A DNA stretch of 57,299 nt from Promethearchaeota archaeon. Its GTDB lineage: Archaea > Asgardarchaeota > Lokiarchaeia > Sigyniarchaeales > SOKP01. The notes below the pieces were generated by a model that saw only the letters and a program-made list of their open reading frames with translations, was not told the DNA's origin and ran no database searches. This document shows positions 1 through 57,299 of the stretch, in pieces. The position numbers were made by a program, and so were the translations under genes. The first letter of the stretch is position 1; each line of letters opens with the position of its first letter. Location: NCBI GenBank assembly GCA_048941015.1, contig JBHLNZ010000014.1, positions 1 to 57,299 on the forward strand. The letters run 5' to 3'.

Positions 1-1
1 T

Positions 2-94
2 TATGTTCCAAGAATGCTTTTGTCTTATAATAATGTAGTTTTAACTGAATTGCTAGAAAAAAAAGATAAAGATGATAGTATTAAAAAAAATTAA
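2..94 (+). CDS. 3' end of a gene entering from the left edge (unknown product)
   Basis: Open frame from position 2: YVPRMLLSYNNVVLTELLEKKDKDDSIKKN*, TAA at 92-94; too short to assign. Confidence 0.45.
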   Translation, partial: YVPRMLLSYNNVVLTELLEKKDKDDSIKKN

Positions 95-121
95 ATCTAT
101 TCATTTAGAGGTTATGAATCG

Positions 122-247
122 CTGCCTGTAGCAAAATCATCACGGATTTCAAATAAGAGAAGATGGTATACATTATTTATAATCTTGCTTTTTATAATTA
201 GTGCTATTACGACTGCTATTATAATTGCATTACAGTCGCCTTCTTAA
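122..247 (+). CDS. Putative 41-aa single-TM microprotein (CTG start)
   Basis: Manual translation: (M)PVAKSSRISNKRRWYTLFIILLFIISAITTAIIIALQSPS*. Basic patch then a hydrophobic helix; GAGGT at 108-112; the stop overlaps the convergent mttB stop (TTAA 244-247). Confidence 0.35.
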   Translation: MPVAKSSRISNKRRWYTLFIILLFIISAITTAIIIALQSPS

Positions 248-1773
248 TCATTTTCCTTCCGTATTTCAATTCCATCGGGTAATGTAATACTATCAGCCGT
301 TAAGCCTTCAGCTTTCTTATAATCATCAAATGATCTTGCTTCTACCATTTTGATATAATTTAGTAGGTCATTTTCTATATTTTTTGGCCATTCTGTCACT
401 TGATGATTTTTCAGTGCCATTTCAACTTTCTCTTGTGCTCTTAAAATAATATCCTTTGCTCCCTTCTTATACCAAGTTGATCTTCTGTTTCTATCAGCAA
501 GTATGGGAAAATATAATTCTTTTTTCATATGGTCTCTAGTATGCTTCTCAGCGAGAAAATTCACTCCTTTCTTTTCACTGGTTGCTACTTTTTTAATTAC
601 TTCCAATCCTATAGTATCTTCATTCACATTGATACCTTCAATAGCTCTTTCTATCATCCCTATAATATCATCATCAATAACAAGTAATTCCAATGCTTCT
701 ACTAGCGTCGCTTCATAGGTCCCTGCACAGGTAATATAATTAATACCTGCCTGCGCAGCAAGTAATAATGTTTGATAGCGTTCAAACCCATTCTGTATAT
801 CTAAAACTTTTGAATCACTAACCCCTCCAGGACCTCGTGAAGGTATATTATAATATCGTCCAAGTTGAGCAATTCCAGCAGTTATAAGGCCTGTTTCCGG
901 GGATCCCATTGCAGAGTTTCCAGTCCTCATATCTGTAATGTGAGATACAGTCCCATAGAATATGGGTGCTCCAGGATTATATAATTGAGAAAGAACGATA
1001 CTTCCAAGAATTTCTACATTAGTTTGTGTTAAAAGTCCTGCTAATGTTACTGGAGCCGATGCTCCAGCTAATGCTTCTGGAGCAATTATAGTAGGTTGTT
1101 TATATTTCGCAAATATTTCAAAACCGTTTGTCATAATCTGTGGAAGGTGTAATGGACTTGTAGGGTTCATAAATCCTATAAATCTAGGTCGTCTGATTAA
1201 CTCTTGTTCCCCTCCTACGATTATCGAAGCCATTTTCATCATATCTGTACTTGCTAGTCTTCCAAGACATCCCAATCCATAAGGCTTTTTAGTATTTTTT
1301 GCCCATTGATAAATACAATGTGCATGAATTGCAATATAAGAAATATCATTGGGCCAAACGTCTATATGGGAGCAATGAATATTCCTCAAGCTATCAACAA
1401 CGCGTATCTGTTTGATAGTATCATCTAATATTGTTTTCCTTACTCCACGTTTATGGGATGGGTCGAAAATCTTTACTGGAGTACCAATTGTAGCATACTG
1501 TGTAGATTTCGTATTTACTTCAAAATGAAATGAGCCATCAGGACCATATAATTTAAAAGATCTGGGTACTGTTTTAAGAGTCTCTTTTAATAAAGTTTCA
1601 GGGATTTTTACGAATAAAGTTTTATCATCTACTTCAGCTCCATTTTCTTTAAAGAGATCTCTTGTATCTTTAGCATCTGTCTTTATGCCTACAGAGGTAA
1701 GTAATTCAATCGAAGCTGAATGAATGTGTTCAACTTCATCTTTTGAAAGTACTTCTAAAGGTTTTAACCTCAT
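244..1773 (-). CDS. mttB: Trimethylamine methyltransferase MttB-superfamily protein, non-pyrrolysine
   Basis: Motifs LEVLSKDEVEHIH, NPTSPL, GASAPVTLAG, GSPETG, SDSKVLDIQNGFE; Val (GGVSDSK) at the position where Pyl-type MttB has Pyl; no in-frame TAG. Confidence 0.9.
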   Translation of the reverse strand: MRLKPLEVLSKDEVEHIHSASIELLTSVGIKTDAKDTRDLFKENGAEVDDKTLFVKIPETLLKETLKTVPRSFKLYGPDGSFHFEVNTKSTQYATIGTPVKIFDPSHKRGVRKTILDDTIKQIRVVDSLRNIHCSHIDVWPNDISYIAIHAHCIYQWAKNTKKPYGLGCLGRLASTDMMKMASIIVGGEQELIRRPRFIGFMNPTSPLHLPQIMTNGFEIFAKYKQPTIIAPEALAGASAPVTLAGLLTQTNVEILGSIVLSQLYNPGAPIFYGTVSHITDMRTGNSAMGSPETGLITAGIAQLGRYYNIPSRGPGGVSDSKVLDIQNGFERYQTLLLAAQAGINYITCAGTYEATLVEALELLVIDDDIIGMIERAIEGINVNEDTIGLEVIKKVATSEKKGVNFLAEKHTRDHMKKELYFPILADRNRRSTWYKKGAKDIILRAQEKVEMALKNHQVTEWPKNIENDLLNYIKMVEARSFDDYKKAEGLTADSITLPDGIEIRKEND

Positions 1774-1787
1774 AATTATTCTCTTTT

Positions 1788-2432
1788 TTATTTTGATATT
1801 AATTTCTTTACTAATTTAACTGCTTCAATCGCATCATCAGCCCAACCATCTGCACCTATTTGATCTGCCCAATCTTCTGTAGTAGGTGACCCACCAACAA
1901 TTACTTTATACTTTTCTCTTAAGCCTCTTTTCTTTAATTCATTTATTATTTGGCGTTGAAAATCCATGGACATTGTTAAAAGAGAAGAGAGTCCAATAAT
2001 CTGGGCACCAACTTCCTCTGCTTTCGATATAAATTGATCGGCAGTAACCTCAACTCCTAAATTATATACTTCAAAACCATTCGAAAATAAAAAAGAAGCT
2101 ACTAAATCCTTACCAATACTATGTACATCACTTTCCACAGTTCCAATAACTACTTTTCCTATAGTTTCTTTTTCATCCCCTGCTGCTCTAATTGCTGGAT
2201 CTAAAACTTCATCTATTGCAGCTTTAACAGTTTCAGCAGAACCAATTAACTCAGGTAAAAATATCTCCTCATTTTCAAATTGATCTCCAACAAATTTCAT
2301 TACATTACCAATTATTTTTAAAAGTTCTTGAGCATTTATTTCTTGATTTTCAAGTAGTGATTGGCATAGATTTTTTAAACCTTCTTCATCCCATTCAGTT
2401 ACAAGATCTTTTAACTTTTCTTCTAAAGACAT
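1788..2432 (-). CDS. Methyltransferase corrinoid (B12-binding) protein, MttC-like
   Basis: Cap domain (VGDQFENEEIFLPEL), cobalamin motif DVHSIGK (DxHxxG), SSLLT, VIVGG, IGAD. Confidence 0.92.
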   Translation of the reverse strand: MSLEEKLKDLVTEWDEEGLKNLCQSLLENQEINAQELLKIIGNVMKFVGDQFENEEIFLPELIGSAETVKAAIDEVLDPAIRAAGDEKETIGKVVIGTVESDVHSIGKDLVASFLFSNGFEVYNLGVEVTADQFISKAEEVGAQIIGLSSLLTMSMDFQRQIINELKKRGLREKYKVIVGGSPTTEDWADQIGADGWADDAIEAVKLVKKLISK

Positions 2433-2598
2433 CTTTTTACATCTTTTTGAAATGAAGACTAATTACTTTATATCTAACAATTAGTAAAAGATAAAGTTTT
2501 TCAAAAAGTAGATAAGCTAACGGCTAATAATATTAAAATATTAGATTTAAAATTAAATTGATTATAATTTGAAAATATTTGTTAAAAATTGACGACGT

Positions 2599-4104
2599 AT
2601 GCGATTGAATCAAATTAAGGTATTAGAAAATGATGAGATTCAAATTATTCATAACAATACTCTTGATTTATTAGAAAAAGTAGGAGTAAAAATTGAATCA
2701 GATGAAGCTAAGAATTTATTAAAAAAGAACGGTGCTATTGTAGAAAAAGATAATGATTATGTCAAATTTCCAGAATCTTTTATCAAAGAGCAATTGAAAA
2801 AAGTTCCTGATTCCTTTAAATTATGGGGTTCTGATGGATCATTCAGTTTTGAAGTAGATACAAAAAACACACAATATGCAACTGTAGGTACTCCTATTAA
2901 AATCTACGATCCATCTTCGAAAAAAGGAATTAGAAAAACCGTTTTAGAAGATACCATCAAACAGATTCGAATTGTAGATAGTTTAAAAAATATTATGTGT
3001 TCACATGTAGATGTGTGGCCAAATGATGTACCCTATTTAGAAACTCATTATCATGCAATAAAGGCTTGGGCAGAAAATAGTTATAAACCATATGGACTTG
3101 GATGCTATGGTAGAGTTGCTAGTCAAGATATGATGCATTTAACGTCCCTTATAGTTGGAGGTGAAGATGAATTAAAATCTAAACCCCGTTTAATCGGTTT
3201 TTTTAATCCTACAAGTCCTCTAATGTTAACTAAAATTTTATTAAATGGTTTATTTGTTTTTGCGAAGTATAACCAACCTACAATAATCGCTCCAGCAGCT
3301 AGTGCAGGAGCTACAGCACCCGTAACATTAGCAGGGTTATTAGTTCAATCTAATATGGAAATATTGTCTTCTATAGTTCTTACTCAATTAATTAATCCTG
3401 GTTGTCCTGTATTTTATTCTTCAATGAATGCCCCCATGGATCCCCCTACTGGAAATGTTGCTTGGGGCTCGATAGAAACCGGATTAATTACTGGAGCAAC
3501 GGCTCAATTAGGGCGATTTTATAATATCCCATCACGTGGTCCCGGAGCAGTAACAGAATCTAAATGTTTTGATATACAGAATGGATTCGAGCGTTTTATG
3601 ACTTTATTTTATGCCGCAAATTCCGGTATAAATTATATTACCTGTGCAGGAACTTACGAATCTTCTTTAGCTGAAGCCCTAGAACTTTTAGTTGTTGATG
3701 ATGAATTAATCGATATAATCAAGCGTGGGATGAACGGTATTAGAGTTAATGATGAAACTCTTGCTATAGATGAAATAAAAAGAGTAGCAAATGAAGGAAA
3801 AAATTATTTGATGTTAAAACATACAGCTAAAAATACTCGAAAAGAAATTTTTGTGCCAAAACTTGCCAATCGTGACCGTAGGGGCACATGGATAAAGCAA
3901 GGAGCAAAAGATATAATTTTAACTGCAAGAGAGAAGGTGGAATCTATATTGAAAGAACAAAAAGGTCCAGGTATTAATCCAAATGTTGAGAAAAACTTTA
4001 AGGAATATTTTAAAATTATTTCATCAAGAACTTATGATGATTTTCGGAAAGCAGAAAATCTTGATGACACATCTGAGGTCAAGGGTATAATAGGGGAAGA
4101 GTGA
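2599..4104 (+). CDS. mttB: Second non-pyrrolysine MttB-superfamily methyltransferase
   Basis: Paralog of 244..1773 (QYATVGTPIKIYDPS, TIKQIRIVDSL, GINYITCAGTYE); Val (GAVTESK) at the Pyl position. Confidence 0.9.
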   Translation: MRLNQIKVLENDEIQIIHNNTLDLLEKVGVKIESDEAKNLLKKNGAIVEKDNDYVKFPESFIKEQLKKVPDSFKLWGSDGSFSFEVDTKNTQYATVGTPIKIYDPSSKKGIRKTVLEDTIKQIRIVDSLKNIMCSHVDVWPNDVPYLETHYHAIKAWAENSYKPYGLGCYGRVASQDMMHLTSLIVGGEDELKSKPRLIGFFNPTSPLMLTKILLNGLFVFAKYNQPTIIAPAASAGATAPVTLAGLLVQSNMEILSSIVLTQLINPGCPVFYSSMNAPMDPPTGNVAWGSIETGLITGATAQLGRFYNIPSRGPGAVTESKCFDIQNGFERFMTLFYAANSGINYITCAGTYESSLAEALELLVVDDELIDIIKRGMNGIRVNDETLAIDEIKRVANEGKNYLMLKHTAKNTRKEIFVPKLANRDRRGTWIKQGAKDIILTAREKVESILKEQKGPGINPNVEKNFKEYFKIISSRTYDDFRKAENLDDTSEVKGIIGEE

Positions 4105-5387
4105 TCAAGATGGAACAGAGAAAAAAACCATATAGTGAAGTTATAAAGGAACATAGAAAGGTTTGGGATAAATTTAAATTTGATACTCAGCAAATAAGAG
4201 CCGGAGAAGATCCTTATCCTGAAACATCTCACAGTATCCGAACTCCAATTTATGCTGCTAAATCCTATACCTATACGACATTATCGGAACTAATGAAACA
4301 TAATTATTTTTACGCCCGAACAGAAAATCCTACTGTATATGCACTAGACAATAAATTAGCTACACTCCATGGAGGGGAAAGTGGTCTTTCAGTCGCTTCT
4401 GGAATGGCAGCAGTTCACTTAGCATGCTCAAGCGTCTTTCAGGAAAGAATAGAACGTGTTCGACCTAAAAAAGTAAAAAACTTTCTCCCTCAGTCCAAAC
4501 CTGATGAGATCCCAAATATTTTAATCCATACTAACCTATATACCGGGGTTTACAGATTAATTACGAAATTGTATCCTCAAATGGGAATTGAATTTCGACA
4601 AGTAAACATGTGTAATTTAAATGAACTTAAAAATGCGATTGATAATAATTCCAGATTAATTATATTTGAGACTCCAGCAAATCCTTCTCTTGATATAATT
4701 GACATAGAAGCATGCGCTAATTTGATTCATGAAGTTGGAGGGAAATGTATTGTTGATAATACATTTGCATCACCTGCCCTTCAGCGACCACTTGAATTTG
4801 GAGCTGACTTAATAGTCGAAAGCCTCACAAAGTATATTAATGGGCATGGGGATGCGATGGGGGGAGCAATTATTGGTCCTAAAACTGAAATCCAAAATAT
4901 TAAATATTTTTGGCTGGAAACCCAAGGTCACGTATTAAGTCCTTTTAGTGCTTGGTTAATTTTACGGGGATGCCGAACTTTAAGTCTTAGAATGGAGAAA
5001 CATTGCTCAAATGCGTATCAAATTGCTGAGTATTTAAATAGTAATCCGAAAGTTTCTAAAGTTATTTATCCTGGCTTTGAATCGCATCCTGGACATGAAA
5101 TTGCCAAAAAGCAAATGAGTAATTTCGGAGGTATGATAGGCTTTGAGTTAAATTCTGTAGAAGAAAGTAATAAATTTATAGAGCTGCTCAAGTTAATTAA
5201 AGTTGGAGTATCTTTAGGTGATACTACATCCCTTATTGAAAATACATCTATAATGTTAGGAATAGATCTAGCATCTTGGGAAAAAAAATTCATGAATATT
5301 TCAGATACCCATTTTAGATTTTCTGTTGGTTTAGAGGATCCTGAAGATTTAATTCAAGATTTAGAACAAGCTTTAAATAAAATATAA
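4101..5387 (+). CDS. Cys/Met metabolism PLP-dependent enzyme (methionine gamma-lyase / cystathionine gamma-synthase-like)
   Basis: YARTENPT, SGMAA, ETPANP, DNTFASP, PLP lysine in SLTKYINGHGD, VSLG, RFSVGLED; GTGA overlap with upstream mttB (ATG at 4110 is an alternative start). Confidence 0.88.
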   Translation: MIKMEQRKKPYSEVIKEHRKVWDKFKFDTQQIRAGEDPYPETSHSIRTPIYAAKSYTYTTLSELMKHNYFYARTENPTVYALDNKLATLHGGESGLSVASGMAAVHLACSSVFQERIERVRPKKVKNFLPQSKPDEIPNILIHTNLYTGVYRLITKLYPQMGIEFRQVNMCNLNELKNAIDNNSRLIIFETPANPSLDIIDIEACANLIHEVGGKCIVDNTFASPALQRPLEFGADLIVESLTKYINGHGDAMGGAIIGPKTEIQNIKYFWLETQGHVLSPFSAWLILRGCRTLSLRMEKHCSNAYQIAEYLNSNPKVSKVIYPGFESHPGHEIAKKQMSNFGGMIGFELNSVEESNKFIELLKLIKVGVSLGDTTSLIENTSIMLGIDLASWEKKFMNISDTHFRFSVGLEDPEDLIQDLEQALNKI

Positions 5388-5398
5388 AAAAAAGAAAT

Positions 5399-6784
5399 TT
5401 AAGTAGATTTAACTTTATCCATTTTTTCCTGATGGAGCTCGTTAAGTTTTACTTTCATCTCAAGTACTTTTTTCTTAGTAAATGGAAAGAAATAAAGGCA
5501 AACCAAAGAAATTCCAAGAGCTATGCCAGGGACGATTACAAATAAAAATCTTAGCCCAAAAATGACATCTACACCTGGAGTTGGGGCATATTCATCCCAC
5601 CCAGTTTGAATGAAAACAGTACCGACAATAAGTATTGACAAAATCATTGATAATCGCATGAAAAAGTTAGAAATTCCAAAAAATATGCCTTCTCGTCTGA
5701 ATCCTGTTTTTAGTTCATCGTCATCAATCACATCTGCAACAATATACCAAATAAAGTAAAGCATTCCTCCAAAACCGATTCCCATAAAAATTACGACAAT
5801 TATTGCCCACCAGAATGAGGAAATGAACAGCATTGGGATCGAAGCAGCAAAATATAAAACCATAGAAATTCCATACCCGATCCTGCTACCCAATTTAATA
5901 TCCAATTTTTTCCAAACGTACATAAAAGCAATGCCTACAATGTATAAAAGTCCCATTAAGATTGAAACAGCTAACGAACTTGAAATAAATCCAAGTGTAT
6001 CAGTATGAAGTATATGCACCCCGAATAAAGGAACGATTGTAGCTAGTAATAAAAGAATGAACTCGTATAAGAAAAACATTATAATGTAAAGGATGAATCC
6101 TATATTCTTAAAAGCGTATCCTAATCCCTGAAAAAGCGAAAAATTCTGCTGATAATCAAGTTTGAATTCTTCTCTTTCTTTGGCACCCCATTTCAAGAAA
6201 ATAATCAATGAAATTCCTACAATAATTGCAGTAACAATACCATTCATAAGATATCCATCTCTAGTATCAGTTTCTCCAATAAGAAAGCCCGGAACGAGAG
6301 CTGCTAGTATTAAACCTACTGCTGCTAAAATTTGTCGTATAGTGTTTACTTGTGTTCGTTCTTCAACAGATGTGTAAAGTTCGGGAAAGAGTGAATCTGT
6401 AGGAAGAGCTATTAAAGTATAAGAGGTGTCATAGAGCAATAACATTATTAGAAGGTAAAAGAATTGTGCCATTTCTCCTCCCAGAGGTGGAAGCCAAATT
6501 AAAATTTCTAATGCCAAAACTGGAATAAAACCTATCATAATATATATTCGGCGACGTCCAAACTTGGTATGGGTTCTATCTGAGAGATAACCAATCAAAG
6601 GATCATTAAATGCATTCCAAATAGTCCATATGATATATGCCATCATTATTAGACCCACATTTAATCCTACGGCAGCAAAATAAAATGTAAATACCCATAA
6701 GTTAAAGGCACTGTTGATAAACCATTCTACACCATTACCTAATGAAAAAGCCCATTTTTGACCTTTGCTAAATCGCATACCCAT
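5399..6784 (-). CDS. MFS glycoside-pentoside-hexuronide (MelB/GPH-like) transporter
   Basis: WNAFNDPLIGYLSDRTHTKFGRRR and ADVIDDDELKTGFRREG motifs; about 12 hydrophobic segments. Confidence 0.9.
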   Translation of the reverse strand: MGMRFSKGQKWAFSLGNGVEWFINSAFNLWVFTFYFAAVGLNVGLIMMAYIIWTIWNAFNDPLIGYLSDRTHTKFGRRRIYIMIGFIPVLALEILIWLPPLGGEMAQFFYLLIMLLLYDTSYTLIALPTDSLFPELYTSVEERTQVNTIRQILAAVGLILAALVPGFLIGETDTRDGYLMNGIVTAIIVGISLIIFLKWGAKEREEFKLDYQQNFSLFQGLGYAFKNIGFILYIIMFFLYEFILLLLATIVPLFGVHILHTDTLGFISSSLAVSILMGLLYIVGIAFMYVWKKLDIKLGSRIGYGISMVLYFAASIPMLFISSFWWAIIVVIFMGIGFGGMLYFIWYIVADVIDDDELKTGFRREGIFFGISNFFMRLSMILSILIVGTVFIQTGWDEYAPTPGVDVIFGLRFLFVIVPGIALGISLVCLYFFPFTKKKVLEMKVKLNELHQEKMDKVKST

Positions 6785-6901
6785 CTAATTTCACTTATAG
6801 TTTAAAATATTGTTAATTAGCATAGTGAATCATTATTAATATTTAAATGAAGATAGTAAAGATTATAGACCTATAAATAAATAGCAAGTTACTAATTGGG
6901 T

Positions 6902-7114
6902 TTATTCCCTTGAATATTTTTCAATAATGTAATTCTGAAGGGACCATACATACTTTTCAAGATTTAGAATGAGTAATTTCTGTTGGATTTCTCTTAAATA
7001 CGGTACATTGAGTTTTTTAAATGAAGCGTTAAGAAGATCTATTAAATTAAATATTTCAACAATTATTTTCCAATCTTCTGCCCATTCTACATCTTGAACT
7101 TCTAATTGTTCCAT
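6902..7114 (-). CDS. Small hypothetical helical protein (70 aa)
   Basis: ATG-initiated ORF filling an intergenic gap, with amphipathic-helix composition. Confidence 0.65.
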   Translation of the reverse strand: MEQLEVQDVEWAEDWKIIVEIFNLIDLLNASFKKLNVPYLREIQQKLLILNLEKYVWSLQNYIIEKYSRE

Positions 7115-7251
7115 TTTTTATAATACTTTTTTATTAACCTATATTGACTTTATGAATCGTATAGTAATTAGTATTAAAAAATGTTTAGATATAATTGGTT
7201 TAATGATTTTAAATTAAAATAAAAAAAGAAAGTTAAGTCGTAAATAAAAAT

Positions 7252-7803
7252 TTATTTTTCGGCAATAACTGCTGTACGAGCTAAGTTTTGAGTCAATCGG
7301 AGTCTTTTCCGTGCTGGTTCCTCTGCCGATGAGTTAATTAAAATTCCAATTATTACATCCAATATTAGAAATCCCGTAGCTTTTGATATATTATTAATCG
7401 CATATTGAGCGGGGGTAGTTATTTCTAAACTATTTTCATCAACAGTACGCAATTTTAAAGCCAATTTCCCTACTGTTTGTCCTTTATTAAATGCTTCTAA
7501 AAGCCAGAAATAGCAAAATCCTATCAGAAAATTGTAAAAACTTGTTGCAAACCAAAAGTTGACTAATCCGAGAAAAACTGCTAATGGTGTTGACGCGATA
7601 TTAATAATAATAATGTCAATAAGCCAAGCAATGGCTCTCGGTGCAAATTCTGCATATTTTACATCCGTCGATATAGCTTCAGTTTTAATCGGTTGAACTA
7701 CTTTTTTCCTCTCTTTAAGATCTGCGCCACATGAAGAACAATAAGACGCTCCTATTTCTAATTCAGTTCCACATTTCGGGCAGAATTTTAAATCCATATT
7801 CAT
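7252..7803 (-). CDS. Zinc-ribbon + RDD-family membrane protein
   Basis: CPKCG...CSSCG ribbon; RAIAWLID and GQTVGKLALKLR typical of RDD. Confidence 0.85.
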   Translation of the reverse strand: MNMDLKFCPKCGTELEIGASYCSSCGADLKERKKVVQPIKTEAISTDVKYAEFAPRAIAWLIDIIIINIASTPLAVFLGLVNFWFATSFYNFLIGFCYFWLLEAFNKGQTVGKLALKLRTVDENSLEITTPAQYAINNISKATGFLILDVIIGILINSSAEEPARKRLRLTQNLARTAVIAEK

Positions 7804-7882
7804 TTCCTCTCATTAACTTTGATTATTTTAATTTAGATTATATTTCATAAAAAATATAATTTATGGAGTCCAAATTTAATAT

Positions 7883-9031
7883 TTATAGATATAATTGAAA
7901 ATTACGTTCAATCATATCTTTTGTATCAGTAAATTCTTCTAAATTAATTATTCGATTCAAATCTTGTATATCAATTAACTCATTTTTATATCTCGTCTTA
8001 AATTCAGAAGAAAAGTCTTCAATTAGTTTCTCTAATATGTCATTTTTTTGATTTGTGATAACCATAATAGCGTAACCATATTCAATTTCATATTTTACAA
8101 CAATTTCTGTGTTTTTAGTTTGAAGAATATCAATTTTATCTTCCTTATCTATGAATTCGTTAAGGATATGATTTAATCCAATTAAAACATTCCCCCATGT
8201 AGCGGATTCGTCCTTTAAATGTGAGTCGCTTTCAAAATTATAATTATATAATAAAACACCTGATTTGTGATAAATATTTATTGAAAATATTTTATTTGGA
8301 AGAATAAAAAACAGATTGGGATCTTTAATAAGCATAATATCCATTGCGAAATAGGTTATCCAAATTAGGATAATATACAATTCCCTAAAAAATGTCTCCT
8401 GAATTATGATATATAACATATACATTACCATCGGAATCAAATAAATAATTGAGTTTATGAAAAAGGGTAGTGATACTTCAATTTTCTCTGATTTAACATA
8501 AACATAAGTCGAGATGTATAAAAAATACAAAGTGAGAATAACTTGGAAAGTAATTATTATGATCCCGGCCAATAAGTTAAATTCGTAATTTATTAGAGAA
8601 ATATCAGGAATTAAAAAAGGCAATGGGGTAGCATCGTTAATTATAATAGTTATAGCATTTGGGATTATAACTACTCCAATGAGTAGTCCAAAAAGTAGGG
8701 TATAGGGAATAAAAGGAAAGATTTGAAATTTTCTATATTGTTTAAAGAAGGAGTAGATGATAGATGTGATATTTAATGAGATAAAAATAGATATAATAGA
8801 AAGTTTCCATAATAATAGATTTATATTCATGGACACAAAAAATACAACTGAAAATATAAAAAAAGTTGAAAAAATAATTCCCGAATTAAACACAGTGAGA
8901 GCATTAAAAAAGCCTATAAGTTTAGTTCCATATCTATTACGATTTTGAATTATATAAATAATGGTTATACTACTTAAGCATAGAATAAATATATAACCAA
9001 CAATTAAAGAAATCGATGGAATTAAGCTCAT
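7883..9031 (-). CDS. About 7-TM membrane protein with C-terminal longin-like domain
   Basis: About 240-aa hydrophobic N-terminus; soluble tail IFSINIYHKSGVLLYNYNF...GYAIMVIT...FSSEFKTRY...FTDTKDMIERNF; paralog of 9180..10292. Confidence 0.7.
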   Translation of the reverse strand: MSLIPSISLIVGYIFILCLSSITIIYIIQNRNRYGTKLIGFFNALTVFNSGIIFSTFFIFSVVFFVSMNINLLLWKLSIISIFISLNITSIIYSFFKQYRKFQIFPFIPYTLLFGLLIGVVIIPNAITIIINDATPLPFLIPDISLINYEFNLLAGIIIITFQVILTLYFLYISTYVYVKSEKIEVSLPFFINSIIYLIPMVMYMLYIIIQETFFRELYIILIWITYFAMDIMLIKDPNLFFILPNKIFSINIYHKSGVLLYNYNFESDSHLKDESATWGNVLIGLNHILNEFIDKEDKIDILQTKNTEIVVKYEIEYGYAIMVITNQKNDILEKLIEDFSSEFKTRYKNELIDIQDLNRIINLEEFTDTKDMIERNFQLYL

Positions 9032-9179
9032 AATTATATTATAAATTCTTTTTATTCAGCTTAACATCTACAAATTTTTATATTCTTTTCTTAAATTTAC
9101 TAATATAATTTCTTTACTATTTAAAAGAAGAAGTCTTGTTTATATATAAGCATTATCTTAATGGATTTATTAGAAATAT

Positions 9180-10292
9180 CTAAAAAGATACACTTTTTTT
9201 CACAATATAATGTTTAAACACATCTATTATCAATTTATTAGTGTTTTTAAAAACAGAAATATCAATTAAACCTTTTAAATTCTTCAAATTTACTTTGTTA
9301 AGCTCAGAAAATCTACTCATAAATTTATCAACTGTTTTCTCTAGAGTTATATTCTTATGCTTTGCAACTACCAATATAGCATATCCAAGTTCATTATTAA
9401 AGTTAAAAACAACCCCTCTTTCACTTAATTTAATAAGATTTAACTGATTCTCGATATTAGAGAATTTAGATAATATATGACTGATTCCAATTAGGATACT
9501 TCCTTTTAAGAGTGAGTCATCAGCCTCTTTATTTGTCTGAAAATTATAAGAATAGAGCAAAATACCTGATTTATGAAAGATAATAAAGTTATAAATTTTG
9601 TTCGTAAAAACCAGAAAGAGGGATGGTTTGGTTATGATAATTATAAAAACATATGCGAAATTAATTAGGTAGGAAATTAAATGCAAATACTTATAAAGCA
9701 AACTTAAAGTGAGTATATATGCTGTGTAGAAAAACATGTTTATTAACAGTAAAAAGATATAAATATAATAAAATAAACCAAGATTTTTATCATTAAAATT
9801 CTTAAATCCCCTAATTTGGGAAGTTAATAATAATATAAGAGTGAATACGTTAAATATTAAGATAGAGCTTAATAAAAATATGTCTTGAAATTCATAATTA
9901 TAAAATTTGTTAACTTGATTAATATTAAACAAATTTATGTCGAACAGTAACGCTATAACTAGTCCTTCAATAAAATTATAAAAAAATATCGAGATAAATC
10001 TGAATCTACTACCTTTATGTAATTCAATGCTATAAATTGTTGTCCAAAGTCCGATTGAAAAAAGTCTGCTAAATAAAGAAATTTTCCATAAATTAGTGGC
10101 AATATCAAGATTATATATTTTTTCAGTAGAAAGGTTAAATGATAGGAAAAAAATTAGCTCACTGATAAAATATATTATTACAATAATAAAGAAACTAAGC
10201 TCAGCTTCATATTTCTTTCTTTTAATTATTACGTAAATTAATCCAATTATTAAAATTAAGAGAAAAATTGAGATAAATATGATGGCAGACAT
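9180..10292 (-). CDS. About 7-TM membrane protein with C-terminal longin-like domain
   Basis: Same architecture; tail IYNFIIFHKSGILLYSYNF...ILIGISHIL...GYAILVVA...FKNTNKLIIDVF. Confidence 0.7.
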   Translation of the reverse strand: MSAIIFISIFLLILIIGLIYVIIKRKKYEAELSFFIIVIIYFISELIFFLSFNLSTEKIYNLDIATNLWKISLFSRLFSIGLWTTIYSIELHKGSRFRFISIFFYNFIEGLVIALLFDINLFNINQVNKFYNYEFQDIFLLSSILIFNVFTLILLLTSQIRGFKNFNDKNLGLFYYIYIFLLLINMFFYTAYILTLSLLYKYLHLISYLINFAYVFIIIITKPSLFLVFTNKIYNFIIFHKSGILLYSYNFQTNKEADDSLLKGSILIGISHILSKFSNIENQLNLIKLSERGVVFNFNNELGYAILVVAKHKNITLEKTVDKFMSRFSELNKVNLKNLKGLIDISVFKNTNKLIIDVFKHYIVKKSVSF

Positions 10293-10382
10293 TTACCAAA
10301 TGGATATCTATTTAGAATTATTTTTTCAAAATACTTATTACTTAATACTATATAAATATTGGTTTAAAAAAGTATAAGATTT

Positions 10383-10889
10383 TTAACTTGTCTTCTTCTT
10401 TATTTTCCCTTCTAACCACCCAATTTTATTCGTTTTCTGATAATCGAAGTGCGGTACATATGGTTTTATATCTAATAGGGGGGTTTTATCAAGAATATCC
10501 AAATTATTTACATGTAGTGAATTTTCTTTAATTTCGAGTAATTCTAATATGGATATCCCGATTGGATTAGGTCGAAATGGGGTGCGAATCGCAAAAACTC
10601 CTTTTGCCTCATCATCTAAAAAGGGTTTGGATTGAAGTGGTACAGGTAATTTTACCATATCAAAAAAATATATGCAGAAAATATGGGAAAATCCGCTTAA
10701 ATCTTTAAGAGCAGGTTGATATTGAGGAAATAATTCAATGATTCCTTTTGTATTTGACATTGGCGGTTGGATAGGAATTCCTTCAAAATTTTTAAAGGGA
10801 GAATGAATAATTCCAATTGGTTGGAAGCAAATCTTTTCTGGAAATTTTCTTTCTTTAAAATTATATAATTCTCTTGTAATAATTTCCAT
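10383..10889 (-). CDS. tsaA: TrmO/TsaA (YaeB)-family SAM-binding tRNA methyltransferase, single-domain form
   Basis: PIGIIHSPF, GVFAIRTPFRPNPIGIS, TPLLDIKPY. Confidence 0.88.
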   Translation of the reverse strand: MEIITRELYNFKERKFPEKICFQPIGIIHSPFKNFEGIPIQPPMSNTKGIIELFPQYQPALKDLSGFSHIFCIYFFDMVKLPVPLQSKPFLDDEAKGVFAIRTPFRPNPIGISILELLEIKENSLHVNNLDILDKTPLLDIKPYVPHFDYQKTNKIGWLEGKIKKKTS

Positions 10890-10979
10890 AATATTTAAAA
10901 ACTCTTATTTATAATTTTATTTCTTGTAAATAAGGAAACTATTAAATTAATTTATAATTCAAGTTTTTTAAATTAACTT

Positions 10980-11552
10980 TTATAAAGTACCTTTAGTTGA
11001 TGGAATTTCATCAGAACTTATTCTTATCGCTATTTTAATTGCTTGAGCTAAAGCTTTAAAACTAGCTTCAATCTTATGATGTTGATCTTTACCATAAAGA
11101 ATATGGAGATGAAGATTCATTTTAGCATTTTCTGCAAATGAATTGAAAAAATGATGTACATCTTCAACAGCTACATCTTCAATATTGCACTCAATTAATT
11201 TTAAATCCAATATTAGTGTTTTACGTCCTGAGAAATCTAATGCACATCTAGCTAAAGACTCATCCATGGGTATAAGTGCAAATCCATAGCGATTTATTCC
11301 TATTTTATCACCTAATGCTTTTAGAAAACATTGTCCCAACACAATTCCTACATCCTCAATGACATGATGGGTTAAATCTCCTATTGCTTTTATCTTAAGA
11401 TCTAAATCAGCATGTTTAGCAAGTATTTTTAACATATGATCAATAAATTTAAAACCAGTATCAATATCATAAGTACCTTTGCCATCTAGATTCAATTCAA
11501 TAGAGATATTTGTTTCAGTTGTCTTTCTTGATATTTCGACTTTTCTTTCCAA
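10980..11552 (-). CDS. hisB: Imidazoleglycerol-phosphate dehydratase
   Basis: RKTTETNI, DHML, HHVIED, PMDESLA, DQHHKIEASFKA, IPSTKG; TTG start. Confidence 0.95.
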   Translation of the reverse strand: MERKVEISRKTTETNISIELNLDGKGTYDIDTGFKFIDHMLKILAKHADLDLKIKAIGDLTHHVIEDVGIVLGQCFLKALGDKIGINRYGFALIPMDESLARCALDFSGRKTLILDLKLIECNIEDVAVEDVHHFFNSFAENAKMNLHLHILYGKDQHHKIEASFKALAQAIKIAIRISSDEIPSTKGTL

Positions 11553-11698
11553 TTTTTTACAACTTTTTTGATATTTTAGATTAGATATTTCAATAGCTAA
11601 TATATTTTCATAAACATAAATAATTTTTTAATAAAGATAAGCAAAAGGAAGAACAAGATTGAAAAAATAATTTATTTTTCTTGTTTATTTAGATATTA

Positions 11699-11863
11699 TT
11701 ATGATAATTGCTTTTTTGATGTATAGGTCTTAAGAATTCTATCCCATTTTTCAGCAAGATCTATAAGACCGGTTCTTTTAAATAAAACTACGGCACGACT
11801 TATTATCTGTTCTATTCTGTTATCTACCAGCTCATTATTTTTTAAACTTTCAAAATCCATCAT
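11699..11863 (-). CDS. 54-aa microprotein, paralog of 11989..12138 (not in ORF track)
   Basis: Manual translation MMDFESLKNNELVDNRIEQIISRAVVLFKRTGLIDLAEKWDRILKTYTSKKQLS*; 15/31 ungapped identities with its neighbour. Confidence 0.75.
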   Translation of the reverse strand: MMDFESLKNNELVDNRIEQIISRAVVLFKRTGLIDLAEKWDRILKTYTSKKQLS

Positions 11864-11988
11864 AATTGATTTAAAAACGTGAATTAATAAAAATTATAAT
11901 ATTATGGAGATATAATTAAAAGGATATCACTTTCTTTTAGAATAACATACTTAAAATGAGGTTTTGATTACACTCGACAAAAAAATTT

Positions 11989-12138
11989 TTATTGTGATTC
12001 TTTTACTTTATTATAATTCTTTAGAACTTCTTCTCCTTTATTAGCTAATTCGGTAAGTCCCGTTTGTTTACATAATGATACTACACGATTTAGAATTTTA
12101 GCAATATTTTCTTCATGCTTTAAAAAATTGTTCTCCAT
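11989..12138 (-). CDS. 49-aa microprotein, paralog of 11699..11863 (not in ORF track)
   Basis: Manual translation MENNFLKHEENIAKILNRVVSLCKQTGLTELANKGEEVLKNYNKVKESQ*. Confidence 0.75.
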   Translation of the reverse strand: MENNFLKHEENIAKILNRVVSLCKQTGLTELANKGEEVLKNYNKVKESQ

Positions 12139-12292
12139 ATCATTCTAATAATCATAATGAAAAAGATAAAAAATTGTATGTCATGTGGATAATTACATTT
12201 CTAAACATGAAATTAATAGCGTTCTAATAGCTATATTTAAATTAATTAAATATTATATATTTTTAAAAAACAATTAAATAGAGTGGTTTCTT

Positions 12293-13270
12293 GTGGAAAG
12301 TCTTCCAAATATTGACTTAATAACTCAATTGTTAAAAAATTTTATGTATGAGATAGATGGAGCAGCCGCAGTTGCCATTTGTGACAGGGACGGCTTTATA
12401 ATTGCTTCAGAAAGTAAAGAAAAGAAAAAAGAGGATGCTGACTCTGTGATGGGAGCGATTTCTGCTTTTCTTGATATTTATATAGACCGAATAAAAAATG
12501 AATTTCAAACCCAAAGTAATTTTTTTAACATTACATCAATGCAAGATAAAAAATTTGCATATTGTTCTATGGGATCGAATTCGATTTTAACTACAATCGC
12601 AGATCCATCAACTTCTGATATGGAATTGAGAGTTTTTTCTGAACATATAGCAGGAAAAATAGAAATGATATTAGACGGGTATGATAATGTTTCTACTCAA
12701 ATACCTGAAATAATAAGAGTCTTATCAAAAAGAAAAGAAGGAAAACTACCCAAAGGAAAATTTACTGCAAAAATAATATTAACGGGAGATTTTAAAGTAG
12801 GAAAAACATCCCTAATCAAAAGATTCATAGAAAATAGTTTCAGAGAAAGTTATATCTCTACTATCGGAGTCGAGATATCAAAAAAATCGATTATTATAGA
12901 TGAAGATACAAATATTCAATTTGTGATATGGGATATTGGGGGCCAGATTACTCAAATGGCACCTTATCGTAAACGCTTCTATGAAGGGGCTAATGCAGCT
13001 TTTATAGTAGTAGATAGAACTCGCGAGGGTCATCTTGACAGTGTAAAGGTATGGTATAAAGATATTAAAGAATCAGTTCCAAATGATATACCAATTGTAA
13101 TTATAGGAAACAAATCAGATTTGCGTGATAACATCATTCTTACTGAAGATGATATAAAAGTTGTAGCAAAACAATATGATTTTCATTATATTCTTACTTC
13201 TGCAAAAACAGGAGAAAATGTAAACGAAGCATTTCTATATATTGCTTATCGCTTTATAGAGAAGGCATAA
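12293..13270 (+). CDS. Roadblock/LC7 domain fused to a Rab-like small GTPase
   Basis: N-terminal AVAICDRDGFIIAS roadblock; G1 GDFKVGKTS, G2 YISTIGVE, G3 WDIGGQ, G4 NKSD, G5 TSAKTG; no C-terminal Cys prenylation motif. Confidence 0.92.
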   Translation: MESLPNIDLITQLLKNFMYEIDGAAAVAICDRDGFIIASESKEKKKEDADSVMGAISAFLDIYIDRIKNEFQTQSNFFNITSMQDKKFAYCSMGSNSILTTIADPSTSDMELRVFSEHIAGKIEMILDGYDNVSTQIPEIIRVLSKRKEGKLPKGKFTAKIILTGDFKVGKTSLIKRFIENSFRESYISTIGVEISKKSIIIDEDTNIQFVIWDIGGQITQMAPYRKRFYEGANAAFIVVDRTREGHLDSVKVWYKDIKESVPNDIPIVIIGNKSDLRDNIILTEDDIKVVAKQYDFHYILTSAKTGENVNEAFLYIAYRFIEKA

Positions 13271-13476
13271 TATTTTTGAGGAAGGGAACCACTATTTCTA
13301 AATAAATTTATTATTATATATAAAATGCAAATTTTTTTACTCAATTATCATTTTTATAATTATTAGGTGAGATAGACAATATAATTAAAAATAATTAACA
13401 GGAGGTTAGAATTAATATCGTATTAAAAGTGCATTGGCATGACATAATAGCGACATGAAATGTAGCCGGATATCTT

Positions 13477-14343
13477 ATGGGGTTCTCTATTAAAGAATTG
13501 ACTTATAAAGAGAAACATTTATTATTTCTAACGGAGCAAGAATTAGCGGGACCATGGTTTTCATTTACTCTTACAAGTAAAAAAGTCGGGAAAGTTCCAA
13601 TAGTACTAAAAAACATTGAACCTACTCCGATTTATAAAATGGTTAATTCTAGAGCCGGAACAGTAATTGATCGTATTACGCTTGATTTTGATATTAAAGA
13701 ATATCTTAAGAAATTGATCAAGGAAGGAAAAATTCAACCTATAACATTTAAAAAAGAACACTCTTTGATTCGTCTTTACATTGACGTTTTTAATCGACCA
13801 AAAGTACCGTATATCAATACATTTTTTACTTTAAAAAATATTTCAGATTACAGCTTGAATAATTTCTCTATGTATTTTGTATTTGATTTCGATATTAATG
13901 GCTTAGAAGGATTCGACGATGATTATTCAGGGTATGATGAAGTGAATGACATAATTTATCAGTATGATCACACAGGATTACATGCAGGATTTTCACCTAT
14001 ATCAAGGTCAACCTACCATGAAACATGCTTAACTAAAGATTTTAGAATAAATAATGAGAAACTAAATTTATCAAATACACTTTATGATGGTGCAGGTGAA
14101 ATTCTTTCCGCCTTACAAATTGAATTCATGACATTAAAACCTGAACATACTTTCCAGACAGTATTAACAATTTCAGGAGGATCAAACAAAGAAGAGTTAA
14201 TTGAAAACATAATAGCCGGAAAAAGTTATGCTATTACTTATTTAGCACAGGTTAATAGATCTGTAAAATCAGAACAACGTAATAAACAAGAAGAAGCATT
14301 CTTAAAAATAAATCTTCAGGAAGCAATTGATTGCAATAAGTAA
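13477..14343 (+). CDS. Hypothetical protein, probably beta-rich with an acidic loop (FDFDINGLEGFDDDYSGYD)
   Basis: 288-aa ORF with normal composition; family not recognised. Confidence 0.7.
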   Translation: MGFSIKELTYKEKHLLFLTEQELAGPWFSFTLTSKKVGKVPIVLKNIEPTPIYKMVNSRAGTVIDRITLDFDIKEYLKKLIKEGKIQPITFKKEHSLIRLYIDVFNRPKVPYINTFFTLKNISDYSLNNFSMYFVFDFDINGLEGFDDDYSGYDEVNDIIYQYDHTGLHAGFSPISRSTYHETCLTKDFRINNEKLNLSNTLYDGAGEILSALQIEFMTLKPEHTFQTVLTISGGSNKEELIENIIAGKSYAITYLAQVNRSVKSEQRNKQEEAFLKINLQEAIDCNK

Positions 14344-14422
14344 TAAATCCTGTAATGATTCAAATAAAAAATCCTTATGGAAAGTTATTTGATGAATGCT
14401 CTGCGCGAGTTCGGATTTAATT

Positions 14423-15634
14423 TTAAATAAATAAATCTAAAATATTAAAATTATCATCGATAATCTCTTCAAACATTCTGAATTGAATTTTTTTTTTATG
14501 GTTTGAGATTTTTTTACCAACATTTTGAATTTTTTTATTATTAGGAAATTTTGAATTTATTACAATTACATAATTCCTAAATCTTTCCCAATTAGGGGTG
14601 CTATTTAAATAATTTTGAATAGTATTTTCGTCTAGCTTTACTTTAATTTCATTATCATAAAACTTTTCATCAAATCTCTCTTCATCGATAAGTAAATAAT
14701 CAATAACTATCTCTTGACCCTCTAAATTTTCCAGAATTATTATTCCCTTCTGCTTTTGTTTTTCAAAACTAATTTTAAAACCATAATTTTGTGATTTTTT
14801 ATATATTGTATACAATAAGTACTGATAATCTTTAAAATCTCCAATTTGAGAGGTAGATATCTTGTTTTCGATTATCGGTTTAAAATCTTCATTTAATTCA
14901 TAACCAATTCCTTTTCTAAATAGAGATTTTGCAACCTTTAAACACGTCCCACTTCCTACAAACGGATCTAATACGCTATCTCCTATTAATGAAAACATTC
15001 TTATAATTCGATATGGTAATTCATCAGGGAACATAGCAATATGTTCTTTTTGTTGTACACCTGGAAAGCTCCAATGACCAACAAACCATTTTTTCCATTC
15101 ACTAAGAGAAATTTTTGAAAACTCTTTCCTTCTCAAATCAACTTTTTTTGTTTTTCCTTGATGCTTTTTAAAAATTAAAATATGTTCATAATCATACGTA
15201 ATTAAACCATTTCGTGGATAATATATTGAACCCATTAAAGTACACCCACCAGTAGTATTAGTTGTACTCACTTTTTGCCAAATAATATCTCCAAGAAAAT
15301 CAAATCCAATTTCGATGCAATCATTAATTATTTTACTTGCAATCGATAATATCCTGTATCTTCCAAATTCTGTTGTTCTTAGGTATTGATCTCCAACATT
15401 TATAACCATACGGCATTGAGGTTCAAGCACTCGAAAGCATTCCTCCCAAACCTTCTTTAATCTTTTAAAATAATCCTCGAATGAATCAGAAAATCCGATT
15501 TGATCAGTAGGACCATAATCTTTTATTTTTCCATAAGGTGGAGAGGTTAAAATTAATTGAATTGAATTTTCTTGAATTTCTTCCATGTTTTCAGATGATT
15601 TATAATATACTTCTGGGTCATAAATCTCAAACAA
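14423..15634 (-). CDS. Orphan beta-class amino (N4-C/N6-A) DNA methyltransferase with C-terminal extension
   Basis: Motif IV TSPPY precedes motif I DPFVGSGT; HIAMFP; GYEL; about 140 extra C-terminal aa. Confidence 0.88.
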   Translation of the reverse strand: MFEIYDPEVYYKSSENMEEIQENSIQLILTSPPYGKIKDYGPTDQIGFSDSFEDYFKRLKKVWEECFRVLEPQCRMVINVGDQYLRTTEFGRYRILSIASKIINDCIEIGFDFLGDIIWQKVSTTNTTGGCTLMGSIYYPRNGLITYDYEHILIFKKHQGKTKKVDLRRKEFSKISLSEWKKWFVGHWSFPGVQQKEHIAMFPDELPYRIIRMFSLIGDSVLDPFVGSGTCLKVAKSLFRKGIGYELNEDFKPIIENKISTSQIGDFKDYQYLLYTIYKKSQNYGFKISFEKQKQKGIIILENLEGQEIVIDYLLIDEERFDEKFYDNEIKVKLDENTIQNYLNSTPNWERFRNYVIVINSKFPNNKKIQNVGKKISNHKKKIQFRMFEEIIDDNFNILDLFI

Positions 15635-15800
15635 AAATTATTCCTCACATCTCCAATATTTGAATTCAAAAATATTTCAATTCGTATATAATTTCATTCC
15701 TTCAAGTTTTTTTATTAACTTCTTATTATTTATTATATTTTAACAAATTTATTAATTGGTTGTGAATTTTTAAAAGTTAAAAATTAAAGCAAATTTAGAT

Positions 15801-17321
15801 ATGGCTCATCATTCGAAGATAAATCAAGTTATATTAATTTTAGTAGATGATGTTCGCTCTTCTCACATATTCGAGCTAATAAGCCAAAAAAAGCTTCCAA
15901 ATCTGGCTAAGATTTCTCAAAGTGGAATTATATGCCAAAATTGTATTACTACTTATCCTAGTGTCACTTTTCCATGTTATAGTAATATTATTACGGGGAC
16001 TTATTCAGGCTATTTTCCTATTCAAGGCTCGGGAATCCCTTTATATCATTATGTTAGGCGCTTAGATCCTCCTGAAACTGGAAAAAGATTTCCAAAAATT
16101 ATAAACTATGGAAAAGGTACTTATAACAAAATGATTAAAGAACTTGGTCCAAACTGTCGAACAATATTTGAACAAGCAGATAAAGGAAATTTGTTTAGTT
16201 CTATGAATGTTGTAAGTCGTGGTTCCTTATTGATATCCCCAAACCCATATACAACAGAAATGGCATTAAAAAATGTAGAAAAAGCTTTTAAGAATCCAAG
16301 TAAATTTTTTGAAAATAACGAGGTCCCGATAATAACAGTTGTATATATCCCATACACTGATCATCTAATGCATCATAAAGGATTTGACCATCCTGAGTAT
16401 ATCAATGAGTTAAGAATATTTGATCAAGGAATTGGAAAAGTAATTGGTACATTAAAGAAGACAGGCTACTATGATTCTACTGCTATTGGGATTATTAGTG
16501 ACCATGGGAATTATAAAGGGAGAAATGTATTTAACCTTGAACCATTTTTTCAACATCTTGGGTTAATACAATACCAACCAAAGAAAGGAACGGGAGATTT
16601 TGATTGTAATTTTGGTGCAGTAGGATTTCTTAATTTTCCAGGAGAGAATTGGCGTTATCATCCAACTATTAAAGAGATGGAAAATTTTAAGCCGAGTGGG
16701 ATAGGGAAAAAACCATTAAATTTATTTACGGAGTTGTGGAAAATTCCTGGTATAAAATATATGTATTATAAAGATGATGATAGTTCGCCTAACAAGGGGA
16801 GAATTCATATTAATTTTAAACCTAATGGTTCAAATAAAATCTATAAAGGAATGATTGAATATCAAGGCCATGGAATAGATCAAAAAACCAGGTATATTTT
16901 TGAAGATATGGAATTTTATGGCTATAACAAAGATATTAAAGCTTCAAAAATCTTAGATCAAAGAAGCCATAATATTAATGAATGGTTAGACTACACAAAT
17001 CATCTTGACTTTCCTATGTTAATCGATCAAATACCACGCTGTTTTAAGAATCCAAAATGTTGCGATATTATAGTATCAAATGGAGGATCTCATGTATTTA
17101 ATTATGAGCATGGTAAGACTGTCGATACTTCTCCTTATTCTCATGATATTGCTCTTAGAGATTCGATGGTTGTACCATTTCTAATTGGTGGATCACAAAA
17201 TATTCCTGATTTGGAATTAGAATATTGTAAAACAACAGATATGGTCCCAACTTTATTAGAATTTTTGGGAATTAAACCAGATTCCAGTGTTGTTGGAAAA
17301 TCTGTATTAAATTATAAATAA
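15801..17321 (+). CDS. Alkaline-phosphatase superfamily nucleotide pyrophosphatase/phosphodiesterase
   Basis: LVDD, Thr nucleophile in YPSVTFP, DHLMH, ISDHG, SH, DMVPTLL; no signal peptide. Confidence 0.85.
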   Translation: MAHHSKINQVILILVDDVRSSHIFELISQKKLPNLAKISQSGIICQNCITTYPSVTFPCYSNIITGTYSGYFPIQGSGIPLYHYVRRLDPPETGKRFPKIINYGKGTYNKMIKELGPNCRTIFEQADKGNLFSSMNVVSRGSLLISPNPYTTEMALKNVEKAFKNPSKFFENNEVPIITVVYIPYTDHLMHHKGFDHPEYINELRIFDQGIGKVIGTLKKTGYYDSTAIGIISDHGNYKGRNVFNLEPFFQHLGLIQYQPKKGTGDFDCNFGAVGFLNFPGENWRYHPTIKEMENFKPSGIGKKPLNLFTELWKIPGIKYMYYKDDDSSPNKGRIHINFKPNGSNKIYKGMIEYQGHGIDQKTRYIFEDMEFYGYNKDIKASKILDQRSHNINEWLDYTNHLDFPMLIDQIPRCFKNPKCCDIIVSNGGSHVFNYEHGKTVDTSPYSHDIALRDSMVVPFLIGGSQNIPDLELEYCKTTDMVPTLLEFLGIKPDSSVVGKSVLNYK

Positions 17322-17342
17322 AATCAAAATAAAACTGTTATC

Positions 17343-20132
17343 ATGAAAGCGAAAAATATTATTATTGTTCAAGAGACTCATTGGGACAGGGAATGGTATA
17401 TCCCCTTCCAAGAGTTCAGAGCAAGACTTGTTTTAATGATGGATAAGCTATTAGAGATTTTGAAGAACGATCCAGATTATAAAAATTTTACGTTGGATGG
17501 TCAAACAATCCCGATTGAAGATTATCTCGAAGCGCGTCCTGAAGCTGAAGTTGAAATTATGAAATATGTAAATGAAAAACGATTATCTATAGGCCCTATG
17601 TATATCCTACCAGATGAATTTCTTGTTAGTGGTGAATCTATGATAAGAAATCTGTTAATTGGGCATCAAATAGCTAAAAAATTCGGTAGAGTAATGAAAA
17701 CAGGATACATCCCAGATCCTTTTGGTCATATTGCTCAATTACCTCAAATTTTAAGTGGTTTTGAAATTCCATCTGTCTTATTTGCAAGAGGATTTGGCGA
17801 TGAATTTGAAGAGAATAAACTGAATATGGAATTTATTTGGAATGCTCCAGGAAAATCAGCTTCTATTTTGGCAATTCATTTAATATTGGGTTATGGATCG
17901 ATTGCTGAAATAAATACCAAGACTATTAGTGGAACATATAAACCAGCGTTAAGGAGAATCAATTCAGCGATATCTGAGTTAGAAAAATTTACAGCTACTC
18001 CAATAATAGTTTTAAATTCCGGTTCTGATCATCATGAAGCACGTCCTGAAATCCCTGAAATAATTAGTCAATGGAATCAGAATTATCCTGATAAAAAAAT
18101 AGAACAAAATGATTTTGAATATTATATTCAGAAAGTTATAGAATGTAATCCCAAATTAAATGAGTTTCAAGGAGAATTAAGAGGAGGTAAATATCAACCT
18201 CTGCTTTCGGGTGTTTTTTCAGCACGTATGTGGATTAAACAAAGAAACACAAAAATAGAATATCTCTATGAGAAGTACACAGAACCAATCTCAACAATCG
18301 TTTGGACTCTCGATAAATATCATAAATTTAAGTACCCTAAGGATTATATTTACACGGGCTTAAAATGGCTGATTAAGAATCATCCTCATGATTCAATTTG
18401 CGGTTGTAGTATTGATCAAGTTCATAATGAAATGGTTACAAGATTTGATTGGGCCGAGCAAATTGGAAATGAAATCTTTAAAGATAGTATATCATATTTA
18501 TTTGATCTAATTGATGATGATTCTAGTTCAAAGAAAGTAGCCTTAATTGTATTCAATCCACTTCCTTGGAAAAGAAAGGATATTGTTTGTTTTAATAATT
18601 TAGTATACAGCAAAAGAAGTGATATAAAATCATCTGAAGATTTTAAAATAATTAATTCAGACGGAGTTGAAGTAGGATATCAATCTGTAGAAATCGATGA
18701 AGAGCCAAGAATCACTCAAGTAGGAGCAGTGAGTTATTGTTGTTCTTTTTTAGCTGAAGTTCCGGCATGTGGTTATAATACATATTATCTAATTCCTGGC
18801 AAAAAGCGAAATAATTATATCTTAGAAACAGAGGTTTTTAAGTCAAATCAATATTCTATAGAAAATAAATTTTATAGAATTTCAGTAAGCTTAAAAGGAA
18901 AAATTGATGTTTTAGACAAACAAAATGGAATTTCTTATGAAAATATCTGCTGGATTGAAGATGTGGGTGATTGGGGTGATGAGTATGATTTTTCAGGACC
19001 AATGGAAAATCAAACAGATTTATCGTTTACTTCAGAAGATCTAAACATTCTTTCTATATCCGAATACATTAATGGTCCAACTCAAAAAACCTTAAAAATT
19101 GAAGCAAATTTAAATCTGCCCGCTTCGTTAACAGAAGATAGATATAATCGGGATATATATTTGGTTTCAAATTTAATTGATATTTATATAAGTATATATA
19201 AAGACATAAAACGCATAGATTTTAAAATCGAAATAGAAAATAATAGTAAAGATCATCGTTTACAAGTACATTTTCCTACCTTAATAAAATCAGAGACAGT
19301 TTATGCTGATGGACAATTCTATGTCATACCAAGGTCGACAATTCTACCCAAAGTAAAAGATTGGGTTCAAGATCCTCTTCCAACGAATCATCAAAAAGAT
19401 TTTATTGCAGTTAGTGATGGTAAGAAATGTGTTGCTGTATTGAATAAAGGTCTTCCAGAATACGAGGCGATTACTAATAAGGATAATACCATTACTTTAG
19501 CAATCACACTTTTAAGATGTGTTGATTGGTTGTCTCGCAGTGATTTTGCATCAAGAACATCTAATGCAGGACCTGATTTTAGAACTCCAGGTGCTCAATG
19601 TCTAGGTAAACACACTTTTGAAGTTTCTTTTGTTATTGATTCGAAAGGAACTTGGTTTGATTCCAAAATTCACAAAAAAGGAAAGGAATTTAATTGCCCT
19701 CTAAAACCGATTATTCCTTTAATGGCTCAAAGTCTGATAAGAGCTCCAGATAAAATAAATTTTCTTTTAATTCCATTTTTAACAAAGAAAGATAAATCTA
19801 AGGAATTAAAGGGAGAACCAATCTTACCCATGAGTCTGAGCTTTTTAGAAATTGAAAATGATAATATCATATTAAGTTTAATAAAAAAGTCTGAAGAGGG
19901 TAATTCTTTGATCTTAAGGACATATAACATAAATTCGAATTCTGAAAAAACCCTTTTAAAATTCAATGAGAGATTAACAATTAAGAATGCAGAAATTGTG
20001 AATTTTTTAGAAGAGAAACCAATAAACAAAATAAAGGCAAAGATTAGAATTTTAACTGATAATTCCATTGAATTGTTAATAGAAGCACATGTTATAGCAA
20101 CGATTAAAATGGAAATAGAACTTAAAAAATAA
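17343..20132 (+). CDS. GH38 alpha-mannosidase (MngB-like)
   Basis: THWDREWY, LDGQT, PDEFL, PDPFGH, GSDH, HPHDSICGCS, ITLLR. Confidence 0.93.
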   Translation: MKAKNIIIVQETHWDREWYIPFQEFRARLVLMMDKLLEILKNDPDYKNFTLDGQTIPIEDYLEARPEAEVEIMKYVNEKRLSIGPMYILPDEFLVSGESMIRNLLIGHQIAKKFGRVMKTGYIPDPFGHIAQLPQILSGFEIPSVLFARGFGDEFEENKLNMEFIWNAPGKSASILAIHLILGYGSIAEINTKTISGTYKPALRRINSAISELEKFTATPIIVLNSGSDHHEARPEIPEIISQWNQNYPDKKIEQNDFEYYIQKVIECNPKLNEFQGELRGGKYQPLLSGVFSARMWIKQRNTKIEYLYEKYTEPISTIVWTLDKYHKFKYPKDYIYTGLKWLIKNHPHDSICGCSIDQVHNEMVTRFDWAEQIGNEIFKDSISYLFDLIDDDSSSKKVALIVFNPLPWKRKDIVCFNNLVYSKRSDIKSSEDFKIINSDGVEVGYQSVEIDEEPRITQVGAVSYCCSFLAEVPACGYNTYYLIPGKKRNNYILETEVFKSNQYSIENKFYRISVSLKGKIDVLDKQNGISYENICWIEDVGDWGDEYDFSGPMENQTDLSFTSEDLNILSISEYINGPTQKTLKIEANLNLPASLTEDRYNRDIYLVSNLIDIYISIYKDIKRIDFKIEIENNSKDHRLQVHFPTLIKSETVYADGQFYVIPRSTILPKVKDWVQDPLPTNHQKDFIAVSDGKKCVAVLNKGLPEYEAITNKDNTITLAITLLRCVDWLSRSDFASRTSNAGPDFRTPGAQCLGKHTFEVSFVIDSKGTWFDSKIHKKGKEFNCPLKPIIPLMAQSLIRAPDKINFLLIPFLTKKDKSKELKGEPILPMSLSFLEIENDNIILSLIKKSEEGNSLILRTYNINSNSEKTLLKFNERLTIKNAEIVNFLEEKPINKIKAKIRILTDNSIELLIEAHVIATIKMEIELKK

Positions 20133-20265
20133 AATATATTTTTTCAAAGAAACATATTTCATAATACATTTACTTTTTTTAGAAAAGAATTAATAAAAGA
20201 ATATTTATTCATTATTAGATTATTAAGTTAAGAGAATCAAAATTTCTATTGTAGAGTCGAAATCA

Positions 20266-22002
20266 ATGGATTTTAGTAAGTACTGGGATTTAAAACCTAA
20301 ACACGTTTTAATTTCTTATGCCTTAATTTCTCTAATATCTTCAGTTGTAGAGATTTTATTAACTGGAACTTTTCAATGGAGTTTTATAATTACATATGTT
20401 GGCGTATTTTTTATTGGACACCATCTAAGAAGAGCACTTAACGACTTCTTTAAACAATTTCATATTAAAAAGGTTGTAAGAAGCTTTTTAACACCTTGGA
20501 TATTATTCGGACTTGTTTTTCTTTATGTACAGATCTTTTTCTTTTCTTATTATTTAACACATTATGAATTTATTGGTTTCGGGACAGTTGCAAGTTTTAT
20601 CTTCTTTTTAGGTATTATAATCCTTACTCTAATATCAATTAATCATATTATCAGAATAATCGCTGTTGCTTTTCATAGAAGAAAATCAGATTTATTTCCA
20701 ATAAATAGATTAGAATATCCAGCTTTAAAATATTTGAGTCAGGAAAAAATCATTAAATTCGATGAACTAAAAGATAAAATCCATGGGTTAATGAATATAT
20801 TTATACCAGAAGTTTATTTTAATCATGAAACCGCAGCATCTTCAATATACCATTTATGTGGTATTAGATTAGCAGATATTAATAATGACAATTTTGTTTC
20901 TTTAACTAATAGAGGAAAGGAAAGTGTTAAATCATGGAATGAGACTTTACAAAAACAAGTAAAAAGATATGATAAAATCTTAAACAGTAGAGGTGTTCTA
21001 ATTAGATCTTTTATTGGCTTATCGATTCTTAGTTTATTAAAAATTATAATTGGAAATTTTAGTTCAGAATCGCTTCGAGCTGAAGGAATTGAGAATTTTC
21101 TAGATTGTATTGCAGTTTTGCTAATAGGGATAGGAATAAGATATAGGAAAGAAAAACTAGTCAATATTATTTTAGTAATTCTAATGACTTTTGCTGGTGT
21201 ATCAATAATTTTTGAATCAATTATTTCTTTAATAGTAGGTCCAATATCGATAAAAATGCCTCAAATTATTATTTTAATTGCTTTAATCTCTATATTTTTT
21301 AATACTTACTTACGTACATTGAAAAATTTTGTTGGAAAGAAAAATAGAAACTCTTCATTAATTGCGAGCGCAATAGATTCCAGAGTAAACATAGTAATCT
21401 CCATCGGTATAATTTTAGGTGCCCTACTTTCTGAATTCGGGAGAACTCAAGGTATTGCTTTTCTTTTTTATTTTGACCCAATTATAGCAATAGCAGTCAG
21501 TATATTCATTTTTAAAGAAATTTTCGAGATTATCAATGAATTTATAACAGAAAAAGAGGAGATTGAATTTGAGAAGTTTCAAATGCCATATGAAGAAAAT
21601 TTTAAGGAATATATTATTAAATGGATATTATCTGTTTTTATTGATAACCCCGAAAAAAAGTTCACAATAAATGAACTTAATCAGAAATTTCAGCTTTCTT
21701 TAAAAAAAAGCGAAGAAATCTATACAAATTTTTCATATATGGGGCTTTATATTTTTAAAGAAAATGGAATAGATTCTGTAGTGAAAAGTTTAATTCTTGA
21801 TCGGTTATTGAAGGAGGAAAATGATAATAAGGTTAATTTGACCGAAAAAGGCGAGTATATGTATGAATTTTTCTATTCAGAACCATTAATGGAAGATGTG
21901 AAAGACCCATTTGACTTTTTCTTTGAACAAAATTATGATTTCGATAGTTTAAGACATCGAAAAGAACAAATTTTACAAAAATATCTAAAAAATTTAAATT
22001 AA
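20266..22002 (+). CDS. Membrane protein: TM bundle + wHTH + cation-diffusion-facilitator-like TM domain + wHTH
   Basis: CDF-like SESLRAEGIENFLD, SLIASAIDSRVN, FDPIIAIAVSIFI; two wing-like motifs VSLTNRGKE and VNLTEKGEY. Confidence 0.65.
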   Translation: MDFSKYWDLKPKHVLISYALISLISSVVEILLTGTFQWSFIITYVGVFFIGHHLRRALNDFFKQFHIKKVVRSFLTPWILFGLVFLYVQIFFFSYYLTHYEFIGFGTVASFIFFLGIIILTLISINHIIRIIAVAFHRRKSDLFPINRLEYPALKYLSQEKIIKFDELKDKIHGLMNIFIPEVYFNHETAASSIYHLCGIRLADINNDNFVSLTNRGKESVKSWNETLQKQVKRYDKILNSRGVLIRSFIGLSILSLLKIIIGNFSSESLRAEGIENFLDCIAVLLIGIGIRYRKEKLVNIILVILMTFAGVSIIFESIISLIVGPISIKMPQIIILIALISIFFNTYLRTLKNFVGKKNRNSSLIASAIDSRVNIVISIGIILGALLSEFGRTQGIAFLFYFDPIIAIAVSIFIFKEIFEIINEFITEKEEIEFEKFQMPYEENFKEYIIKWILSVFIDNPEKKFTINELNQKFQLSLKKSEEIYTNFSYMGLYIFKENGIDSVVKSLILDRLLKEENDNKVNLTEKGEYMYEFFYSEPLMEDVKDPFDFFFEQNYDFDSLRHRKEQILQKYLKNLN

Positions 22003-22139
22003 TTATCCTAAAAATTTCTTAAACTAATCAACTAAGTTCTACTAAAGATCCATTTAATTTGTTTTGTAAATAAAATTATAACTTTGATAATTTTAAAAAA
22101 AAAGGAAATTTTAGAAGATTATAGAATATAATCGAAATA

Positions 22140-22892
22140 TTATTCTTTTTCTATCATTTTTACTAGCCATTTTGGCATTACAAGTGATAAATAAGTTAGT
22201 ATATAAAAAATTATAGCAAAAATCCAGGCGATGTATACAAATACAGAATAACCAGGATGATCTAATAAGGTTATCATCAAGGTATCTCCTATAAACATTA
22301 GGAAGAACAATATCATAGATATCATTGCATAGAAAAGTAAGTTTAAACCTGTTTTTGAGATTTTATCCTTAGTTGCCTTCATCGCTCTTCGAGACGTTAT
22401 AGCAATTACTATGTAAATAAAGTATGAATACAGTACCAAACTTAAAGTAGAGTATAAGCGAATATTTAAAAGACCTTCATAGTCTTCTGGTGGAATACCC
22501 CACCAATTCCAAGGTAAAAATAGTAAAATTAATACAATTCCTCCTATTAAAATTAATGGAATGAATAGTTTCTCTCCTTTATTTGTAATCTGGCTCACAA
22601 ATTTATAGAAGAAAATGTCAGCAAATATTACCATAGCATAGGCGAAAGGCAAAGAAAATCTATATATCTCTTTATAAAAGTTTGTAATAATCGCTTCAGC
22701 TAAACCCACTGCTAACATTATTAATGCTAATGTAAAAAAAGAGAATACTATTGACAGGTAAAGTGGAGGTGATACTTTTCTTTCACGCCACTTAAAGTAC
22801 ATCTTTATAGTCAGTAAAATTCCAAAAATAGAGAGAATAATGTAATATGGAAATATTGGTAAAACACGTATGTCAAAAGGTGTATATGTCAT
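22140..22892 (-). CDS. About 7-TM hypothetical membrane protein
   Basis: Seven hydrophobic segments, ending ..LVMPKWL; no soluble domain. Confidence 0.75.
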   Translation of the reverse strand: MTYTPFDIRVLPIFPYYIILSIFGILLTIKMYFKWRERKVSPPLYLSIVFSFFTLALIMLAVGLAEAIITNFYKEIYRFSLPFAYAMVIFADIFFYKFVSQITNKGEKLFIPLILIGGIVLILLFLPWNWWGIPPEDYEGLLNIRLYSTLSLVLYSYFIYIVIAITSRRAMKATKDKISKTGLNLLFYAMISMILFFLMFIGDTLMITLLDHPGYSVFVYIAWIFAIIFYILTYLSLVMPKWLVKMIEKE

Positions 22893-23083
22893 GAAATAAT
22901 GATCTTAAAATTTGTTTTTAAATATTAGCTGCATATTTTAAAAATTCATGAATTAATCGAGTTCGACACAATTCATATTCTTTAAAATTTGCTATTATTA
23001 AGAGTATTTCAAAACTGATTCCATTTTTATAGAATTAACATTTTATTATTTAATCAAGTTAAAAACGTAGAGATGAATGAGAT

Positions 23084-24190
23084 ATGCAAGAATTTGATAT
23101 AATTGTTGTAGGAGCTGGTCCAGGGGGGTCAATTGCTGCTAAAGTTGCTTCAGAAAATGGTTATTCAACATGTATAATTGAAAAAGAACAAATTAGTGAG
23201 GATGGACGATATAAAGCATGCGGTGGAGCAATTGCATGGGAACTGGTAGAGGAAATCGATTACCCTGAAGATAAAATTGGCAGAATAATTGAATCCTTAG
23301 AATTACATCATGTTGATGGAGAAGTGTTCTCAAAGAAAGGAAAAGGTGCAGTTGTTTGGCGAAATGTTTTTGATAAATTTTTGACCGACATGGCCATCAA
23401 TAGTGGAGCTATATTAAAAGAAAAAGAAGCTTTGTCTAATTTAAAAAAAGAAGGGGATTTTTATCAAATTACTACTAAAAAGGATAACTATATAACTAAA
23501 TACATAATTGCAGCAGATGGAGTTGCATCTCAAACTTTAAAATTGTTAAATTGGCCTTATTTCAAGAGTGAAAATATAATTTTAACGATTACTCAAGAGA
23601 TGAAAACCACGAAATCATATATCGATCAGGTTCTTGGAAATGACACAGTTCACTTATTTTTTGGCATTGAAAATCTCATACCGATTGGATACGCATGGTT
23701 ATTTCCAAAAAAGGAACATATAACAGTTGGATGGGGAAATCAAATCAATTTAATAAAAAATTCAAGAGAAGAATTCAAAAAATTTACTTCATTACCAATT
23801 GTTAAACAGGCATTAAAAGATTCAACAATAGACATTTTTCAACCTCATTTAATCCCGGTGGGATTGAGATCTAAACTTTATCAAGATAATATTTTTGCGG
23901 TTGGAGATGCTGGTGGAATAGTTGATCCTATAAGTGGAAAGGGGATTCCATATGCTATGATGTCAGGGCAATTTGCTATTGAATCAATAATTATGTGCGA
24001 AAAGAGAGATAAACTCGATAAATTAGGAATCCAATATGAAAGATTATTGGATAGAAAATTTTTAAAAATATTAAAAGCTAAAAGGGAAGCACGAGATCGT
24101 ATTTTTCAGAGTGATGAAACCTTAAAGAAATTTTTATCGCTTTGGGAAAATCATCGTAGCTCTGAAATAGTTATGAGAAAATTAATTTAA
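23084..24190 (+). CDS. Geranylgeranyl reductase-family FAD oxidoreductase
   Basis: GAGPGG, KACGGAI, AADG, GYAWLFP, VGDAGG..DPISGKGI. Confidence 0.9.
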   Translation: MQEFDIIVVGAGPGGSIAAKVASENGYSTCIIEKEQISEDGRYKACGGAIAWELVEEIDYPEDKIGRIIESLELHHVDGEVFSKKGKGAVVWRNVFDKFLTDMAINSGAILKEKEALSNLKKEGDFYQITTKKDNYITKYIIAADGVASQTLKLLNWPYFKSENIILTITQEMKTTKSYIDQVLGNDTVHLFFGIENLIPIGYAWLFPKKEHITVGWGNQINLIKNSREEFKKFTSLPIVKQALKDSTIDIFQPHLIPVGLRSKLYQDNIFAVGDAGGIVDPISGKGIPYAMMSGQFAIESIIMCEKRDKLDKLGIQYERLLDRKFLKILKAKREARDRIFQSDETLKKFLSLWENHRSSEIVMRKLI

Positions 24191-24206
24191 ATGGTGTAGA
24201 TAATAA

Positions 24207-25274
24207 TTGAAATTTACTGAGTATGTGAAAACGTATATTCCCAAAATAAATCAAGCAATTGAATCAATATACGATAAAAAGTTAAAGAATGTAAAGAATA
24301 AATTTTTACAGGAATATTATAGGGAATTAAAAGCGTATTTTTTATCAGGAGGAAAGAGAATCCGTCCTTTACTATGCATTGCTACATATAATGCATTTAA
24401 TAAAGAACGAGATGATAAAATAATCGTTCCTAGTGTAGGTGTTGAATTTCTTCATAATGCTTCTTTAATTCATGATGATATCATAGATAAAGATAATTTT
24501 AGAAGAGGAAATCCTGCATTTCATTTTAGATTTCAAAATTACCATAAAAACTATAACTTAAAAAAAATGAGTAGCATTGACTTTGGTAATTCTATTGGAA
24601 TAATAGGAGGAGATTCTGCTTTTTTCATAGGATTGGAAGCTTATCTTTTCAATGAGTTTGAGAGAGATTTGAATTTGAATGCAATAAAGTATTATGAACA
24701 AGCTTTTATAGATATTGCGAATGGCGTATTGATTGAAACAGATATGGTTAATCAAAAAATATTGCAAATTGAAGACTATATTGAAATGATCTCATTAAAA
24801 ACAGGTGCTTTACTAGAAAAATCAATTTTAATAGGAGCTAATTATGCTAATGCTAAAGAAAAATATATATCTCTTTTATCTACATATGGAATAAATCTAG
24901 GAATAATTTTCCAAATAATTGATGACATTTTAGGAACTTTTGGAGATGAAAAAGTCACCGGAAAACCTACTGATGGAGACATTAGAGAAGGTAAAAAAAC
25001 TTGCTTATTGATTGGAGCCTATAATAAACTAAACGTTGATGATAGAGACCACCTTAATCAATTAATTCAGAATCAGAATATCACAGATAAAGAGGTTCAA
25101 GAGATTAAAAATCTATTCTTAAAAGCAGACGTTGTCAATTCAAGCAAATTGTTAGCAGATAATTACTATAAAGAGGCTAAAATCTCGCTTAATAAATTAA
25201 AACCGATAATTAATAGTTCAGAATTAGAGTTCTTTGAAGATTTATTGAACTTTGTAATTTATAGGAATTTTTAA
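24207..25274 (+). CDS. trans-Polyprenyl diphosphate synthase (GGPP synthase-like)
   Basis: GGKRIRP, first Asp-rich motif LIHDDIID..RRG, KTG, second motif FQIIDDILG, DIREGKKT. Confidence 0.92.
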   Translation: MKFTEYVKTYIPKINQAIESIYDKKLKNVKNKFLQEYYRELKAYFLSGGKRIRPLLCIATYNAFNKERDDKIIVPSVGVEFLHNASLIHDDIIDKDNFRRGNPAFHFRFQNYHKNYNLKKMSSIDFGNSIGIIGGDSAFFIGLEAYLFNEFERDLNLNAIKYYEQAFIDIANGVLIETDMVNQKILQIEDYIEMISLKTGALLEKSILIGANYANAKEKYISLLSTYGINLGIIFQIIDDILGTFGDEKVTGKPTDGDIREGKKTCLLIGAYNKLNVDDRDHLNQLIQNQNITDKEVQEIKNLFLKADVVNSSKLLADNYYKEAKISLNKLKPIINSSELEFFEDLLNFVIYRNF

Positions 25275-25372
25275 TTTATTTATTTTTAAGATGGTGTTTT
25301 TTAGAAATTGTTTTAATACTTAATTAATATTTAGAAATAATAAATCCCTAAAAGTAACGGTGAAAAATCTAA

Positions 25373-25930
25373 GTGTTAATAGCTATAACAGGTGCTTCAG
25401 GTATTATTATCGCAATAAAGTTATTAGAACAATTGAAAAAAAAAGGAATTGTCACTGAATTAATTATTTCAAAAGTAGCTGAAAAAATTATTTTAACTGA
25501 AACAGAATATCAAATCAAAGAAATACGCAGCTTAGCAGATAAAAATTATGATGTTGATGACTTAACAGCAGCTCCTGCTAGTGGTTCTTATAAAATAAAC
25601 AATATGATTATTGTTCCATGTTCAATGAAAACTTTAGCTGCAATTGCGAATGGTTATGCAGATAATTTGATTACAAGAGCAGCGGACGTAATGATTAAAG
25701 AGAAGAGAAAATTAATTCTTGTGGTGAGAGAAAGTCCTTTTAGTGCAATTCATCTTGAAAATATGCTCAAGCTTGCGAGACTTGGAGTGATAATTGCTCC
25801 TCCCATCCCTGCATATTATATTAAACCTAGTAGTATCAATGAAATTAATGAATATTTTGTGGGTAGAATTTTAGATCATATTGGAATTGATAGTGGGATA
25901 AAAAGATGGGGAGAAGAGCAAGATAGATAG
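25373..25930 (+). CDS. ubiX: Flavin prenyltransferase (prFMN synthase)
   Basis: ITGASG, ASGS, PCSMKTLAAIANG, RAADV, RESP, HLENML, PAYY. Confidence 0.95.
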   Translation: MLIAITGASGIIIAIKLLEQLKKKGIVTELIISKVAEKIILTETEYQIKEIRSLADKNYDVDDLTAAPASGSYKINNMIIVPCSMKTLAAIANGYADNLITRAADVMIKEKRKLILVVRESPFSAIHLENMLKLARLGVIIAPPIPAYYIKPSSINEINEYFVGRILDHIGIDSGIKRWGEEQDR

Positions 25931-25974
25931 AATCGCATATTAAACACAAAAAAGTATTCTAGATAAAAAAAGAT

Positions 25975-27876
25975 TTATTGATTTAACCACTGATATAATC
26001 TTCCAAGAATTACATACTTTTTCTGATTGCTTTTTAATTCACTAATTTTTTTGAGATTCATTAACCACAAACTTGACCGTAATTCATTCTTTAACGTTTT
26101 AATTTCCCTAATAGTGTTTTCAATTTTATGATTTTTAAGATCTTCCCAAGCAGATAATAAAAATTTGTATGCAAAACCACTAATATCAGCTCCTAACGCT
26201 ATTGATTTAGCAATATCTATTCCTGTTTTTAATCCTCCTGTGGCGATAATAATCTTGTTAGATACCTTTCTCACATTTATTATACTTACTGGAGTAGGGA
26301 TCCCCCATTCTCTAAAAACATCTGCAGGATTTCGTGAGTACTTATCATTATCAAAATTATCCCGCATTGATTCAATGGCAGCAAAACTAGTTCCTCCAGT
26401 TCCTCCAACGTCAAATCCATCAAAACCAAGCCCATCTAATATCGAAGCACCACCTTGATTAAAACCTGTTCCCACTTCTTTAGCAATTATAGGTAGATCA
26501 TAGTTTGCCCTAATTTTTTCAAAATTCTTTCGGAAATACTTATAGGAAATATCTCCTTTATCCTGAACAAGTTCATGTAAAGCATTGAAATGAATAGCCA
26601 TTGAATCAGCATTTACCATCTCAATACACTTCTCAAAACTTTTAATATCGAAGGTTGGATCACTAATTTGACCGACTCCGATATTTCCAATTATTGGTAT
26701 GTTCGGAGCAAACTTCCTAACTACTCTGAATGATTCAATTGTTGAAGGATCAGCTAATCCCGCACGTTGACTTCCTACACTCATTATGACTTTCTCTGCT
26801 TCAGCAGCTTTAGCTAAAATTTCATTAATATCTCTGGATAGCGGATGACCACCAGTTATAGCAGCAATACATATAGGAGCAGATATCATTTTACTAAAAA
26901 ATTTGGTAGAAAGATCAATTTCACTGAAATTTATTTCTGGAAATGGATGATGTAATAGTTTGATCTCTTTAAAATAATTTTCAGAATGTTGTACATCAAA
27001 TTCTATTGGGATTTTTAAATGCTCAAATTTTCTTTCTTTAATATCTTCAACTTTATCCCTTTTAGGTGGATCTATTTTTGTACTTATTACATCTTTAGAA
27101 TTTAAGGCATTCAAAATATAATCCTCTTTTAATCCGTTTATAATTTGAACAGGTATATTTTTAATACAAATTTTTTTAATAATATCAATTTTTCCTTGTA
27201 TACCCCCTGTAACATCAATTTTTTCACCTAATTTAGCTAATTTTAAATCATCTAATTTATCAGAAGTAACCTGAGATACTAAAATTACATTACTTTCTTC
27301 ATTATTATTACTCTGTATGAAGATTCCATCTTTTTCAATTGCAAATATGACTTTTGAAACATTGTACTTGTGTAAATTTTGGCATAATTCTAATATAATT
27401 TGATCTCCAGAAATAATTGAAAAAGATCCTTTAGAATCAAAAATAATATCTCCATATAAAATAGGTAACAAGCCCATATCAAGAGCGGCTTCCATAGTTT
27501 CAATTGAACGAATTAAGATTTTTTGAGAATCCTTAAAAAATATACTCGAAGGCTGAAACTGAATTACAGGATAGTTTTTCTTTAAAAATTTATTAACTAT
27601 TAATGTGTTTAGCTTATTCATAGCTTCATGAGTTTCTGAGAGTCCTAAAAGTTGATTTTCAATTGATTTATTGTAGCCTTTAGAAATACTATACTTTTTA
27701 GCTACTGGATGACCAAAAGAGCCACCACCATGAATTAAAATAAGCTTTTGCTCACTATTAATAATTTGATTAATCGAACTTTCTATAACATCTTCTCTAA
27801 TAGAAAATGGTTTACTTTTATCGGTTAAAAGACTTCCGCCTAACTTTAATAAGACTACTTTAGTTTTATTTATCAA
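25975..27876 (-). CDS. fni: Fusion: isopentenyl phosphate kinase (N-terminal) + type 2 IPP:DMAPP isomerase (C-terminal)
   Basis: IPK: KLGGSLLTDK, HGGGSFGH, ISGD, DVTGGIQGK. IDI-2: RKFEH, TGG, GSQR, KEVG, GGTS, WGIPT, KSIALGA. Confidence 0.92.
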   Translation of the reverse strand: MINKTKVVLLKLGGSLLTDKSKPFSIREDVIESSINQIINSEQKLILIHGGGSFGHPVAKKYSISKGYNKSIENQLLGLSETHEAMNKLNTLIVNKFLKKNYPVIQFQPSSIFFKDSQKILIRSIETMEAALDMGLLPILYGDIIFDSKGSFSIISGDQIILELCQNLHKYNVSKVIFAIEKDGIFIQSNNNEESNVILVSQVTSDKLDDLKLAKLGEKIDVTGGIQGKIDIIKKICIKNIPVQIINGLKEDYILNALNSKDVISTKIDPPKRDKVEDIKERKFEHLKIPIEFDVQHSENYFKEIKLLHHPFPEINFSEIDLSTKFFSKMISAPICIAAITGGHPLSRDINEILAKAAEAEKVIMSVGSQRAGLADPSTIESFRVVRKFAPNIPIIGNIGVGQISDPTFDIKSFEKCIEMVNADSMAIHFNALHELVQDKGDISYKYFRKNFEKIRANYDLPIIAKEVGTGFNQGGASILDGLGFDGFDVGGTGGTSFAAIESMRDNFDNDKYSRNPADVFREWGIPTPVSIINVRKVSNKIIIATGGLKTGIDIAKSIALGADISGFAYKFLLSAWEDLKNHKIENTIREIKTLKNELRSSLWLMNLKKISELKSNQKKYVILGRLYQWLNQ

Positions 27877-27889
27877 TTTTAATACTCTA

Positions 27890-28825
27890 TTATCCTATCA
27901 TGGTTTTCCAGGCATTATATCCTGCTTTTTCAATAGATTGGGCAACTTTTTCCTGTATTTTTCCATTTTCAGTTAAAGCAATAACCAAACCACCTCGACC
28001 AGTCCCCGTTATTTTAGCACCAAGTGCGCCATTTTTTAGGGTTATATCAACTAACTGATCATTTATATCTCCAGATACCGTTATTTCTTGGAGTAATTTA
28101 TGATTTTGGTTCATTAAATCACCTATCGCTATAATGTCGCCTTTAATTAGAGCTTTTTTTGCCTTATTTACTAAATTTTTATATTCATTAAAAATTTTTT
28201 TAAATTTATCTGGACTTTCTTCCTTTAAACGTCGAACATCTGCAACCACCTCTGAAGTTGAGGCTGTTATTCCTGAATTAGCAATTACTAAAGGCATTTT
28301 TTTTGGTGAGTTTAGAAGCTCCATAATATTTTTTCCACCCTGTAAGTTTTTAACAAACCAAATTAACCCCCCATAGGTAGAAGCGGTGTTATCAATCCCA
28401 GATGGCGTTCCATGATACGCTTTCTCACCTTCATAAGCAGTGTTATTAAGTTTTTCATCATCTAGATTAAGATTAAATAATTTATTAAGAGCACGAGCTA
28501 AAGATGTACATTGAGCAGCAGAAGCACCTACTCCACTTGCGGCAACTAAATCACCAGCAAAAGTTATTTCTAATTTCTGATTTTCTGTATTAATATTTAA
28601 GTGATTAATAACATTTCTAACTGATTGCAATCCCTCTTCATATTTCTTTTGTTTGTATCCCGGTGTAGCAAGTCTTTGATCATCAACAGTCCAACCACTA
28701 CCCTTGACCACTTTAACATCTGCAGTAGTGACAGAACCCAAAGCGGATGCGATTGCTGGTAACCCATAAACTACAAAATGTTCTCCGAATAATATTGTCT
28801 TTCCATATCCTTTCCCAATAACCAT
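27890..28825 (-). CDS. mvk: Mevalonate kinase
   Basis: GKTILFGEHFVVYG, SGVGASAA, HGTPSGID, GAKITGTGRGG. Confidence 0.93.
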   Translation of the reverse strand: MVIGKGYGKTILFGEHFVVYGLPAIASALGSVTTADVKVVKGSGWTVDDQRLATPGYKQKKYEEGLQSVRNVINHLNINTENQKLEITFAGDLVAASGVGASAAQCTSLARALNKLFNLNLDDEKLNNTAYEGEKAYHGTPSGIDNTASTYGGLIWFVKNLQGGKNIMELLNSPKKMPLVIANSGITASTSEVVADVRRLKEESPDKFKKIFNEYKNLVNKAKKALIKGDIIAIGDLMNQNHKLLQEITVSGDINDQLVDITLKNGALGAKITGTGRGGLVIALTENGKIQEKVAQSIEKAGYNAWKTMIG

Positions 28826-29215
28826 TTATTTCACCAACACCGTCCCTTCCGATCCATCAACAACTAATTTTTGACCCGTTTTAATATTATTAATATCTAT
28901 TTTGTCCACACATGGAATTTCGCTGATGATACAACCCACTGCGATAATTGTATCGATTTCCTTATTAATAATTGCTGCTGGAGCGGTTTTATTTTTCATC
29001 ATTCTATACATTGTATAAGAGCCAACTGTAGAACCTTTACCTGTGGGAAAAACTAATACTTTCCCTGTTATGGATTCTCCTTCGAGTTCATGGCCTACCT
29101 CAACAATCTTACCTGTATCAGGATCAACACCTCCATAAAAGGAAATTCCCTCTTTAGTCACTATTGCTTCAGCTTCTACAATCCCTTTATAAATTTTTCT
29201 TCCTTTTAACTTCAT
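28826..29215 (-). CDS. Phosphomevalonate dehydratase small subunit (AcnX swivel, DUF126)
   Basis: ISFYGGVDPDTG, GKGSTVGS; operon context. Confidence 0.9.
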   Translation of the reverse strand: MKLKGRKIYKGIVEAEAIVTKEGISFYGGVDPDTGKIVEVGHELEGESITGKVLVFPTGKGSTVGSYTMYRMMKNKTAPAAIINKEIDTIIAVGCIISEIPCVDKIDINNIKTGQKLVVDGSEGTVLVK

Positions 29216-30414
29216 TTTATAGACTCCTCAACGCATTGTTCGATAGTTCCAATTTTTACTTTAAATTTATTTTTAGCACGACCATAATAACATGCTTTAG
29301 CAGAATCCACCATAATTCCTTTAAATCGACCTTTAATTGGAGCTACTACACAACAAGTATCTGCTGCAAATTTTGCTCCAGCACTTTCAATTATTTTAGA
29401 ATATCCCGCTTCGTCTGCAATCCTTTTTGTAGGTCGAGCAGTAGTAATCCAAAATTCTTTCTTTACTCTTTTTCCCTCTAATAATCTCGCGATTTCTGCG
29501 ATTTCATGAATTGAAGCGTGAGGACAACCAATACTAATAAAATCTATTACGAGATCAGTGTCAATGAGTTCAGATCTGGCTTTTAATAGGTTATCCTGGT
29601 TAATTTCAAAAATAATATCACTTGGTTTTGGATATTTATCAAACTCGGGAGTTATTCCTTCCATATGAAATAGTGCTACTCCACCATACGTAGCAATAGA
29701 AGCACAAAATGACTTAAGTTCTTCAAGAGTAGCGGAAGGAATTCCTTCAATATAAGGTACTTTTTTTCCTAATTCAACTAATTTATCACCAATTATTTTT
29801 CCTAATACACCAAATTCGTCAGTACCTTTAACAGGAGCATTTACTTTTATTAAAACCTGACCATGACGATTTTGATTTAAATGATAGCCATATTTAGGAG
29901 TTTTTCCTGTTATGGCAGAAGCCAATGCACTTGGTCCTCCCTCGCGATTAGTTCGAGCACCAATAACAGAGTTTGCATAACATACGGCACTACTCTCTGC
30001 CCATGCGATATGTTGTCCAAAATGGGGGGTATTTCCAATTAAATATGGTGTACAAGAACAAGTAGTAATAATCCCCATTTTCGCAAACGCATCAATTGCA
30101 CGATTCTGATTTTTAGCAAATTCCTCATCGATTCCCAATGCTTGCCAATTTTCGCGATCCATCCCTGCAGGATTTAAAGTTGTTAATACTCTAACTTTAC
30201 CATCTTCTGCTATTTCATTTAAAAATTCTAAACCTGCTTCGCTTAGATTATCATAGGAAACTCCAGCTATCTGAACTCCATAAACATCAACCAGACATTC
30301 CGCATCAAAAATTTCACCAAGAATGTTCAAAATTTCCATAGATTTTTGAGCGGCTCTTCCATACTTACCATTGAGCATATCTTGTTCTTCAGGAGTTAAT
30401 TTCATTATGATCAA
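29212..30414 (-). CDS. Phosphomevalonate dehydratase large subunit (aconitase X, DUF521)
   Basis: QIAGVSY, TTLNP, CSCTPY, WAESSA, GARTNREGG, GCPH, DTCCVV, SAKA..Y. Confidence 0.92.
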   Translation of the reverse strand: MIIMKLTPEEQDMLNGKYGRAAQKSMEILNILGEIFDAECLVDVYGVQIAGVSYDNLSEAGLEFLNEIAEDGKVRVLTTLNPAGMDRENWQALGIDEEFAKNQNRAIDAFAKMGIITTCSCTPYLIGNTPHFGQHIAWAESSAVCYANSVIGARTNREGGPSALASAITGKTPKYGYHLNQNRHGQVLIKVNAPVKGTDEFGVLGKIIGDKLVELGKKVPYIEGIPSATLEELKSFCASIATYGGVALFHMEGITPEFDKYPKPSDIIFEINQDNLLKARSELIDTDLVIDFISIGCPHASIHEIAEIARLLEGKRVKKEFWITTARPTKRIADEAGYSKIIESAGAKFAADTCCVVAPIKGRFKGIMVDSAKACYYGRAKNKFKVKIGTIEQCVEESIK

Positions 30415-30423
30415 ATCCTTATA

Positions 30424-31725
30424 TTAAAAATATTTGTCTATATCCACTTTAGGAAACTCCGCTATATCGAAGCTCTTTCCCTTAACTTTAAGTGGTTTAG
30501 TTAAATCAAATCCAATTTTTGTAGTCATTTTTGTTCCGGGCTCAGCACTGGGGTCTAAACTACTACCTGGTTCTTTTTCTTTAATAATCATTCTAGTATC
30601 TCCTTGAAATCGAGTTGCCATTGCCCATTCTACAGAAAGAGGATTATAAATATCGATATCATTATCTACAATAAATACATGTTTACAACTGGTATGCCCA
30701 GCAAAAGCACCCTCTATTGCCTTTTTACCATCTTCTTCTGACTTTTTGTCAATTTGAACAATTGCATGCAACCAAGAACAACCACCGGGATTTACATTTA
30801 CATCTAAGCACTTAACTCCAGTTTCATTCACCTTTTTAAATATTGTAGGTTCCCGAGGCATTCCCATCAATATTTTATGTTCAAGAGCACCAGGTAGTAA
30901 TGCTTGCCAAATGGCATTCTTTCTATGTGTAATTTTTTGTACTTCGAAAATCGGTTCTTCTCTAACTATATCATAAGTTTCTGTAAGATCCACAAAGGGT
31001 CCTTCAGCATGTTTTTCTTCTAAATAAACACGACCTTCTAAAACAATCTCTGCTTCTGCTGGGATTAAAAGGTCGACTGATTTTGCTTTGATAACTTTAA
31101 TTGGTTCTAAAGAGTTTGCGATAGATAATTCATCAATTCCAATATCTACTGATGTTGCTCCTGCAATTAAAATATTAGGCGTATTTCCTATACAAAATGC
31201 AACATCTAATTCATCATTTCTTTCTAAAAATTGATGAAAATGACGACCACTAACAACTCGCGTTGAAAACTTATTTTTCGAGAATTGCATGGCTCGATGA
31301 AAATCCATATTTTGACCATACTCAGGATCTCTAGTAATAACTACAGCGGAACTAATGTAATTTCCACCATCTTTTTCACAATGGAAAAGAATTGGTAATT
31401 TATCTAAATCTATTGCTGATTCAATAATTTCCTGGCAAGGAGCCCTTGATACAATTTCTGGTTCTGAACGCTCAGTAATAGCCTTTGAAAGCATAGGTAT
31501 GAGATCAGCAGGAGTCACACCAAAATATGAAGCAATAGTCTCTTTGGTACAAAAAATGTTACCAGCAACCCTATATTTTGATTCCTTAACATTATTAAAC
31601 AATACTTGAATAGGTTCTAATTCCTTTAAAATTCCTGAAATCTCTAATTTCTTTGAAACTTCAACATCTATTTTTCGAAGAAGTCCTTCTTCATCAATTT
31701 TTATTATATAATCTCTAAAGCCCAT
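30424..31725 (-). CDS. UbiD-family anhydromevalonate phosphate decarboxylase
   Basis: DGGNYI, HR, EGPFVDLTETY, VDNDIDI, VEWAMATR, SSLDPS, KIGFDLTKP; next to the PMDh subunits and ubiX. Confidence 0.88.
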   Translation of the reverse strand: MGFRDYIIKIDEEGLLRKIDVEVSKKLEISGILKELEPIQVLFNNVKESKYRVAGNIFCTKETIASYFGVTPADLIPMLSKAITERSEPEIVSRAPCQEIIESAIDLDKLPILFHCEKDGGNYISSAVVITRDPEYGQNMDFHRAMQFSKNKFSTRVVSGRHFHQFLERNDELDVAFCIGNTPNILIAGATSVDIGIDELSIANSLEPIKVIKAKSVDLLIPAEAEIVLEGRVYLEEKHAEGPFVDLTETYDIVREEPIFEVQKITHRKNAIWQALLPGALEHKILMGMPREPTIFKKVNETGVKCLDVNVNPGGCSWLHAIVQIDKKSEEDGKKAIEGAFAGHTSCKHVFIVDNDIDIYNPLSVEWAMATRFQGDTRMIIKEKEPGSSLDPSAEPGTKMTTKIGFDLTKPLKVKGKSFDIAEFPKVDIDKYF

Positions 31726-31812
31726 AAACTCATCTCAAAATTTCTTAATTATAATACTATTCTCAATAAATAGGATTTTCTTAAAAGATTTACTGAAAAA
31801 TTTATAAAAATA

Positions 31813-33105
31813 TTAAAGTTTTTCACCTTCCTTTATACTTTGCAAAATTTCCTTTGCATAATCTACTCGGATTTTTTTGTCTTCAACTAATTTATTTGCA
31901 ACTCTTTCTATAAGTTCATCTGGTACTCCAGCAATTTTTGCGATATTTCTAGAATGTAATTTCATATGTCCTTCCTGTATCCCTTCGGCTGCTAAAGCTC
32001 TTAAAGCCGCAACATTTTGGGCCAAGCCTAAGGCGGCAGCGACTTGTGATAGTTCTTCAGCACTTTGAATGTTCAAGATTTTTAAAGCTAGGCGTGCCAT
32101 TGGGTGTATTTTTGTCATCCCACCAATTATACCAAGAGCAAGAGGAATTTCTATTTCACCAATAAGATTACCTTTAGAATCTAATCGATAATTTGTTAAT
32201 GGCCTATATTTTCCTTTTAATGATGCATAGGCATGAGCACCTGCCTCTATAGCTCTAGTGTCATTACCTGTTGCTAAAGTTAAAGCTATGATTCCATTTA
32301 ATATTCCTTTATTATGTGTAGTTGCTCTATATGGATCTGCCAGAGCGAATTCATATGCAGATAATATCCCTTCAACAACCTTTTCACCACCTAATAATTC
32401 TTTGTCAAACACGGCGTTACATCGTGCTATTCTATGTGTCGCCAAATTTGATACAATCCTAAGATTTACTTTTCCTCCACTTATTTCTTCTATGTAAGAA
32501 CTTACAGCTTCAGCCATAGTGTTTACAACATTAGCACCCATCGCATCTAGAACATTAACTAAAAGGTGAACAATTACCATTTTCTCTTTTCTAGTGGTAA
32601 TTTCTCTGAATTCTATATCTTGAGCCCCACCACCTAATTTTACTAAAAGGGGATCCTGTTCGTTTGCTATTTTTAAAATATTTACTTTCTTTCTAATCAA
32701 TAATTCCTTCGTTTTTTTAACATCTTCTAATTGAGTTAATTGTATTTGGGAAATCATTATTGGTTTAACTTTTTCTGAATGAAAACCCCCGTGTTTTCTA
32801 GCCATTTTAGCTGCGTTTGATGCTGCTGCTACTACAGAAGGTTCTTCTATTACCATTGGAATGATATAGTCTTTATTATTAACTTTGAAATTAAATGCAA
32901 TTCCCAAAGGCAACTGATAACTGCCAATTACATTCTCAATTAAAGAATCCATATGATTAGGATTAAAATAACCGAAGTTTTTTAATAGGTTTAAATCTTC
33001 TTGATCAAGATTTAAAAGTTTAGATAATAATTGGTGTCTCTCTTCTATGGATAATTTATAAAACCCAGAGATTTCTGAATTGAATTCACTCATTTCTATA
33101 ATCAC
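31813..33105 (-). CDS. mvaA: Class II HMG-CoA reductase
   Basis: ENVIG, EEPSVVAA, DAMGAN, THNKGI, GNDTRAIEA, GIQEGHMKLH. Confidence 0.93.
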   Translation of the reverse strand: MIIEMSEFNSEISGFYKLSIEERHQLLSKLLNLDQEDLNLLKNFGYFNPNHMDSLIENVIGSYQLPLGIAFNFKVNNKDYIIPMVIEEPSVVAAASNAAKMARKHGGFHSEKVKPIMISQIQLTQLEDVKKTKELLIRKKVNILKIANEQDPLLVKLGGGAQDIEFREITTRKEKMVIVHLLVNVLDAMGANVVNTMAEAVSSYIEEISGGKVNLRIVSNLATHRIARCNAVFDKELLGGEKVVEGILSAYEFALADPYRATTHNKGILNGIIALTLATGNDTRAIEAGAHAYASLKGKYRPLTNYRLDSKGNLIGEIEIPLALGIIGGMTKIHPMARLALKILNIQSAEELSQVAAALGLAQNVAALRALAAEGIQEGHMKLHSRNIAKIAGVPDELIERVANKLVEDKKIRVDYAKEILQSIKEGEKL

Positions 33106-34313
33106 GTTAAATTAAGTTTTAAATTTGTTATATCTTTTTCTAATTTTTTTGCTTCAGAGGAATTAGGACTTAAGATTTTACTTGGTCCTCCGATTTTACC
33201 TTCTATTAATTGATAATTTGGGACAATATTTTTAATTATGTCATAAACTTCCTTTTTCTCACTTTGATTAGTTATAACTACTATGGATGGACCTGTATCA
33301 ATTGAAAAATATACATTATAACCACTTTCGCGTAATTCACGAATCTTTAGGATTACTTTTAAAGTATCGGGGTTCCAAGCAATTATATTTTGATTGGACG
33401 GGGCTGTCATTGTAACTGCATGTAAGCATAAAGTATCGTATTCGGCTAATTCTCCTATTTTATTTAAATTATTATTATCTAATGCGTCAATGAACTCAAA
33501 TATTAAATTTTTTCTTACCTTTAACCAAGATTGGAAGAAAAGGGATTTTGGGGCAATTGAATGTGCTTGAGTTGTTTTGATCTCCGATTTGATTGGAATC
33601 GTTAAAAGTGATATGTTTTTGATAAATGATTGATGTTCTTTTCTATCTAATCGGATTGCAAAACTTTGAAGTGGGTCAATCTGTGGATGGCTTAACCAAA
33701 GCGAGAAACCACCAGAAGCACTACGACAACCGGATCCAGAGAGATATCTTGAAACAATACTTATTAATCTTTGATTAGTTATGTAGTTAGGATCATTATC
33801 GTAAATAATAGATAATGCTGCCAAGGCTAATGCTGCAGAACCAGAAGCAGATGTTCCTAAACCTTTTCCAATTTCATTTGATTCTCTTAGTTTTGAAAAA
33901 TTTCGAGAGATTAAAATAGCATTAGTTTTTATATTAGAATAGTTGCGAATAAAATCCAATGCGGCCTTAACTTTTAGTAATTCTTCTCCAAATAATTGCT
34001 TTCCATTTAAATAAGCAATATCTTCCTTAAGATCTTCATTAAAGTTCAAATATGATATTGTAAAAAGACTGTTATTATTTAAAGAAATACTTGGAAAATA
34101 AGCTATTTTATTGATAGAGTCCGTTAACCCATGGTATTTTAATACTCCCTGAATCGGATAGGCAATAGTAAATGCTTCACCAATTTTATTTTTACCATTT
34201 GTTTGAATTGGAAGATCATCAAAGTTATACCCTTTTTTCACTATAACCTGCCGAATCTCATCATAATCACGATGCAATTGGTTGATAAGTGAATTAGGTA
34301 TAGGAAATGACAT
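33102..34313 (-). CDS. mvaD: ATP-dependent phosphomevalonate decarboxylase, haloarchaeal type (GHMP family)
   Basis: YPIQGVLKYHG (haloarchaeal PMD has HPIQGLVKYHG; classical DMD has NIALIKYWG), GLGTSASG, SGSGCRS, AEYDTL..TMTAP, catalytic Asp in YFSIDTGPS, GGP. Confidence 0.8.
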   Translation of the reverse strand: MSFPIPNSLINQLHRDYDEIRQVIVKKGYNFDDLPIQTNGKNKIGEAFTIAYPIQGVLKYHGLTDSINKIAYFPSISLNNNSLFTISYLNFNEDLKEDIAYLNGKQLFGEELLKVKAALDFIRNYSNIKTNAILISRNFSKLRESNEIGKGLGTSASGSAALALAALSIIYDNDPNYITNQRLISIVSRYLSGSGCRSASGGFSLWLSHPQIDPLQSFAIRLDRKEHQSFIKNISLLTIPIKSEIKTTQAHSIAPKSLFFQSWLKVRKNLIFEFIDALDNNNLNKIGELAEYDTLCLHAVTMTAPSNQNIIAWNPDTLKVILKIRELRESGYNVYFSIDTGPSIVVITNQSEKKEVYDIIKNIVPNYQLIEGKIGGPSKILSPNSSEAKKLEKDITNLKLNLT

Positions 34314-34340
34314 TATTTACCATAATTTAAAAATGAAAAT

Positions 34341-35969
34341 TTAATAAATATATTGAACAGGAATATATACCGGAGTCCAATTTAATAAACCAATAGCGTT
34401 GATATTTTTCTCATCTCCATTTTCTATACGCCTTATTTCATATTCTAATGGAGTTCCTTCTTCAACATTATAGGCTATTCTTACAAGGTCATTACATAAA
34501 TGGCTTAAATCATTTTTCAGAGGATTTTCTATTGATTTAGACTCCAAAACTGCAAAAAGTGGGAAAAATTTCTCATGAAATCCCGTATGTCCTTTTGGAC
34601 AATGATTCAATCCTTCAATATTGGGAATAATACAACCTTCATCACAAAAATGAAGTGTAAAACCTCTTTTATTATTCTTTTCATGTTCTACGATTTTTCC
34701 TAAAACCGTCTTTATTATAGACTTACCATTTTTCATTAATTCATATTCTTCAACAGTTTTACGTTCTTTATATTCTATGAAATCATTAATCTTAGGAGGT
34801 TTATCAATTACTTTCTTAAATCCTCCTTTAACTTTTAATAAACCGGAAATACACGTTGCTCCTGAACCATAGGAACCGAAATAAATTGTATCGTTTTCTC
34901 GACCATAATTTTCAAGAATGTAAATAATTTGGGCCCAAATTGAAGCATTATACATGTTACCAAAATGTGATGGTACTCTTAATTGCGGAAGAACTTTACC
35001 TTTAACATTTCTTACCAATATATGAGATAATCTCTCTAAGGCTTCTGAAGAATATCCTCGCTCTTTTAGCTTTAAATATAACCATTCTGGCAAAACAGTA
35101 AGATCATGCATAAAATAATCAAGTTTCTTTAGAAGGGAGGTAGTTACTTGATTTTTTTTTAATTTTGGAAGATTATTAATGTGTTTTATCCAACGTTTTT
35201 GAATTATATGTTGCATACATTTTATTGGTAATTTCGAGAATGGTGCGTGAAATGTATAAAAATCAGCATGAAAATCTCCAATGTTTCTAATTAAATCATC
35301 ATAAGCTTGTAATTGAAAATTAAGATAGGTATCGACGGAATAATGACCAAAAGCCTGGGCGTCTTTTTCATAAGCAGGCCTAAAAAAATCATCTACATTT
35401 CCTGATATCTTTCCAAATTTTTCACTAAAGGCTGCAACTCTGGGATTCTTTGAAATAACTAAAGCAGTTGCTCCTGAACCCTGTGTAGGTTCACTTGGAG
35501 AACCCATACGATAGGAAGAAATATCAGTACTGATAATTAAAGCCTTATTTATAATCTCTTTTTCTATTAAAGCAATTGCATTGAGGATTGCTAGAGTACC
35601 GCCCGCACAAGCATTATAAATGTCTTGGGTAAATGAATTAGGTGATATCTCTAATAATTGGGCAAAAATATTTGAAATACTCTTTACACTATATGTAATT
35701 GTTTCTGTTCCAACAAAAATTGCATCGATAGTTTTAGGAGAGATACCCCCCTTTAATAGGGCTTGATATCCTGCTTTCAATCCTAATGAAACAACATCTT
35801 CATCTACTTCAGGTACCCTCATCTCTATTGACATTAAACCTTTCTTATACTTATAAGGGTCAACCTTTCGCTCTTTAGCTAGATCTTTTAACTTTATATA
35901 GTATCGGGGTGCTGAGAAGCCAACTGAATCGATCCCAATATTACTAAATAAAAAGTCGTTTGGTATCAT
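34341..35969 (-). CDS. mvaS: HMG-CoA synthase (MvaS-like) with C-terminal Zn-ribbon/DUF35-like extension
   Basis: IGID, VGTET (Glu), NACAGG (Cys), EPTQGSGA, DFFRP, FHAPF (His), GNMY, SYGSG; tail CDEGC-x10-CPKGH. Confidence 0.88.
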   Translation of the reverse strand: MIPNDFLFSNIGIDSVGFSAPRYYIKLKDLAKERKVDPYKYKKGLMSIEMRVPEVDEDVVSLGLKAGYQALLKGGISPKTIDAIFVGTETITYSVKSISNIFAQLLEISPNSFTQDIYNACAGGTLAILNAIALIEKEIINKALIISTDISSYRMGSPSEPTQGSGATALVISKNPRVAAFSEKFGKISGNVDDFFRPAYEKDAQAFGHYSVDTYLNFQLQAYDDLIRNIGDFHADFYTFHAPFSKLPIKCMQHIIQKRWIKHINNLPKLKKNQVTTSLLKKLDYFMHDLTVLPEWLYLKLKERGYSSEALERLSHILVRNVKGKVLPQLRVPSHFGNMYNASIWAQIIYILENYGRENDTIYFGSYGSGATCISGLLKVKGGFKKVIDKPPKINDFIEYKERKTVEEYELMKNGKSIIKTVLGKIVEHEKNNKRGFTLHFCDEGCIIPNIEGLNHCPKGHTGFHEKFFPLFAVLESKSIENPLKNDLSHLCNDLVRIAYNVEEGTPLEYEIRRIENGDEKNINAIGLLNWTPVYIPVQYIY

Positions 35970-36769
35970 CGGTGCAATCTCTTTCTTAATTTTTTTTATA
36001 GAATTTTCAATTACAATTGATTAAGTTATTATTTATTTACTTAAAGAAATATTTTACTAATTGTTTTCTGATACTACACTCAAGATTCTATTTAAAACTT
36101 ATCTTTATATTAATACTTTTAACTATTAATAGTATTAAAAATAGTAAAGATCCTAAGTAAGTAGCTACTCGCTCAAGAGATTAAAAAGAAGATTAAAAGC
36201 GGAGCATATGGTAATTTATACCTTCTTTTTCAATCGGTTTTTTGAAAGAATTAAATGGTTAATCCTAATATAAATTTGGGTTTTGATTAACTTAGAAACT
36301 TTTTTATTCGATTATTATCGAAATAAATGTTTTTAATATTTGTATGTCTATCTATTAACTATAGTTTCGAGATTTTCATCTATTTATTATATAAAATTGA
36401 CATTATAATTTTAAATAAATATGAAAGATTTTTAAGTAAATTATATATTTTTACCAAAAATTTGAATTAAAAAATTAAAATTCAAAATTTAATTGATATG
36501 TATAAATGATATTGAGATAGTTTTAATCCTTTCAAAGATCTTATTTGGAACATCAAACCGCGTATTCAAATTAGGAAATTATAGGCCTTATAATGGTGAA
36601 ATATAATATCCCTTGTATTATAGTTGTTTAAAAAACACTCGATCTCATATTTAATGACTCAATATGAAAGCTTAATTGGTTTCTTCAAAAATGAAATATA
36701 AAAAAAAGTTATATTATAATTTTTCATATTCTTAATTGTAGGAAAAAAATTTTGACAGGTTACTAAGTC

Positions 36770-37495
36770 GTGGAAGAATTAAAGGATATACCAAAAAGCA
36801 AATTACCTAAGCATATTGGTCTAATCCTTGATGGAAATCGTCGTTGGGCAGTAAAAAATCTCCTTAATGTTAATGTTGGACACTTGATAGGATATGAAAA
36901 TTTAAAAAAAAGATTATTTGATTTCTTTGATGCTGGAATTCATTATTTAAGTATTTATGCATTATCTCTTGAAAATGTAAGAAGAAGAAGTGAAGATGAA
37001 ATAGTCTATATTTTTAAAATTATTTTAGATGCTGTTGATACTGTAATAAAAGAATCTACGGTCAAAGAAGAGAAAGTTAAATTTAACGTAATTGGCAGAA
37101 TACATTTACTCCCTCAGAAAGTGCAAGATAAAATTAATGAATTGATTGAATTCACAAAAGAATACGATCAAAATTTTATCAATTTGTGTATAATGTATGA
37201 TGGGCAAGATGAAATCGTAGATGCTGTCAGAAATATTGTAAAGGATGGTATTAAAGTTGATGAGATTAATCGTGAATTAATTAAGAGTTATTTATATACA
37301 CGATATTTTCCTGAGGTAGATTATATAATTAGAACGGGGATGGAAGATGGGGCAAGGATTTCAGGATTTCTATTATGGGATTCTTCATATGCAGAATTTA
37401 AATTTAGGAAGGACTTATGGCCAGATTATAATAAAGAAATGATAATTGAAGACTTACTCGATTATGTTGAAAGGAATAGAAGGAAAGGAAAATAG
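36770..37495 (+). CDS. uppS: cis-Prenyltransferase (polyprenyl diphosphate synthase)
   Basis: HIGLILDGNRRWA, SLEN, IRTG..RISGFLLW, YAE, LWPD, C-terminal RRKG. Confidence 0.95.
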   Translation: MEELKDIPKSKLPKHIGLILDGNRRWAVKNLLNVNVGHLIGYENLKKRLFDFFDAGIHYLSIYALSLENVRRRSEDEIVYIFKIILDAVDTVIKESTVKEEKVKFNVIGRIHLLPQKVQDKINELIEFTKEYDQNFINLCIMYDGQDEIVDAVRNIVKDGIKVDEINRELIKSYLYTRYFPEVDYIIRTGMEDGARISGFLLWDSSYAEFKFRKDLWPDYNKEMIIEDLLDYVERNRRKGK

Positions 37496-37646
37496 CTTCT
37501 TTTTTAAAGTAAAAGTTTAAAATTAATAATTTTTATAATGAAGTTATTAAGGTATTATCCCGGTTTTTTAGAAAGATTTTAAACCGAAATAATTATGTGA
37601 AATGCTTAATATTATAGATTAAAAAAAATAAACTTCTTTCGGGAAA

Positions 37647-39473
37647 ATGTCTGTCACACCTAATGGTAATTCCATATCATTGAAAGTAATTCAATTTCCT
37701 CAACATCTTTTAATCCCTAGTGCTGAAAATATAGTCTCATTTCAAACAACTAGTCTTTCTAATAATGAAGAGAACTTTAGATTTGCTTTTAAAGGAGAAG
37801 ATTTGAATATTGACATTAAACAAGAAGAATTCAAAAAGGAAATTAAATTTGGTCCTAATGAAACGAAAGAAATAACCTTAAGATTAACACCTACGTCAGA
37901 TGGTTTTGGAAAATTAATAATTGACATATATTGGTTAAAGATTGTAGAATACACTGTTAAGATCCAAAAAGTTAGAACAACTGTTCCTAAAAGCAAGATT
38001 AAAAAGATATTAGGAAAAAAAAAGTTCTTGAAATATGAAAAAAAGGATGTTTTTGATCATAATGAATATTTAGTATCCTTGAAAAAGAGTGATATTAAAG
38101 CTTTGGAAAATGAATTGAAATCAATAAAAGAAAATTTAGAAAAATTTCAAGCTACTGAAATAAACAATAAAATTAAGACGATTGCTAAAGCATATTTGTC
38201 CAATGATGATCTTTATAAAGCTTTAGAAACCGCATTACAAATTTCAAATCAAGCAGAACAATTAGATTTCTATTATAATTTATTAAGAGCATATTCAACA
38301 ATAAACTTAGAAAAAACGATTCAAATTATAAATGGATTAACAGACCTACAACGAAAAAACGAAATAATAACGAAAATCGCATTAGATTATGCAGATATTG
38401 ATCCCGCTCAAATTAACAGTATTATTTCGATAATTCAAGATCCATCATCGAATGATCAAGTTCTAGTAGACTTAATTAGCAAATTTCTTACAATAAATAC
38501 AGACACCGCATTAAGATTTTCTAACCTCGTTCAAGATGAAGTTATAAAAGTAAAAATTTTATTCAATATTATTAAAAAACTTCAAGAAACAAATAATAAA
38601 GAACAAATCTTACAAATAATTCACCAAATTAACCAAATTATATTAAATTCTCAAAAATTACATTCACCGAATCAAAATAATGAAGTATATGATTTCTTGA
38701 AAGATTCAGTTTGTGTCCTTGCTGAAATGGATTGTCCTGAAGCAGCTGATTCTATTATTAAAAGAATTGCAAACAATGAGTTAAGAGAAAATATTGCTAA
38801 GGATTTATTCAATTTTATATATGAAATGGTAGATGAGATTAGAACGAAAATTGAACCTACTGTGGTTTTTTCACAATATTATGTATTAAATATATACGCT
38901 TCAAAAATCACAAATGAATTAAGGAATTTCTGTTTGATGGGTGGAAATGCAAGCAGTAATCTTTTAATGAAAGATTATAATTTCAATAATTTATTTCTAT
39001 CTCTATTCAGTTTTGATTTTAGTATTTTTCCATTCATAGATCGTGTCTATTCTGATTTAAGATATAACTCAAAAAAGGGAATTGCATATTATATCTTTCC
39101 TACTAAAAAAAATCATGATGAAGAAGAACTTACCATACTTAAAAATACCTTAAGACAATTTTGCTTGTCTCATAATATATCCAAACCAATTAACATCTTT
39201 AATATGGATTTCATACCATATCTGGGCAAACCAACCGTTATACTATCATCTGAGGTAGATGATCCTAATCCATTAAAATTAAAAATAGAAAAGAAAATTG
39301 GTAATTCTGTGAATGTTATAATAGATGATTCAACCTTTAAAGGTGGAGAGTCAACTAATAATTTAAGGGAGTTATTTAGTCCATATAATTTTAAAATTTT
39401 TAATTTAGTATTATCATATGAGTTTATAAATGATTATAATTTATTAAAAGAATTTTTTAGTTCAATTGTTTAA
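37647..39473 (+). CDS. Hypothetical protein: beta-sandwich-like N-terminus, alpha-solenoid (TPR/HEAT-like) middle, alpha/beta C-terminus
   Basis: GPNETKEITLRLTP Ig-like strand pattern; helical repeats such as IAKAYLSNDDLYKALETALQI. Confidence 0.7.
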   Translation: MSVTPNGNSISLKVIQFPQHLLIPSAENIVSFQTTSLSNNEENFRFAFKGEDLNIDIKQEEFKKEIKFGPNETKEITLRLTPTSDGFGKLIIDIYWLKIVEYTVKIQKVRTTVPKSKIKKILGKKKFLKYEKKDVFDHNEYLVSLKKSDIKALENELKSIKENLEKFQATEINNKIKTIAKAYLSNDDLYKALETALQISNQAEQLDFYYNLLRAYSTINLEKTIQIINGLTDLQRKNEIITKIALDYADIDPAQINSIISIIQDPSSNDQVLVDLISKFLTINTDTALRFSNLVQDEVIKVKILFNIIKKLQETNNKEQILQIIHQINQIILNSQKLHSPNQNNEVYDFLKDSVCVLAEMDCPEAADSIIKRIANNELRENIAKDLFNFIYEMVDEIRTKIEPTVVFSQYYVLNIYASKITNELRNFCLMGGNASSNLLMKDYNFNNLFLSLFSFDFSIFPFIDRVYSDLRYNSKKGIAYYIFPTKKNHDEEELTILKNTLRQFCLSHNISKPINIFNMDFIPYLGKPTVILSSEVDDPNPLKLKIEKKIGNSVNVIIDDSTFKGGESTNNLRELFSPYNFKIFNLVLSYEFINDYNLLKEFFSSIV

Positions 39474-39495
39474 TTAAATATCAGTGAAGCATCTA

Positions 39496-41175
39496 ATGGG
39501 AAAAGATAAAAAGAAGAAGAAAAAGAGTAAAAGTAAAGGAGATTCTGATACATTTTCTGCTTTTATGGGTTCTGGAAAAGGAAAATCGAAAGCTAAAGGT
39601 GCATCAGCAGCAACTTGGGAAATATCATTAGGTAATTCAATCGATCGATCAAAAGATCAGCTATTTCTGGGCACTGATTATCGCGAAGTTTATATTCCTG
39701 AAAGATCTTGGGGAGAAATATTAATTGATGTGGAACATTGGACGCCGTTGCCCTACACTCATGGTATCGAAATGGAATTAATAATCGCTGATGACCAAGG
39801 AAATTATCCCCCCGGCGATGAGATGGTTTTCCGAATGAAAGAGATAGTTAAAGATGCCATTAAAATCATGGACCAAATATTATATGAAGGCAGAGATGAT
39901 TTTTATCCGGTTCCAGATTATATCCGTTCTAAAGTTACTGCACGTCCTTACGGGCGAGAAGATTTAGAGAAAGGTTATGCAATGGATATAAGATATAGGT
40001 TACCAAATAATGCTGAAGTAGATATCGATACGTTTGCGAGGGATGGGAATGTCACAGCGGTGACTTATATCTTAGAACTCGTAACTCCGCCCTGCGAATA
40101 TGTTGAAGAGTTAGCATTTTGGGCTAGTACACTATTTTTATTAGCCAAAACGACTTTACCCACAGATTTGCACATTATTGCATCCGCAATCAACCCAGCA
40201 GCAAAAGAATACATGAGAGGATTATCTCAAGCAGACCATTCACACATAGGCTCTTTTGGATCAGAATTGGAAAAGGTACAGGCATATTGTATGATTAGAA
40301 ATTTTATCCCTCACATTATCGCACTTACATGTAATTCACCAATAATTAATAATAAACCCACTGACGTTGTCAAGATTGTCAATGGGAGGATTACTGCCCC
40401 CAATTGTGTACGTTCTTTAAGATTGAAAAGCAATACTACAATGCTTAGTAATAATGACCCTAATCATTATATTCCTTATATAACTGATTCAGAACAAAAT
40501 ACTATCAATTACTTTCTCCAAGTAGTCCAGAAAGCAAGCCTGGAGGACGGCCGATTCCAGGATGTTTTTCCTTTTACTGATTGGGGAACAATTGAGGTAC
40601 GAATTAGTGATGCTCAGATATCAATTTGTAGACGTATTGGTATAGTACTTTTATTACAAGCCATGTGTTATAAATCAAGTAAATTATTAAAAAAAGGTAA
40701 ATGGGTTCCTGATGCAGGTTCAGAAACAATAGCAACAAATCGTAAAGGTGCTATAGAAAGAGGTTTGATTTCACTATTTCGTCCTGCTCCTAATTTAACA
40801 AGAGAACATCTTGCACAATATGATCCTGATTTTGCTGAGCAATATTTAGGTCCCCAAAATCAGCCAGTACGATATATGATGCAGGCTGTTCAGAGAATGT
40901 TCTTTTATTTAAAAAATGAATTGAAAGAATTAGGATTTCTTTATTCACCATTTTTAAAGCCTATACTTCAGTCTGTTTTTGGAAGCGTAAGTTATGCTGA
41001 ACCACCAATAACGGAAGCTGAATATCAATTATCCTTATATGATTATAAATTAAAAAATGGAGAGGATCCAAGTATTTTATGGGATTTAATTTATTTTACG
41101 ATTCAATATTGTCAAGATCCTATAAATAATCCTTTGACAGGAGTCTTAACTCTCCCAAAAGAAATGCGCGATTAA
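39496..41175 (+). CDS. Glutamate-cysteine ligase-2 (GCS2/YbdK)-fold carboxylate-amine ligase with lysine-rich N-terminus
   Basis: HGIEMELII, LELVTPP, HSHIG, IALTCNSP, GTIEVRISDAQ; ATG at 39496 preferred over the track's GTG at 39484; starts MGKDKKKKKKSKSKG. Confidence 0.8.
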   Translation: MGKDKKKKKKSKSKGDSDTFSAFMGSGKGKSKAKGASAATWEISLGNSIDRSKDQLFLGTDYREVYIPERSWGEILIDVEHWTPLPYTHGIEMELIIADDQGNYPPGDEMVFRMKEIVKDAIKIMDQILYEGRDDFYPVPDYIRSKVTARPYGREDLEKGYAMDIRYRLPNNAEVDIDTFARDGNVTAVTYILELVTPPCEYVEELAFWASTLFLLAKTTLPTDLHIIASAINPAAKEYMRGLSQADHSHIGSFGSELEKVQAYCMIRNFIPHIIALTCNSPIINNKPTDVVKIVNGRITAPNCVRSLRLKSNTTMLSNNDPNHYIPYITDSEQNTINYFLQVVQKASLEDGRFQDVFPFTDWGTIEVRISDAQISICRRIGIVLLLQAMCYKSSKLLKKGKWVPDAGSETIATNRKGAIERGLISLFRPAPNLTREHLAQYDPDFAEQYLGPQNQPVRYMMQAVQRMFFYLKNELKELGFLYSPFLKPILQSVFGSVSYAEPPITEAEYQLSLYDYKLKNGEDPSILWDLIYFTIQYCQDPINNPLTGVLTLPKEMRD

Positions 41176-41228
41176 AAATAAGAAAAAATAAAAGTTAAAA
41201 TTTTAATAAAAAAAAATGATAAAAAATA

Positions 41229-42767
41229 ATGTTAACAGCCACTATTGAACAAGATGGAAAGACAAGAGTTGAACATATATTTGTAATTGATGCCCATTCT
41301 CATCTCGGTCAAGATGTAGATGGAGCTACAATGATGAATCCACTCGCACCAGGTACTGGAACATTTGATTTTTGGGGAAATGTTCAAGGAAGAATTAGAA
41401 CAGATTGGCTAAATACAGGTGAACAATCATTTAGAACCAATATTGATGGTAAGCATTGTAGAATTTCATGGTCATTTACTCCCTATCCATTCACGGAGAA
41501 ATTATATGACGCATTAGAAAAAATTGGCAAAAAGCATTCAGATTTGAAAGAAAAGTCGAAATTTTATTCGTTTATTGATCAAGGCGTGGTTTTTCCTTTC
41601 CAAGACGTTTTTAGAGATAAACACCCCGAAGCTCTTTATAGAGCTAGCAATATTAATGTTTCCCGATTTACTACACGGTTTCCTTTCTGCATGAAATTAA
41701 TAGGATACGCTCGAGTGGATCCTATGGAAGGACAGAAAGCTGTTAATGAAGTAAGTTACGCTCGGGAGGAATTAGGTTTAAGAGGATTAAAGTTGCATCC
41801 TCGATCCGAGCGATGGATAGATAATATAAATACTAGTAAAGCAGTTGATGTCCTTATAGAAGCTGCAAGCCATTCAATGCCCGTGATATTTGATACAAGA
41901 GGTAGAGGATCTATTTTGGATATTTCAGAGCTAGTAAATTCGACAAGAGGAATAATAACACAACAATATCCAGATTTATTGCCTCATTTTAAGGTAATTA
42001 TTGCTCATTTTGCTCAAGGTAATATTGGTGATCACGATGTTTACAATGCTATTATACAACCTAATACATATGGCGATCTTTCCATGTTACACGGAGAAGG
42101 AGCTGGAAATTTCTTTAAAGACTTCAGACAATGGTTTAAATCAAATAACAAATTTCGAGTAGATAATCGAGATTGGTCCGAATATCTTTTATATGCTTCA
42201 GATTATCCCTATTTTGGAGAAGTTCATGCTCAAAAATTAATAAAGTATATAATTAATAAGCAATTTTTCGATACAGGAGGAAATATTCAGGATGTTAGGA
42301 ATATTATGGGTTTAAACCAACTAAAATTATTACCAGAGTATAATTTACCTCAAACTAACAAAAATGGAAAAAAATTACCAAGCACAATTGTTTCAAATCC
42401 TTCTAATAAAAACGCAAGTGGATTCGAAACAGTAATAACCGTATTAGCCAAATTAATAACTAATAATAGAATAGATGTTAAGAAATTCTGTTTACAATTT
42501 AAAGGAACCTGGGATAAATTTAATGAGGATGTTTTGCTTACTGCTTTAAAAACAACTACAAGAGAAGAAATACAACTAGTTTTAGCTGACTTAATAAAGG
42601 GTCAAGTTTCACTCTTAGCACCCTTAAGTAAAGAAACAAGATGGAATAAATTCGGATATAAATATTTCAATCCAAAAGATCGGGCTTTTTTTACTTCACT
42701 ATTTAAACAATCATATTTAGCCACGGATGAAAATCAGGTTATGGGTTGTTTAAACCAAATTTTTTAA
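41229..42767 (+). CDS. Amidohydrolase-2-family metallohydrolase with C-terminal extension
   Basis: IDAHSHLG, ARVDP, GLKLHP, IIAHF, YASDYP. Confidence 0.85.
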   Translation: MLTATIEQDGKTRVEHIFVIDAHSHLGQDVDGATMMNPLAPGTGTFDFWGNVQGRIRTDWLNTGEQSFRTNIDGKHCRISWSFTPYPFTEKLYDALEKIGKKHSDLKEKSKFYSFIDQGVVFPFQDVFRDKHPEALYRASNINVSRFTTRFPFCMKLIGYARVDPMEGQKAVNEVSYAREELGLRGLKLHPRSERWIDNINTSKAVDVLIEAASHSMPVIFDTRGRGSILDISELVNSTRGIITQQYPDLLPHFKVIIAHFAQGNIGDHDVYNAIIQPNTYGDLSMLHGEGAGNFFKDFRQWFKSNNKFRVDNRDWSEYLLYASDYPYFGEVHAQKLIKYIINKQFFDTGGNIQDVRNIMGLNQLKLLPEYNLPQTNKNGKKLPSTIVSNPSNKNASGFETVITVLAKLITNNRIDVKKFCLQFKGTWDKFNEDVLLTALKTTTREEIQLVLADLIKGQVSLLAPLSKETRWNKFGYKYFNPKDRAFFTSLFKQSYLATDENQVMGCLNQIF

Positions 42768-42924
42768 TTTTAATTTTCTTTCATCTTATTTTTAAAAACT
42801 TAAATCTTAACAATGCATATAATTTGATGTATAAATAAAAAAGATAGATAGTATTATTATAAATTAAGTAATTTAATATTAGAACTACCGTTTCTTATTT
42901 ACTTTTCTTTAATGTGGATAATAA

Positions 42925-44139
42925 TTGAAGGGAATCATAATATTAGGATTTAAAAAAGGTTTTGAACCTTATATAGATACACAGTTTCCAAGTAATATAT
43001 GTGAATTTTTGAATGTGGCTCCCAAAGATTTACATCGTTTATCAGATGAACATATGAAAAGAAAAATGGAACCAAATTTTTTAGATATGCAAATTAAAGA
43101 AAATGTAAATGTTGCTAGTTTTTATTCCGGTTTTACATTTCGCCATTATGTTGGAAAGCCTGATTTTGCAATTACCGTATTTCTTTCTGATGATGATAAG
43201 ACATCTGAGAATTTCGAAGGCATGATAAGACGAATAGCTCATGAATTATTACCTAAAAGAGAAGCATTAAATTTTGATGATATTTTGGGACAGTATTATG
43301 AAATGATGAAAAATGAAGAATTAAGTTCATATTGGGAAGAAATTATTGAGGGCGAAACTACTATTCTGGAAGGTAAGGAAAATGAATCCGTAGAAGAGGC
43401 TAAAATAGAAGAAAAAGAACAAGAATTAGAGAGTGAAAAAGATACTGAATTAACAGATTCTACCCTTGAAATAGATATAGAAACTCTAAAAGCTGAAAAT
43501 GTTGAACTTAAGCACATTTTAGATGAAAAAGCAACAAAAATTAGAGAACTAACTCAAAAATATACAGAATTATCTTCAGAAAAAAAGAATTATATGGAGG
43601 AAATTGAAACACTTAAAAGCGAAATTAGTGAGCAATATATTAAATTAGAGAAATGGAGTCAACAAATGGCTGATCTAAATGAAAATAATGCGAAATTACT
43701 GGAAGAAGTAAAGACATTAACAGAGGATTTATCCAAAAAAGAAAAAGAGTCATTAGAAAAAGAAAATGAAATTGCTAGTTTGAATAAAAATTTAAAGGGC
43801 ACTGAAGATATAGAAAAAGAAGCTAAAAGTTTATTCAAAAAAACGCAGGAGCTGAGAGAAATTAACTCAGCATTGATTATTAAGATGGAAAAAATAGATA
43901 AGCAAAATAAAGAACTTTTAGATGAAGTAGATAAAAATAAAGACGTAATTGATATCCATATGAACACTATAACAAATCTTAAACTTGAACTAAAAGAAGT
44001 AAAAAATAAGTTTGATATTAAAGACGAAGAAAAGGAAAGCATTAAAAATGAGATTTTTGATTTAAAGAAAGAAATAAAAATACTTAGACGAGAGAGAGAT
44101 CATTACAAAAAAATCGTGAAAGAGAATAATCTTCTTTAA
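42925..44139 (+). CDS. Longin/uDENN-like N-terminal domain + long coiled coil
   Basis: N-terminal about 120 aa align with the N-terminus of 50107..51234; residues about 180-404 are heptad-rich in E/K. Confidence 0.75.
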   Translation: MKGIIILGFKKGFEPYIDTQFPSNICEFLNVAPKDLHRLSDEHMKRKMEPNFLDMQIKENVNVASFYSGFTFRHYVGKPDFAITVFLSDDDKTSENFEGMIRRIAHELLPKREALNFDDILGQYYEMMKNEELSSYWEEIIEGETTILEGKENESVEEAKIEEKEQELESEKDTELTDSTLEIDIETLKAENVELKHILDEKATKIRELTQKYTELSSEKKNYMEEIETLKSEISEQYIKLEKWSQQMADLNENNAKLLEEVKTLTEDLSKKEKESLEKENEIASLNKNLKGTEDIEKEAKSLFKKTQELREINSALIIKMEKIDKQNKELLDEVDKNKDVIDIHMNTITNLKLELKEVKNKFDIKDEEKESIKNEIFDLKKEIKILRRERDHYKKIVKENNLL

Positions 44140-44299
44140 AAGAAAGATTTTCCTTTTTTTCATACGGTTTTTATTATGTTAATTAGGAAAAACATATTTT
44201 TATATAGACATACTTTTTTAATAATAATAACAGTTTTAAACTTAAAATTCTAATATATTATATAAAATATCAAATTAAGAATGGTGTATTGTTATTAGT

Positions 44300-44749
44300 T
44301 TGGATACGAAGAGTTTTGACAATATCCTTTCAAAAATAATAAAATCCGAGAGCGGAATCAAGAAAGTCATTTTAGTTGATAGAACTGGATTGACTATCGC
44401 AAGTGTCTCAAAATTTTCATACTTTCCCGCTGATGTAGATGGGATTGGTGCGATAGCGAGTGCTGTATTCTGTGCATCGGAGGAACAAGGTAAAAATCTT
44501 GAATTAGGGGACTTAGAAATAGTTACAAGTGAATTTTCAGGTGGAAAGATTTTTGCTTCAAGTTGTGGACCTAAAGGTGTACTTACGCTTATATCTGACC
44601 CTGAAATCAATATTGGGTTAATTAGATTAATTCTTAAACGTTCAGGTGATGAATTAAAAGAAATTCTTGATGAATTCTTATCTGATATTCCTGATACATT
44701 AGATTCAGGTCTAGATTTAAGTGATTTGGATGAATTAACTCCAGATTAA
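44300..44749 (+). CDS. Roadblock/LC7 (MglB/LAMTOR-like) protein with acidic tail
   Basis: VILVDRTGLTIAS, IGAIASAVF, LELGDL, INIGLIRL; tail DIPDTLDSGLDLSDLDELTPD. Confidence 0.9.
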   Translation: MDTKSFDNILSKIIKSESGIKKVILVDRTGLTIASVSKFSYFPADVDGIGAIASAVFCASEEQGKNLELGDLEIVTSEFSGGKIFASSCGPKGVLTLISDPEINIGLIRLILKRSGDELKEILDEFLSDIPDTLDSGLDLSDLDELTPD

Positions 44750-44849
44750 AAAATTATTATCAAACAATATCCAATTACTATTTTCTGCTCTCTTCTAGAG
44801 CAATTAATATTTCTCCTTCTAAATAATTTCTTAAAGGTTTGAACCTGAT

Positions 44850-45014
44850 ATGAGACCTGATATTGAAAAGAGACTTCATAGGGTTGAAATAAGGCTAGAT
44901 AAAAGTAAAATAAAATGTACTCTTTCAAATCAATGCAATCAAGCAGAAAATTGTTATAGATGCAATGAATTTTATACAAAATGTAACATTTACAAGCAAA
45001 ATTATTTTAAGTAA
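44850..45014 (+). CDS. 54-aa cysteine-rich microprotein (not in ORF track)
   Basis: Manual translation MRPDIEKRLHRVEIRLDKSKIKCTLSNQCNQAENCYRCNEFYTKCNIYKQNYFK*; C-x5-C-x5-C-x2-C-x6-C; same strand as both neighbours. Confidence 0.65.
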   Translation: MRPDIEKRLHRVEIRLDKSKIKCTLSNQCNQAENCYRCNEFYTKCNIYKQNYFK

Positions 45015-45065
45015 GCAATTAAAGATAGTATAAAATTAGAAAATCATTTATTTTGGTATATTAAA

Positions 45066-45866
45066 ATGGATCTAGGAATAGAAGGGAAAGTAAGTTTGGT
45101 TTTAGCATCAAGTAAAGGGTTAGGATTAGCTTGCGCAAAGGAATTTTATCGTGAAGGAGCTAACGTAATAATATGTAGTCGTTCTCAAGAAAATCTAGAA
45201 AAAGCAAAAAATCAGATTAGAAGTTTATATCCTGGAAAAAAAAATGAAATATTTTCTCTTGTTGCTGATTTACAGTATGCTGATCAAATAGAAATATTAA
45301 TAGAAAAAGTCATAAAAGAATTTGGGACAATTGATATATTGGTTCATAATGCTGGTGGACCTCCATCTGCTCCAATTAATAAAATTACAAAAAATGATTG
45401 GGAAAACTCAATCAATCTTAATCTATTGTCTTTTATTAGAATTACCGAGTTGGTGATACCTTATATGCAGAAACAACAATCTGGAAGAATAATTGCAATA
45501 ACCTCTGTTTCTGTTAAACAACCTTTAAATAATTTAGTATTATCAAATACTACAAGATTGGGAGTTGTTGGTTTTGCTAAAACGCTTGCAAATGAATATG
45601 CTCAAGACAATATATTAGTGAATGTTGTTTGTCCTGGACCTAATCTCACTGATCGAATGAAAGAAATAATTAAAACACAAGTAGAAACTATGGGGAAATC
45701 TTATGAGGAGATTGAGAAAATGTGGATAGATCCAATACCTTTGGGACGATTTGGCAAACCTGAAGAATTAGCAAATTTAGTTGTTTTTCTAGCATCAGAG
45801 AAAGCAAGTTATATAACTGGAACGACAATTCAAGTTGACGGAGGATTTATAAAAGCTCCCTTCTAA
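45066..45866 (+). CDS. Short-chain dehydrogenase/reductase, atypical SNxxR active site
   Basis: LASSKGLG, HNAGGP, LSNTTR, PLGRFGKPEE, YITG..IQVDGG. Confidence 0.92.
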   Translation: MDLGIEGKVSLVLASSKGLGLACAKEFYREGANVIICSRSQENLEKAKNQIRSLYPGKKNEIFSLVADLQYADQIEILIEKVIKEFGTIDILVHNAGGPPSAPINKITKNDWENSINLNLLSFIRITELVIPYMQKQQSGRIIAITSVSVKQPLNNLVLSNTTRLGVVGFAKTLANEYAQDNILVNVVCPGPNLTDRMKEIIKTQVETMGKSYEEIEKMWIDPIPLGRFGKPEELANLVVFLASEKASYITGTTIQVDGGFIKAPF

Positions 45867-46066
45867 AAAGACTTTTTATTATCAAGTATTATTCTGATAT
45901 TACTTCTAAAAAAATATTTATGAAATAAGTAAATAAATTTTTATACACCAGACTAACATTATTTATCTAAATATTTGGATAATAATTGCAATTCTTCTTT
46001 TAAAATAATTGCTAATTTATTGATTAAACAAAATTTAGATTAAAAATTGTAGTATGGTGATTATGA

Positions 46067-49000
46067 TTGCCAGGAAAAATATATCGAGTTTTAAGATTAA
46101 AGAATTATAAGAAAAAAAGATTTTTAGTTCTTTCGAGTATTTTAATCAGTTTCATTTTAATGGCTGCTTTAAAAAATCTTGATATTTATGCTAATTTAGG
46201 ATTAGAAGATCAAAAACTTGTCAATTATGAAGATATTCAGATTGAAAATTTAAAAACTCAAGATTTGGCTTTTGATAATACTTTTACCGGTAAAGGGAGT
46301 GCTTGGAATATAACTCACTATGCTAATCGAACAAAAACTAATTTGGAGGTAAGTTTTAATAACAACTCTTATGATGCTTCTCAACAAGTAGAATTAGAGA
46401 ATGGATGGATGGGATATCAATTAAATTCTACAGTAAATAATTTATATATTACAAGGAATTTAGTTAATGGGACATTTCATGCTGGTACATATACAGGAGG
46501 CTCTCCTCCACCTTTATATGATGATAGTTCGTATGTTGCTAATTGGACATTTGGTGAATATGATGTCCCTGCTCATACAAATACAATGTCGGGAAATTAT
46601 TTAGACGAGACTCATAGTGATTCAGATGGTGCAGATTGCTTACAATTAAGAATCAATAGAGCTGGAGGTGGTTACTTTGATCAAGGTGATATTTGTTGGT
46701 GGACTACTACATTTTCAATTCCTCAAGGAGCAGTAGAAGAAGGATGGATAAACTTTGCTATAAATCCATCATATTATGATGATTATGCTAATCATTTTGA
46801 AATCCGTTTTATAATAAACAATACAATTGTGTGGAATGCGGCTCTTTTATCATTAAAAAATGAAATTGATAATGCACTTGGTTATGTTGGATGGTATGAT
46901 ATAGAAAAGAATATTAATAATATTCAACAATTAATTCCAGACGGAACAACAGAAACGAATGTGACTATTGAATTAGAAAGAATTGGACAAACACAAGGTA
47001 CTTATACCGTTGATTATGGTGTATTAGTTGATAACGTAACTCTAATTGTAAAAACCAAAGCAAATCCAACTGAAATTGAATTAAAATTAAACAATAAACA
47101 AATCTATGACGATCCTGTAAATGATGGTGAGGGTTTTCTTGGAATTGAAGGTACTTGGAATGGGACTGAACAATCCTCAGTAATCGCTAATTTTAGTAGT
47201 AATATTAATTGGCCTTTAGTTTTTGATGATGATGGAAATTTAAGAAGTTATAAGATTGATCTTAAAACAAATTTAGCTTTATATATAAATAAGTCTACCC
47301 CTGAAAGTTATTATATAGCTGATCCTGATCTAAATTATCAAGGCTCAGCTTTTATAGTATCTAATAATAGCAATGTAAATTGGACAACATATGCACATAT
47401 GGAGATTCCAGCAGGATATGAAGAAACGAATATGACAATTGAATATCCTCTCGATGTTAATTTAACTGGAATAATTTTTTCTCAAAGTGATTCTCTTTCT
47501 CAAGCCTCTGTTAAAGAATATGGAAATTCAAAAGTTGTAAATATTCCAGTAAGTTCCATAACAGGTAATACAAATGGATTCTGGAAGTTAACTGCAGAAT
47601 CACCGAATTACTGTAAAGAAATGGAAATATATAATAATGTTACAGGCGATTGGGAACTGAATAATGAATTTCTTAGCGGAGAATATATTAACATTACTGC
47701 GAAAATTAATAATTCTCAATTGATTTCTGGCTACATTCAACAAACTCTAGCTCAACTTCAAATAAAATTTCCAAATGGTACAATCTGGTCGACGCAAAAT
47801 CAAATAAAGGCTGTAGATAACATAGGTATGGTGTATTTTGACCCGATTAAAATACCAAATGATGTTCCAAATTATGAAGCAGGAGAATATGAAGCGATTA
47901 TTACTTGGAATAATTCATATTTATCCTTTGAATTAAATGAAACAGGTATTATTTATAAAAATTTTATAGTAATCCATGATTCTTTACTTTACCCTGATCA
48001 AGGTACATTTTTCATTGAGAATGTAATTGACGATAGAATAATTAATATAAAGGTTTCATTTAGAGATCTAATAGATGGAACTGCCATTGAAAATGCACAG
48101 GTATACACTGATTTTACAGGAATAGACGAAACTCTAAGTGAAACCAGTCCAGGATTTTATTTATATGAGTTTAATGCAACCAATGCTAACGCAGGAAACA
48201 ATACTGTCACAATTTATGCAAATTCAACCTACTATTCAAATAAAATCATAAATATTACAGTTGAAGTAATTAAAGAGACGATTCTGAATGTTGAAACTGA
48301 TTTTTTTACTGTTCCTTGGAATCAAAATTTTACAGTAAAATTTAATTATACTGAAAAGAATAATCCTGAAAATGGTATTGATACAGCAGATATAACTATT
48401 GATGAGTGGCTCGGTGATTATCACTTAACCCAACCCAGTATTGGACAATATGAATTAGAATGTAATACATCTGCTTATGCTGCACTTACACTTCAATCAT
48501 TCATAATTTCAATAAATCAGTATAAATATGAGCCCCAATCTGTTTTAATTAGGGTTTCAATATCGGAATTAGAGACTTCTTTAATATTATATGTGGACAG
48601 TGATGAAAAAAGCGATGGTGATAAAATTCAAGTTCAAGCTAATGAAGTCATAAATGTTACAGTATTATACCAAGATAATATAACCAAACAACATCTTAGT
48701 GGAGCGGAAGTATCTCTATCAGGAAATGGAAATTTTACCGAAATAAATAACCAGTACAACTACACCATAAATACCAATGATTTAAATCAAACAATTACAC
48801 CATTAACCATATTTGCTGATTTGGATAATTACGAATCTAAAAGTATTGAATTCTTAGTTGAAATAATTGATAGAGAAACAGATTTACTATTATTCTTAGA
48901 TACTGTTCCAAAAAATGATAGTGCTAAAATTCAAGTAGAAGTTAATGAATTTATAAATGTTACAGTAATTTATCGAGATAATGAATCTGGGCAATTTCTT

Positions 49001-50086
49001 AGTGGAGCTGATGTAGCTTTATTAGAAAGAGGAAATTTCACGGAAATAAATAATCAATATAATTATACCATAGATACTAATGATTTAAATCAAGGAATTA
49101 CAATTTTAACGGTGTATGCAGAGTTAGATAAATATCAGCCTCAGATTTTTTACTTCTACGTTGAAGTAGTTGAAAGAGAATCAGATTTGAAATTATTAAT
49201 CGATGAAGATGATATGACTCTTGATCCGGTTATAACTGATACGATTGACAAAATATTAAACATCACAATCTATTATACTGATAATCAAACTGGAACTCAT
49301 ATTGGGGGTGCATCAGTTCAATTGATCCAATTGGTTGGGGAGGGTGGTACAATAGACTTCAACGAAACTTTAAATCAATATAGTGTGTTTCTGAATACTT
49401 CAGATTTGAAAATTGGGGTGAATCTTTTTTCAATTGTAGCTCATGCTAATAATTACCAAATTAAAACAATAGATTTAAGAATTACTGTTAACAGAATAAA
49501 GATAACACCTAGCATTTTAACAGGAGAATCTTATCTAACTGGATTTAAAGGAGAAACTGTTCGTTTAAAAATTATCTTAAATGATACGAATGTACTTCCT
49601 TCTGGAGAGCTCATTAAAAATGCTAATGTAACCTTTATGTGGTCTTATGGAGGGGGAAGACTTTTGGATCCTGAAAATGACGGTATTTATGAAGCAGATT
49701 TAGATCTAAGTGTGCCAATCGAAACATACATTCTAAGAATATATGTTGAAGATGAATTTAATGAATATGTCTTTGAGTATAATTCAGAGAATGGTTATGA
49801 GATTACTTTGAATGTTAATGCAAGGCCTGGATTGGATCTAACATGGTTAATTATTATATTTTCTGCCGCCATAATAGGACTTATTTCAATTTTTACCGCA
49901 TATCAGAAGCACTATAAGTATCCACCTATGGTAAGGAAAATTAGAAAAATAAGAAAAAAAATTAGAAAAAGTAAAAAAACTAAACCAATAATGATTACTG
50001 AACGAGAAGATTTAATTAACAATCTTTTGGAAGATAAAAAGGAATCAAGTAAATTATCGAAAAAAGAATTCTTAGAGTTAAAGTAA
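46067..50086 (+). CDS. Large membrane-anchored cell-surface glycoprotein with Ig-like repeats
   Basis: N-terminal basic + hydrophobic signal segment; many N-x-S/T sequons; about 100-aa repeats; C-terminal TM (WLIIIFSAAIIGLISIF) then basic PPMVRKIRKIRKKIRK. Confidence 0.85.
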   Translation: MPGKIYRVLRLKNYKKKRFLVLSSILISFILMAALKNLDIYANLGLEDQKLVNYEDIQIENLKTQDLAFDNTFTGKGSAWNITHYANRTKTNLEVSFNNNSYDASQQVELENGWMGYQLNSTVNNLYITRNLVNGTFHAGTYTGGSPPPLYDDSSYVANWTFGEYDVPAHTNTMSGNYLDETHSDSDGADCLQLRINRAGGGYFDQGDICWWTTTFSIPQGAVEEGWINFAINPSYYDDYANHFEIRFIINNTIVWNAALLSLKNEIDNALGYVGWYDIEKNINNIQQLIPDGTTETNVTIELERIGQTQGTYTVDYGVLVDNVTLIVKTKANPTEIELKLNNKQIYDDPVNDGEGFLGIEGTWNGTEQSSVIANFSSNINWPLVFDDDGNLRSYKIDLKTNLALYINKSTPESYYIADPDLNYQGSAFIVSNNSNVNWTTYAHMEIPAGYEETNMTIEYPLDVNLTGIIFSQSDSLSQASVKEYGNSKVVNIPVSSITGNTNGFWKLTAESPNYCKEMEIYNNVTGDWELNNEFLSGEYINITAKINNSQLISGYIQQTLAQLQIKFPNGTIWSTQNQIKAVDNIGMVYFDPIKIPNDVPNYEAGEYEAIITWNNSYLSFELNETGIIYKNFIVIHDSLLYPDQGTFFIENVIDDRIINIKVSFRDLIDGTAIENAQVYTDFTGIDETLSETSPGFYLYEFNATNANAGNNTVTIYANSTYYSNKIINITVEVIKETILNVETDFFTVPWNQNFTVKFNYTEKNNPENGIDTADITIDEWLGDYHLTQPSIGQYELECNTSAYAALTLQSFIISINQYKYEPQSVLIRVSISELETSLILYVDSDEKSDGDKIQVQANEVINVTVLYQDNITKQHLSGAEVSLSGNGNFTEINNQYNYTINTNDLNQTITPLTIFADLDNYESKSIEFLVEIIDRETDLLLFLDTVPKNDSAKIQVEVNEFINVTVIYRDNESGQFLSGADVALLERGNFTEINNQYNYTIDTNDLNQGITILTVYAELDKYQPQIFYFYVEVVERESDLKLLIDEDDMTLDPVITDTIDKILNITIYYTDNQTGTHIGGASVQLIQLVGEGGTIDFNETLNQYSVFLNTSDLKIGVNLFSIVAHANNYQIKTIDLRITVNRIKITPSILTGESYLTGFKGETVRLKIILNDTNVLPSGELIKNANVTFMWSYGGGRLLDPENDGIYEADLDLSVPIETYILRIYVEDEFNEYVFEYNSENGYEITLNVNARPGLDLTWLIIIFSAAIIGLISIFTAYQKHYKYPPMVRKIRKIRKKIRKSKKTKPIMITEREDLINNLLEDKKESSKLSKKEFLELK
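48572..49177 (+). repeat. Tandem 303-nt (101-aa) Ig-like domain duplication inside the surface protein
   Basis: Units start at 48572 and 48875 (a more diverged one at 49178); shared GNFTEINNQYNYTI[N/D]TNDLNQ and INVTV.Y.DN. Confidence 0.85.
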
Positions 50087-50106
50087 AGTAAGAGGAATGA
50101 AATAAA

Positions 50107-51234
50107 ATGGCTAAAGGATTTGTAATTACAAAATGGACTGAGGATCAAGGGTTGATAGTATACCATATTTATCCCGAAAATCTAACAGTAGATCTAGATG
50201 ATATGATGAGAATCTTTTATGCACACATTACCGGTGCTGGAGAAGCAGGTAATGTTTTGGTGAGATTAGAAAAAGCTAAGTCAAATGTATCTAGTTATTT
50301 CACTGGTATGGAATCTGAAACACCTTTGATGATAAATTTAATGTTAGAATTAGGTGAAGATCCTGAGATGTTTGGCGAAGCAGTCATCTCTGAAATAAAT
50401 GAAAACATTTTGAAATATTTGCAGAAGATGACAGAAAATGTTGGTGAGAGCTATGAGACAACAAAAGAATTAATTGGTTATATGAAAGATGCACTACTAC
50501 TATTGGAACGTTTAAAGAATCTTTCTAAAGAACAACGAATGGCTCAAATTTTCAGTAGTGCACGATTAAGATCGATTTTAGAGATGTTACAGGAAAGAGC
50601 CTATTCAAGAGGAGAACTTCGAAATCTTATAGAAGAGAAGACAGGACGATTTATATCAAATCTTGAAATTGCATTAGATCCATTTATTAAAACTGATATT
50701 ATCAAACAAGATTGGATTGAAGGAGATACAGATACAACGTTATTTTTACTTTCAGATTTTACCATTATGCGAGCTCCTGCTGAGAAGCTAGTAGAGAGTG
50801 CTCGAAAGAATTTACCTACTCCAGAATTAGCGACAAGATATTTAGAAGAAGTTTCGAAGTTTTTTAGCACCTATGATCCTTACTTTGAAGACAATTTGAA
50901 AGTAGCTCGTAATATGATAAATCCAGATAAATATGATTTTATAACACTGTTTAGAGAGAAAGCATATCCTATAAACAAAATACCTAAAGGCTCAGGGGAA
51001 AGTTTTGAACAAATCAGAGTATTTTTACAAACACTCGAAGATGATAAAATTATTACTTCAATTAAAGATAGTACTGGAATGGAATGGATATTTTTGCTTA
51101 CTGACCCAATAGCACATACATTTTATCCCGAATATCTAATTGAAAATATAAGGAAGGACATTTCTGAGAAAAGACTTAAAAAAGATATTGCAGTTAAGCA
51201 CTTAGAATTATTGGAGCAGGTATATAAAAAATAA
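50107..51234 (+). CDS. Longin/uDENN-like domain + two winged-helix-like domains (NPRL2-like architecture)
   Basis: KGFVITKWTEDQGLIVYHIYPE N-terminus; repeated wHTH-like segments ILEMLQERAYSRGEL.. and FITLFREKAYPINKI.. Confidence 0.65.
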   Translation: MAKGFVITKWTEDQGLIVYHIYPENLTVDLDDMMRIFYAHITGAGEAGNVLVRLEKAKSNVSSYFTGMESETPLMINLMLELGEDPEMFGEAVISEINENILKYLQKMTENVGESYETTKELIGYMKDALLLLERLKNLSKEQRMAQIFSSARLRSILEMLQERAYSRGELRNLIEEKTGRFISNLEIALDPFIKTDIIKQDWIEGDTDTTLFLLSDFTIMRAPAEKLVESARKNLPTPELATRYLEEVSKFFSTYDPYFEDNLKVARNMINPDKYDFITLFREKAYPINKIPKGSGESFEQIRVFLQTLEDDKIITSIKDSTGMEWIFLLTDPIAHTFYPEYLIENIRKDISEKRLKKDIAVKHLELLEQVYKK

Positions 51235-51243
51235 TATAAAAAG

Positions 51244-53247
51244 GTGGAACAATTGGAAACCCCAAATAAGGAAGATCTATTTAAGTCAACTAAGCAAGTA
51301 TTAGAACTTATAGGACTGTCCTATGATGAAATTGATACATTTTTTCATCTAACAGGAAGAGGTCCAGTAATGATTGGTGAAATTGCTCTTTTAATTGATG
51401 TCTCTGAAGAGAGAGCTGCTGAAATTGCAAAAAATTTGCTTGAGAAAGGGCTTGTTAGAGAAATACCAGGAAAAACTCCTTTTTACGTTGCGCTACCACC
51501 ATACACCGCCTTATTAAATCAAATAAGTAGATTTAAAGAAATCGTAAAGCAAATTAGACAGAGTACTCCCCAGACACTCCAATTAAAGTTTAAAGATATT
51601 GAAGAACAATCAGGTAAACTTGGAAAATTGGGTGAATATCGGGAGTATATTCAAATGATGAAAACAAATTTACCTAAACAAATTAAATCCCAATTTGAAA
51701 GAGTTGAAGGAGAGCTCGAGAATGTTAAGAAATTTCAAGAAATAAGAGCTTTTATTGTTAATCTTAGAGAGATTGTGCCTGAAGAAATAATTAAGGAATT
51801 TAGTGTCGTTGAAGATCGTCTGGAAAAAATTAAATTAGAAATTTCTGAATCTTTCGAAAAGCAATTTAGAATTGGAGCATTAAAAAGCATGGCAGAAAAA
51901 ATTGTTGGAAAAATAATTACCGAACAATTCCATGATCTCACTGATTACTTCAAAGAAAAGTTCGTAAAGACGATTCAAGGTACATTAGATCAAGTAACTG
52001 ACCAATTAGGGACAATATCAGACGCTGCAGGTGAGATGAGTGTCGATTTAGGAGCAACTTTATCAGATATACAAACAAGATTGAAAGAAACCTTAGAGGA
52101 CCTAGATAGCAGGATCTCAACCGTATATGAAGATGTTGAAAAAGGTATCGAAGAGTTAAGGGACTTATTCCAGAGAGAAATATATGATACCCTTGAGAAG
52201 GATATAATGAAAAATATTATTGACCAGCTAGATTTATCTGAAGAGACTATGAATGAATTCTGGGAACGCTCCAAAAAAGCATCCATGTTAACCTTTAAGG
52301 ATGTATGGTTTGTTAGAAGTATAGAAGGGGTAAAAGCTCAAATTAACGAAGCGGTAACTCGTGTAAAAATGAGAATCCATATCATTGCTCCACAAATAGA
52401 AGACATCGATTTAGTTGCCCTTTCAAAAGTTAAAAAACATATTAATGTTAGAATCTCGACGAATTTTGATTGGAATAACCCAAAGCACCAAGAAATGCTT
52501 GCCCAGATTATTCAACGTCCTAATTTTGATATTAGACATTATCCAAGGGAAAATTTATGGTCAATAAATCGCGATTTTGAAGAAGTTGTAGTTTGTGTAG
52601 TATCAAAAAGTGATATTAAAGAAATTGAAATTGCAGGTATGGGATCAATTATAGGAGAACATGTTAAATTATTTGCTGGAGTTTTAGAGGATGTGTGGAT
52701 ACAGAGTAAAAAGATACAGGGATTAGAAACTCTTGTTGAATCAATAACACCACAAACCTTAGATAAATCGGTTAAAATGTCTAAAGATCCACTAGATTAC
52801 TTAGAACCAAAAAAAATAATAAAAGATCCTGTTCATTTAAAGCCAAATAAGATTCAGAAACCTGCAACTTATGTAAATCCAATGCAAAAGCAAGAAAATA
52901 ATTCTTCAATTCAACCGCTTGAACAAAAACCCCATATTCCTGTCAAAAAAGAAGTACCTACTCTAAAACAACCACCTATAGAGATTCCAGATGGGGAAAG
53001 TACAAAATTAGCTCAACAATACGATGCTATTCGAAATAGTATAGATAAAAAGAAAGGGACTGAATTAGCTTCTGACTTAGAACGATTTAGAAATAATTAT
53101 ATCGAAGAAATAGGATATTCTAGTGTATTAAATCAAATTAGTATGGGTATAGCAAGCCTTAAAGTAATACCTAAGATTTTATCTCCTATAGAAGCAAGTG
53201 ATATCCTTAAAAAATTAAATTTTTGGAAAAAGAAATTAGATCTCTAA
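51244..53247 (+). CDS. TrmB-like regulator with long helical insert, PLD-like effector domain and extra C-terminal helical domain
   Basis: GLSYDEIDTF..LLEKGLV..YVALPP wHTH; VWFVRSIEGVKAQINEAV..IHIIAP is the typical TrmB effector-domain start. Confidence 0.78.
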   Translation: MEQLETPNKEDLFKSTKQVLELIGLSYDEIDTFFHLTGRGPVMIGEIALLIDVSEERAAEIAKNLLEKGLVREIPGKTPFYVALPPYTALLNQISRFKEIVKQIRQSTPQTLQLKFKDIEEQSGKLGKLGEYREYIQMMKTNLPKQIKSQFERVEGELENVKKFQEIRAFIVNLREIVPEEIIKEFSVVEDRLEKIKLEISESFEKQFRIGALKSMAEKIVGKIITEQFHDLTDYFKEKFVKTIQGTLDQVTDQLGTISDAAGEMSVDLGATLSDIQTRLKETLEDLDSRISTVYEDVEKGIEELRDLFQREIYDTLEKDIMKNIIDQLDLSEETMNEFWERSKKASMLTFKDVWFVRSIEGVKAQINEAVTRVKMRIHIIAPQIEDIDLVALSKVKKHINVRISTNFDWNNPKHQEMLAQIIQRPNFDIRHYPRENLWSINRDFEEVVVCVVSKSDIKEIEIAGMGSIIGEHVKLFAGVLEDVWIQSKKIQGLETLVESITPQTLDKSVKMSKDPLDYLEPKKIIKDPVHLKPNKIQKPATYVNPMQKQENNSSIQPLEQKPHIPVKKEVPTLKQPPIEIPDGESTKLAQQYDAIRNSIDKKKGTELASDLERFRNNYIEEIGYSSVLNQISMGIASLKVIPKILSPIEASDILKKLNFWKKKLDL

Positions 53248-53297
53248 ATTATTTATTTTTAATTTAATAATAAAAAGAAATTATTAAATTACAATAC

Positions 53298-54578
53298 TTA
53301 TTGCTCCAATAAGATTTCTTGCATTTTTTTATTGGTATCTTGAATGAGCTTTTCATCCTGATAGTCTATCTTTTTTCTTGCGAAAACACTCCAAACAATT
53401 AAAGTCAATATCATCGATATTATAGCACAATAGAATATTAAGCTTGGTAACCCAATTAATTCAGTCAAAAATCCTGAACCTAAAGTTCCAATTGGAGAGA
53501 TTGCCATAGATAACGCAAAATCTATTGAGGTTATCCTCCCTATTTTGTCTTTTGGCACCGTTGTTTGGATCATTGTTTGATATAAGGAATTGACTATAGG
53601 AAAAAAGAATCCAAATACAGCAGCAGAGATTCCAATTAATATTATTGATCCTATTGGTACAAACGCAAACATAACATATCCAACATTTATAATTATTAGT
53701 CCGAAAAAATATACTCTCATTTGATGAGACCATTTTTTCTTAATTGAAGTAATTGCGGCTCCAACAATCATACTTCCCTGCATAAACCCCATTATGATCG
53801 CTAAAGCAAGAGCATCACCAGAATGAATTACATTAACATAATAAGGCATTAAAGTAGTAATTGGACGTATTAACAAATTTTGAAACATTGATAATATAAG
53901 AATAATAAGAAGTCCGGGTACTAATCTTAAAGTTCTAAAACCAATCCTAAAATCCTTTTTAAAGGAGATTTTCACTTTTTCTTTAACTCCATTTACAGAT
54001 GGTATTGTTACAATTAGTAAAGGGACTAAAGCTATCGCAAAGGTTATTAAATCTGTCCATAAAACTTCGTTTACTGTAAGTGTTAGTAATAAAGCTGCTC
54101 CAACAAAGGGAGCAGTTATTTCTACTATGCCAGTAAATAAATAATTAATACCATTAATTCTTGTTAAGCTTTCTTTTGGAACCATAGCAGGAATAATAGA
54201 GTTGGCTGTGGGTAGATGTATTGCTTGAAAAATGCTTCGAATGCTAATTATTATAAATACTACATAAATATTAACAAAGTTTAATGCAAAAAGGATAATC
54301 AAAGTAAGTGTCGCAAGTGCCTGTGAAGAATCCGCAATTAAAATTAAATATTTCTTATTTAATCGGTCTGATAAAACACCTGCGAAAGGTAAAACAATAA
54401 CATTTGAAATTATATATAAAAATGACGCTACTGAAAGAAATATTGGATTTCCCGTCTCAATCGTTATCCACCATGTAATTGCAAAATATACCACTGTAGA
54501 ACCGAATAGAGAAAAAAGTTGACCAGACCAAAAGAAAATATAACTTCTATATGTGTTTTTGTTTGCTAAATCTTCCAT
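53298..54578 (-). CDS. MFS efflux transporter (DHA3/MefA-like)
   Basis: FWSGQLFSLFGS, PFAGVLSDRLNKK..IAD, QTTVP..IGR. Confidence 0.9.
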   Translation of the reverse strand: MEDLANKNTYRSYIFFWSGQLFSLFGSTVVYFAITWWITIETGNPIFLSVASFLYIISNVIVLPFAGVLSDRLNKKYLILIADSSQALATLTLIILFALNFVNIYVVFIIISIRSIFQAIHLPTANSIIPAMVPKESLTRINGINYLFTGIVEITAPFVGAALLLTLTVNEVLWTDLITFAIALVPLLIVTIPSVNGVKEKVKISFKKDFRIGFRTLRLVPGLLIILILSMFQNLLIRPITTLMPYYVNVIHSGDALALAIIMGFMQGSMIVGAAITSIKKKWSHQMRVYFFGLIIINVGYVMFAFVPIGSIILIGISAAVFGFFFPIVNSLYQTMIQTTVPKDKIGRITSIDFALSMAISPIGTLGSGFLTELIGLPSLIFYCAIISMILTLIVWSVFARKKIDYQDEKLIQDTNKKMQEILLEQ

Positions 54579-54606
54579 CCTATATCCCCTAATTTCCTTT
54601 TTTCAA

Positions 54607-55509
54607 TTACATTTTATCTATTAGTTTATTTAATTTTGAAATTACCTCTTCTGAAGGAGATGTAAACTTAAAAACGCCTTCCTCAAGAATACCTTCGATA
54701 CCTTCATCGACCAATTCATAGACCAAGTTCTCCGCATCTTCATTTGATTTTTCTAAAGCTTGTGCTAATTTTTCAATTGGCAAACATTGAAGCAACTTTA
54801 TAAGACCACTTACCCTTTTCTTAATTCGCTCTTTTTCAGGTTTAGTATCAAATACTACTTTAACTTTTTTCTTTCCAAATTCATTTTCTATTTTTTCCCC
54901 TAAATCTTCTAAACCTGATTCTTTTATGGCAAGTTCTATGTTTCCACCCATTTGTTCAAAAACTTTGCCAATTTTATTTAGTTTTTTAAGATCTCCAACA
55001 TTATCTTTTACAAATTCCATCGATTTTCTTACTAATTCCGATACTGATGTACCCAAATCTTCTGCCCAATCTTTCCAATCATCACTCATCTCTGGGTCTA
55101 CTGAAATATTAATTCTTTTAGCAGCTTTTCTCTCTGCCTTTTCCAATTTCTTTTTAGCTTTATCTGTAAATTTATCAACTGCTTTTGATACTTTTTCTCG
55201 ATGTTTGTCCATTTTTCTTTGAAAATCCTCCAGATGTTCTTTCCTTAAATTATTTAAATTTTTCAATTCTTTCTCAATCTCAACGTTTTCTCGTCTCAAA
55301 TCTTCTTCTTCTAATCTTAAATCTTCTAGATCATCCTCTAATTCCTCTCTTATTTCATCCCTTTCTTCTTTTAATTCTTGATTTTTCTCTTCAATCTCAT
55401 CCTTGATCTCATCTAATTGATCTTTCAATCCTTCTTGAATTTCTTCCAATTTCTCTCGAATTTTTTGTTTCTCCTCTTCTAAAATTTTATCTTCATTATT
55501 TTTTTCCAT
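54607..55509 (-). CDS. Coiled coil + ribbon-helix-helix + PCI/wHTH-like protein
   Basis: Acidic coiled coil (1-125); RHH pattern KRINISVDPEMSDDWKDWAEDLGTSVSELVRKSM; C-terminal LPIEKLAQAL..AENLVYELVDEGIEG. Confidence 0.7.
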   Translation of the reverse strand: MEKNNEDKILEEEKQKIREKLEEIQEGLKDQLDEIKDEIEEKNQELKEERDEIREELEDDLEDLRLEEEDLRRENVEIEKELKNLNNLRKEHLEDFQRKMDKHREKVSKAVDKFTDKAKKKLEKAERKAAKRINISVDPEMSDDWKDWAEDLGTSVSELVRKSMEFVKDNVGDLKKLNKIGKVFEQMGGNIELAIKESGLEDLGEKIENEFGKKKVKVVFDTKPEKERIKKRVSGLIKLLQCLPIEKLAQALEKSNEDAENLVYELVDEGIEGILEEGVFKFTSPSEEVISKLNKLIDKM

Positions 55510-55535
55510 GATTTCATATCCTTTCTTTTCTAAAT

Positions 55536-56225
55536 TTATAATTCTTCTAATTTAATTTTAATTGGTTTATTACGTAGGAATGCTCTTTTATGAACATCTA
55601 AATTATCAACATAGTAGACAGTACCTAAGATGTCTGTACGTTCACCAATTTTTACATTTTTGCCTTTTATATCTTTCTTGACAAGCACTCTGGAAATCTC
55701 CACTTCGTTTTTCGCATAGATTGAACCACGAATCCTATACGGGTGCTTTTTTGCTGAAAAAATCTTTTTTAAACTCCATTGATACTTTGTGTCTATTAAC
55801 ACATCCTCGGCTTTAATATCTCCATAAATTCTCGCTGTACCATCAAGACTAATAACTTTATCAGACACTAAATCTCCTTTTATTGTTGATGAACCTGTTG
55901 AAATAAATCCCAGTGATACAATCACTTTATTATTAGCACGAAATGACCCTGAAGTTCTCAAAGTTCCCTGAGCTATAACTCCATTACCAACTGTCGCTGA
56001 GCCCGAAAAATTGATATCATTGTCTCCATGAAGCCCTCCATCGATATGAAATTTACCTGAGCTTTTTACATCACCATGACTAATAAGCACTCCAGCACTC
56101 CGTAATGATCCCAATATTCGAATGGCATTACATTCTAAATCACCGTTGATGTGACTCGAGCCTGAAATAATAATATCGTCATCTATTCTTCCCCCTTGAA
56201 TCCTTCCGGAACCAGAAATTTTCAT
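55536..56225 (-). CDS. Bactofilin-like / polymer-forming beta-helical protein (YhbE/YhbF-like)
   Basis: Repeated xISGSxxIxGxL beta-helix turns; IRGSIYAKNEVEI; KIGERTDILGTVYY. Confidence 0.75.
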   Translation of the reverse strand: MKISGSGRIQGGRIDDDIIISGSSHINGDLECNAIRILGSLRSAGVLISHGDVKSSGKFHIDGGLHGDNDINFSGSATVGNGVIAQGTLRTSGSFRANNKVIVSLGFISTGSSTIKGDLVSDKVISLDGTARIYGDIKAEDVLIDTKYQWSLKKIFSAKKHPYRIRGSIYAKNEVEISRVLVKKDIKGKNVKIGERTDILGTVYYVDNLDVHKRAFLRNKPIKIKLEEL

Positions 56226-56315
56226 TTTCCTAACCTCTTTACTATAATCCTTTTTTTAATTTTATTATATTTTTATCATATTTTATGAATTATTCATTAG
56301 CTTTATTTAAAATTT

Positions 56316-56325
56316 AAAAAAAAAA
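56316..56325 (-). terminator. Oligo-T (T10 on - strand), archaeal terminator-like tract
   Basis: A10 on + strand directly after the TAA of the 29-aa ORF. Confidence 0.35.
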
Positions 56326-56415
56326 TTAATAATTAATTCTTGCAGTGTACCAAACCTTAGTATCTAATTTGGCTCGCATATTCTTATATTCTTCCAATCC
56401 ATTTGTTATTTTCAT
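56326..56415 (-). CDS. Putative 29-aa leader peptide/microprotein
   Basis: Manual translation MKITNGLEEYKNMRAKLDTKVWYTARINY*; lies just downstream of the BRE-TATA and is followed by a T10 tract. Confidence 0.35.
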   Translation of the reverse strand: MKITNGLEEYKNMRAKLDTKVWYTARINY

Positions 56416-56442
56416 TTTAATTTTCACTTTTTTATTTTATTT

Positions 56443-56468
56443 TGTGTATTGATGTGTAATAGTGTGTA
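56443..56468. promoter_or_regulatory. Three TGTGTA direct repeats at exact 10-bp spacing (candidate operator)
   Basis: TGTGTA at 56443, 56453 and 56463, just downstream of the TATA box and around the expected transcription start. Confidence 0.6.
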
Positions 56469-56472
56469 TTCA

Positions 56473-56487
56473 TATTTAAATGTTTCG
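56473..56487 (-). promoter_or_regulatory. Archaeal BRE-TATA promoter
   Basis: The - strand reads CGAAACA-TTTAAATA, matching a purine-rich BRE plus TTTAWATA. Confidence 0.65.
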
Positions 56488-56535
56488 ATCAAAAAATGGG
56501 TTTTGAAGGCCTCTAATACTAATACTATTTTGATA

Positions 56536-56551
56536 TACACACCCTTGTGTA
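56536..56551. promoter_or_regulatory. Inverted repeat TACACA-N4-TGTGTA (same hexamer)
   Basis: tacaca-ccct-tgtgta, about 50 bp upstream of the BRE. Confidence 0.5.
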
Positions 56552-56558
56552 GTTAAAA

Positions 56559-56783
56559 TTAAAAAATTAAGTCCAGATAAAATCCAGAATTCTCCTCTTG
56601 AAGATATAAAGTACTAAAGGGGAGCGGTAAAGCAATAATAATTACCATGAGTACTGAACTAATCAAATTTAGAGTGATACGCCTAAAAGAGTGCTTTGGA
56701 TAGTTATACACTAGATATCTAAATAAGGTAATAAAAATCCCAATTAAAATGGAAGAAATAGACACAATAATACAGGTATTAAC
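56559..56783 (-). pseudogene. Membrane-protein fragment in frame with, and directly after, the TAG of the ICMT-like gene
   Basis: VNTCIIVSISSILIGIF...LDLIF*; no upstream ATG start; two hydrophobic segments. Confidence 0.3.
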
Positions 56784-57299
56784 CTATTTTTTGTTAATCA
56801 TTTTTATTTTTGGAAAGAATCGACCGGTTTTAGATGCATATTCCTCATAAACTTTACCAAACTTCTCTTGTAACATCTTTTCTTCTCTTTTAGCTTGATA
56901 AGGGAGTGCTAGAAAACCAATTAAACCAAAAAACATGAACCAGATTCCAGTGCTAAGAAAAATGAATATAATTTCAAATACACCTGCAATATAAGCTGGA
57001 TGGCGAACACATTTATATGTCCCCCCAGTTGCCAATGCGTATTCTTCTTCTTTCATTTGTTTAAAACAAGCAGTATAATTGACATTATAGATAAAGGTTA
57101 TTGATACCCAAACACCAAGGAGCCACATTCCAATAATACCGATCCAATATACCTCTATTGGAAGCTCAAGAATGAAAAATAGATTATGCTCCTCAAAACC
57201 AAATATTAAACGATAAACAAATGAAAGCAATATTACATATTGTATCCCTATCCCGAATGAAACGCCTATCTGAGACAATCTGCTCCCAGGTGTTTGCTT
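56784..57299 (-). CDS. Isoprenylcysteine carboxyl methyltransferase / PEMT-family membrane methyltransferase (5' end beyond window)
   Basis: LATGGTYKCVRHPAY, EEKML..FG..YEEY..RFFP; frame stays open to the window edge (KQTPGSRL..). Confidence 0.88.
   Translation of the reverse strand, partial: KQTPGSRLSQIGVSFGIGIQYVILLSFVYRLIFGFEEHNLFFILELPIEVYWIGIIGMWLLGVWVSITFIYNVNYTACFKQMKEEEYALATGGTYKCVRHPAYIAGVFEIIFIFLSTGIWFMFFGLIGFLALPYQAKREEKMLQEKFGKVYEEYASKTGRFFPKIKMINKK

Follow-up and report, generated by a model that had tools for sequence, protein, structure and literature searches.

Two putative routes from mevalonate-5-phosphate to IP encoded in one mevalonate operon of an Asgard archaeon

Analysis of a 57,299-nt stretch of DNA (here called the window) from an Asgard (Loki-type) archaeon revealed a mevalonate gene cluster that holds gene sets for two conversions of mevalonate-5-phosphate (MVA-5-P) to IP. 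Positions 25373 to 35969 encode UbiX, a fusion of isopentenyl phosphate kinase and type 2 IPP isomerase (IPK-IDI2), mevalonate kinase (MVK), the small and large subunits of AcnX, UbiD, a class II HMG-CoA reductase (HMGR), a 403-amino-acid GHMP decarboxylase (here named P0001) and HMG-CoA synthase (HMGS) (Table 1). This is probably (we put it at roughly 65%) a complete mevalonate operon with two parallel MVA-5-P to IP conversions, kept as a partly redundant state, in which MVK would supply both routes and the IPK-IDI2 fusion would finish both. In the fusion protein, the kinase occupies residues 9 to 268 and the isomerase residues 281 to 618; the two are unfused, as two genes, in the relatives G210, G147 and G237. 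The original prediction that the large and small subunits of phosphomevalonate dehydratase (PMDh; AcnX), UbiD, UbiX and a GHMP decarboxylase lie together was borne out by the gene inventory, as was the overlap of the decarboxylase and HMGR genes, which amounts to 4 nt between the decarboxylase stop and the listed GTG start of HMGR.

Table 1. Features of the mevalonate cluster and its flanks (positions in the window)
Feature	Coordinates	Strand	Evidence and remarks
FAD-dependent geranylgeranyl-reductase-like gene	23084..24190	+	Pfam FAD_binding_3, GGR_cat; flank of isoprenoid supercluster; colinear in relatives
trans-Polyprenyl (GGPP-type) synthase	24207..25274	+	PF00348, 187 bits
UbiX flavin prenyltransferase	25373..25930	+	TIGR00421, 249.6 bits (cut-off 108.9); prFMN source for UbiD decarboxylase
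IPK-IDI2 fusion	25975..27876	-	NF040647, 209 bits (cut-off 120); TIGR02151, 337 bits (cut-off 281)
MVK, common to both routes	27890..28825	-	TIGR00549, 238.5 bits (cut-off 163)
AcnX small subunit, swivel domain of phosphomevalonate dehydratase	28826..29215	-	PF01989, 122 bits; NF003046, 178 bits (cut-off 163)
AcnX large subunit of phosphomevalonate dehydratase (type IIb)	29212..30414	-	PF04412, 494 bits; three Fe-S cysteines
UbiD-family decarboxylase, presumed anhydromevalonate phosphate decarboxylase (AMPD)	30424..31725	-	TIGR00148, 376 bits (cut-off 245)
AT-rich spacer, 87 nt	31726..31812	-	Conserved TATA-like block directly past HMGR stop; possible internal promoter
Class II (NAD-type) HMGR	31813..33105	-	TIGR00532, 471 bits (cut-off 260)
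Long-form GHMP decarboxylase P0001, 403 aa, presumed ATP-dependent PMD	33102..34313	-	PF22700, 85 bits
HMGS, bacterial-type core, C-terminal tail of ~150 aa	34341..35969	-	PF01154, PF08540; TIGR01835, 225 bits, under cut-off
cis-Prenyltransferase (UPPS-type), divergent neighbour	36770..37495	+	PF01255, 196 bits; adjoins HMGS in relatives too

One of the two routes would be the archaeal one, with the AcnX large and small subunits acting as [4Fe-4S] PMDh in the first step and UbiD as prFMN-dependent decarboxylase in the next, the cofactor coming from UbiX and no ATP being spent. The large subunit has its best PDB match in 7cnr, a putative PMDh from T. kodakarensis (E = 1.8e-99), whereas matches to hydroxyproline dehydratases are weaker, at about 1e-55 (7cnp, 7e-55). 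Its three cluster cysteines, in the motifs CTPY, GCPH and DTC, are all conserved and align with those of 7cnr. The architecture is that of PMDh type IIb, with split, adjacent genes for subunits of 400 and 129 amino acids and the cysteines of sites A, 1 and B (C122, C297 and C356 of ApPMDh). Furthermore, the UbiD of the cluster is the only one found in the genome and adjoins AcnX in all relatives examined; from this adjacency and from its partner UbiX in the cluster, it is presumed to be AMPD. The Aeropyrum-type pathway (AcnX type IIb PMDh, AMPD and UbiX) shares with the cluster the split AcnX with three PMDh cysteines, the adjoining UbiD, UbiX, MVK and IPK, but here the same cluster also encodes a GHMP decarboxylase for that step.

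This decarboxylase would by itself constitute the other route, as an ATP-dependent phosphomevalonate decarboxylase (PMD, EC 4.1.1.99) that phosphorylates the 3-OH group and then eliminates phosphate and CO2. P0001 shows the GHMP fold of MDD-like enzymes, its N-terminal domain being MVD-like (PF22700, 85 bits against a cut-off of 27; PF18376, E = 1.5e-4), and its PDB matches to bisphosphomevalonate decarboxylase (MBD), PMD and diphosphomevalonate decarboxylase (DMD, EC 4.1.1.33) cover residues 9 to 381. It had originally been taken for a PMD of the haloarchaeal type, and the signatures YPIQGVLKYHG, AEYDTLCLHAVTMTAP and YFSIDTGPS are indeed found in its translation, but a phylogeny of the decarboxylases placed it elsewhere. 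P0001 belongs to an Asgard-specific long-form clade of about 400 amino acids (support 100/100) nearer the MBD side of the tree, while haloarchaeal PMDs form a separate clade (95/92). With the pathway of Haloarchaea and Chloroflexota (MVK, PMD and IPK, as represented by the PMDs of Haloferax volcanii and Anaerolinea thermophila, PDB 6n0x) it shares the expected chemistry and the KYHG, AE.D and SIDTG motifs, and MVK and IPK are present here. P0001 differs in its clade, in an extra N-terminal stretch of about 45 amino acids, in an identity of only ~33 to 38% to the sampled short-form PMD-type homologues, and in its score on the MvaD equivalog model NF040704 (168.9 bits against a cut-off of 475). 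The DMD model TIGR01240 is not reached either (117.9 bits, cut-off 171.35), and the BMD model gives 175.6 bits, marginally above the PMD score, so that P0001 lies under the BMD, PMD and DMD cut-offs alike.

Assignment of P0001 was therefore examined at individual residues. An intact catalytic Asp had been predicted and is present; the residue is D339 in YFSIDTGPS, and not the Asp of AEYDTL, which was ruled out by our alignment and by the literature, where the catalytic Asp is defined as D309 of PtoMBD and D280 of AthPMD (PMC9254496). D339 in SIDTGPS, R197 in SGSGCRS and the GLGTSASGSAA stretch are kept throughout the Asgard clade; the roles of the catalytic Asp, the carboxylate-binding Arg and the loop that binds phosphate have been described (PMC9254496, PMC7414129). 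The presence of D339 also sets P0001 apart from mevalonate 3-kinase (M3K), which is without the catalytic Asp (PMC9254496). A His in the motif KYHG, where DMD has the lysine of KYWGK, serves as a PMD criterion (PMC11052028). KYHG is found in 18/18 sequences of the Asgard clade as well as in haloarchaeal and PMD-like ones, in contrast to K(Y/F)WGK in DMDs and KFLGYY in MBD, and the P-loop of P0001 reads GLGTSAS rather than the GLGES of MBD. S136 and N138 are 95 to 100% conserved in ATP-dependent homologues and in 89% (S136) and 100% (N138) of the Asgard clade, while their columns carry other residues, mostly R, in 8/8 MBD-clade sequences examined. MBDs have been reported to lack two ATP-binding residues (PMC5177888), and the S136 and N138 columns fit these two. 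P0001 also keeps E291, another position of the ATP-dependent type. Two further candidate discriminators were discarded as poor: the loop Lys equivalent to K187 of DMD varies within the Asgard clade, and so does, among PMDs, the P-loop Ser that corresponds to S106. Overall, the features of P0001 are of the PMD type rather than those of DMD, MBD or M3K.

The likeness to MBD nevertheless raises the question of whether P0001 is something other than a PMD, i.e., an MBD-like, ATP-independent MVA-3,5-bisphosphate decarboxylase, a DMD, or a protein regulated by a ligand through a GGPP-type pocket as in PtoMBD. Its best PDB match is PtoMBD (E = 1.5e-32) and its best NCBIfam match BMD, and P0001 and PtoMBD share the catalytic Asp, the WLS(H/Y)P..ID loop and the helix region at the N-terminus. 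The N-terminal extension aligns with the MBD clade (helix alpha1 of PtoMBD) and also with other long forms, and thus is not MBD-specific. Of the 27 positions that ATP-dependent short forms conserve but MBD has lost, the Asgard clade fully keeps only 8 and has lost 11; the MBD-like substitutions include P71A, R263W and a G to L exchange (L191) at the position of V173 of PtoMBD, which lines the former ATP pocket. In PtoMBD, GGPP in the former ATP site is activating (PMC9254496). Against such a function, MBD has lost the S/N pair and works with M3K and M3P5K, whereas P0001 resembles ATP-dependent enzymes in KYHG, S136/N138, E291 and the hydroxyl-bearing P-loop positions. Neither the six GHMP kinases of the genome (95% complete) nor family searches yielded a PMK, and M3K was likewise not found, with no match to NF040848 in the genome, where P0001 is the only MVD-like decarboxylase homologue. 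We therefore regard a function other than PMD as distinctly unlikely.

Further support for the PMD assignment comes from relatives. Orthologues of P0001 with 40 to 55% identity occur in HMGS-PMD-HMGR-MVK-IPK operons of genomes that have neither UbiD nor a true AcnX, one of these genomes being closed. The P0001-type enzyme is the only candidate there for the MVA-5-P to IP step and must provide IP with just MVK and IPK. Since, in addition, PMD-type residues are kept and no PMK or M3K was found, P0001 is most likely an ATP-dependent PMD. Zhu et al. 2024 (Microorganisms 12:707, PMC11052028) used the same context argument for a Lokiarchaeial 'PMD' clade, to which the enzyme from Promethearchaeum syntrophicum MK-D1 belongs and which was assigned because M3K and M3P5K are lacking. 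P0001 groups (100/100) with P0079 (named to Promethearchaeum) and P0094 (Lokiarchaeum ossiferum), and the placement relative to the Thermoplasmatales MBD is similar in both studies. In MK-D1 and its family PMD is the sole route, whereas here the enzyme shares an operon with AcnX/UbiD. No assayed member of the Asgard long-form clade was found in the literature searched.

We analyzed whether the pairing exists in other Asgard genomes, as the original prediction had proposed, and found that 13 of the 301 genomes sampled, belonging to four genera, carry the same operon with both routes on a single contig. The pairing is thus not an assembly artefact. A chimera or contamination joining the pathways of two organisms would be in line with the contamination estimate of the bin (5.1%), but GC content is uniform along the contig at about 0.3, and a congener's 137-kb contig (L013/L027) and eleven more genomes have the identical gene order, flanks included, which makes this explanation practically negligible. 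Relatives otherwise carry PMD only or AcnX/UbiD only, and all three states occur within one family. In other Asgard families, AcnX has a neighbouring MVK of the window type (50 to 58% identity), and PMD-only relatives carry a different MVK with ~31 to 36% identity. In one PMD-only genome (G165), an AcnX-like pseudogene piece was considered as a relic of a lost PMDh; in tblastn it resembled a second AcnX paralogue (C126 type) and therefore gives no evidence of PMDh loss.

The distribution within the window's own genus is uneven: the GHMP decarboxylase is absent from 24/28 sampled genomes, and most congeners carry AcnX/UbiD alone. Its position also differs in G210 and G121. Both observations would suit a decaying leftover or a recent, functionless passenger, and so would its rate of evolution, as the rate of PMD relative to that of HMGR is about 1.5 times higher where AcnX/UbiD is also present (median dN ratio of 2.0 versus 1.3, from non-independent pairs of which the distant ones are partly saturated). 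However, every copy examined has an intact reading frame and the full set of catalytic motifs, and the pairing persists over four genera, among which PMD identity falls to ~58%. Values of dN/dS computed on loci from related genomes were 0.17 to 0.35 for PMD, which matches MVK of the same genomes, 0.06 to 0.13 for the AcnX large subunit and 0.08 to 0.33 for UbiD. Both gene sets are intact and under purifying selection, and a functionless decarboxylase is very unlikely; the pairing is real and maintained by selection.

The original prediction further suggested that the archaeon may switch routes with oxygen, iron or energy status, activating one route and shutting down the other. A benefit under certain conditions is plausible, given that the [4Fe-4S] cluster of PMDh is oxygen-labile (PMC10040528) and AMPD depends on prFMN, whereas PMD would need ATP only. 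In addition, alignment of the HMGR-UbiD spacers from ten related genomes (60 to 90 nt in length) revealed a conserved TATA-like block, TTTTATAAAAAGTG.TTC.GTAACT, that may be an internal promoter splitting the cluster into two transcripts and could permit separate transcription of its halves. The gene arrangement speaks against a switch: PMD lies between HMGS and HMGR, and AcnX/UbiD is grouped with MVK and IPK-IDI2. Each half thus contains indispensable genes that both routes share, and transcriptional silencing of either would halt isoprenoid synthesis. No regulator gene lies within or beside the cluster, and most congeners get by on AcnX/UbiD alone. The proposed switch hence finds no support in the sequence, and we consider it unlikely. 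Because of the same arrangement, both routes are expected to be co-expressed, and gene spacing suggests that they would be expressed whenever the pathway is. Under our preferred reading of two parallel conversions, any partition of flux would depend on the state of enzymes and cofactors (Fe-S integrity, prFMN, ATP) and not on a dedicated genetic switch, and a backup role would fit a long-kept, partly redundant state that relatives have resolved to PMD only or AcnX/UbiD only. That the two routes persist side by side for being non-equivalent, with PMD either acting as an Fe-S/prFMN-independent bypass under oxidative or iron stress or having an MBD-like, prenyl-diphosphate-responsive pocket, is conceivable but doubtful.

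All parts of the cluster belong to known families, the pairing recurs in the lineage, and genome-level co-occurrence of the routes was known. In Table S3 of Zhu et al. 2024 (PMC11052028), PMD co-occurs with acnX1/acnX2/AMPD in Bathyarchaeia, in Thermoplasmata and in the Lokiarchaeial MAG GCA_019058515, and DMD accompanies acnX in several Lokiarchaeia and Hodarchaeales; of these mixed sets, only a Hodarchaeales case with DMD and PMK is discussed there. The view of the two routes as strict alternatives does not hold in light of that table and of the operon in the 13 genomes. As in the listed sets, a GHMP decarboxylase and acnX1/acnX2/AMPD share one genome, but those are genome-level counts. What is added here is the operon-level integration of a long-form PMD and the occurrence of all three states in one family. 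The Hodarchaeales contigs differ in combining PMK and DMD, neither of which is found here, with AcnX/AMPD.

The bearing on the origin of the eukaryotic MVA pathway, which the original prediction had raised, is indirect because the pathway of this cluster has no PMK or DMD, and nothing in it concerns the step (PMK/DMD) by which the eukaryotic pathway is defined. Schemes of the type of Aoki et al. 2022 reportedly assume that PMD originated in an AcnX/UbiD-bearing cell and later displaced that route, which requires a stage with both. The Asgard family shows such a two-route stage as a stable, selected operon, with close relatives that resolved it either way. It also places an Asgard PMD clade, of presumed activity, close to where the ATP-independent MBD originated, and offers concrete enzymes and genomes with which the relative costs and benefits of ATP as against Fe-S and prFMN could be tested. 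If the two routes were non-equivalent, the three-state family would be a natural test system for why variants of the mevalonate pathway replaced one another.

Gene identities in the window were assigned from an ORF listing and profile searches, which located all genes named in the original prediction (table below). The quoted decarboxylase motifs were likewise found in the translation of the 403-aa GHMP decarboxylase, here named P0001. Minus-strand genes overlap or are separated by at most 27 nt, with an 87-nt HMGR-UbiD spacer as the sole exception, and the plus-strand flanks harbor UbiX, a polyprenyl synthase, a geranylgeranyl-reductase-like gene, and a cis-prenyltransferase. IPK and type 2 IDI form a single protein of 633 aa in the window, as they do in most of its family (f1), and are encoded apart in genomes G210, G147, and G237 (loci L016, L023, and L018). 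The HMGS C terminus extends ~150 residues beyond the Pfam HMGS domains (34341-34800, -).

Genes of the mevalonate cluster in the window
Gene	Position	Strand	Place in cluster
HMGS	34341-35969	-	first in order of transcription
GHMP decarboxylase P0001, 403 aa	33102-34313	-	second
Class II HMGR	31813-33105	-	third
UbiD	30424-31725	-	fourth
AcnX large subunit (AcnX-L)	29212-30414	-	fifth
AcnX small subunit (AcnX-S)	28826-29215	-	sixth
MVK	27890-28825	-	seventh
Fused IPK-IDI2	25975-27876	-	last
UbiX	25373-25930	+	flank

P0001 reached the curated cut-off of none of the three NCBIfam models, i.e., BMD (175.6 bits; cut-off, 560), PMD (MvaD; 168.9 bits; cut-off, 475), and DMD (117.9 bits; cut-off, 171). 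Among solved structures, P0001 comes closest to Picrophilus MBD (7T71; E = 1.5e-32), followed by Anaerolinea PMD (6n0x; E = 2.8e-31). Its best 120 homologues are mostly 387 to 418 aa long, with a few fragments of 309 to 310 aa, and the named ones carry Promethearchaeota, Lokiarchaeota, or other Candidatus taxon labels. P0079, named to Promethearchaeum, shows 47% identity to P0001, and P0094 of Lokiarchaeum ossiferum, named phosphomevalonate decarboxylase, shows 45%.

For phylogeny, diverse representatives from an exhaustive homologue search were used (IQ-TREE, LG+C20 PMSF, 56 rows), with anchors named by exact look-up and NCBIfam: P0180 is the Picrophilus enzyme PtoMBD, P0163 from the haloarchaeon Haladaptatus falls just short of the PMD (MvaD) cut-off of 475 bits with a score of 454, and the rows named DMD score above the threshold of TIGR01240. 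P0001 fell within an Asgard clade (support, 100/100); MBD, DMD, and all short forms together were each supported at 100/100 and haloarchaeal PMD at 95/92. The ~400-aa long forms (Asgard, some Chloroflexota, and a few unnamed) occupy the stretch of backbone that separates MBD from the short forms and share with MBD an N-terminal extension of ~45 aa in the alignment, which matches the additional helix alpha1 of PtoMBD (PMC9254496). The label "haloarchaeal PMD" is therefore imprecise. P0001 has the KYHG motif of PMDs, in contrast to KYWGK in DMDs and KFLGYY in MBDs, a position used as a His/Lys criterion by Zhu et al. (PMC11052028). It belongs to a separate Asgard long-form clade and is a member of the Lokiarchaeial PMD clade described by Zhu et al. 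in 2024, which was placed sister to MBD; the same study states that Promethearchaeum syntrophicum MK-D1 has the PMD route only (PMC11052028).

Long-form decarboxylases that share this N-terminal extension (P0127, P0128, and P0130) are also encoded on Chloroflexota-labelled marine (Tara) contigs and branch near the Asgard clade; inter-domain transfer is a possibility. P0174, P0178, P0220, P0239, and P0264 represent fused forms, since they comprise 619 to 687 aa with the decarboxylase domain at the C terminus.

The catalytic Asp, equivalent to D309 of PtoMBD and D280 of AthPMD and lacking in M3K (PMC9254496), is intact as originally predicted: it is D339 of the SIDTGPS motif and invariant across the Asgard clade. 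P0001 also retains R197, the Arg that binds carboxylate, and a GLGTSAS P-loop, whereas all MBDs examined have GLGES. In 80% or more of the ATP-dependent short forms, 59 columns are conserved, and MBD has lost 27 of them. Among these 27, the Asgard clade fully retains the ATP-type residue at 8, including S136, N138, E291, and Y60, and lacks it at 11, where most of the changes are conservative and hydrophobic; a few losses are in common with MBD (P71A, R263W, and L191 at the position of PtoMBD V173). S136 and N138 would be obvious candidates for the ATP-binding residue pair reported to be missing from MBDs (PMC5177888). Although the picture is not clean, the balance of residues favors ATP dependence of P0001.

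Regarding the second route, AcnX-L matched Thermococcus kodakarensis PMDh (7cnr) with E = 1.8e-99, compared to ~1e-55 for hydroxyproline dehydratases, and retains all three cysteines equivalent to the [4Fe-4S] ligands of A. pernix PMDh. UbiD was assigned by context as the putative AMPD. The genome bin (3.59 Mb, 95% complete), of which the window is an entire 57-kb contig, encodes one MVD-like decarboxylase, one UbiD, and six GHMP kinases, including the operon MVK. None of the other five kinases matched a PMK model, their best matches being pantoate kinase, RFAP synthase, and sugar-kinase-like models, and family searches of this genome for M3K and two PMK types matched only MVK, weakly. A second split AcnX pair is located away from the mevalonate cluster in G000 (contig C126, 53830-55471; L011); its large subunit shows 35% identity to the PMDh one and retains the three cysteines, and the pair recurs in some relatives. 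In G165, an AcnX-like piece of a pseudogene (L038, ~3847-4251) resembles this paralogue.

A survey of 301 genomes sampled from the phylum, using P0001 (long-form threshold, E < 1e-90) and AcnX-L as queries, identified the long-form decarboxylase in 24 genomes, i.e., 16/69 of f1, 7/7 of f2, a sister family within the order of f1, and 1/1 of a further family, f3. This order also includes Lokiarchaeota-labelled genomes, and the source of the window is taken here to be a Loki-type Asgard archaeon. AcnX-L was found in 256/301, including 61/69 of f1, and in no f2 or f3 genome. In five f2/f3 genomes, including a closed one, searches at family level revealed no UbiD and, for AcnX, only sub-threshold aconitase-like matches and one pseudogene piece. 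Both routes co-occur in 14/301 genomes, all f1, and share one contig in 13 of the 14, which span four genera. The original prediction had left room for a chimeric assembly. The window order HMGS-PMD-HMGR-UbiD-AcnXL-AcnXS-MVK-IPK/IDI2 recurs, however, in G065, G147, and G207; PMD lies between AcnXS and MVK in G210; G099 and G204 have the cluster without a decarboxylase; and two f1 genomes (G291 and G198), like f2 and f3, have HMGS-PMD-HMGR-MVK-IPK without AcnX/UbiD. As f1 alone thus displays every state, an assembly artefact cannot explain the pairing.

MVK of the PMD-only relatives is of a different type, with 31 to 36% identity to the window's (L017, 11436-12413; L018, 6459-7436; L036, 7732-8706). 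The window-type MVK is common to other AcnX-bearing Asgard families (50 to 58% identity). This pattern points to MVK moving together with the UbiD-AcnX block. In some f1 genomes (G243 and G008), AcnXS and MVK are separated by a 339-aa DMD-family gene (235 bits on TIGR01240; cut-off, 171), located at 7511-8530 (-) in L019 and 8357-9376 (-) in L020, in clusters from which PMK is absent. This gene is what Zhu et al. call "CR-4 DMD," and it represents the insertion of another, independent type of GHMP decarboxylase into the archaeal-type operon.

Purifying selection acts on both routes: dN/dS (Nei-Gojobori, eight genome pairs) was 0.17 to 0.35 for PMD, 0.12 to 0.34 for MVK, 0.11 to 0.16 for HMGR, 0.08 to 0.33 for UbiD, and 0.06 to 0.13 for AcnX-L. 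The median dN(PMD)/dN(HMGR) was 2.0 with both routes versus 1.3 in PMD-only genomes, in pairs that are non-independent and, where distant, saturated; this is consistent with some relaxation of PMD where the step is redundant. dS differed several-fold between adjacent cluster genes of one genome pair (e.g., PMD 0.11 versus UbiD 0.75) in G252/G276, G207/G219, and G040/G129 (L034, L035, L024, L033, L028, and L029), which hints at recombination inside the cluster among related lineages.

The HMGR-UbiD spacer (window 31726-31812, -) measures 60 to 90 nt in ten relatives and opens, directly after the HMGR stop, with the conserved block TTTTATAAAAAGTG.TTC.GTAACT in ten related genomes. This block is plausibly an archaeal TATA element and may therefore act as an internal promoter, splitting the cluster into two transcription units. 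The proposed switch between routes finds no basis in this layout, because each putative unit carries genes required by both routes and neither can act as a route-specific switch. PMD may have a conditional role, e.g., on failure of Fe-S clusters or prFMN.

The premise that the two routes are normally alternatives proved too strong, since Table S3 of Zhu et al. (2024) already lists PMD with acnX1/acnX2/AMPD in five Bathyarchaeia, several Thermoplasmata, and the Lokiarchaeial MAG GCA_019058515, as well as DMD with acnX in four Lokiarchaeia (PMC11052028). The authors also noted Hodarchaeales contigs with PMK and DMD plus AcnX/AMPD (PMC11052028). Genome-level co-occurrence is hence on record, though without discussion there. 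Of the two-route reading, the presence of both gene sets in one operon holds, and the interpretation as a whole is supported in part only. The locus is a real, selected two-route operon assembled from known enzyme families, and it extends an already tabulated pattern with detail at the level of the operon and within one family.

Follow-up and report, generated by a model that had tools for sequence, protein, structure and literature searches.

The window, i.e., the whole stretch of 57,299 nucleotides of contig JBHLNZ010000014.1 from a Promethearchaeota archaeon, contains at positions 37647-42767 a single operon that encodes a putative adaptor protein, a ligase and a hydrolase. It is the Lokiarchaeial version of an enzyme module widespread in the Asgard phylum, and no published description of such a module was found. 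All six open reading frames (ORFs) listed for this region in the preliminary description are present at their positions on the plus strand:

37647..39473, +, putative adaptor protein, 608 aa, Ig-like beta-sandwich with inserted TPR-like solenoid, then peptidase-like alpha/beta domain (AF2 model)
39496..41175, +, divergent YbdK/GCS2-type ATP-dependent carboxylate-amine ligase, 559 aa (predicted from profile and motifs)
41229..42767, +, Amidohydro_2-type metal-dependent TIM-barrel hydrolase, 512 aa (structure model, metal ligands)
42925..44139, +, coiled-coil protein, 404 aa, with a globular N-terminal domain of ~140 aa (SMC/Rad50-type matches)
44300..44749, +, Roadblock/LC7 protein, 149 aa, with a conserved acidic tail (Robl_LC7 E 2.2e-10)
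44850..45014, +, Cys-rich microprotein, 54 aa (conserved ORF in some f1 genomes)

Conservation of the module

The adaptor and ligase genes are separated by 22 nt (10 nt if counted from a GTG upstream of the ligase start) and the ligase and hydrolase genes by 53 nt, while 157 nt lie between the hydrolase and coiled-coil genes and 160 nt between the coiled-coil and Roadblock genes. Conservation of the neighbourhood across Asgard genomes had been proposed as a test, and it was found for the first three genes, which are collinear on one strand, with the adaptor directly 5' of the ligase gene, in all but one of the 33 loci examined (32) from six families of the class Lokiarchaeia (f1-f3 and f5-f7; the window plus L021-28, L036-40, L046-49 and L052-66). 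The sole locus without this collinearity is L037/G024. Outside the class, in families f20, f21, f30 and f31, a 220-263-aa ORF directly 5' of the long-form ligases matches the C-terminal domain of the adaptor (A3 positions 460-597, E 4.7e-8, scored in a tiny database of 12 sequences). A hydrolase homologue lies ~1.6 kb from the ligase in all three f20/f21 loci (E 1e-80 to 1e-88; Pfam Amidohydro_2 63.9 bits), and in f4, f30 and f31 the hydrolase gene does not adjoin the ligase.

Among 400 Asgard genomes, the ligase occurs in 253 and the hydrolase in 250, with identical presence and absence at the family level. A common set of 17 families lacks both (0 of 103 genomes), and most f20 and all f21 genomes have two copies of each. 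Family f1 (135 genomes) includes 15 genomes without either enzyme, 6 with only the ligase and 4 with only the hydrolase, and at least 6 of these 10 discordant cases lie at contig ends. The ligase and hydrolase genes share their history of inheritance, duplication and loss. The earlier proposal that the three core genes form a functional unit is thereby supported by synteny and, for the two enzymes, by phylum-wide co-occurrence. That these are unrelated genes brought together by chance can hardly be maintained, because the collinearity and the matching phyletic profiles and copy numbers speak against it, and nothing but the weak Pfam scores of single window proteins speaks for it.

The ligase

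Judged by its profile matches and motifs, the middle gene encodes a carboxylate-amine ligase of the YbdK/GCS2 type that is very divergent and has its catalytic motifs intact. Its ORF opens at GTG 39484 (563 aa), but the conserved start is ATG 39496 (MGKDKKKKKK...), where the orthologues L036 and L040 also begin, which confirms the length of 559 aa given previously. Pfam GCS2 matches with E 3.7e-4 (20.4 bits vs a cut-off of 21) and TIGR02050 YbdK with E 7.7e-10 (38.6 bits vs a cut-off of 176), and a profile of 17 orthologues retrieved only YbdK structures from the PDB (1r8g, 3.3e-7; 1tt4, 5.3e-7), to which all three motif blocks align. Invariant in the 17 orthologues are G94-x-E96-x-E98, D251-H252-x-H254 and E371-x-R373-x-x-D376-A-Q378. 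The N-terminus consists of a disordered Lys-rich tail of ~85 aa, followed by a TF motif. According to the chemistry of the family, a carboxylate, most likely a gamma-carboxylate of the glutamate type, would be converted with ATP to an acyl phosphate and then joined to an amine.

Such chemistry could serve a small-molecule pathway, in which the ligase makes a free amide (a gamma-glutamyl compound, a thiol such as gamma-Glu-Cys, or a solute), the hydrolase supplies, recycles or degrades it, and the adaptor and a VWA protein described below only regulate or localise. We consider this a serious possibility, though somewhat doubtful. It is consistent with YbdK being the only solved ligase relative found by sequence, with the ligase being the sole GCS2 match in the genome, and with the Asgard matches to GshA InterPro families that a review lists as possible gamma-Glu-Cys makers (PMC7278568). 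However, the score misses the YbdK equivalog cut-off widely and the family is tiny, since of 1.84 billion representatives only 219 proteins match at E <= 1e-3; all source names seen in this small clade are Asgard except one Thermoplasmatota bin. Most members are fused to large non-enzymatic architectures, a VWA fusion included: extensions of >150 aa occur in 60 of the 77 members whose ligase domain is nearly complete, with total lengths of up to 3804 aa. The ligase is also absent from complete genomes of the window's own genus, which, together with its absence from the 17 families, would be odd for a housekeeping thiol. The preliminary description had noted a lack of glutathione, ergothioneine and glutamyl-amine catabolic genes nearby, and no glutathione, ergothioneine or gamma-glutamyl gene was found among the window ORFs scanned; moreover, the whole genome contains no match to gamma-glutamyltranspeptidase (GGT), and no conserved metabolic genes were found next to the module.

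The hydrolase

The third gene encodes an Amidohydro_2 TIM barrel with the full His/His/His/His/Asp set of metal-site residues. The Pfam match to Amidohydro_2 lies under the cut-off (E 3.7e-3) and a sequence profile gave no match in the PDB. The structure model (pLDDT 84.1, pTM 0.88) consists of a TIM barrel (aa 18-371) and an extra C-terminal alpha/beta domain (385-512). VIA-align superposed it on 3cjp (Z 21.9, rmsd 2.7, 229 aligned) and 3nur (Z 21.7), as well as LigJ, ACMSD and LigW, and Foldseek retrieved 3nur at 1.1e-7. H23, H25, H190, H260 and D325 are invariant in 12 orthologues. The suggested role as an eraser, i.e., an isopeptidase, finds no backing in these neighbours, since the enzymes most similar in structure are Amidohydro_2 decarboxylases, hydratases and lactonases, and no isopeptidase is known among the Amidohydro_2 members matched by the model. 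That these neighbours act on small aromatic or acid substrates favours a small-molecule pathway, and the nearest characterised relatives of both the ligase (YbdK, GshA) and the hydrolase (ACMSD, LigW, LigJ, LigI, IDCase) are small-molecule enzymes.

The putative adaptor

The first gene has no Pfam or NCBIfam match. Its product had been labelled an alpha-solenoid, which is only partly right because in the AF2 model (pLDDT 86.0) a TPR-like solenoid (115-391) is inserted into an Ig/PapD-like beta-sandwich (aa 10-109, completed by strands 392-416), and an alpha/beta domain (426-608) follows. With VIA-align, the sandwich matched CEP192 SPD-2 (7ptb, Z 10.2), residues 144-396 matched TPR/PPR proteins, and the alpha/beta domain matched 2odf (Z 10.6, rmsd 3.3, 165 aligned), 2q7s (Z 9.4) and 5onj (Z 9.0). 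These peptidase-like matches, at Z 9-10.6, are only modestly above the stated background of Z 7-8. In an alignment of 13 C-terminal domains, only N438, P485, D560, F564 and G567 are near-invariant and no conserved metal ligands were found; lacking conserved His/Glu ligands, the domain is therefore probably non-catalytic. The adaptor evolves fast, with 23-27% identity where the ligase retains 51-59%. The TPR-like insert and the Lys-rich ligase tail co-occur in f1-f3 and are both absent in f5-f7, a co-occurrence that amounts to one or two evolutionary events.

A VWA partner and the gelsolin-Roadblock cluster

A MIDAS-VWA protein is a fourth partner of the module, which other lineages encode beside the ligase or as a fusion with it. 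Its gene lies directly 5' of the module in all four f5-f7 loci, near it in 5 of 10 f2/f3 loci, and next to the hydrolase in all three f20/f21 loci; P0153/P0278 are ligase-VWA fusions (E 1e-44). The MIDAS motif is intact and the best PDB match of the profile is VWA2 5a8j, with DEPDC5 not among the matches. The gene is present in 249 of the 400 genomes, with the same family-level distribution as the two enzymes. Nevertheless, the coupling is not strict: four genomes have the VWA gene without either enzyme (G015, G265, G232, G251) and six have both enzymes without it (G264, G002, G023, G208, G238, G240).

In the genome of the window, the VWA gene is located outside the window on contig C35, beside gelsolin and Roadblock genes. 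The gelsolin is a true one (E 3e-14 to 7whg, Lokiarchaeota 2DGel). Gelsolin, VWA and another Roadblock gene form a second conserved cluster, which adjoins the module in family f2. This arrangement and the VWA-ligase fusion therefore provide an indirect link to cytoskeletal or GTPase-regulator proteins.

The downstream genes of the window

The coiled-coil and Roadblock genes of the window are neighbours by descent and do not belong to the core. The coiled-coil gene follows the module in 11 of the 19 f1 loci and in 4 of the 10 f2/f3 loci, and the Roadblock gene is near the module in 12 of the 19 f1 loci. The unrelated UPPS gene accompanies the module in 16 of them; as it is at least as syntenic, synteny within this family carries no functional signal. 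Their earlier inclusion in the module, together with the Cys microprotein, is thus not upheld. As for the products themselves, the Roadblock domain with its acidic tail was correctly recognised, its Robl_LC7 score being above the cut-off, and the coiled coil of the supposed longin-coiled coil is supported, but for its putative longin N-terminus a profile gave no match in the PDB. The microprotein is a genuine Cys-rich ORF, conserved in L040 (tblastn, 56% identity over 48 aa), L054 (phmmer, 3.2e-17) and L058 (6e-17), and some f1 genomes have it next to the Roadblock and SDR genes. Genomes with 83-89% identity in the ligase have 97-99% identity in the Roadblock protein. A weak match to it in L066 (2.1e-6) is a different Roadblock.

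These results bear on the original proposal that the enzymes form a reversible gamma-glutamyl/isopeptide writer-eraser pair acting on, or signalling to, the longin-like coiled-coil and Roadblock proteins of the window, which we regard as improbable. The strict conservation of the acidic tail and the position within a few kb of the module are in line with it, as is the rough estimate that, with 14 Roadblock matches in 3.59 Mb, one so close would be expected ~3% of the time; furthermore, 6 of 10 f2/f3 loci have another Roadblock beside the module, accompanied by gelsolin and VWA genes. On the other hand, besides the synteny of UPPS and the putative status of the longin fold, the Roadblock gene is on the opposite strand in 4 of its 12 loci, has a 160-nt upstream gap of its own and was not found beside the module outside f1, and families f5-f7, f20/21 and f30/31 retain the enzymes without the coiled-coil or Roadblock gene as a neighbour.

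Proposed function

In the explanation we prefer, which we hold to be about evenly balanced between right and wrong, the ligase and hydrolase of the core module work on the same molecule and the adaptor recruits a target, preferably a macromolecule. The adaptor would bring the target to the ligase, and the hydrolase would reverse the amide or process the substrate or product. The TPR-like insert, specific to Lokiarchaeales, may dock the Lys-rich tail of the ligase, and the MIDAS-VWA protein may be a further docking partner. A protein or other macromolecule as the target, for which we see a chance just short of even, is favoured over a free metabolite because most family members are part of large architectures for protein interaction and the module is not accompanied by metabolic genes. 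A writer-eraser reading is plausible in this framework, and the enzymes may tag proteins.

Comparison with known systems

The C-terminal domain of the adaptor superposes on the fold of N-formylglutamate amidohydrolase, PghP-YndL and M14-type enzymes (2odf, 2q7s, 5onj, 5hxd; Z 8.6-10.6), several of which recognise glutamyl amides, but differs from them in the absence of conserved His/Glu metal ligands. The layout of a beta-sandwich followed by a peptidase-like domain presumably recalls cytosolic carboxypeptidases. The hydrolase shares its TIM-barrel fold with the Amidohydro_2 enzymes (PF04909: ACMSD, LigW, IDCase, LigJ, LigI and the uncharacterised 3cjp/3nur/2f6k; Z 19-22), including the conserved HxH, H, H and D positions, whereas its identity to them is 10-18% and it has an insertion (aa 45-110) and the additional C-terminal domain of ~130 aa.

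In the pupylation system of actinobacteria, the ligase PafA is paired with the amide-acting hydrolase Dop, its paralogue, a logic similar to that of the Asgard module. However, the Asgard hydrolase is an unrelated TIM barrel and not a paralogue of the ligase, neither a small modifier protein, Pup-like or other, nor an enzyme of the PafA or Dop type was seen, and the ligase profile did not retrieve PafA or Dop from the PDB at E <= 1. PafA and Dop belong to the same ligase superfamily as the YbdK/GCS2-type ligases (PMC7947786). The closest comparison is with the YbdK/GCS2 ligases (PF04107; 1r8g of E. coli, 1tt4 of Salmonella), whose GxExE, DHxH and ExRxxD blocks align with the Asgard ligase, so that ATP-dependent amide ligation via an acyl phosphate would be expected here too. 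In contrast to YbdK, and far under its equivalog cut-off, the Asgard ligase has a core of ~480 instead of ~370 aa, carries a Lys-rich tail or large fused domains, and is accompanied by dedicated partner genes.

Gene organisation of the locus

The open reading frames (ORFs) noted in the preliminary description are present as listed, all on the forward strand:

Genes of the window around the ligase
upstream of UPPS: large mevalonate/isoprenoid cluster
36770-37495: cis-prenyltransferase UPPS
37647-39473, + strand: 608-aa ORF, here termed the adaptor, with no Pfam or NCBIfam match
39484-41175, + strand: ligase, with a GTG at 39484 and a conserved ATG at 39496
41229-42767, + strand: hydrolase, 512 aa
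42925-44139, + strand: coiled-coil protein, 404 aa
44300-44749, + strand: Roadblock protein, 149 aa, with a Robl_LC7 match
44850-45014, + strand: Cys-rich ORF, 54 aa
after the Cys-rich ORF, + strand: SDR gene

The adaptor and ligase genes are separated by 22 nt (10 nt from the GTG) and the ligase and hydrolase genes by 53 nt, while the gaps after the hydrolase and after the coiled-coil gene measure 157 and 160 nt. Given this spacing, the first three genes look like one operon, and the coiled-coil gene and the later genes would have space for promoters of their own. Further downstream, the ORFs at 46067-50086 (1339 aa) and 50107-51234 (375 aa) have no Pfam match; the former is kept downstream of the SDR gene across the genus.

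Conservation of gene order and phyletic distribution

Gene order was compared at 33 loci with orthologous ligases from the Lokiarchaeia-class families f1, to which the window belongs, f2, f3 and f5-f7 (the window, L021-28, L036-40, L046-49 and L052-66). Adaptor, ligase and hydrolase keep their order and share a strand at 32 of them, the exception being L037 (genome G024), where the hydrolase lies on a separate contig. At four f1 loci (L038, L057, L058, L061) 1.2-4.9 kb are inserted between ligase and hydrolase; at L038 (10544-11745) a 48-codon copy of the 5' end of the hydrolase gene is followed by a 235-aa coiled-coil ORF and then by the full hydrolase gene, which suggests a mobile insertion with duplication.

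Other Asgard families have related arrangements. At the three f4 loci, a split or shortened adaptor lies directly upstream of the ligase and the hydrolase is found elsewhere in the genome. At three f20/f21 loci, the ligase comprises 1180-1191 aa; an ORF of 247-263 aa in front of it matches the C-terminal domain of the adaptor (E 4.7e-8, in a search space of just 12 sequences), with a hydrolase homologue about 1.6 kb away on the opposite strand. At three f30/f31 loci, the ligase has about 1140 aa and a related short ORF in front of it, the hydrolase again being located elsewhere. At one of these, L043 (genome G310, f30), an 805-aa protein of the EAP30/Vps36 family (5962-8379, 3.1e-19) is encoded upstream of the adaptor-ligase pair, in the vicinity of an Arf-like GTPase and a CdvA/syntaxin-like coiled-coil protein. 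A link to ESCRT was discarded as a single case, the arrangement not being conserved at L044 and L045 (f31).

The phyletic distribution was determined in one draw of 400 Asgard genomes with the ligase profile at E <= 1e-10 and the hydrolase profile at E <= 1e-20, which matched in 253 and 250 genomes, respectively, with nearly equal tallies per family.

Genomes with ligase and with hydrolase in six Asgard families
f1: 115 and 113 of 134
f2: 11 and 11 of 14
f16: 17 and 16 of 22
f18: 12 and 11 of 12
f20: 5 and 5 of 5
f21: 6 and 6 of 6

Neither enzyme was found in the same 17 families (103 genomes), and two matches to each occur in most f20 and all f21 genomes. Within f1 (135 genomes including that of the window), both are missing in 15 genomes, some of which are rated 92-100% complete; six genomes contain only the ligase and four only the hydrolase, and in at least six of these ten (G004, G006, G014, G255, G022, G243) the surviving gene lies at a contig end. 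It is clear that ligase and hydrolase are jointly present, jointly lost and jointly duplicated, in genomes that are kin and not independent of each other. The core of the module consists of three genes that are inherited as a unit.

The ligase

The window ligase narrowly misses the cut-off of Pfam GCS2 (PF04107) with 20.4 bits against 21 and reaches 23.2 bits with its neighbours in the genome search; its relatives L041 and P0134 score above the cut-off, at 33.4 and 41.3 bits. Its 38.6 bits for TIGR02050, with a cut-off of 176.4, exclude it from the YbdK equivalogs. A profile of 17 orthologues matched only the YbdK structures 1r8g (3.3e-7) and 1tt4 (5.3e-7) in the PDB, in an alignment spanning the N-terminal GxExE, central DHxH and C-terminal ExRxxD blocks. 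These catalytic blocks are intact, and the ligase is most likely enzymatically active, since none of the 17 orthologues deviates at E96/E98, H252/H254 or E371/R373/D376. The genome search returned it as the sole GCS2-like gene in the genome of the window, which favours a free metabolite as its target.

The N-terminus differs between families. In f1-f3, the first 85 or so residues are variable and Lys-rich and are followed by a short TF-containing motif; the f5-f7 orthologues (469-506 aa) lack this tail, and f4 ligases have a helical N-terminus in its place. An MIT domain was considered for the latter (Pfam MIT, E 1.8e-3) and found to be unsupported, as a profile of three N-termini retrieved no MIT from the PDB, only repeat artefacts with designer PPR proteins.

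The ligase family is small, with 219 matches at E <= 1e-3 and 93 at E <= 1e-30 among 1.84 billion representative proteins. Where the source is named, it is a Promethearchaeota, Helarchaeota or Heimdallarchaeota bin and in one case a Thermoplasmatota bin, and members are named hypothetical or 'glutamate-cysteine ligase family protein'. We surveyed 165 of these proteins (the 150 matches listed, cluster members and two from the studied loci), with total lengths of up to 3804 aa. The ligase domain is nearly full in 77, and 60 of these 77 have extensions of more than 150 aa. Pfam matches in the extensions are few (VWA, zinc ribbons and HhH in one protein each), and fusions of the ligase to the hydrolase or the adaptor were not found among the 165 proteins. 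The many large fusions, including that to VWA, speak against a free metabolite.

Several divergent relatives were encountered. The ORF at L032 (8645-12043, genome G033; 1132 aa) combines a helical N-terminal region of about 780 aa with the C-terminal half of the ligase and lacks the ExE block. It was rejected as an adaptor-ligase fusion, since it holds only half a ligase and its hhalign comparison with the adaptor profile reached E 0.29. A chimera, a pseudogene or an assembly error could account for this ORF. At L033 and L035 (genomes G027 and G026), paralogous ligases with 34-38% identity form the N-terminal part of 1327-aa proteins, whose tails resemble repeated Ig-like sandwiches. When language-model features of 39484-41175 were compared with an atlas, a value of 0.93 was obtained to a cluster whose 331-aa proteins are viral in 93% of cases (Uroviricota) and have GCS2 in one third; such GCS2-like proteins of phages could be distantly related.

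The hydrolase

The AF2 model of the hydrolase (pLDDT 84.1, pTM 0.88) shows an Amidohydro_2 TIM barrel at residues 18-371 and an additional C-terminal alpha/beta domain at 385-512. The sequence itself scores 17.5 bits against Pfam Amidohydro_2 (PF04909; cut-off 26.4), and its homologue in f21 reaches 63.9 bits; neither the hydrolase nor the adaptor sequence profile yielded anything useful against the PDB. In structure comparison, the best Foldseek match has E 1.1e-7, and VIA-align ranks 3cjp (Z 21.9, rmsd 2.7, 229 aligned) and 3nur (Z 21.7) together with LigJ (Z 20.7) and ACMSD (Z 20.5), with LigY, LigW, LigI and IDCase within Z 18-21. H23, H25, H190, H260 and D325, with strand placement inferred from the motif context, are invariant in 12 of 12 orthologues; they are the usual metal and catalytic positions of Amidohydro_2, and the metal site is apparently intact. 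Instead of amidases, the structural neighbours with a characterised function comprise decarboxylases, hydratases and lactonases. This weighs against a simple role as an 'eraser', though the identity is only 10-18%.

The adaptor

The preliminary description took the 608-aa protein for an alpha-solenoid. The AF2 model (pLDDT 86.0) does contain a helical solenoid (115-391), which yields TPR/PPR alignments at high rmsd only, and this is joined by an Ig/PapD-like sandwich and a peptidase-like alpha/beta domain (426-608) that the label left out. The sandwich is most similar to the CEP192 SPD-2 domain (Z 10.2), MG domains and transglutaminase barrels. The alpha/beta domain resembles the N-formylglutamate-amidohydrolase family (2odf, Z 10.6, rmsd 3.3, 165 aligned; 2q7s, Z 9.4), followed by the poly-gamma-glutamate hydrolase YndL (Z 9.0), pyrrolidone carboxyl peptidase and MpaA, with Z scores moderately above the stated tool background and no more. 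Across 13 of these C-terminal domains only N438, P485, D560, F564 and G567 are near-invariant, and no His/Glu metal site is kept. Identity to the f2 orthologues is 23-27%, compared with 51-59% for the ligase and 42-52% for the hydrolase. We read the protein as a predicted non-catalytic adaptor.

To judge from the alignments, the solenoid is an insertion, because the f5-f7 orthologues (361-413 aa) match the two ends of the profile only. The solenoid insert and the Lys-rich tail of the ligase appear together in f1-f3, which suggests, with very few evolutionary events behind it, that one binds the other.

Two further relationships of the adaptor were rejected. A thioester protein was considered because Foldseek placed complement C4b and alpha-2-macroglobulins at the top (E 2.6e-6), but with alignments of TM 0.12 and rmsd 24-38. 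The high rank arises because the sandwich alone matches: in VIA-align the likeness is confined to one MG-like sandwich (4ziu, model residues 4-101), no site of the Cys-Gly-Glu-Gln type is conserved in the adaptor, and its helical region, which aligns to TPR/PPR proteins and not to an alpha/alpha-toroid thioester domain, has no invariant Cys or Gln. The similarity of the sandwich to the tail of the ligase paralogue P0122 was not significant (hhalign probability 5%).

A VWA protein as fourth partner

Clustering of the ORFs neighbouring the module revealed a family of VWA proteins (Pfam VWA 1.3e-9 to 4e-5; by sequence profile, VWA2 5a8j at 1.9e-10 and no DEPDC5 in the PDB) with invariant MIDAS positions (D502-x-S504-x-S506, T621 and D653). 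The VWA gene lies directly upstream of the adaptor gene at all four f5-f7 loci, within a few genes of the module at five of ten f2/f3 loci and immediately after the hydrolase gene at all three f20/f21 loci. In the ligase-family proteins P0153 and P0278, the conserved part of the VWA protein (profile 299-697, E 1e-44) is fused ahead of the ligase domain. The protein was found in 249 of the 400 genomes, with the same family-level distribution as the two enzymes; it is present in four near-complete f1 genomes without both enzymes and absent from six with them, so that it is coupled to them less tightly at the genome level than at the family level.

In f2, the VWA gene is flanked by a Roadblock gene (Robl_LC7 5.5e-9) and by a gene whose profile matches the Lokiarchaeota 2DGel structure 7whg (E 3e-14) and which, by this match, is a true Asgard gelsolin gene. 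In the genome of the window, the corresponding cluster is on contig C35; an actin gene (Pfam Actin 1.6e-50) follows some 2 kb downstream of it, and then a gene for a CHAT-domain protein:

VWA cluster on contig C35 (locus L051) in the genome of the window
8043-8906: gelsolin
9124-9513: Roadblock
9628-11820: MIDAS-VWA
13730-14884: actin

Links of the module to this VWA protein, a companion of gelsolin and Roadblock genes, recur, in some cases as fusions.

Coiled-coil and Roadblock neighbours in the window

It had been proposed that the enzymes could form a reversible writer-eraser pair acting on, or signalling to, GTPase-regulator scaffolds. Across Asgard loci, the conservation of the neighbourhood holds for the trio and not for the Roadblock of the window (40.5 bits against Robl_LC7 PF03259, cut-off 23): this type is near the module at 12 of 19 f1 loci, four times on the opposite strand, and was not found beside it at the loci examined outside f1. 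The coiled-coil gene is near the module at 11 of 19 f1 loci and follows it at four of ten f2/f3 loci. Its N-terminus, a putative longin, has no match in Pfam, and a profile of eight such N-termini retrieved an unrelated protein as best PDB match (E 0.071). The UPPS gene, which has no evident relation to the module, adjoins it at 16 of 19 f1 loci, so that synteny within this family says little about function.

The Roadblock protein is 97-99% identical across genomes in which the ligase is 83-89%, the hydrolase 74-78% and the adaptor 45-48% identical, and the f1 genera share its acidic tail (...DSGLDLSDLDELTPD), which points to very strong purifying selection. The tail is missing from six other Roadblock proteins inspected in the same genome. 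On contig C29 of this genome (19199-19684), not near the module, an ORF ends in a ubiquitin-like stretch (...LLIPASTAG).

Proposed function

In YbdK and GshA, an acyl phosphate is formed on a carboxylate and then passed to an amine. By this family chemistry, the ligase would activate a carboxylate as acyl phosphate and join it to an amine, the hydrolase would presumably work on that molecule too, and the target may be recruited by adaptor and VWA protein, with the solenoid insert and the Lys-rich tail binding each other. That the target is a macromolecule is plausible, if not quite probable: many ligase-family proteins are large fusions, including the one with VWA, the module has an adaptor of its own that evolves fast, and no metabolic gene is conserved beside it. 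A free metabolite, which we regard as possible but somewhat doubtful, is favoured by the fact that, for both enzymes, all characterised relatives act on small molecules. For a macromolecular target, a fully specified scheme would be an Asgard-specific, ATP-driven protein modification, in which the ligase writes a gamma-glutamyl-type amide or isopeptide, the hydrolase erases it, the pseudo-peptidase adaptor reads or presents the target, and the MIDAS-VWA protein docks and ties the module to gelsolin (actin) and Roadblock (GTPase regulator); as a whole, this scheme is unlikely.

Among known archaea, those of the Asgard group are most closely related to eukaryotes, and their lineage-wide gene sets without known function are candidate elements of pre-eukaryotic cell biology. 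Should the module modify proteins, a new ATP-dependent chemistry of writing and erasing would lie near the root of signalling in eukaryotes; should it produce a metabolite, the compound would be unknown and specific to Asgard archaea.

Comparison with known systems

No paper on the module or on the pairing of a YbdK-type ligase with an Amidohydro_2 protein was found. The available part of PMC7278568 counts Asgard matches to GshA InterPro families and no more, while its Supplemental Table S1 may list these proteins; the available part of PMC12290439 does not mention the module. In pupylation, Dop is a paralogue of the ligase PafA, whereas the hydrolase of the module is an Amidohydro_2 TIM barrel. 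At E <= 1, the ligase profile matched YbdK only and neither PafA nor Dop in the PDB, with distant kinship still possible, and no Pup-like small modifier with a C-terminal Gln/Glu was found among the ORFs of at least 50 aa in 36500-46000. Were the full protein-modification scheme above to hold, the module would be a prokaryotic parallel, assembled from unrelated enzymes, to glutamylation or ubiquitin-like signalling in eukaryotes. The folds of its enzymes are known; their combination, the adaptor and the wiring are new.
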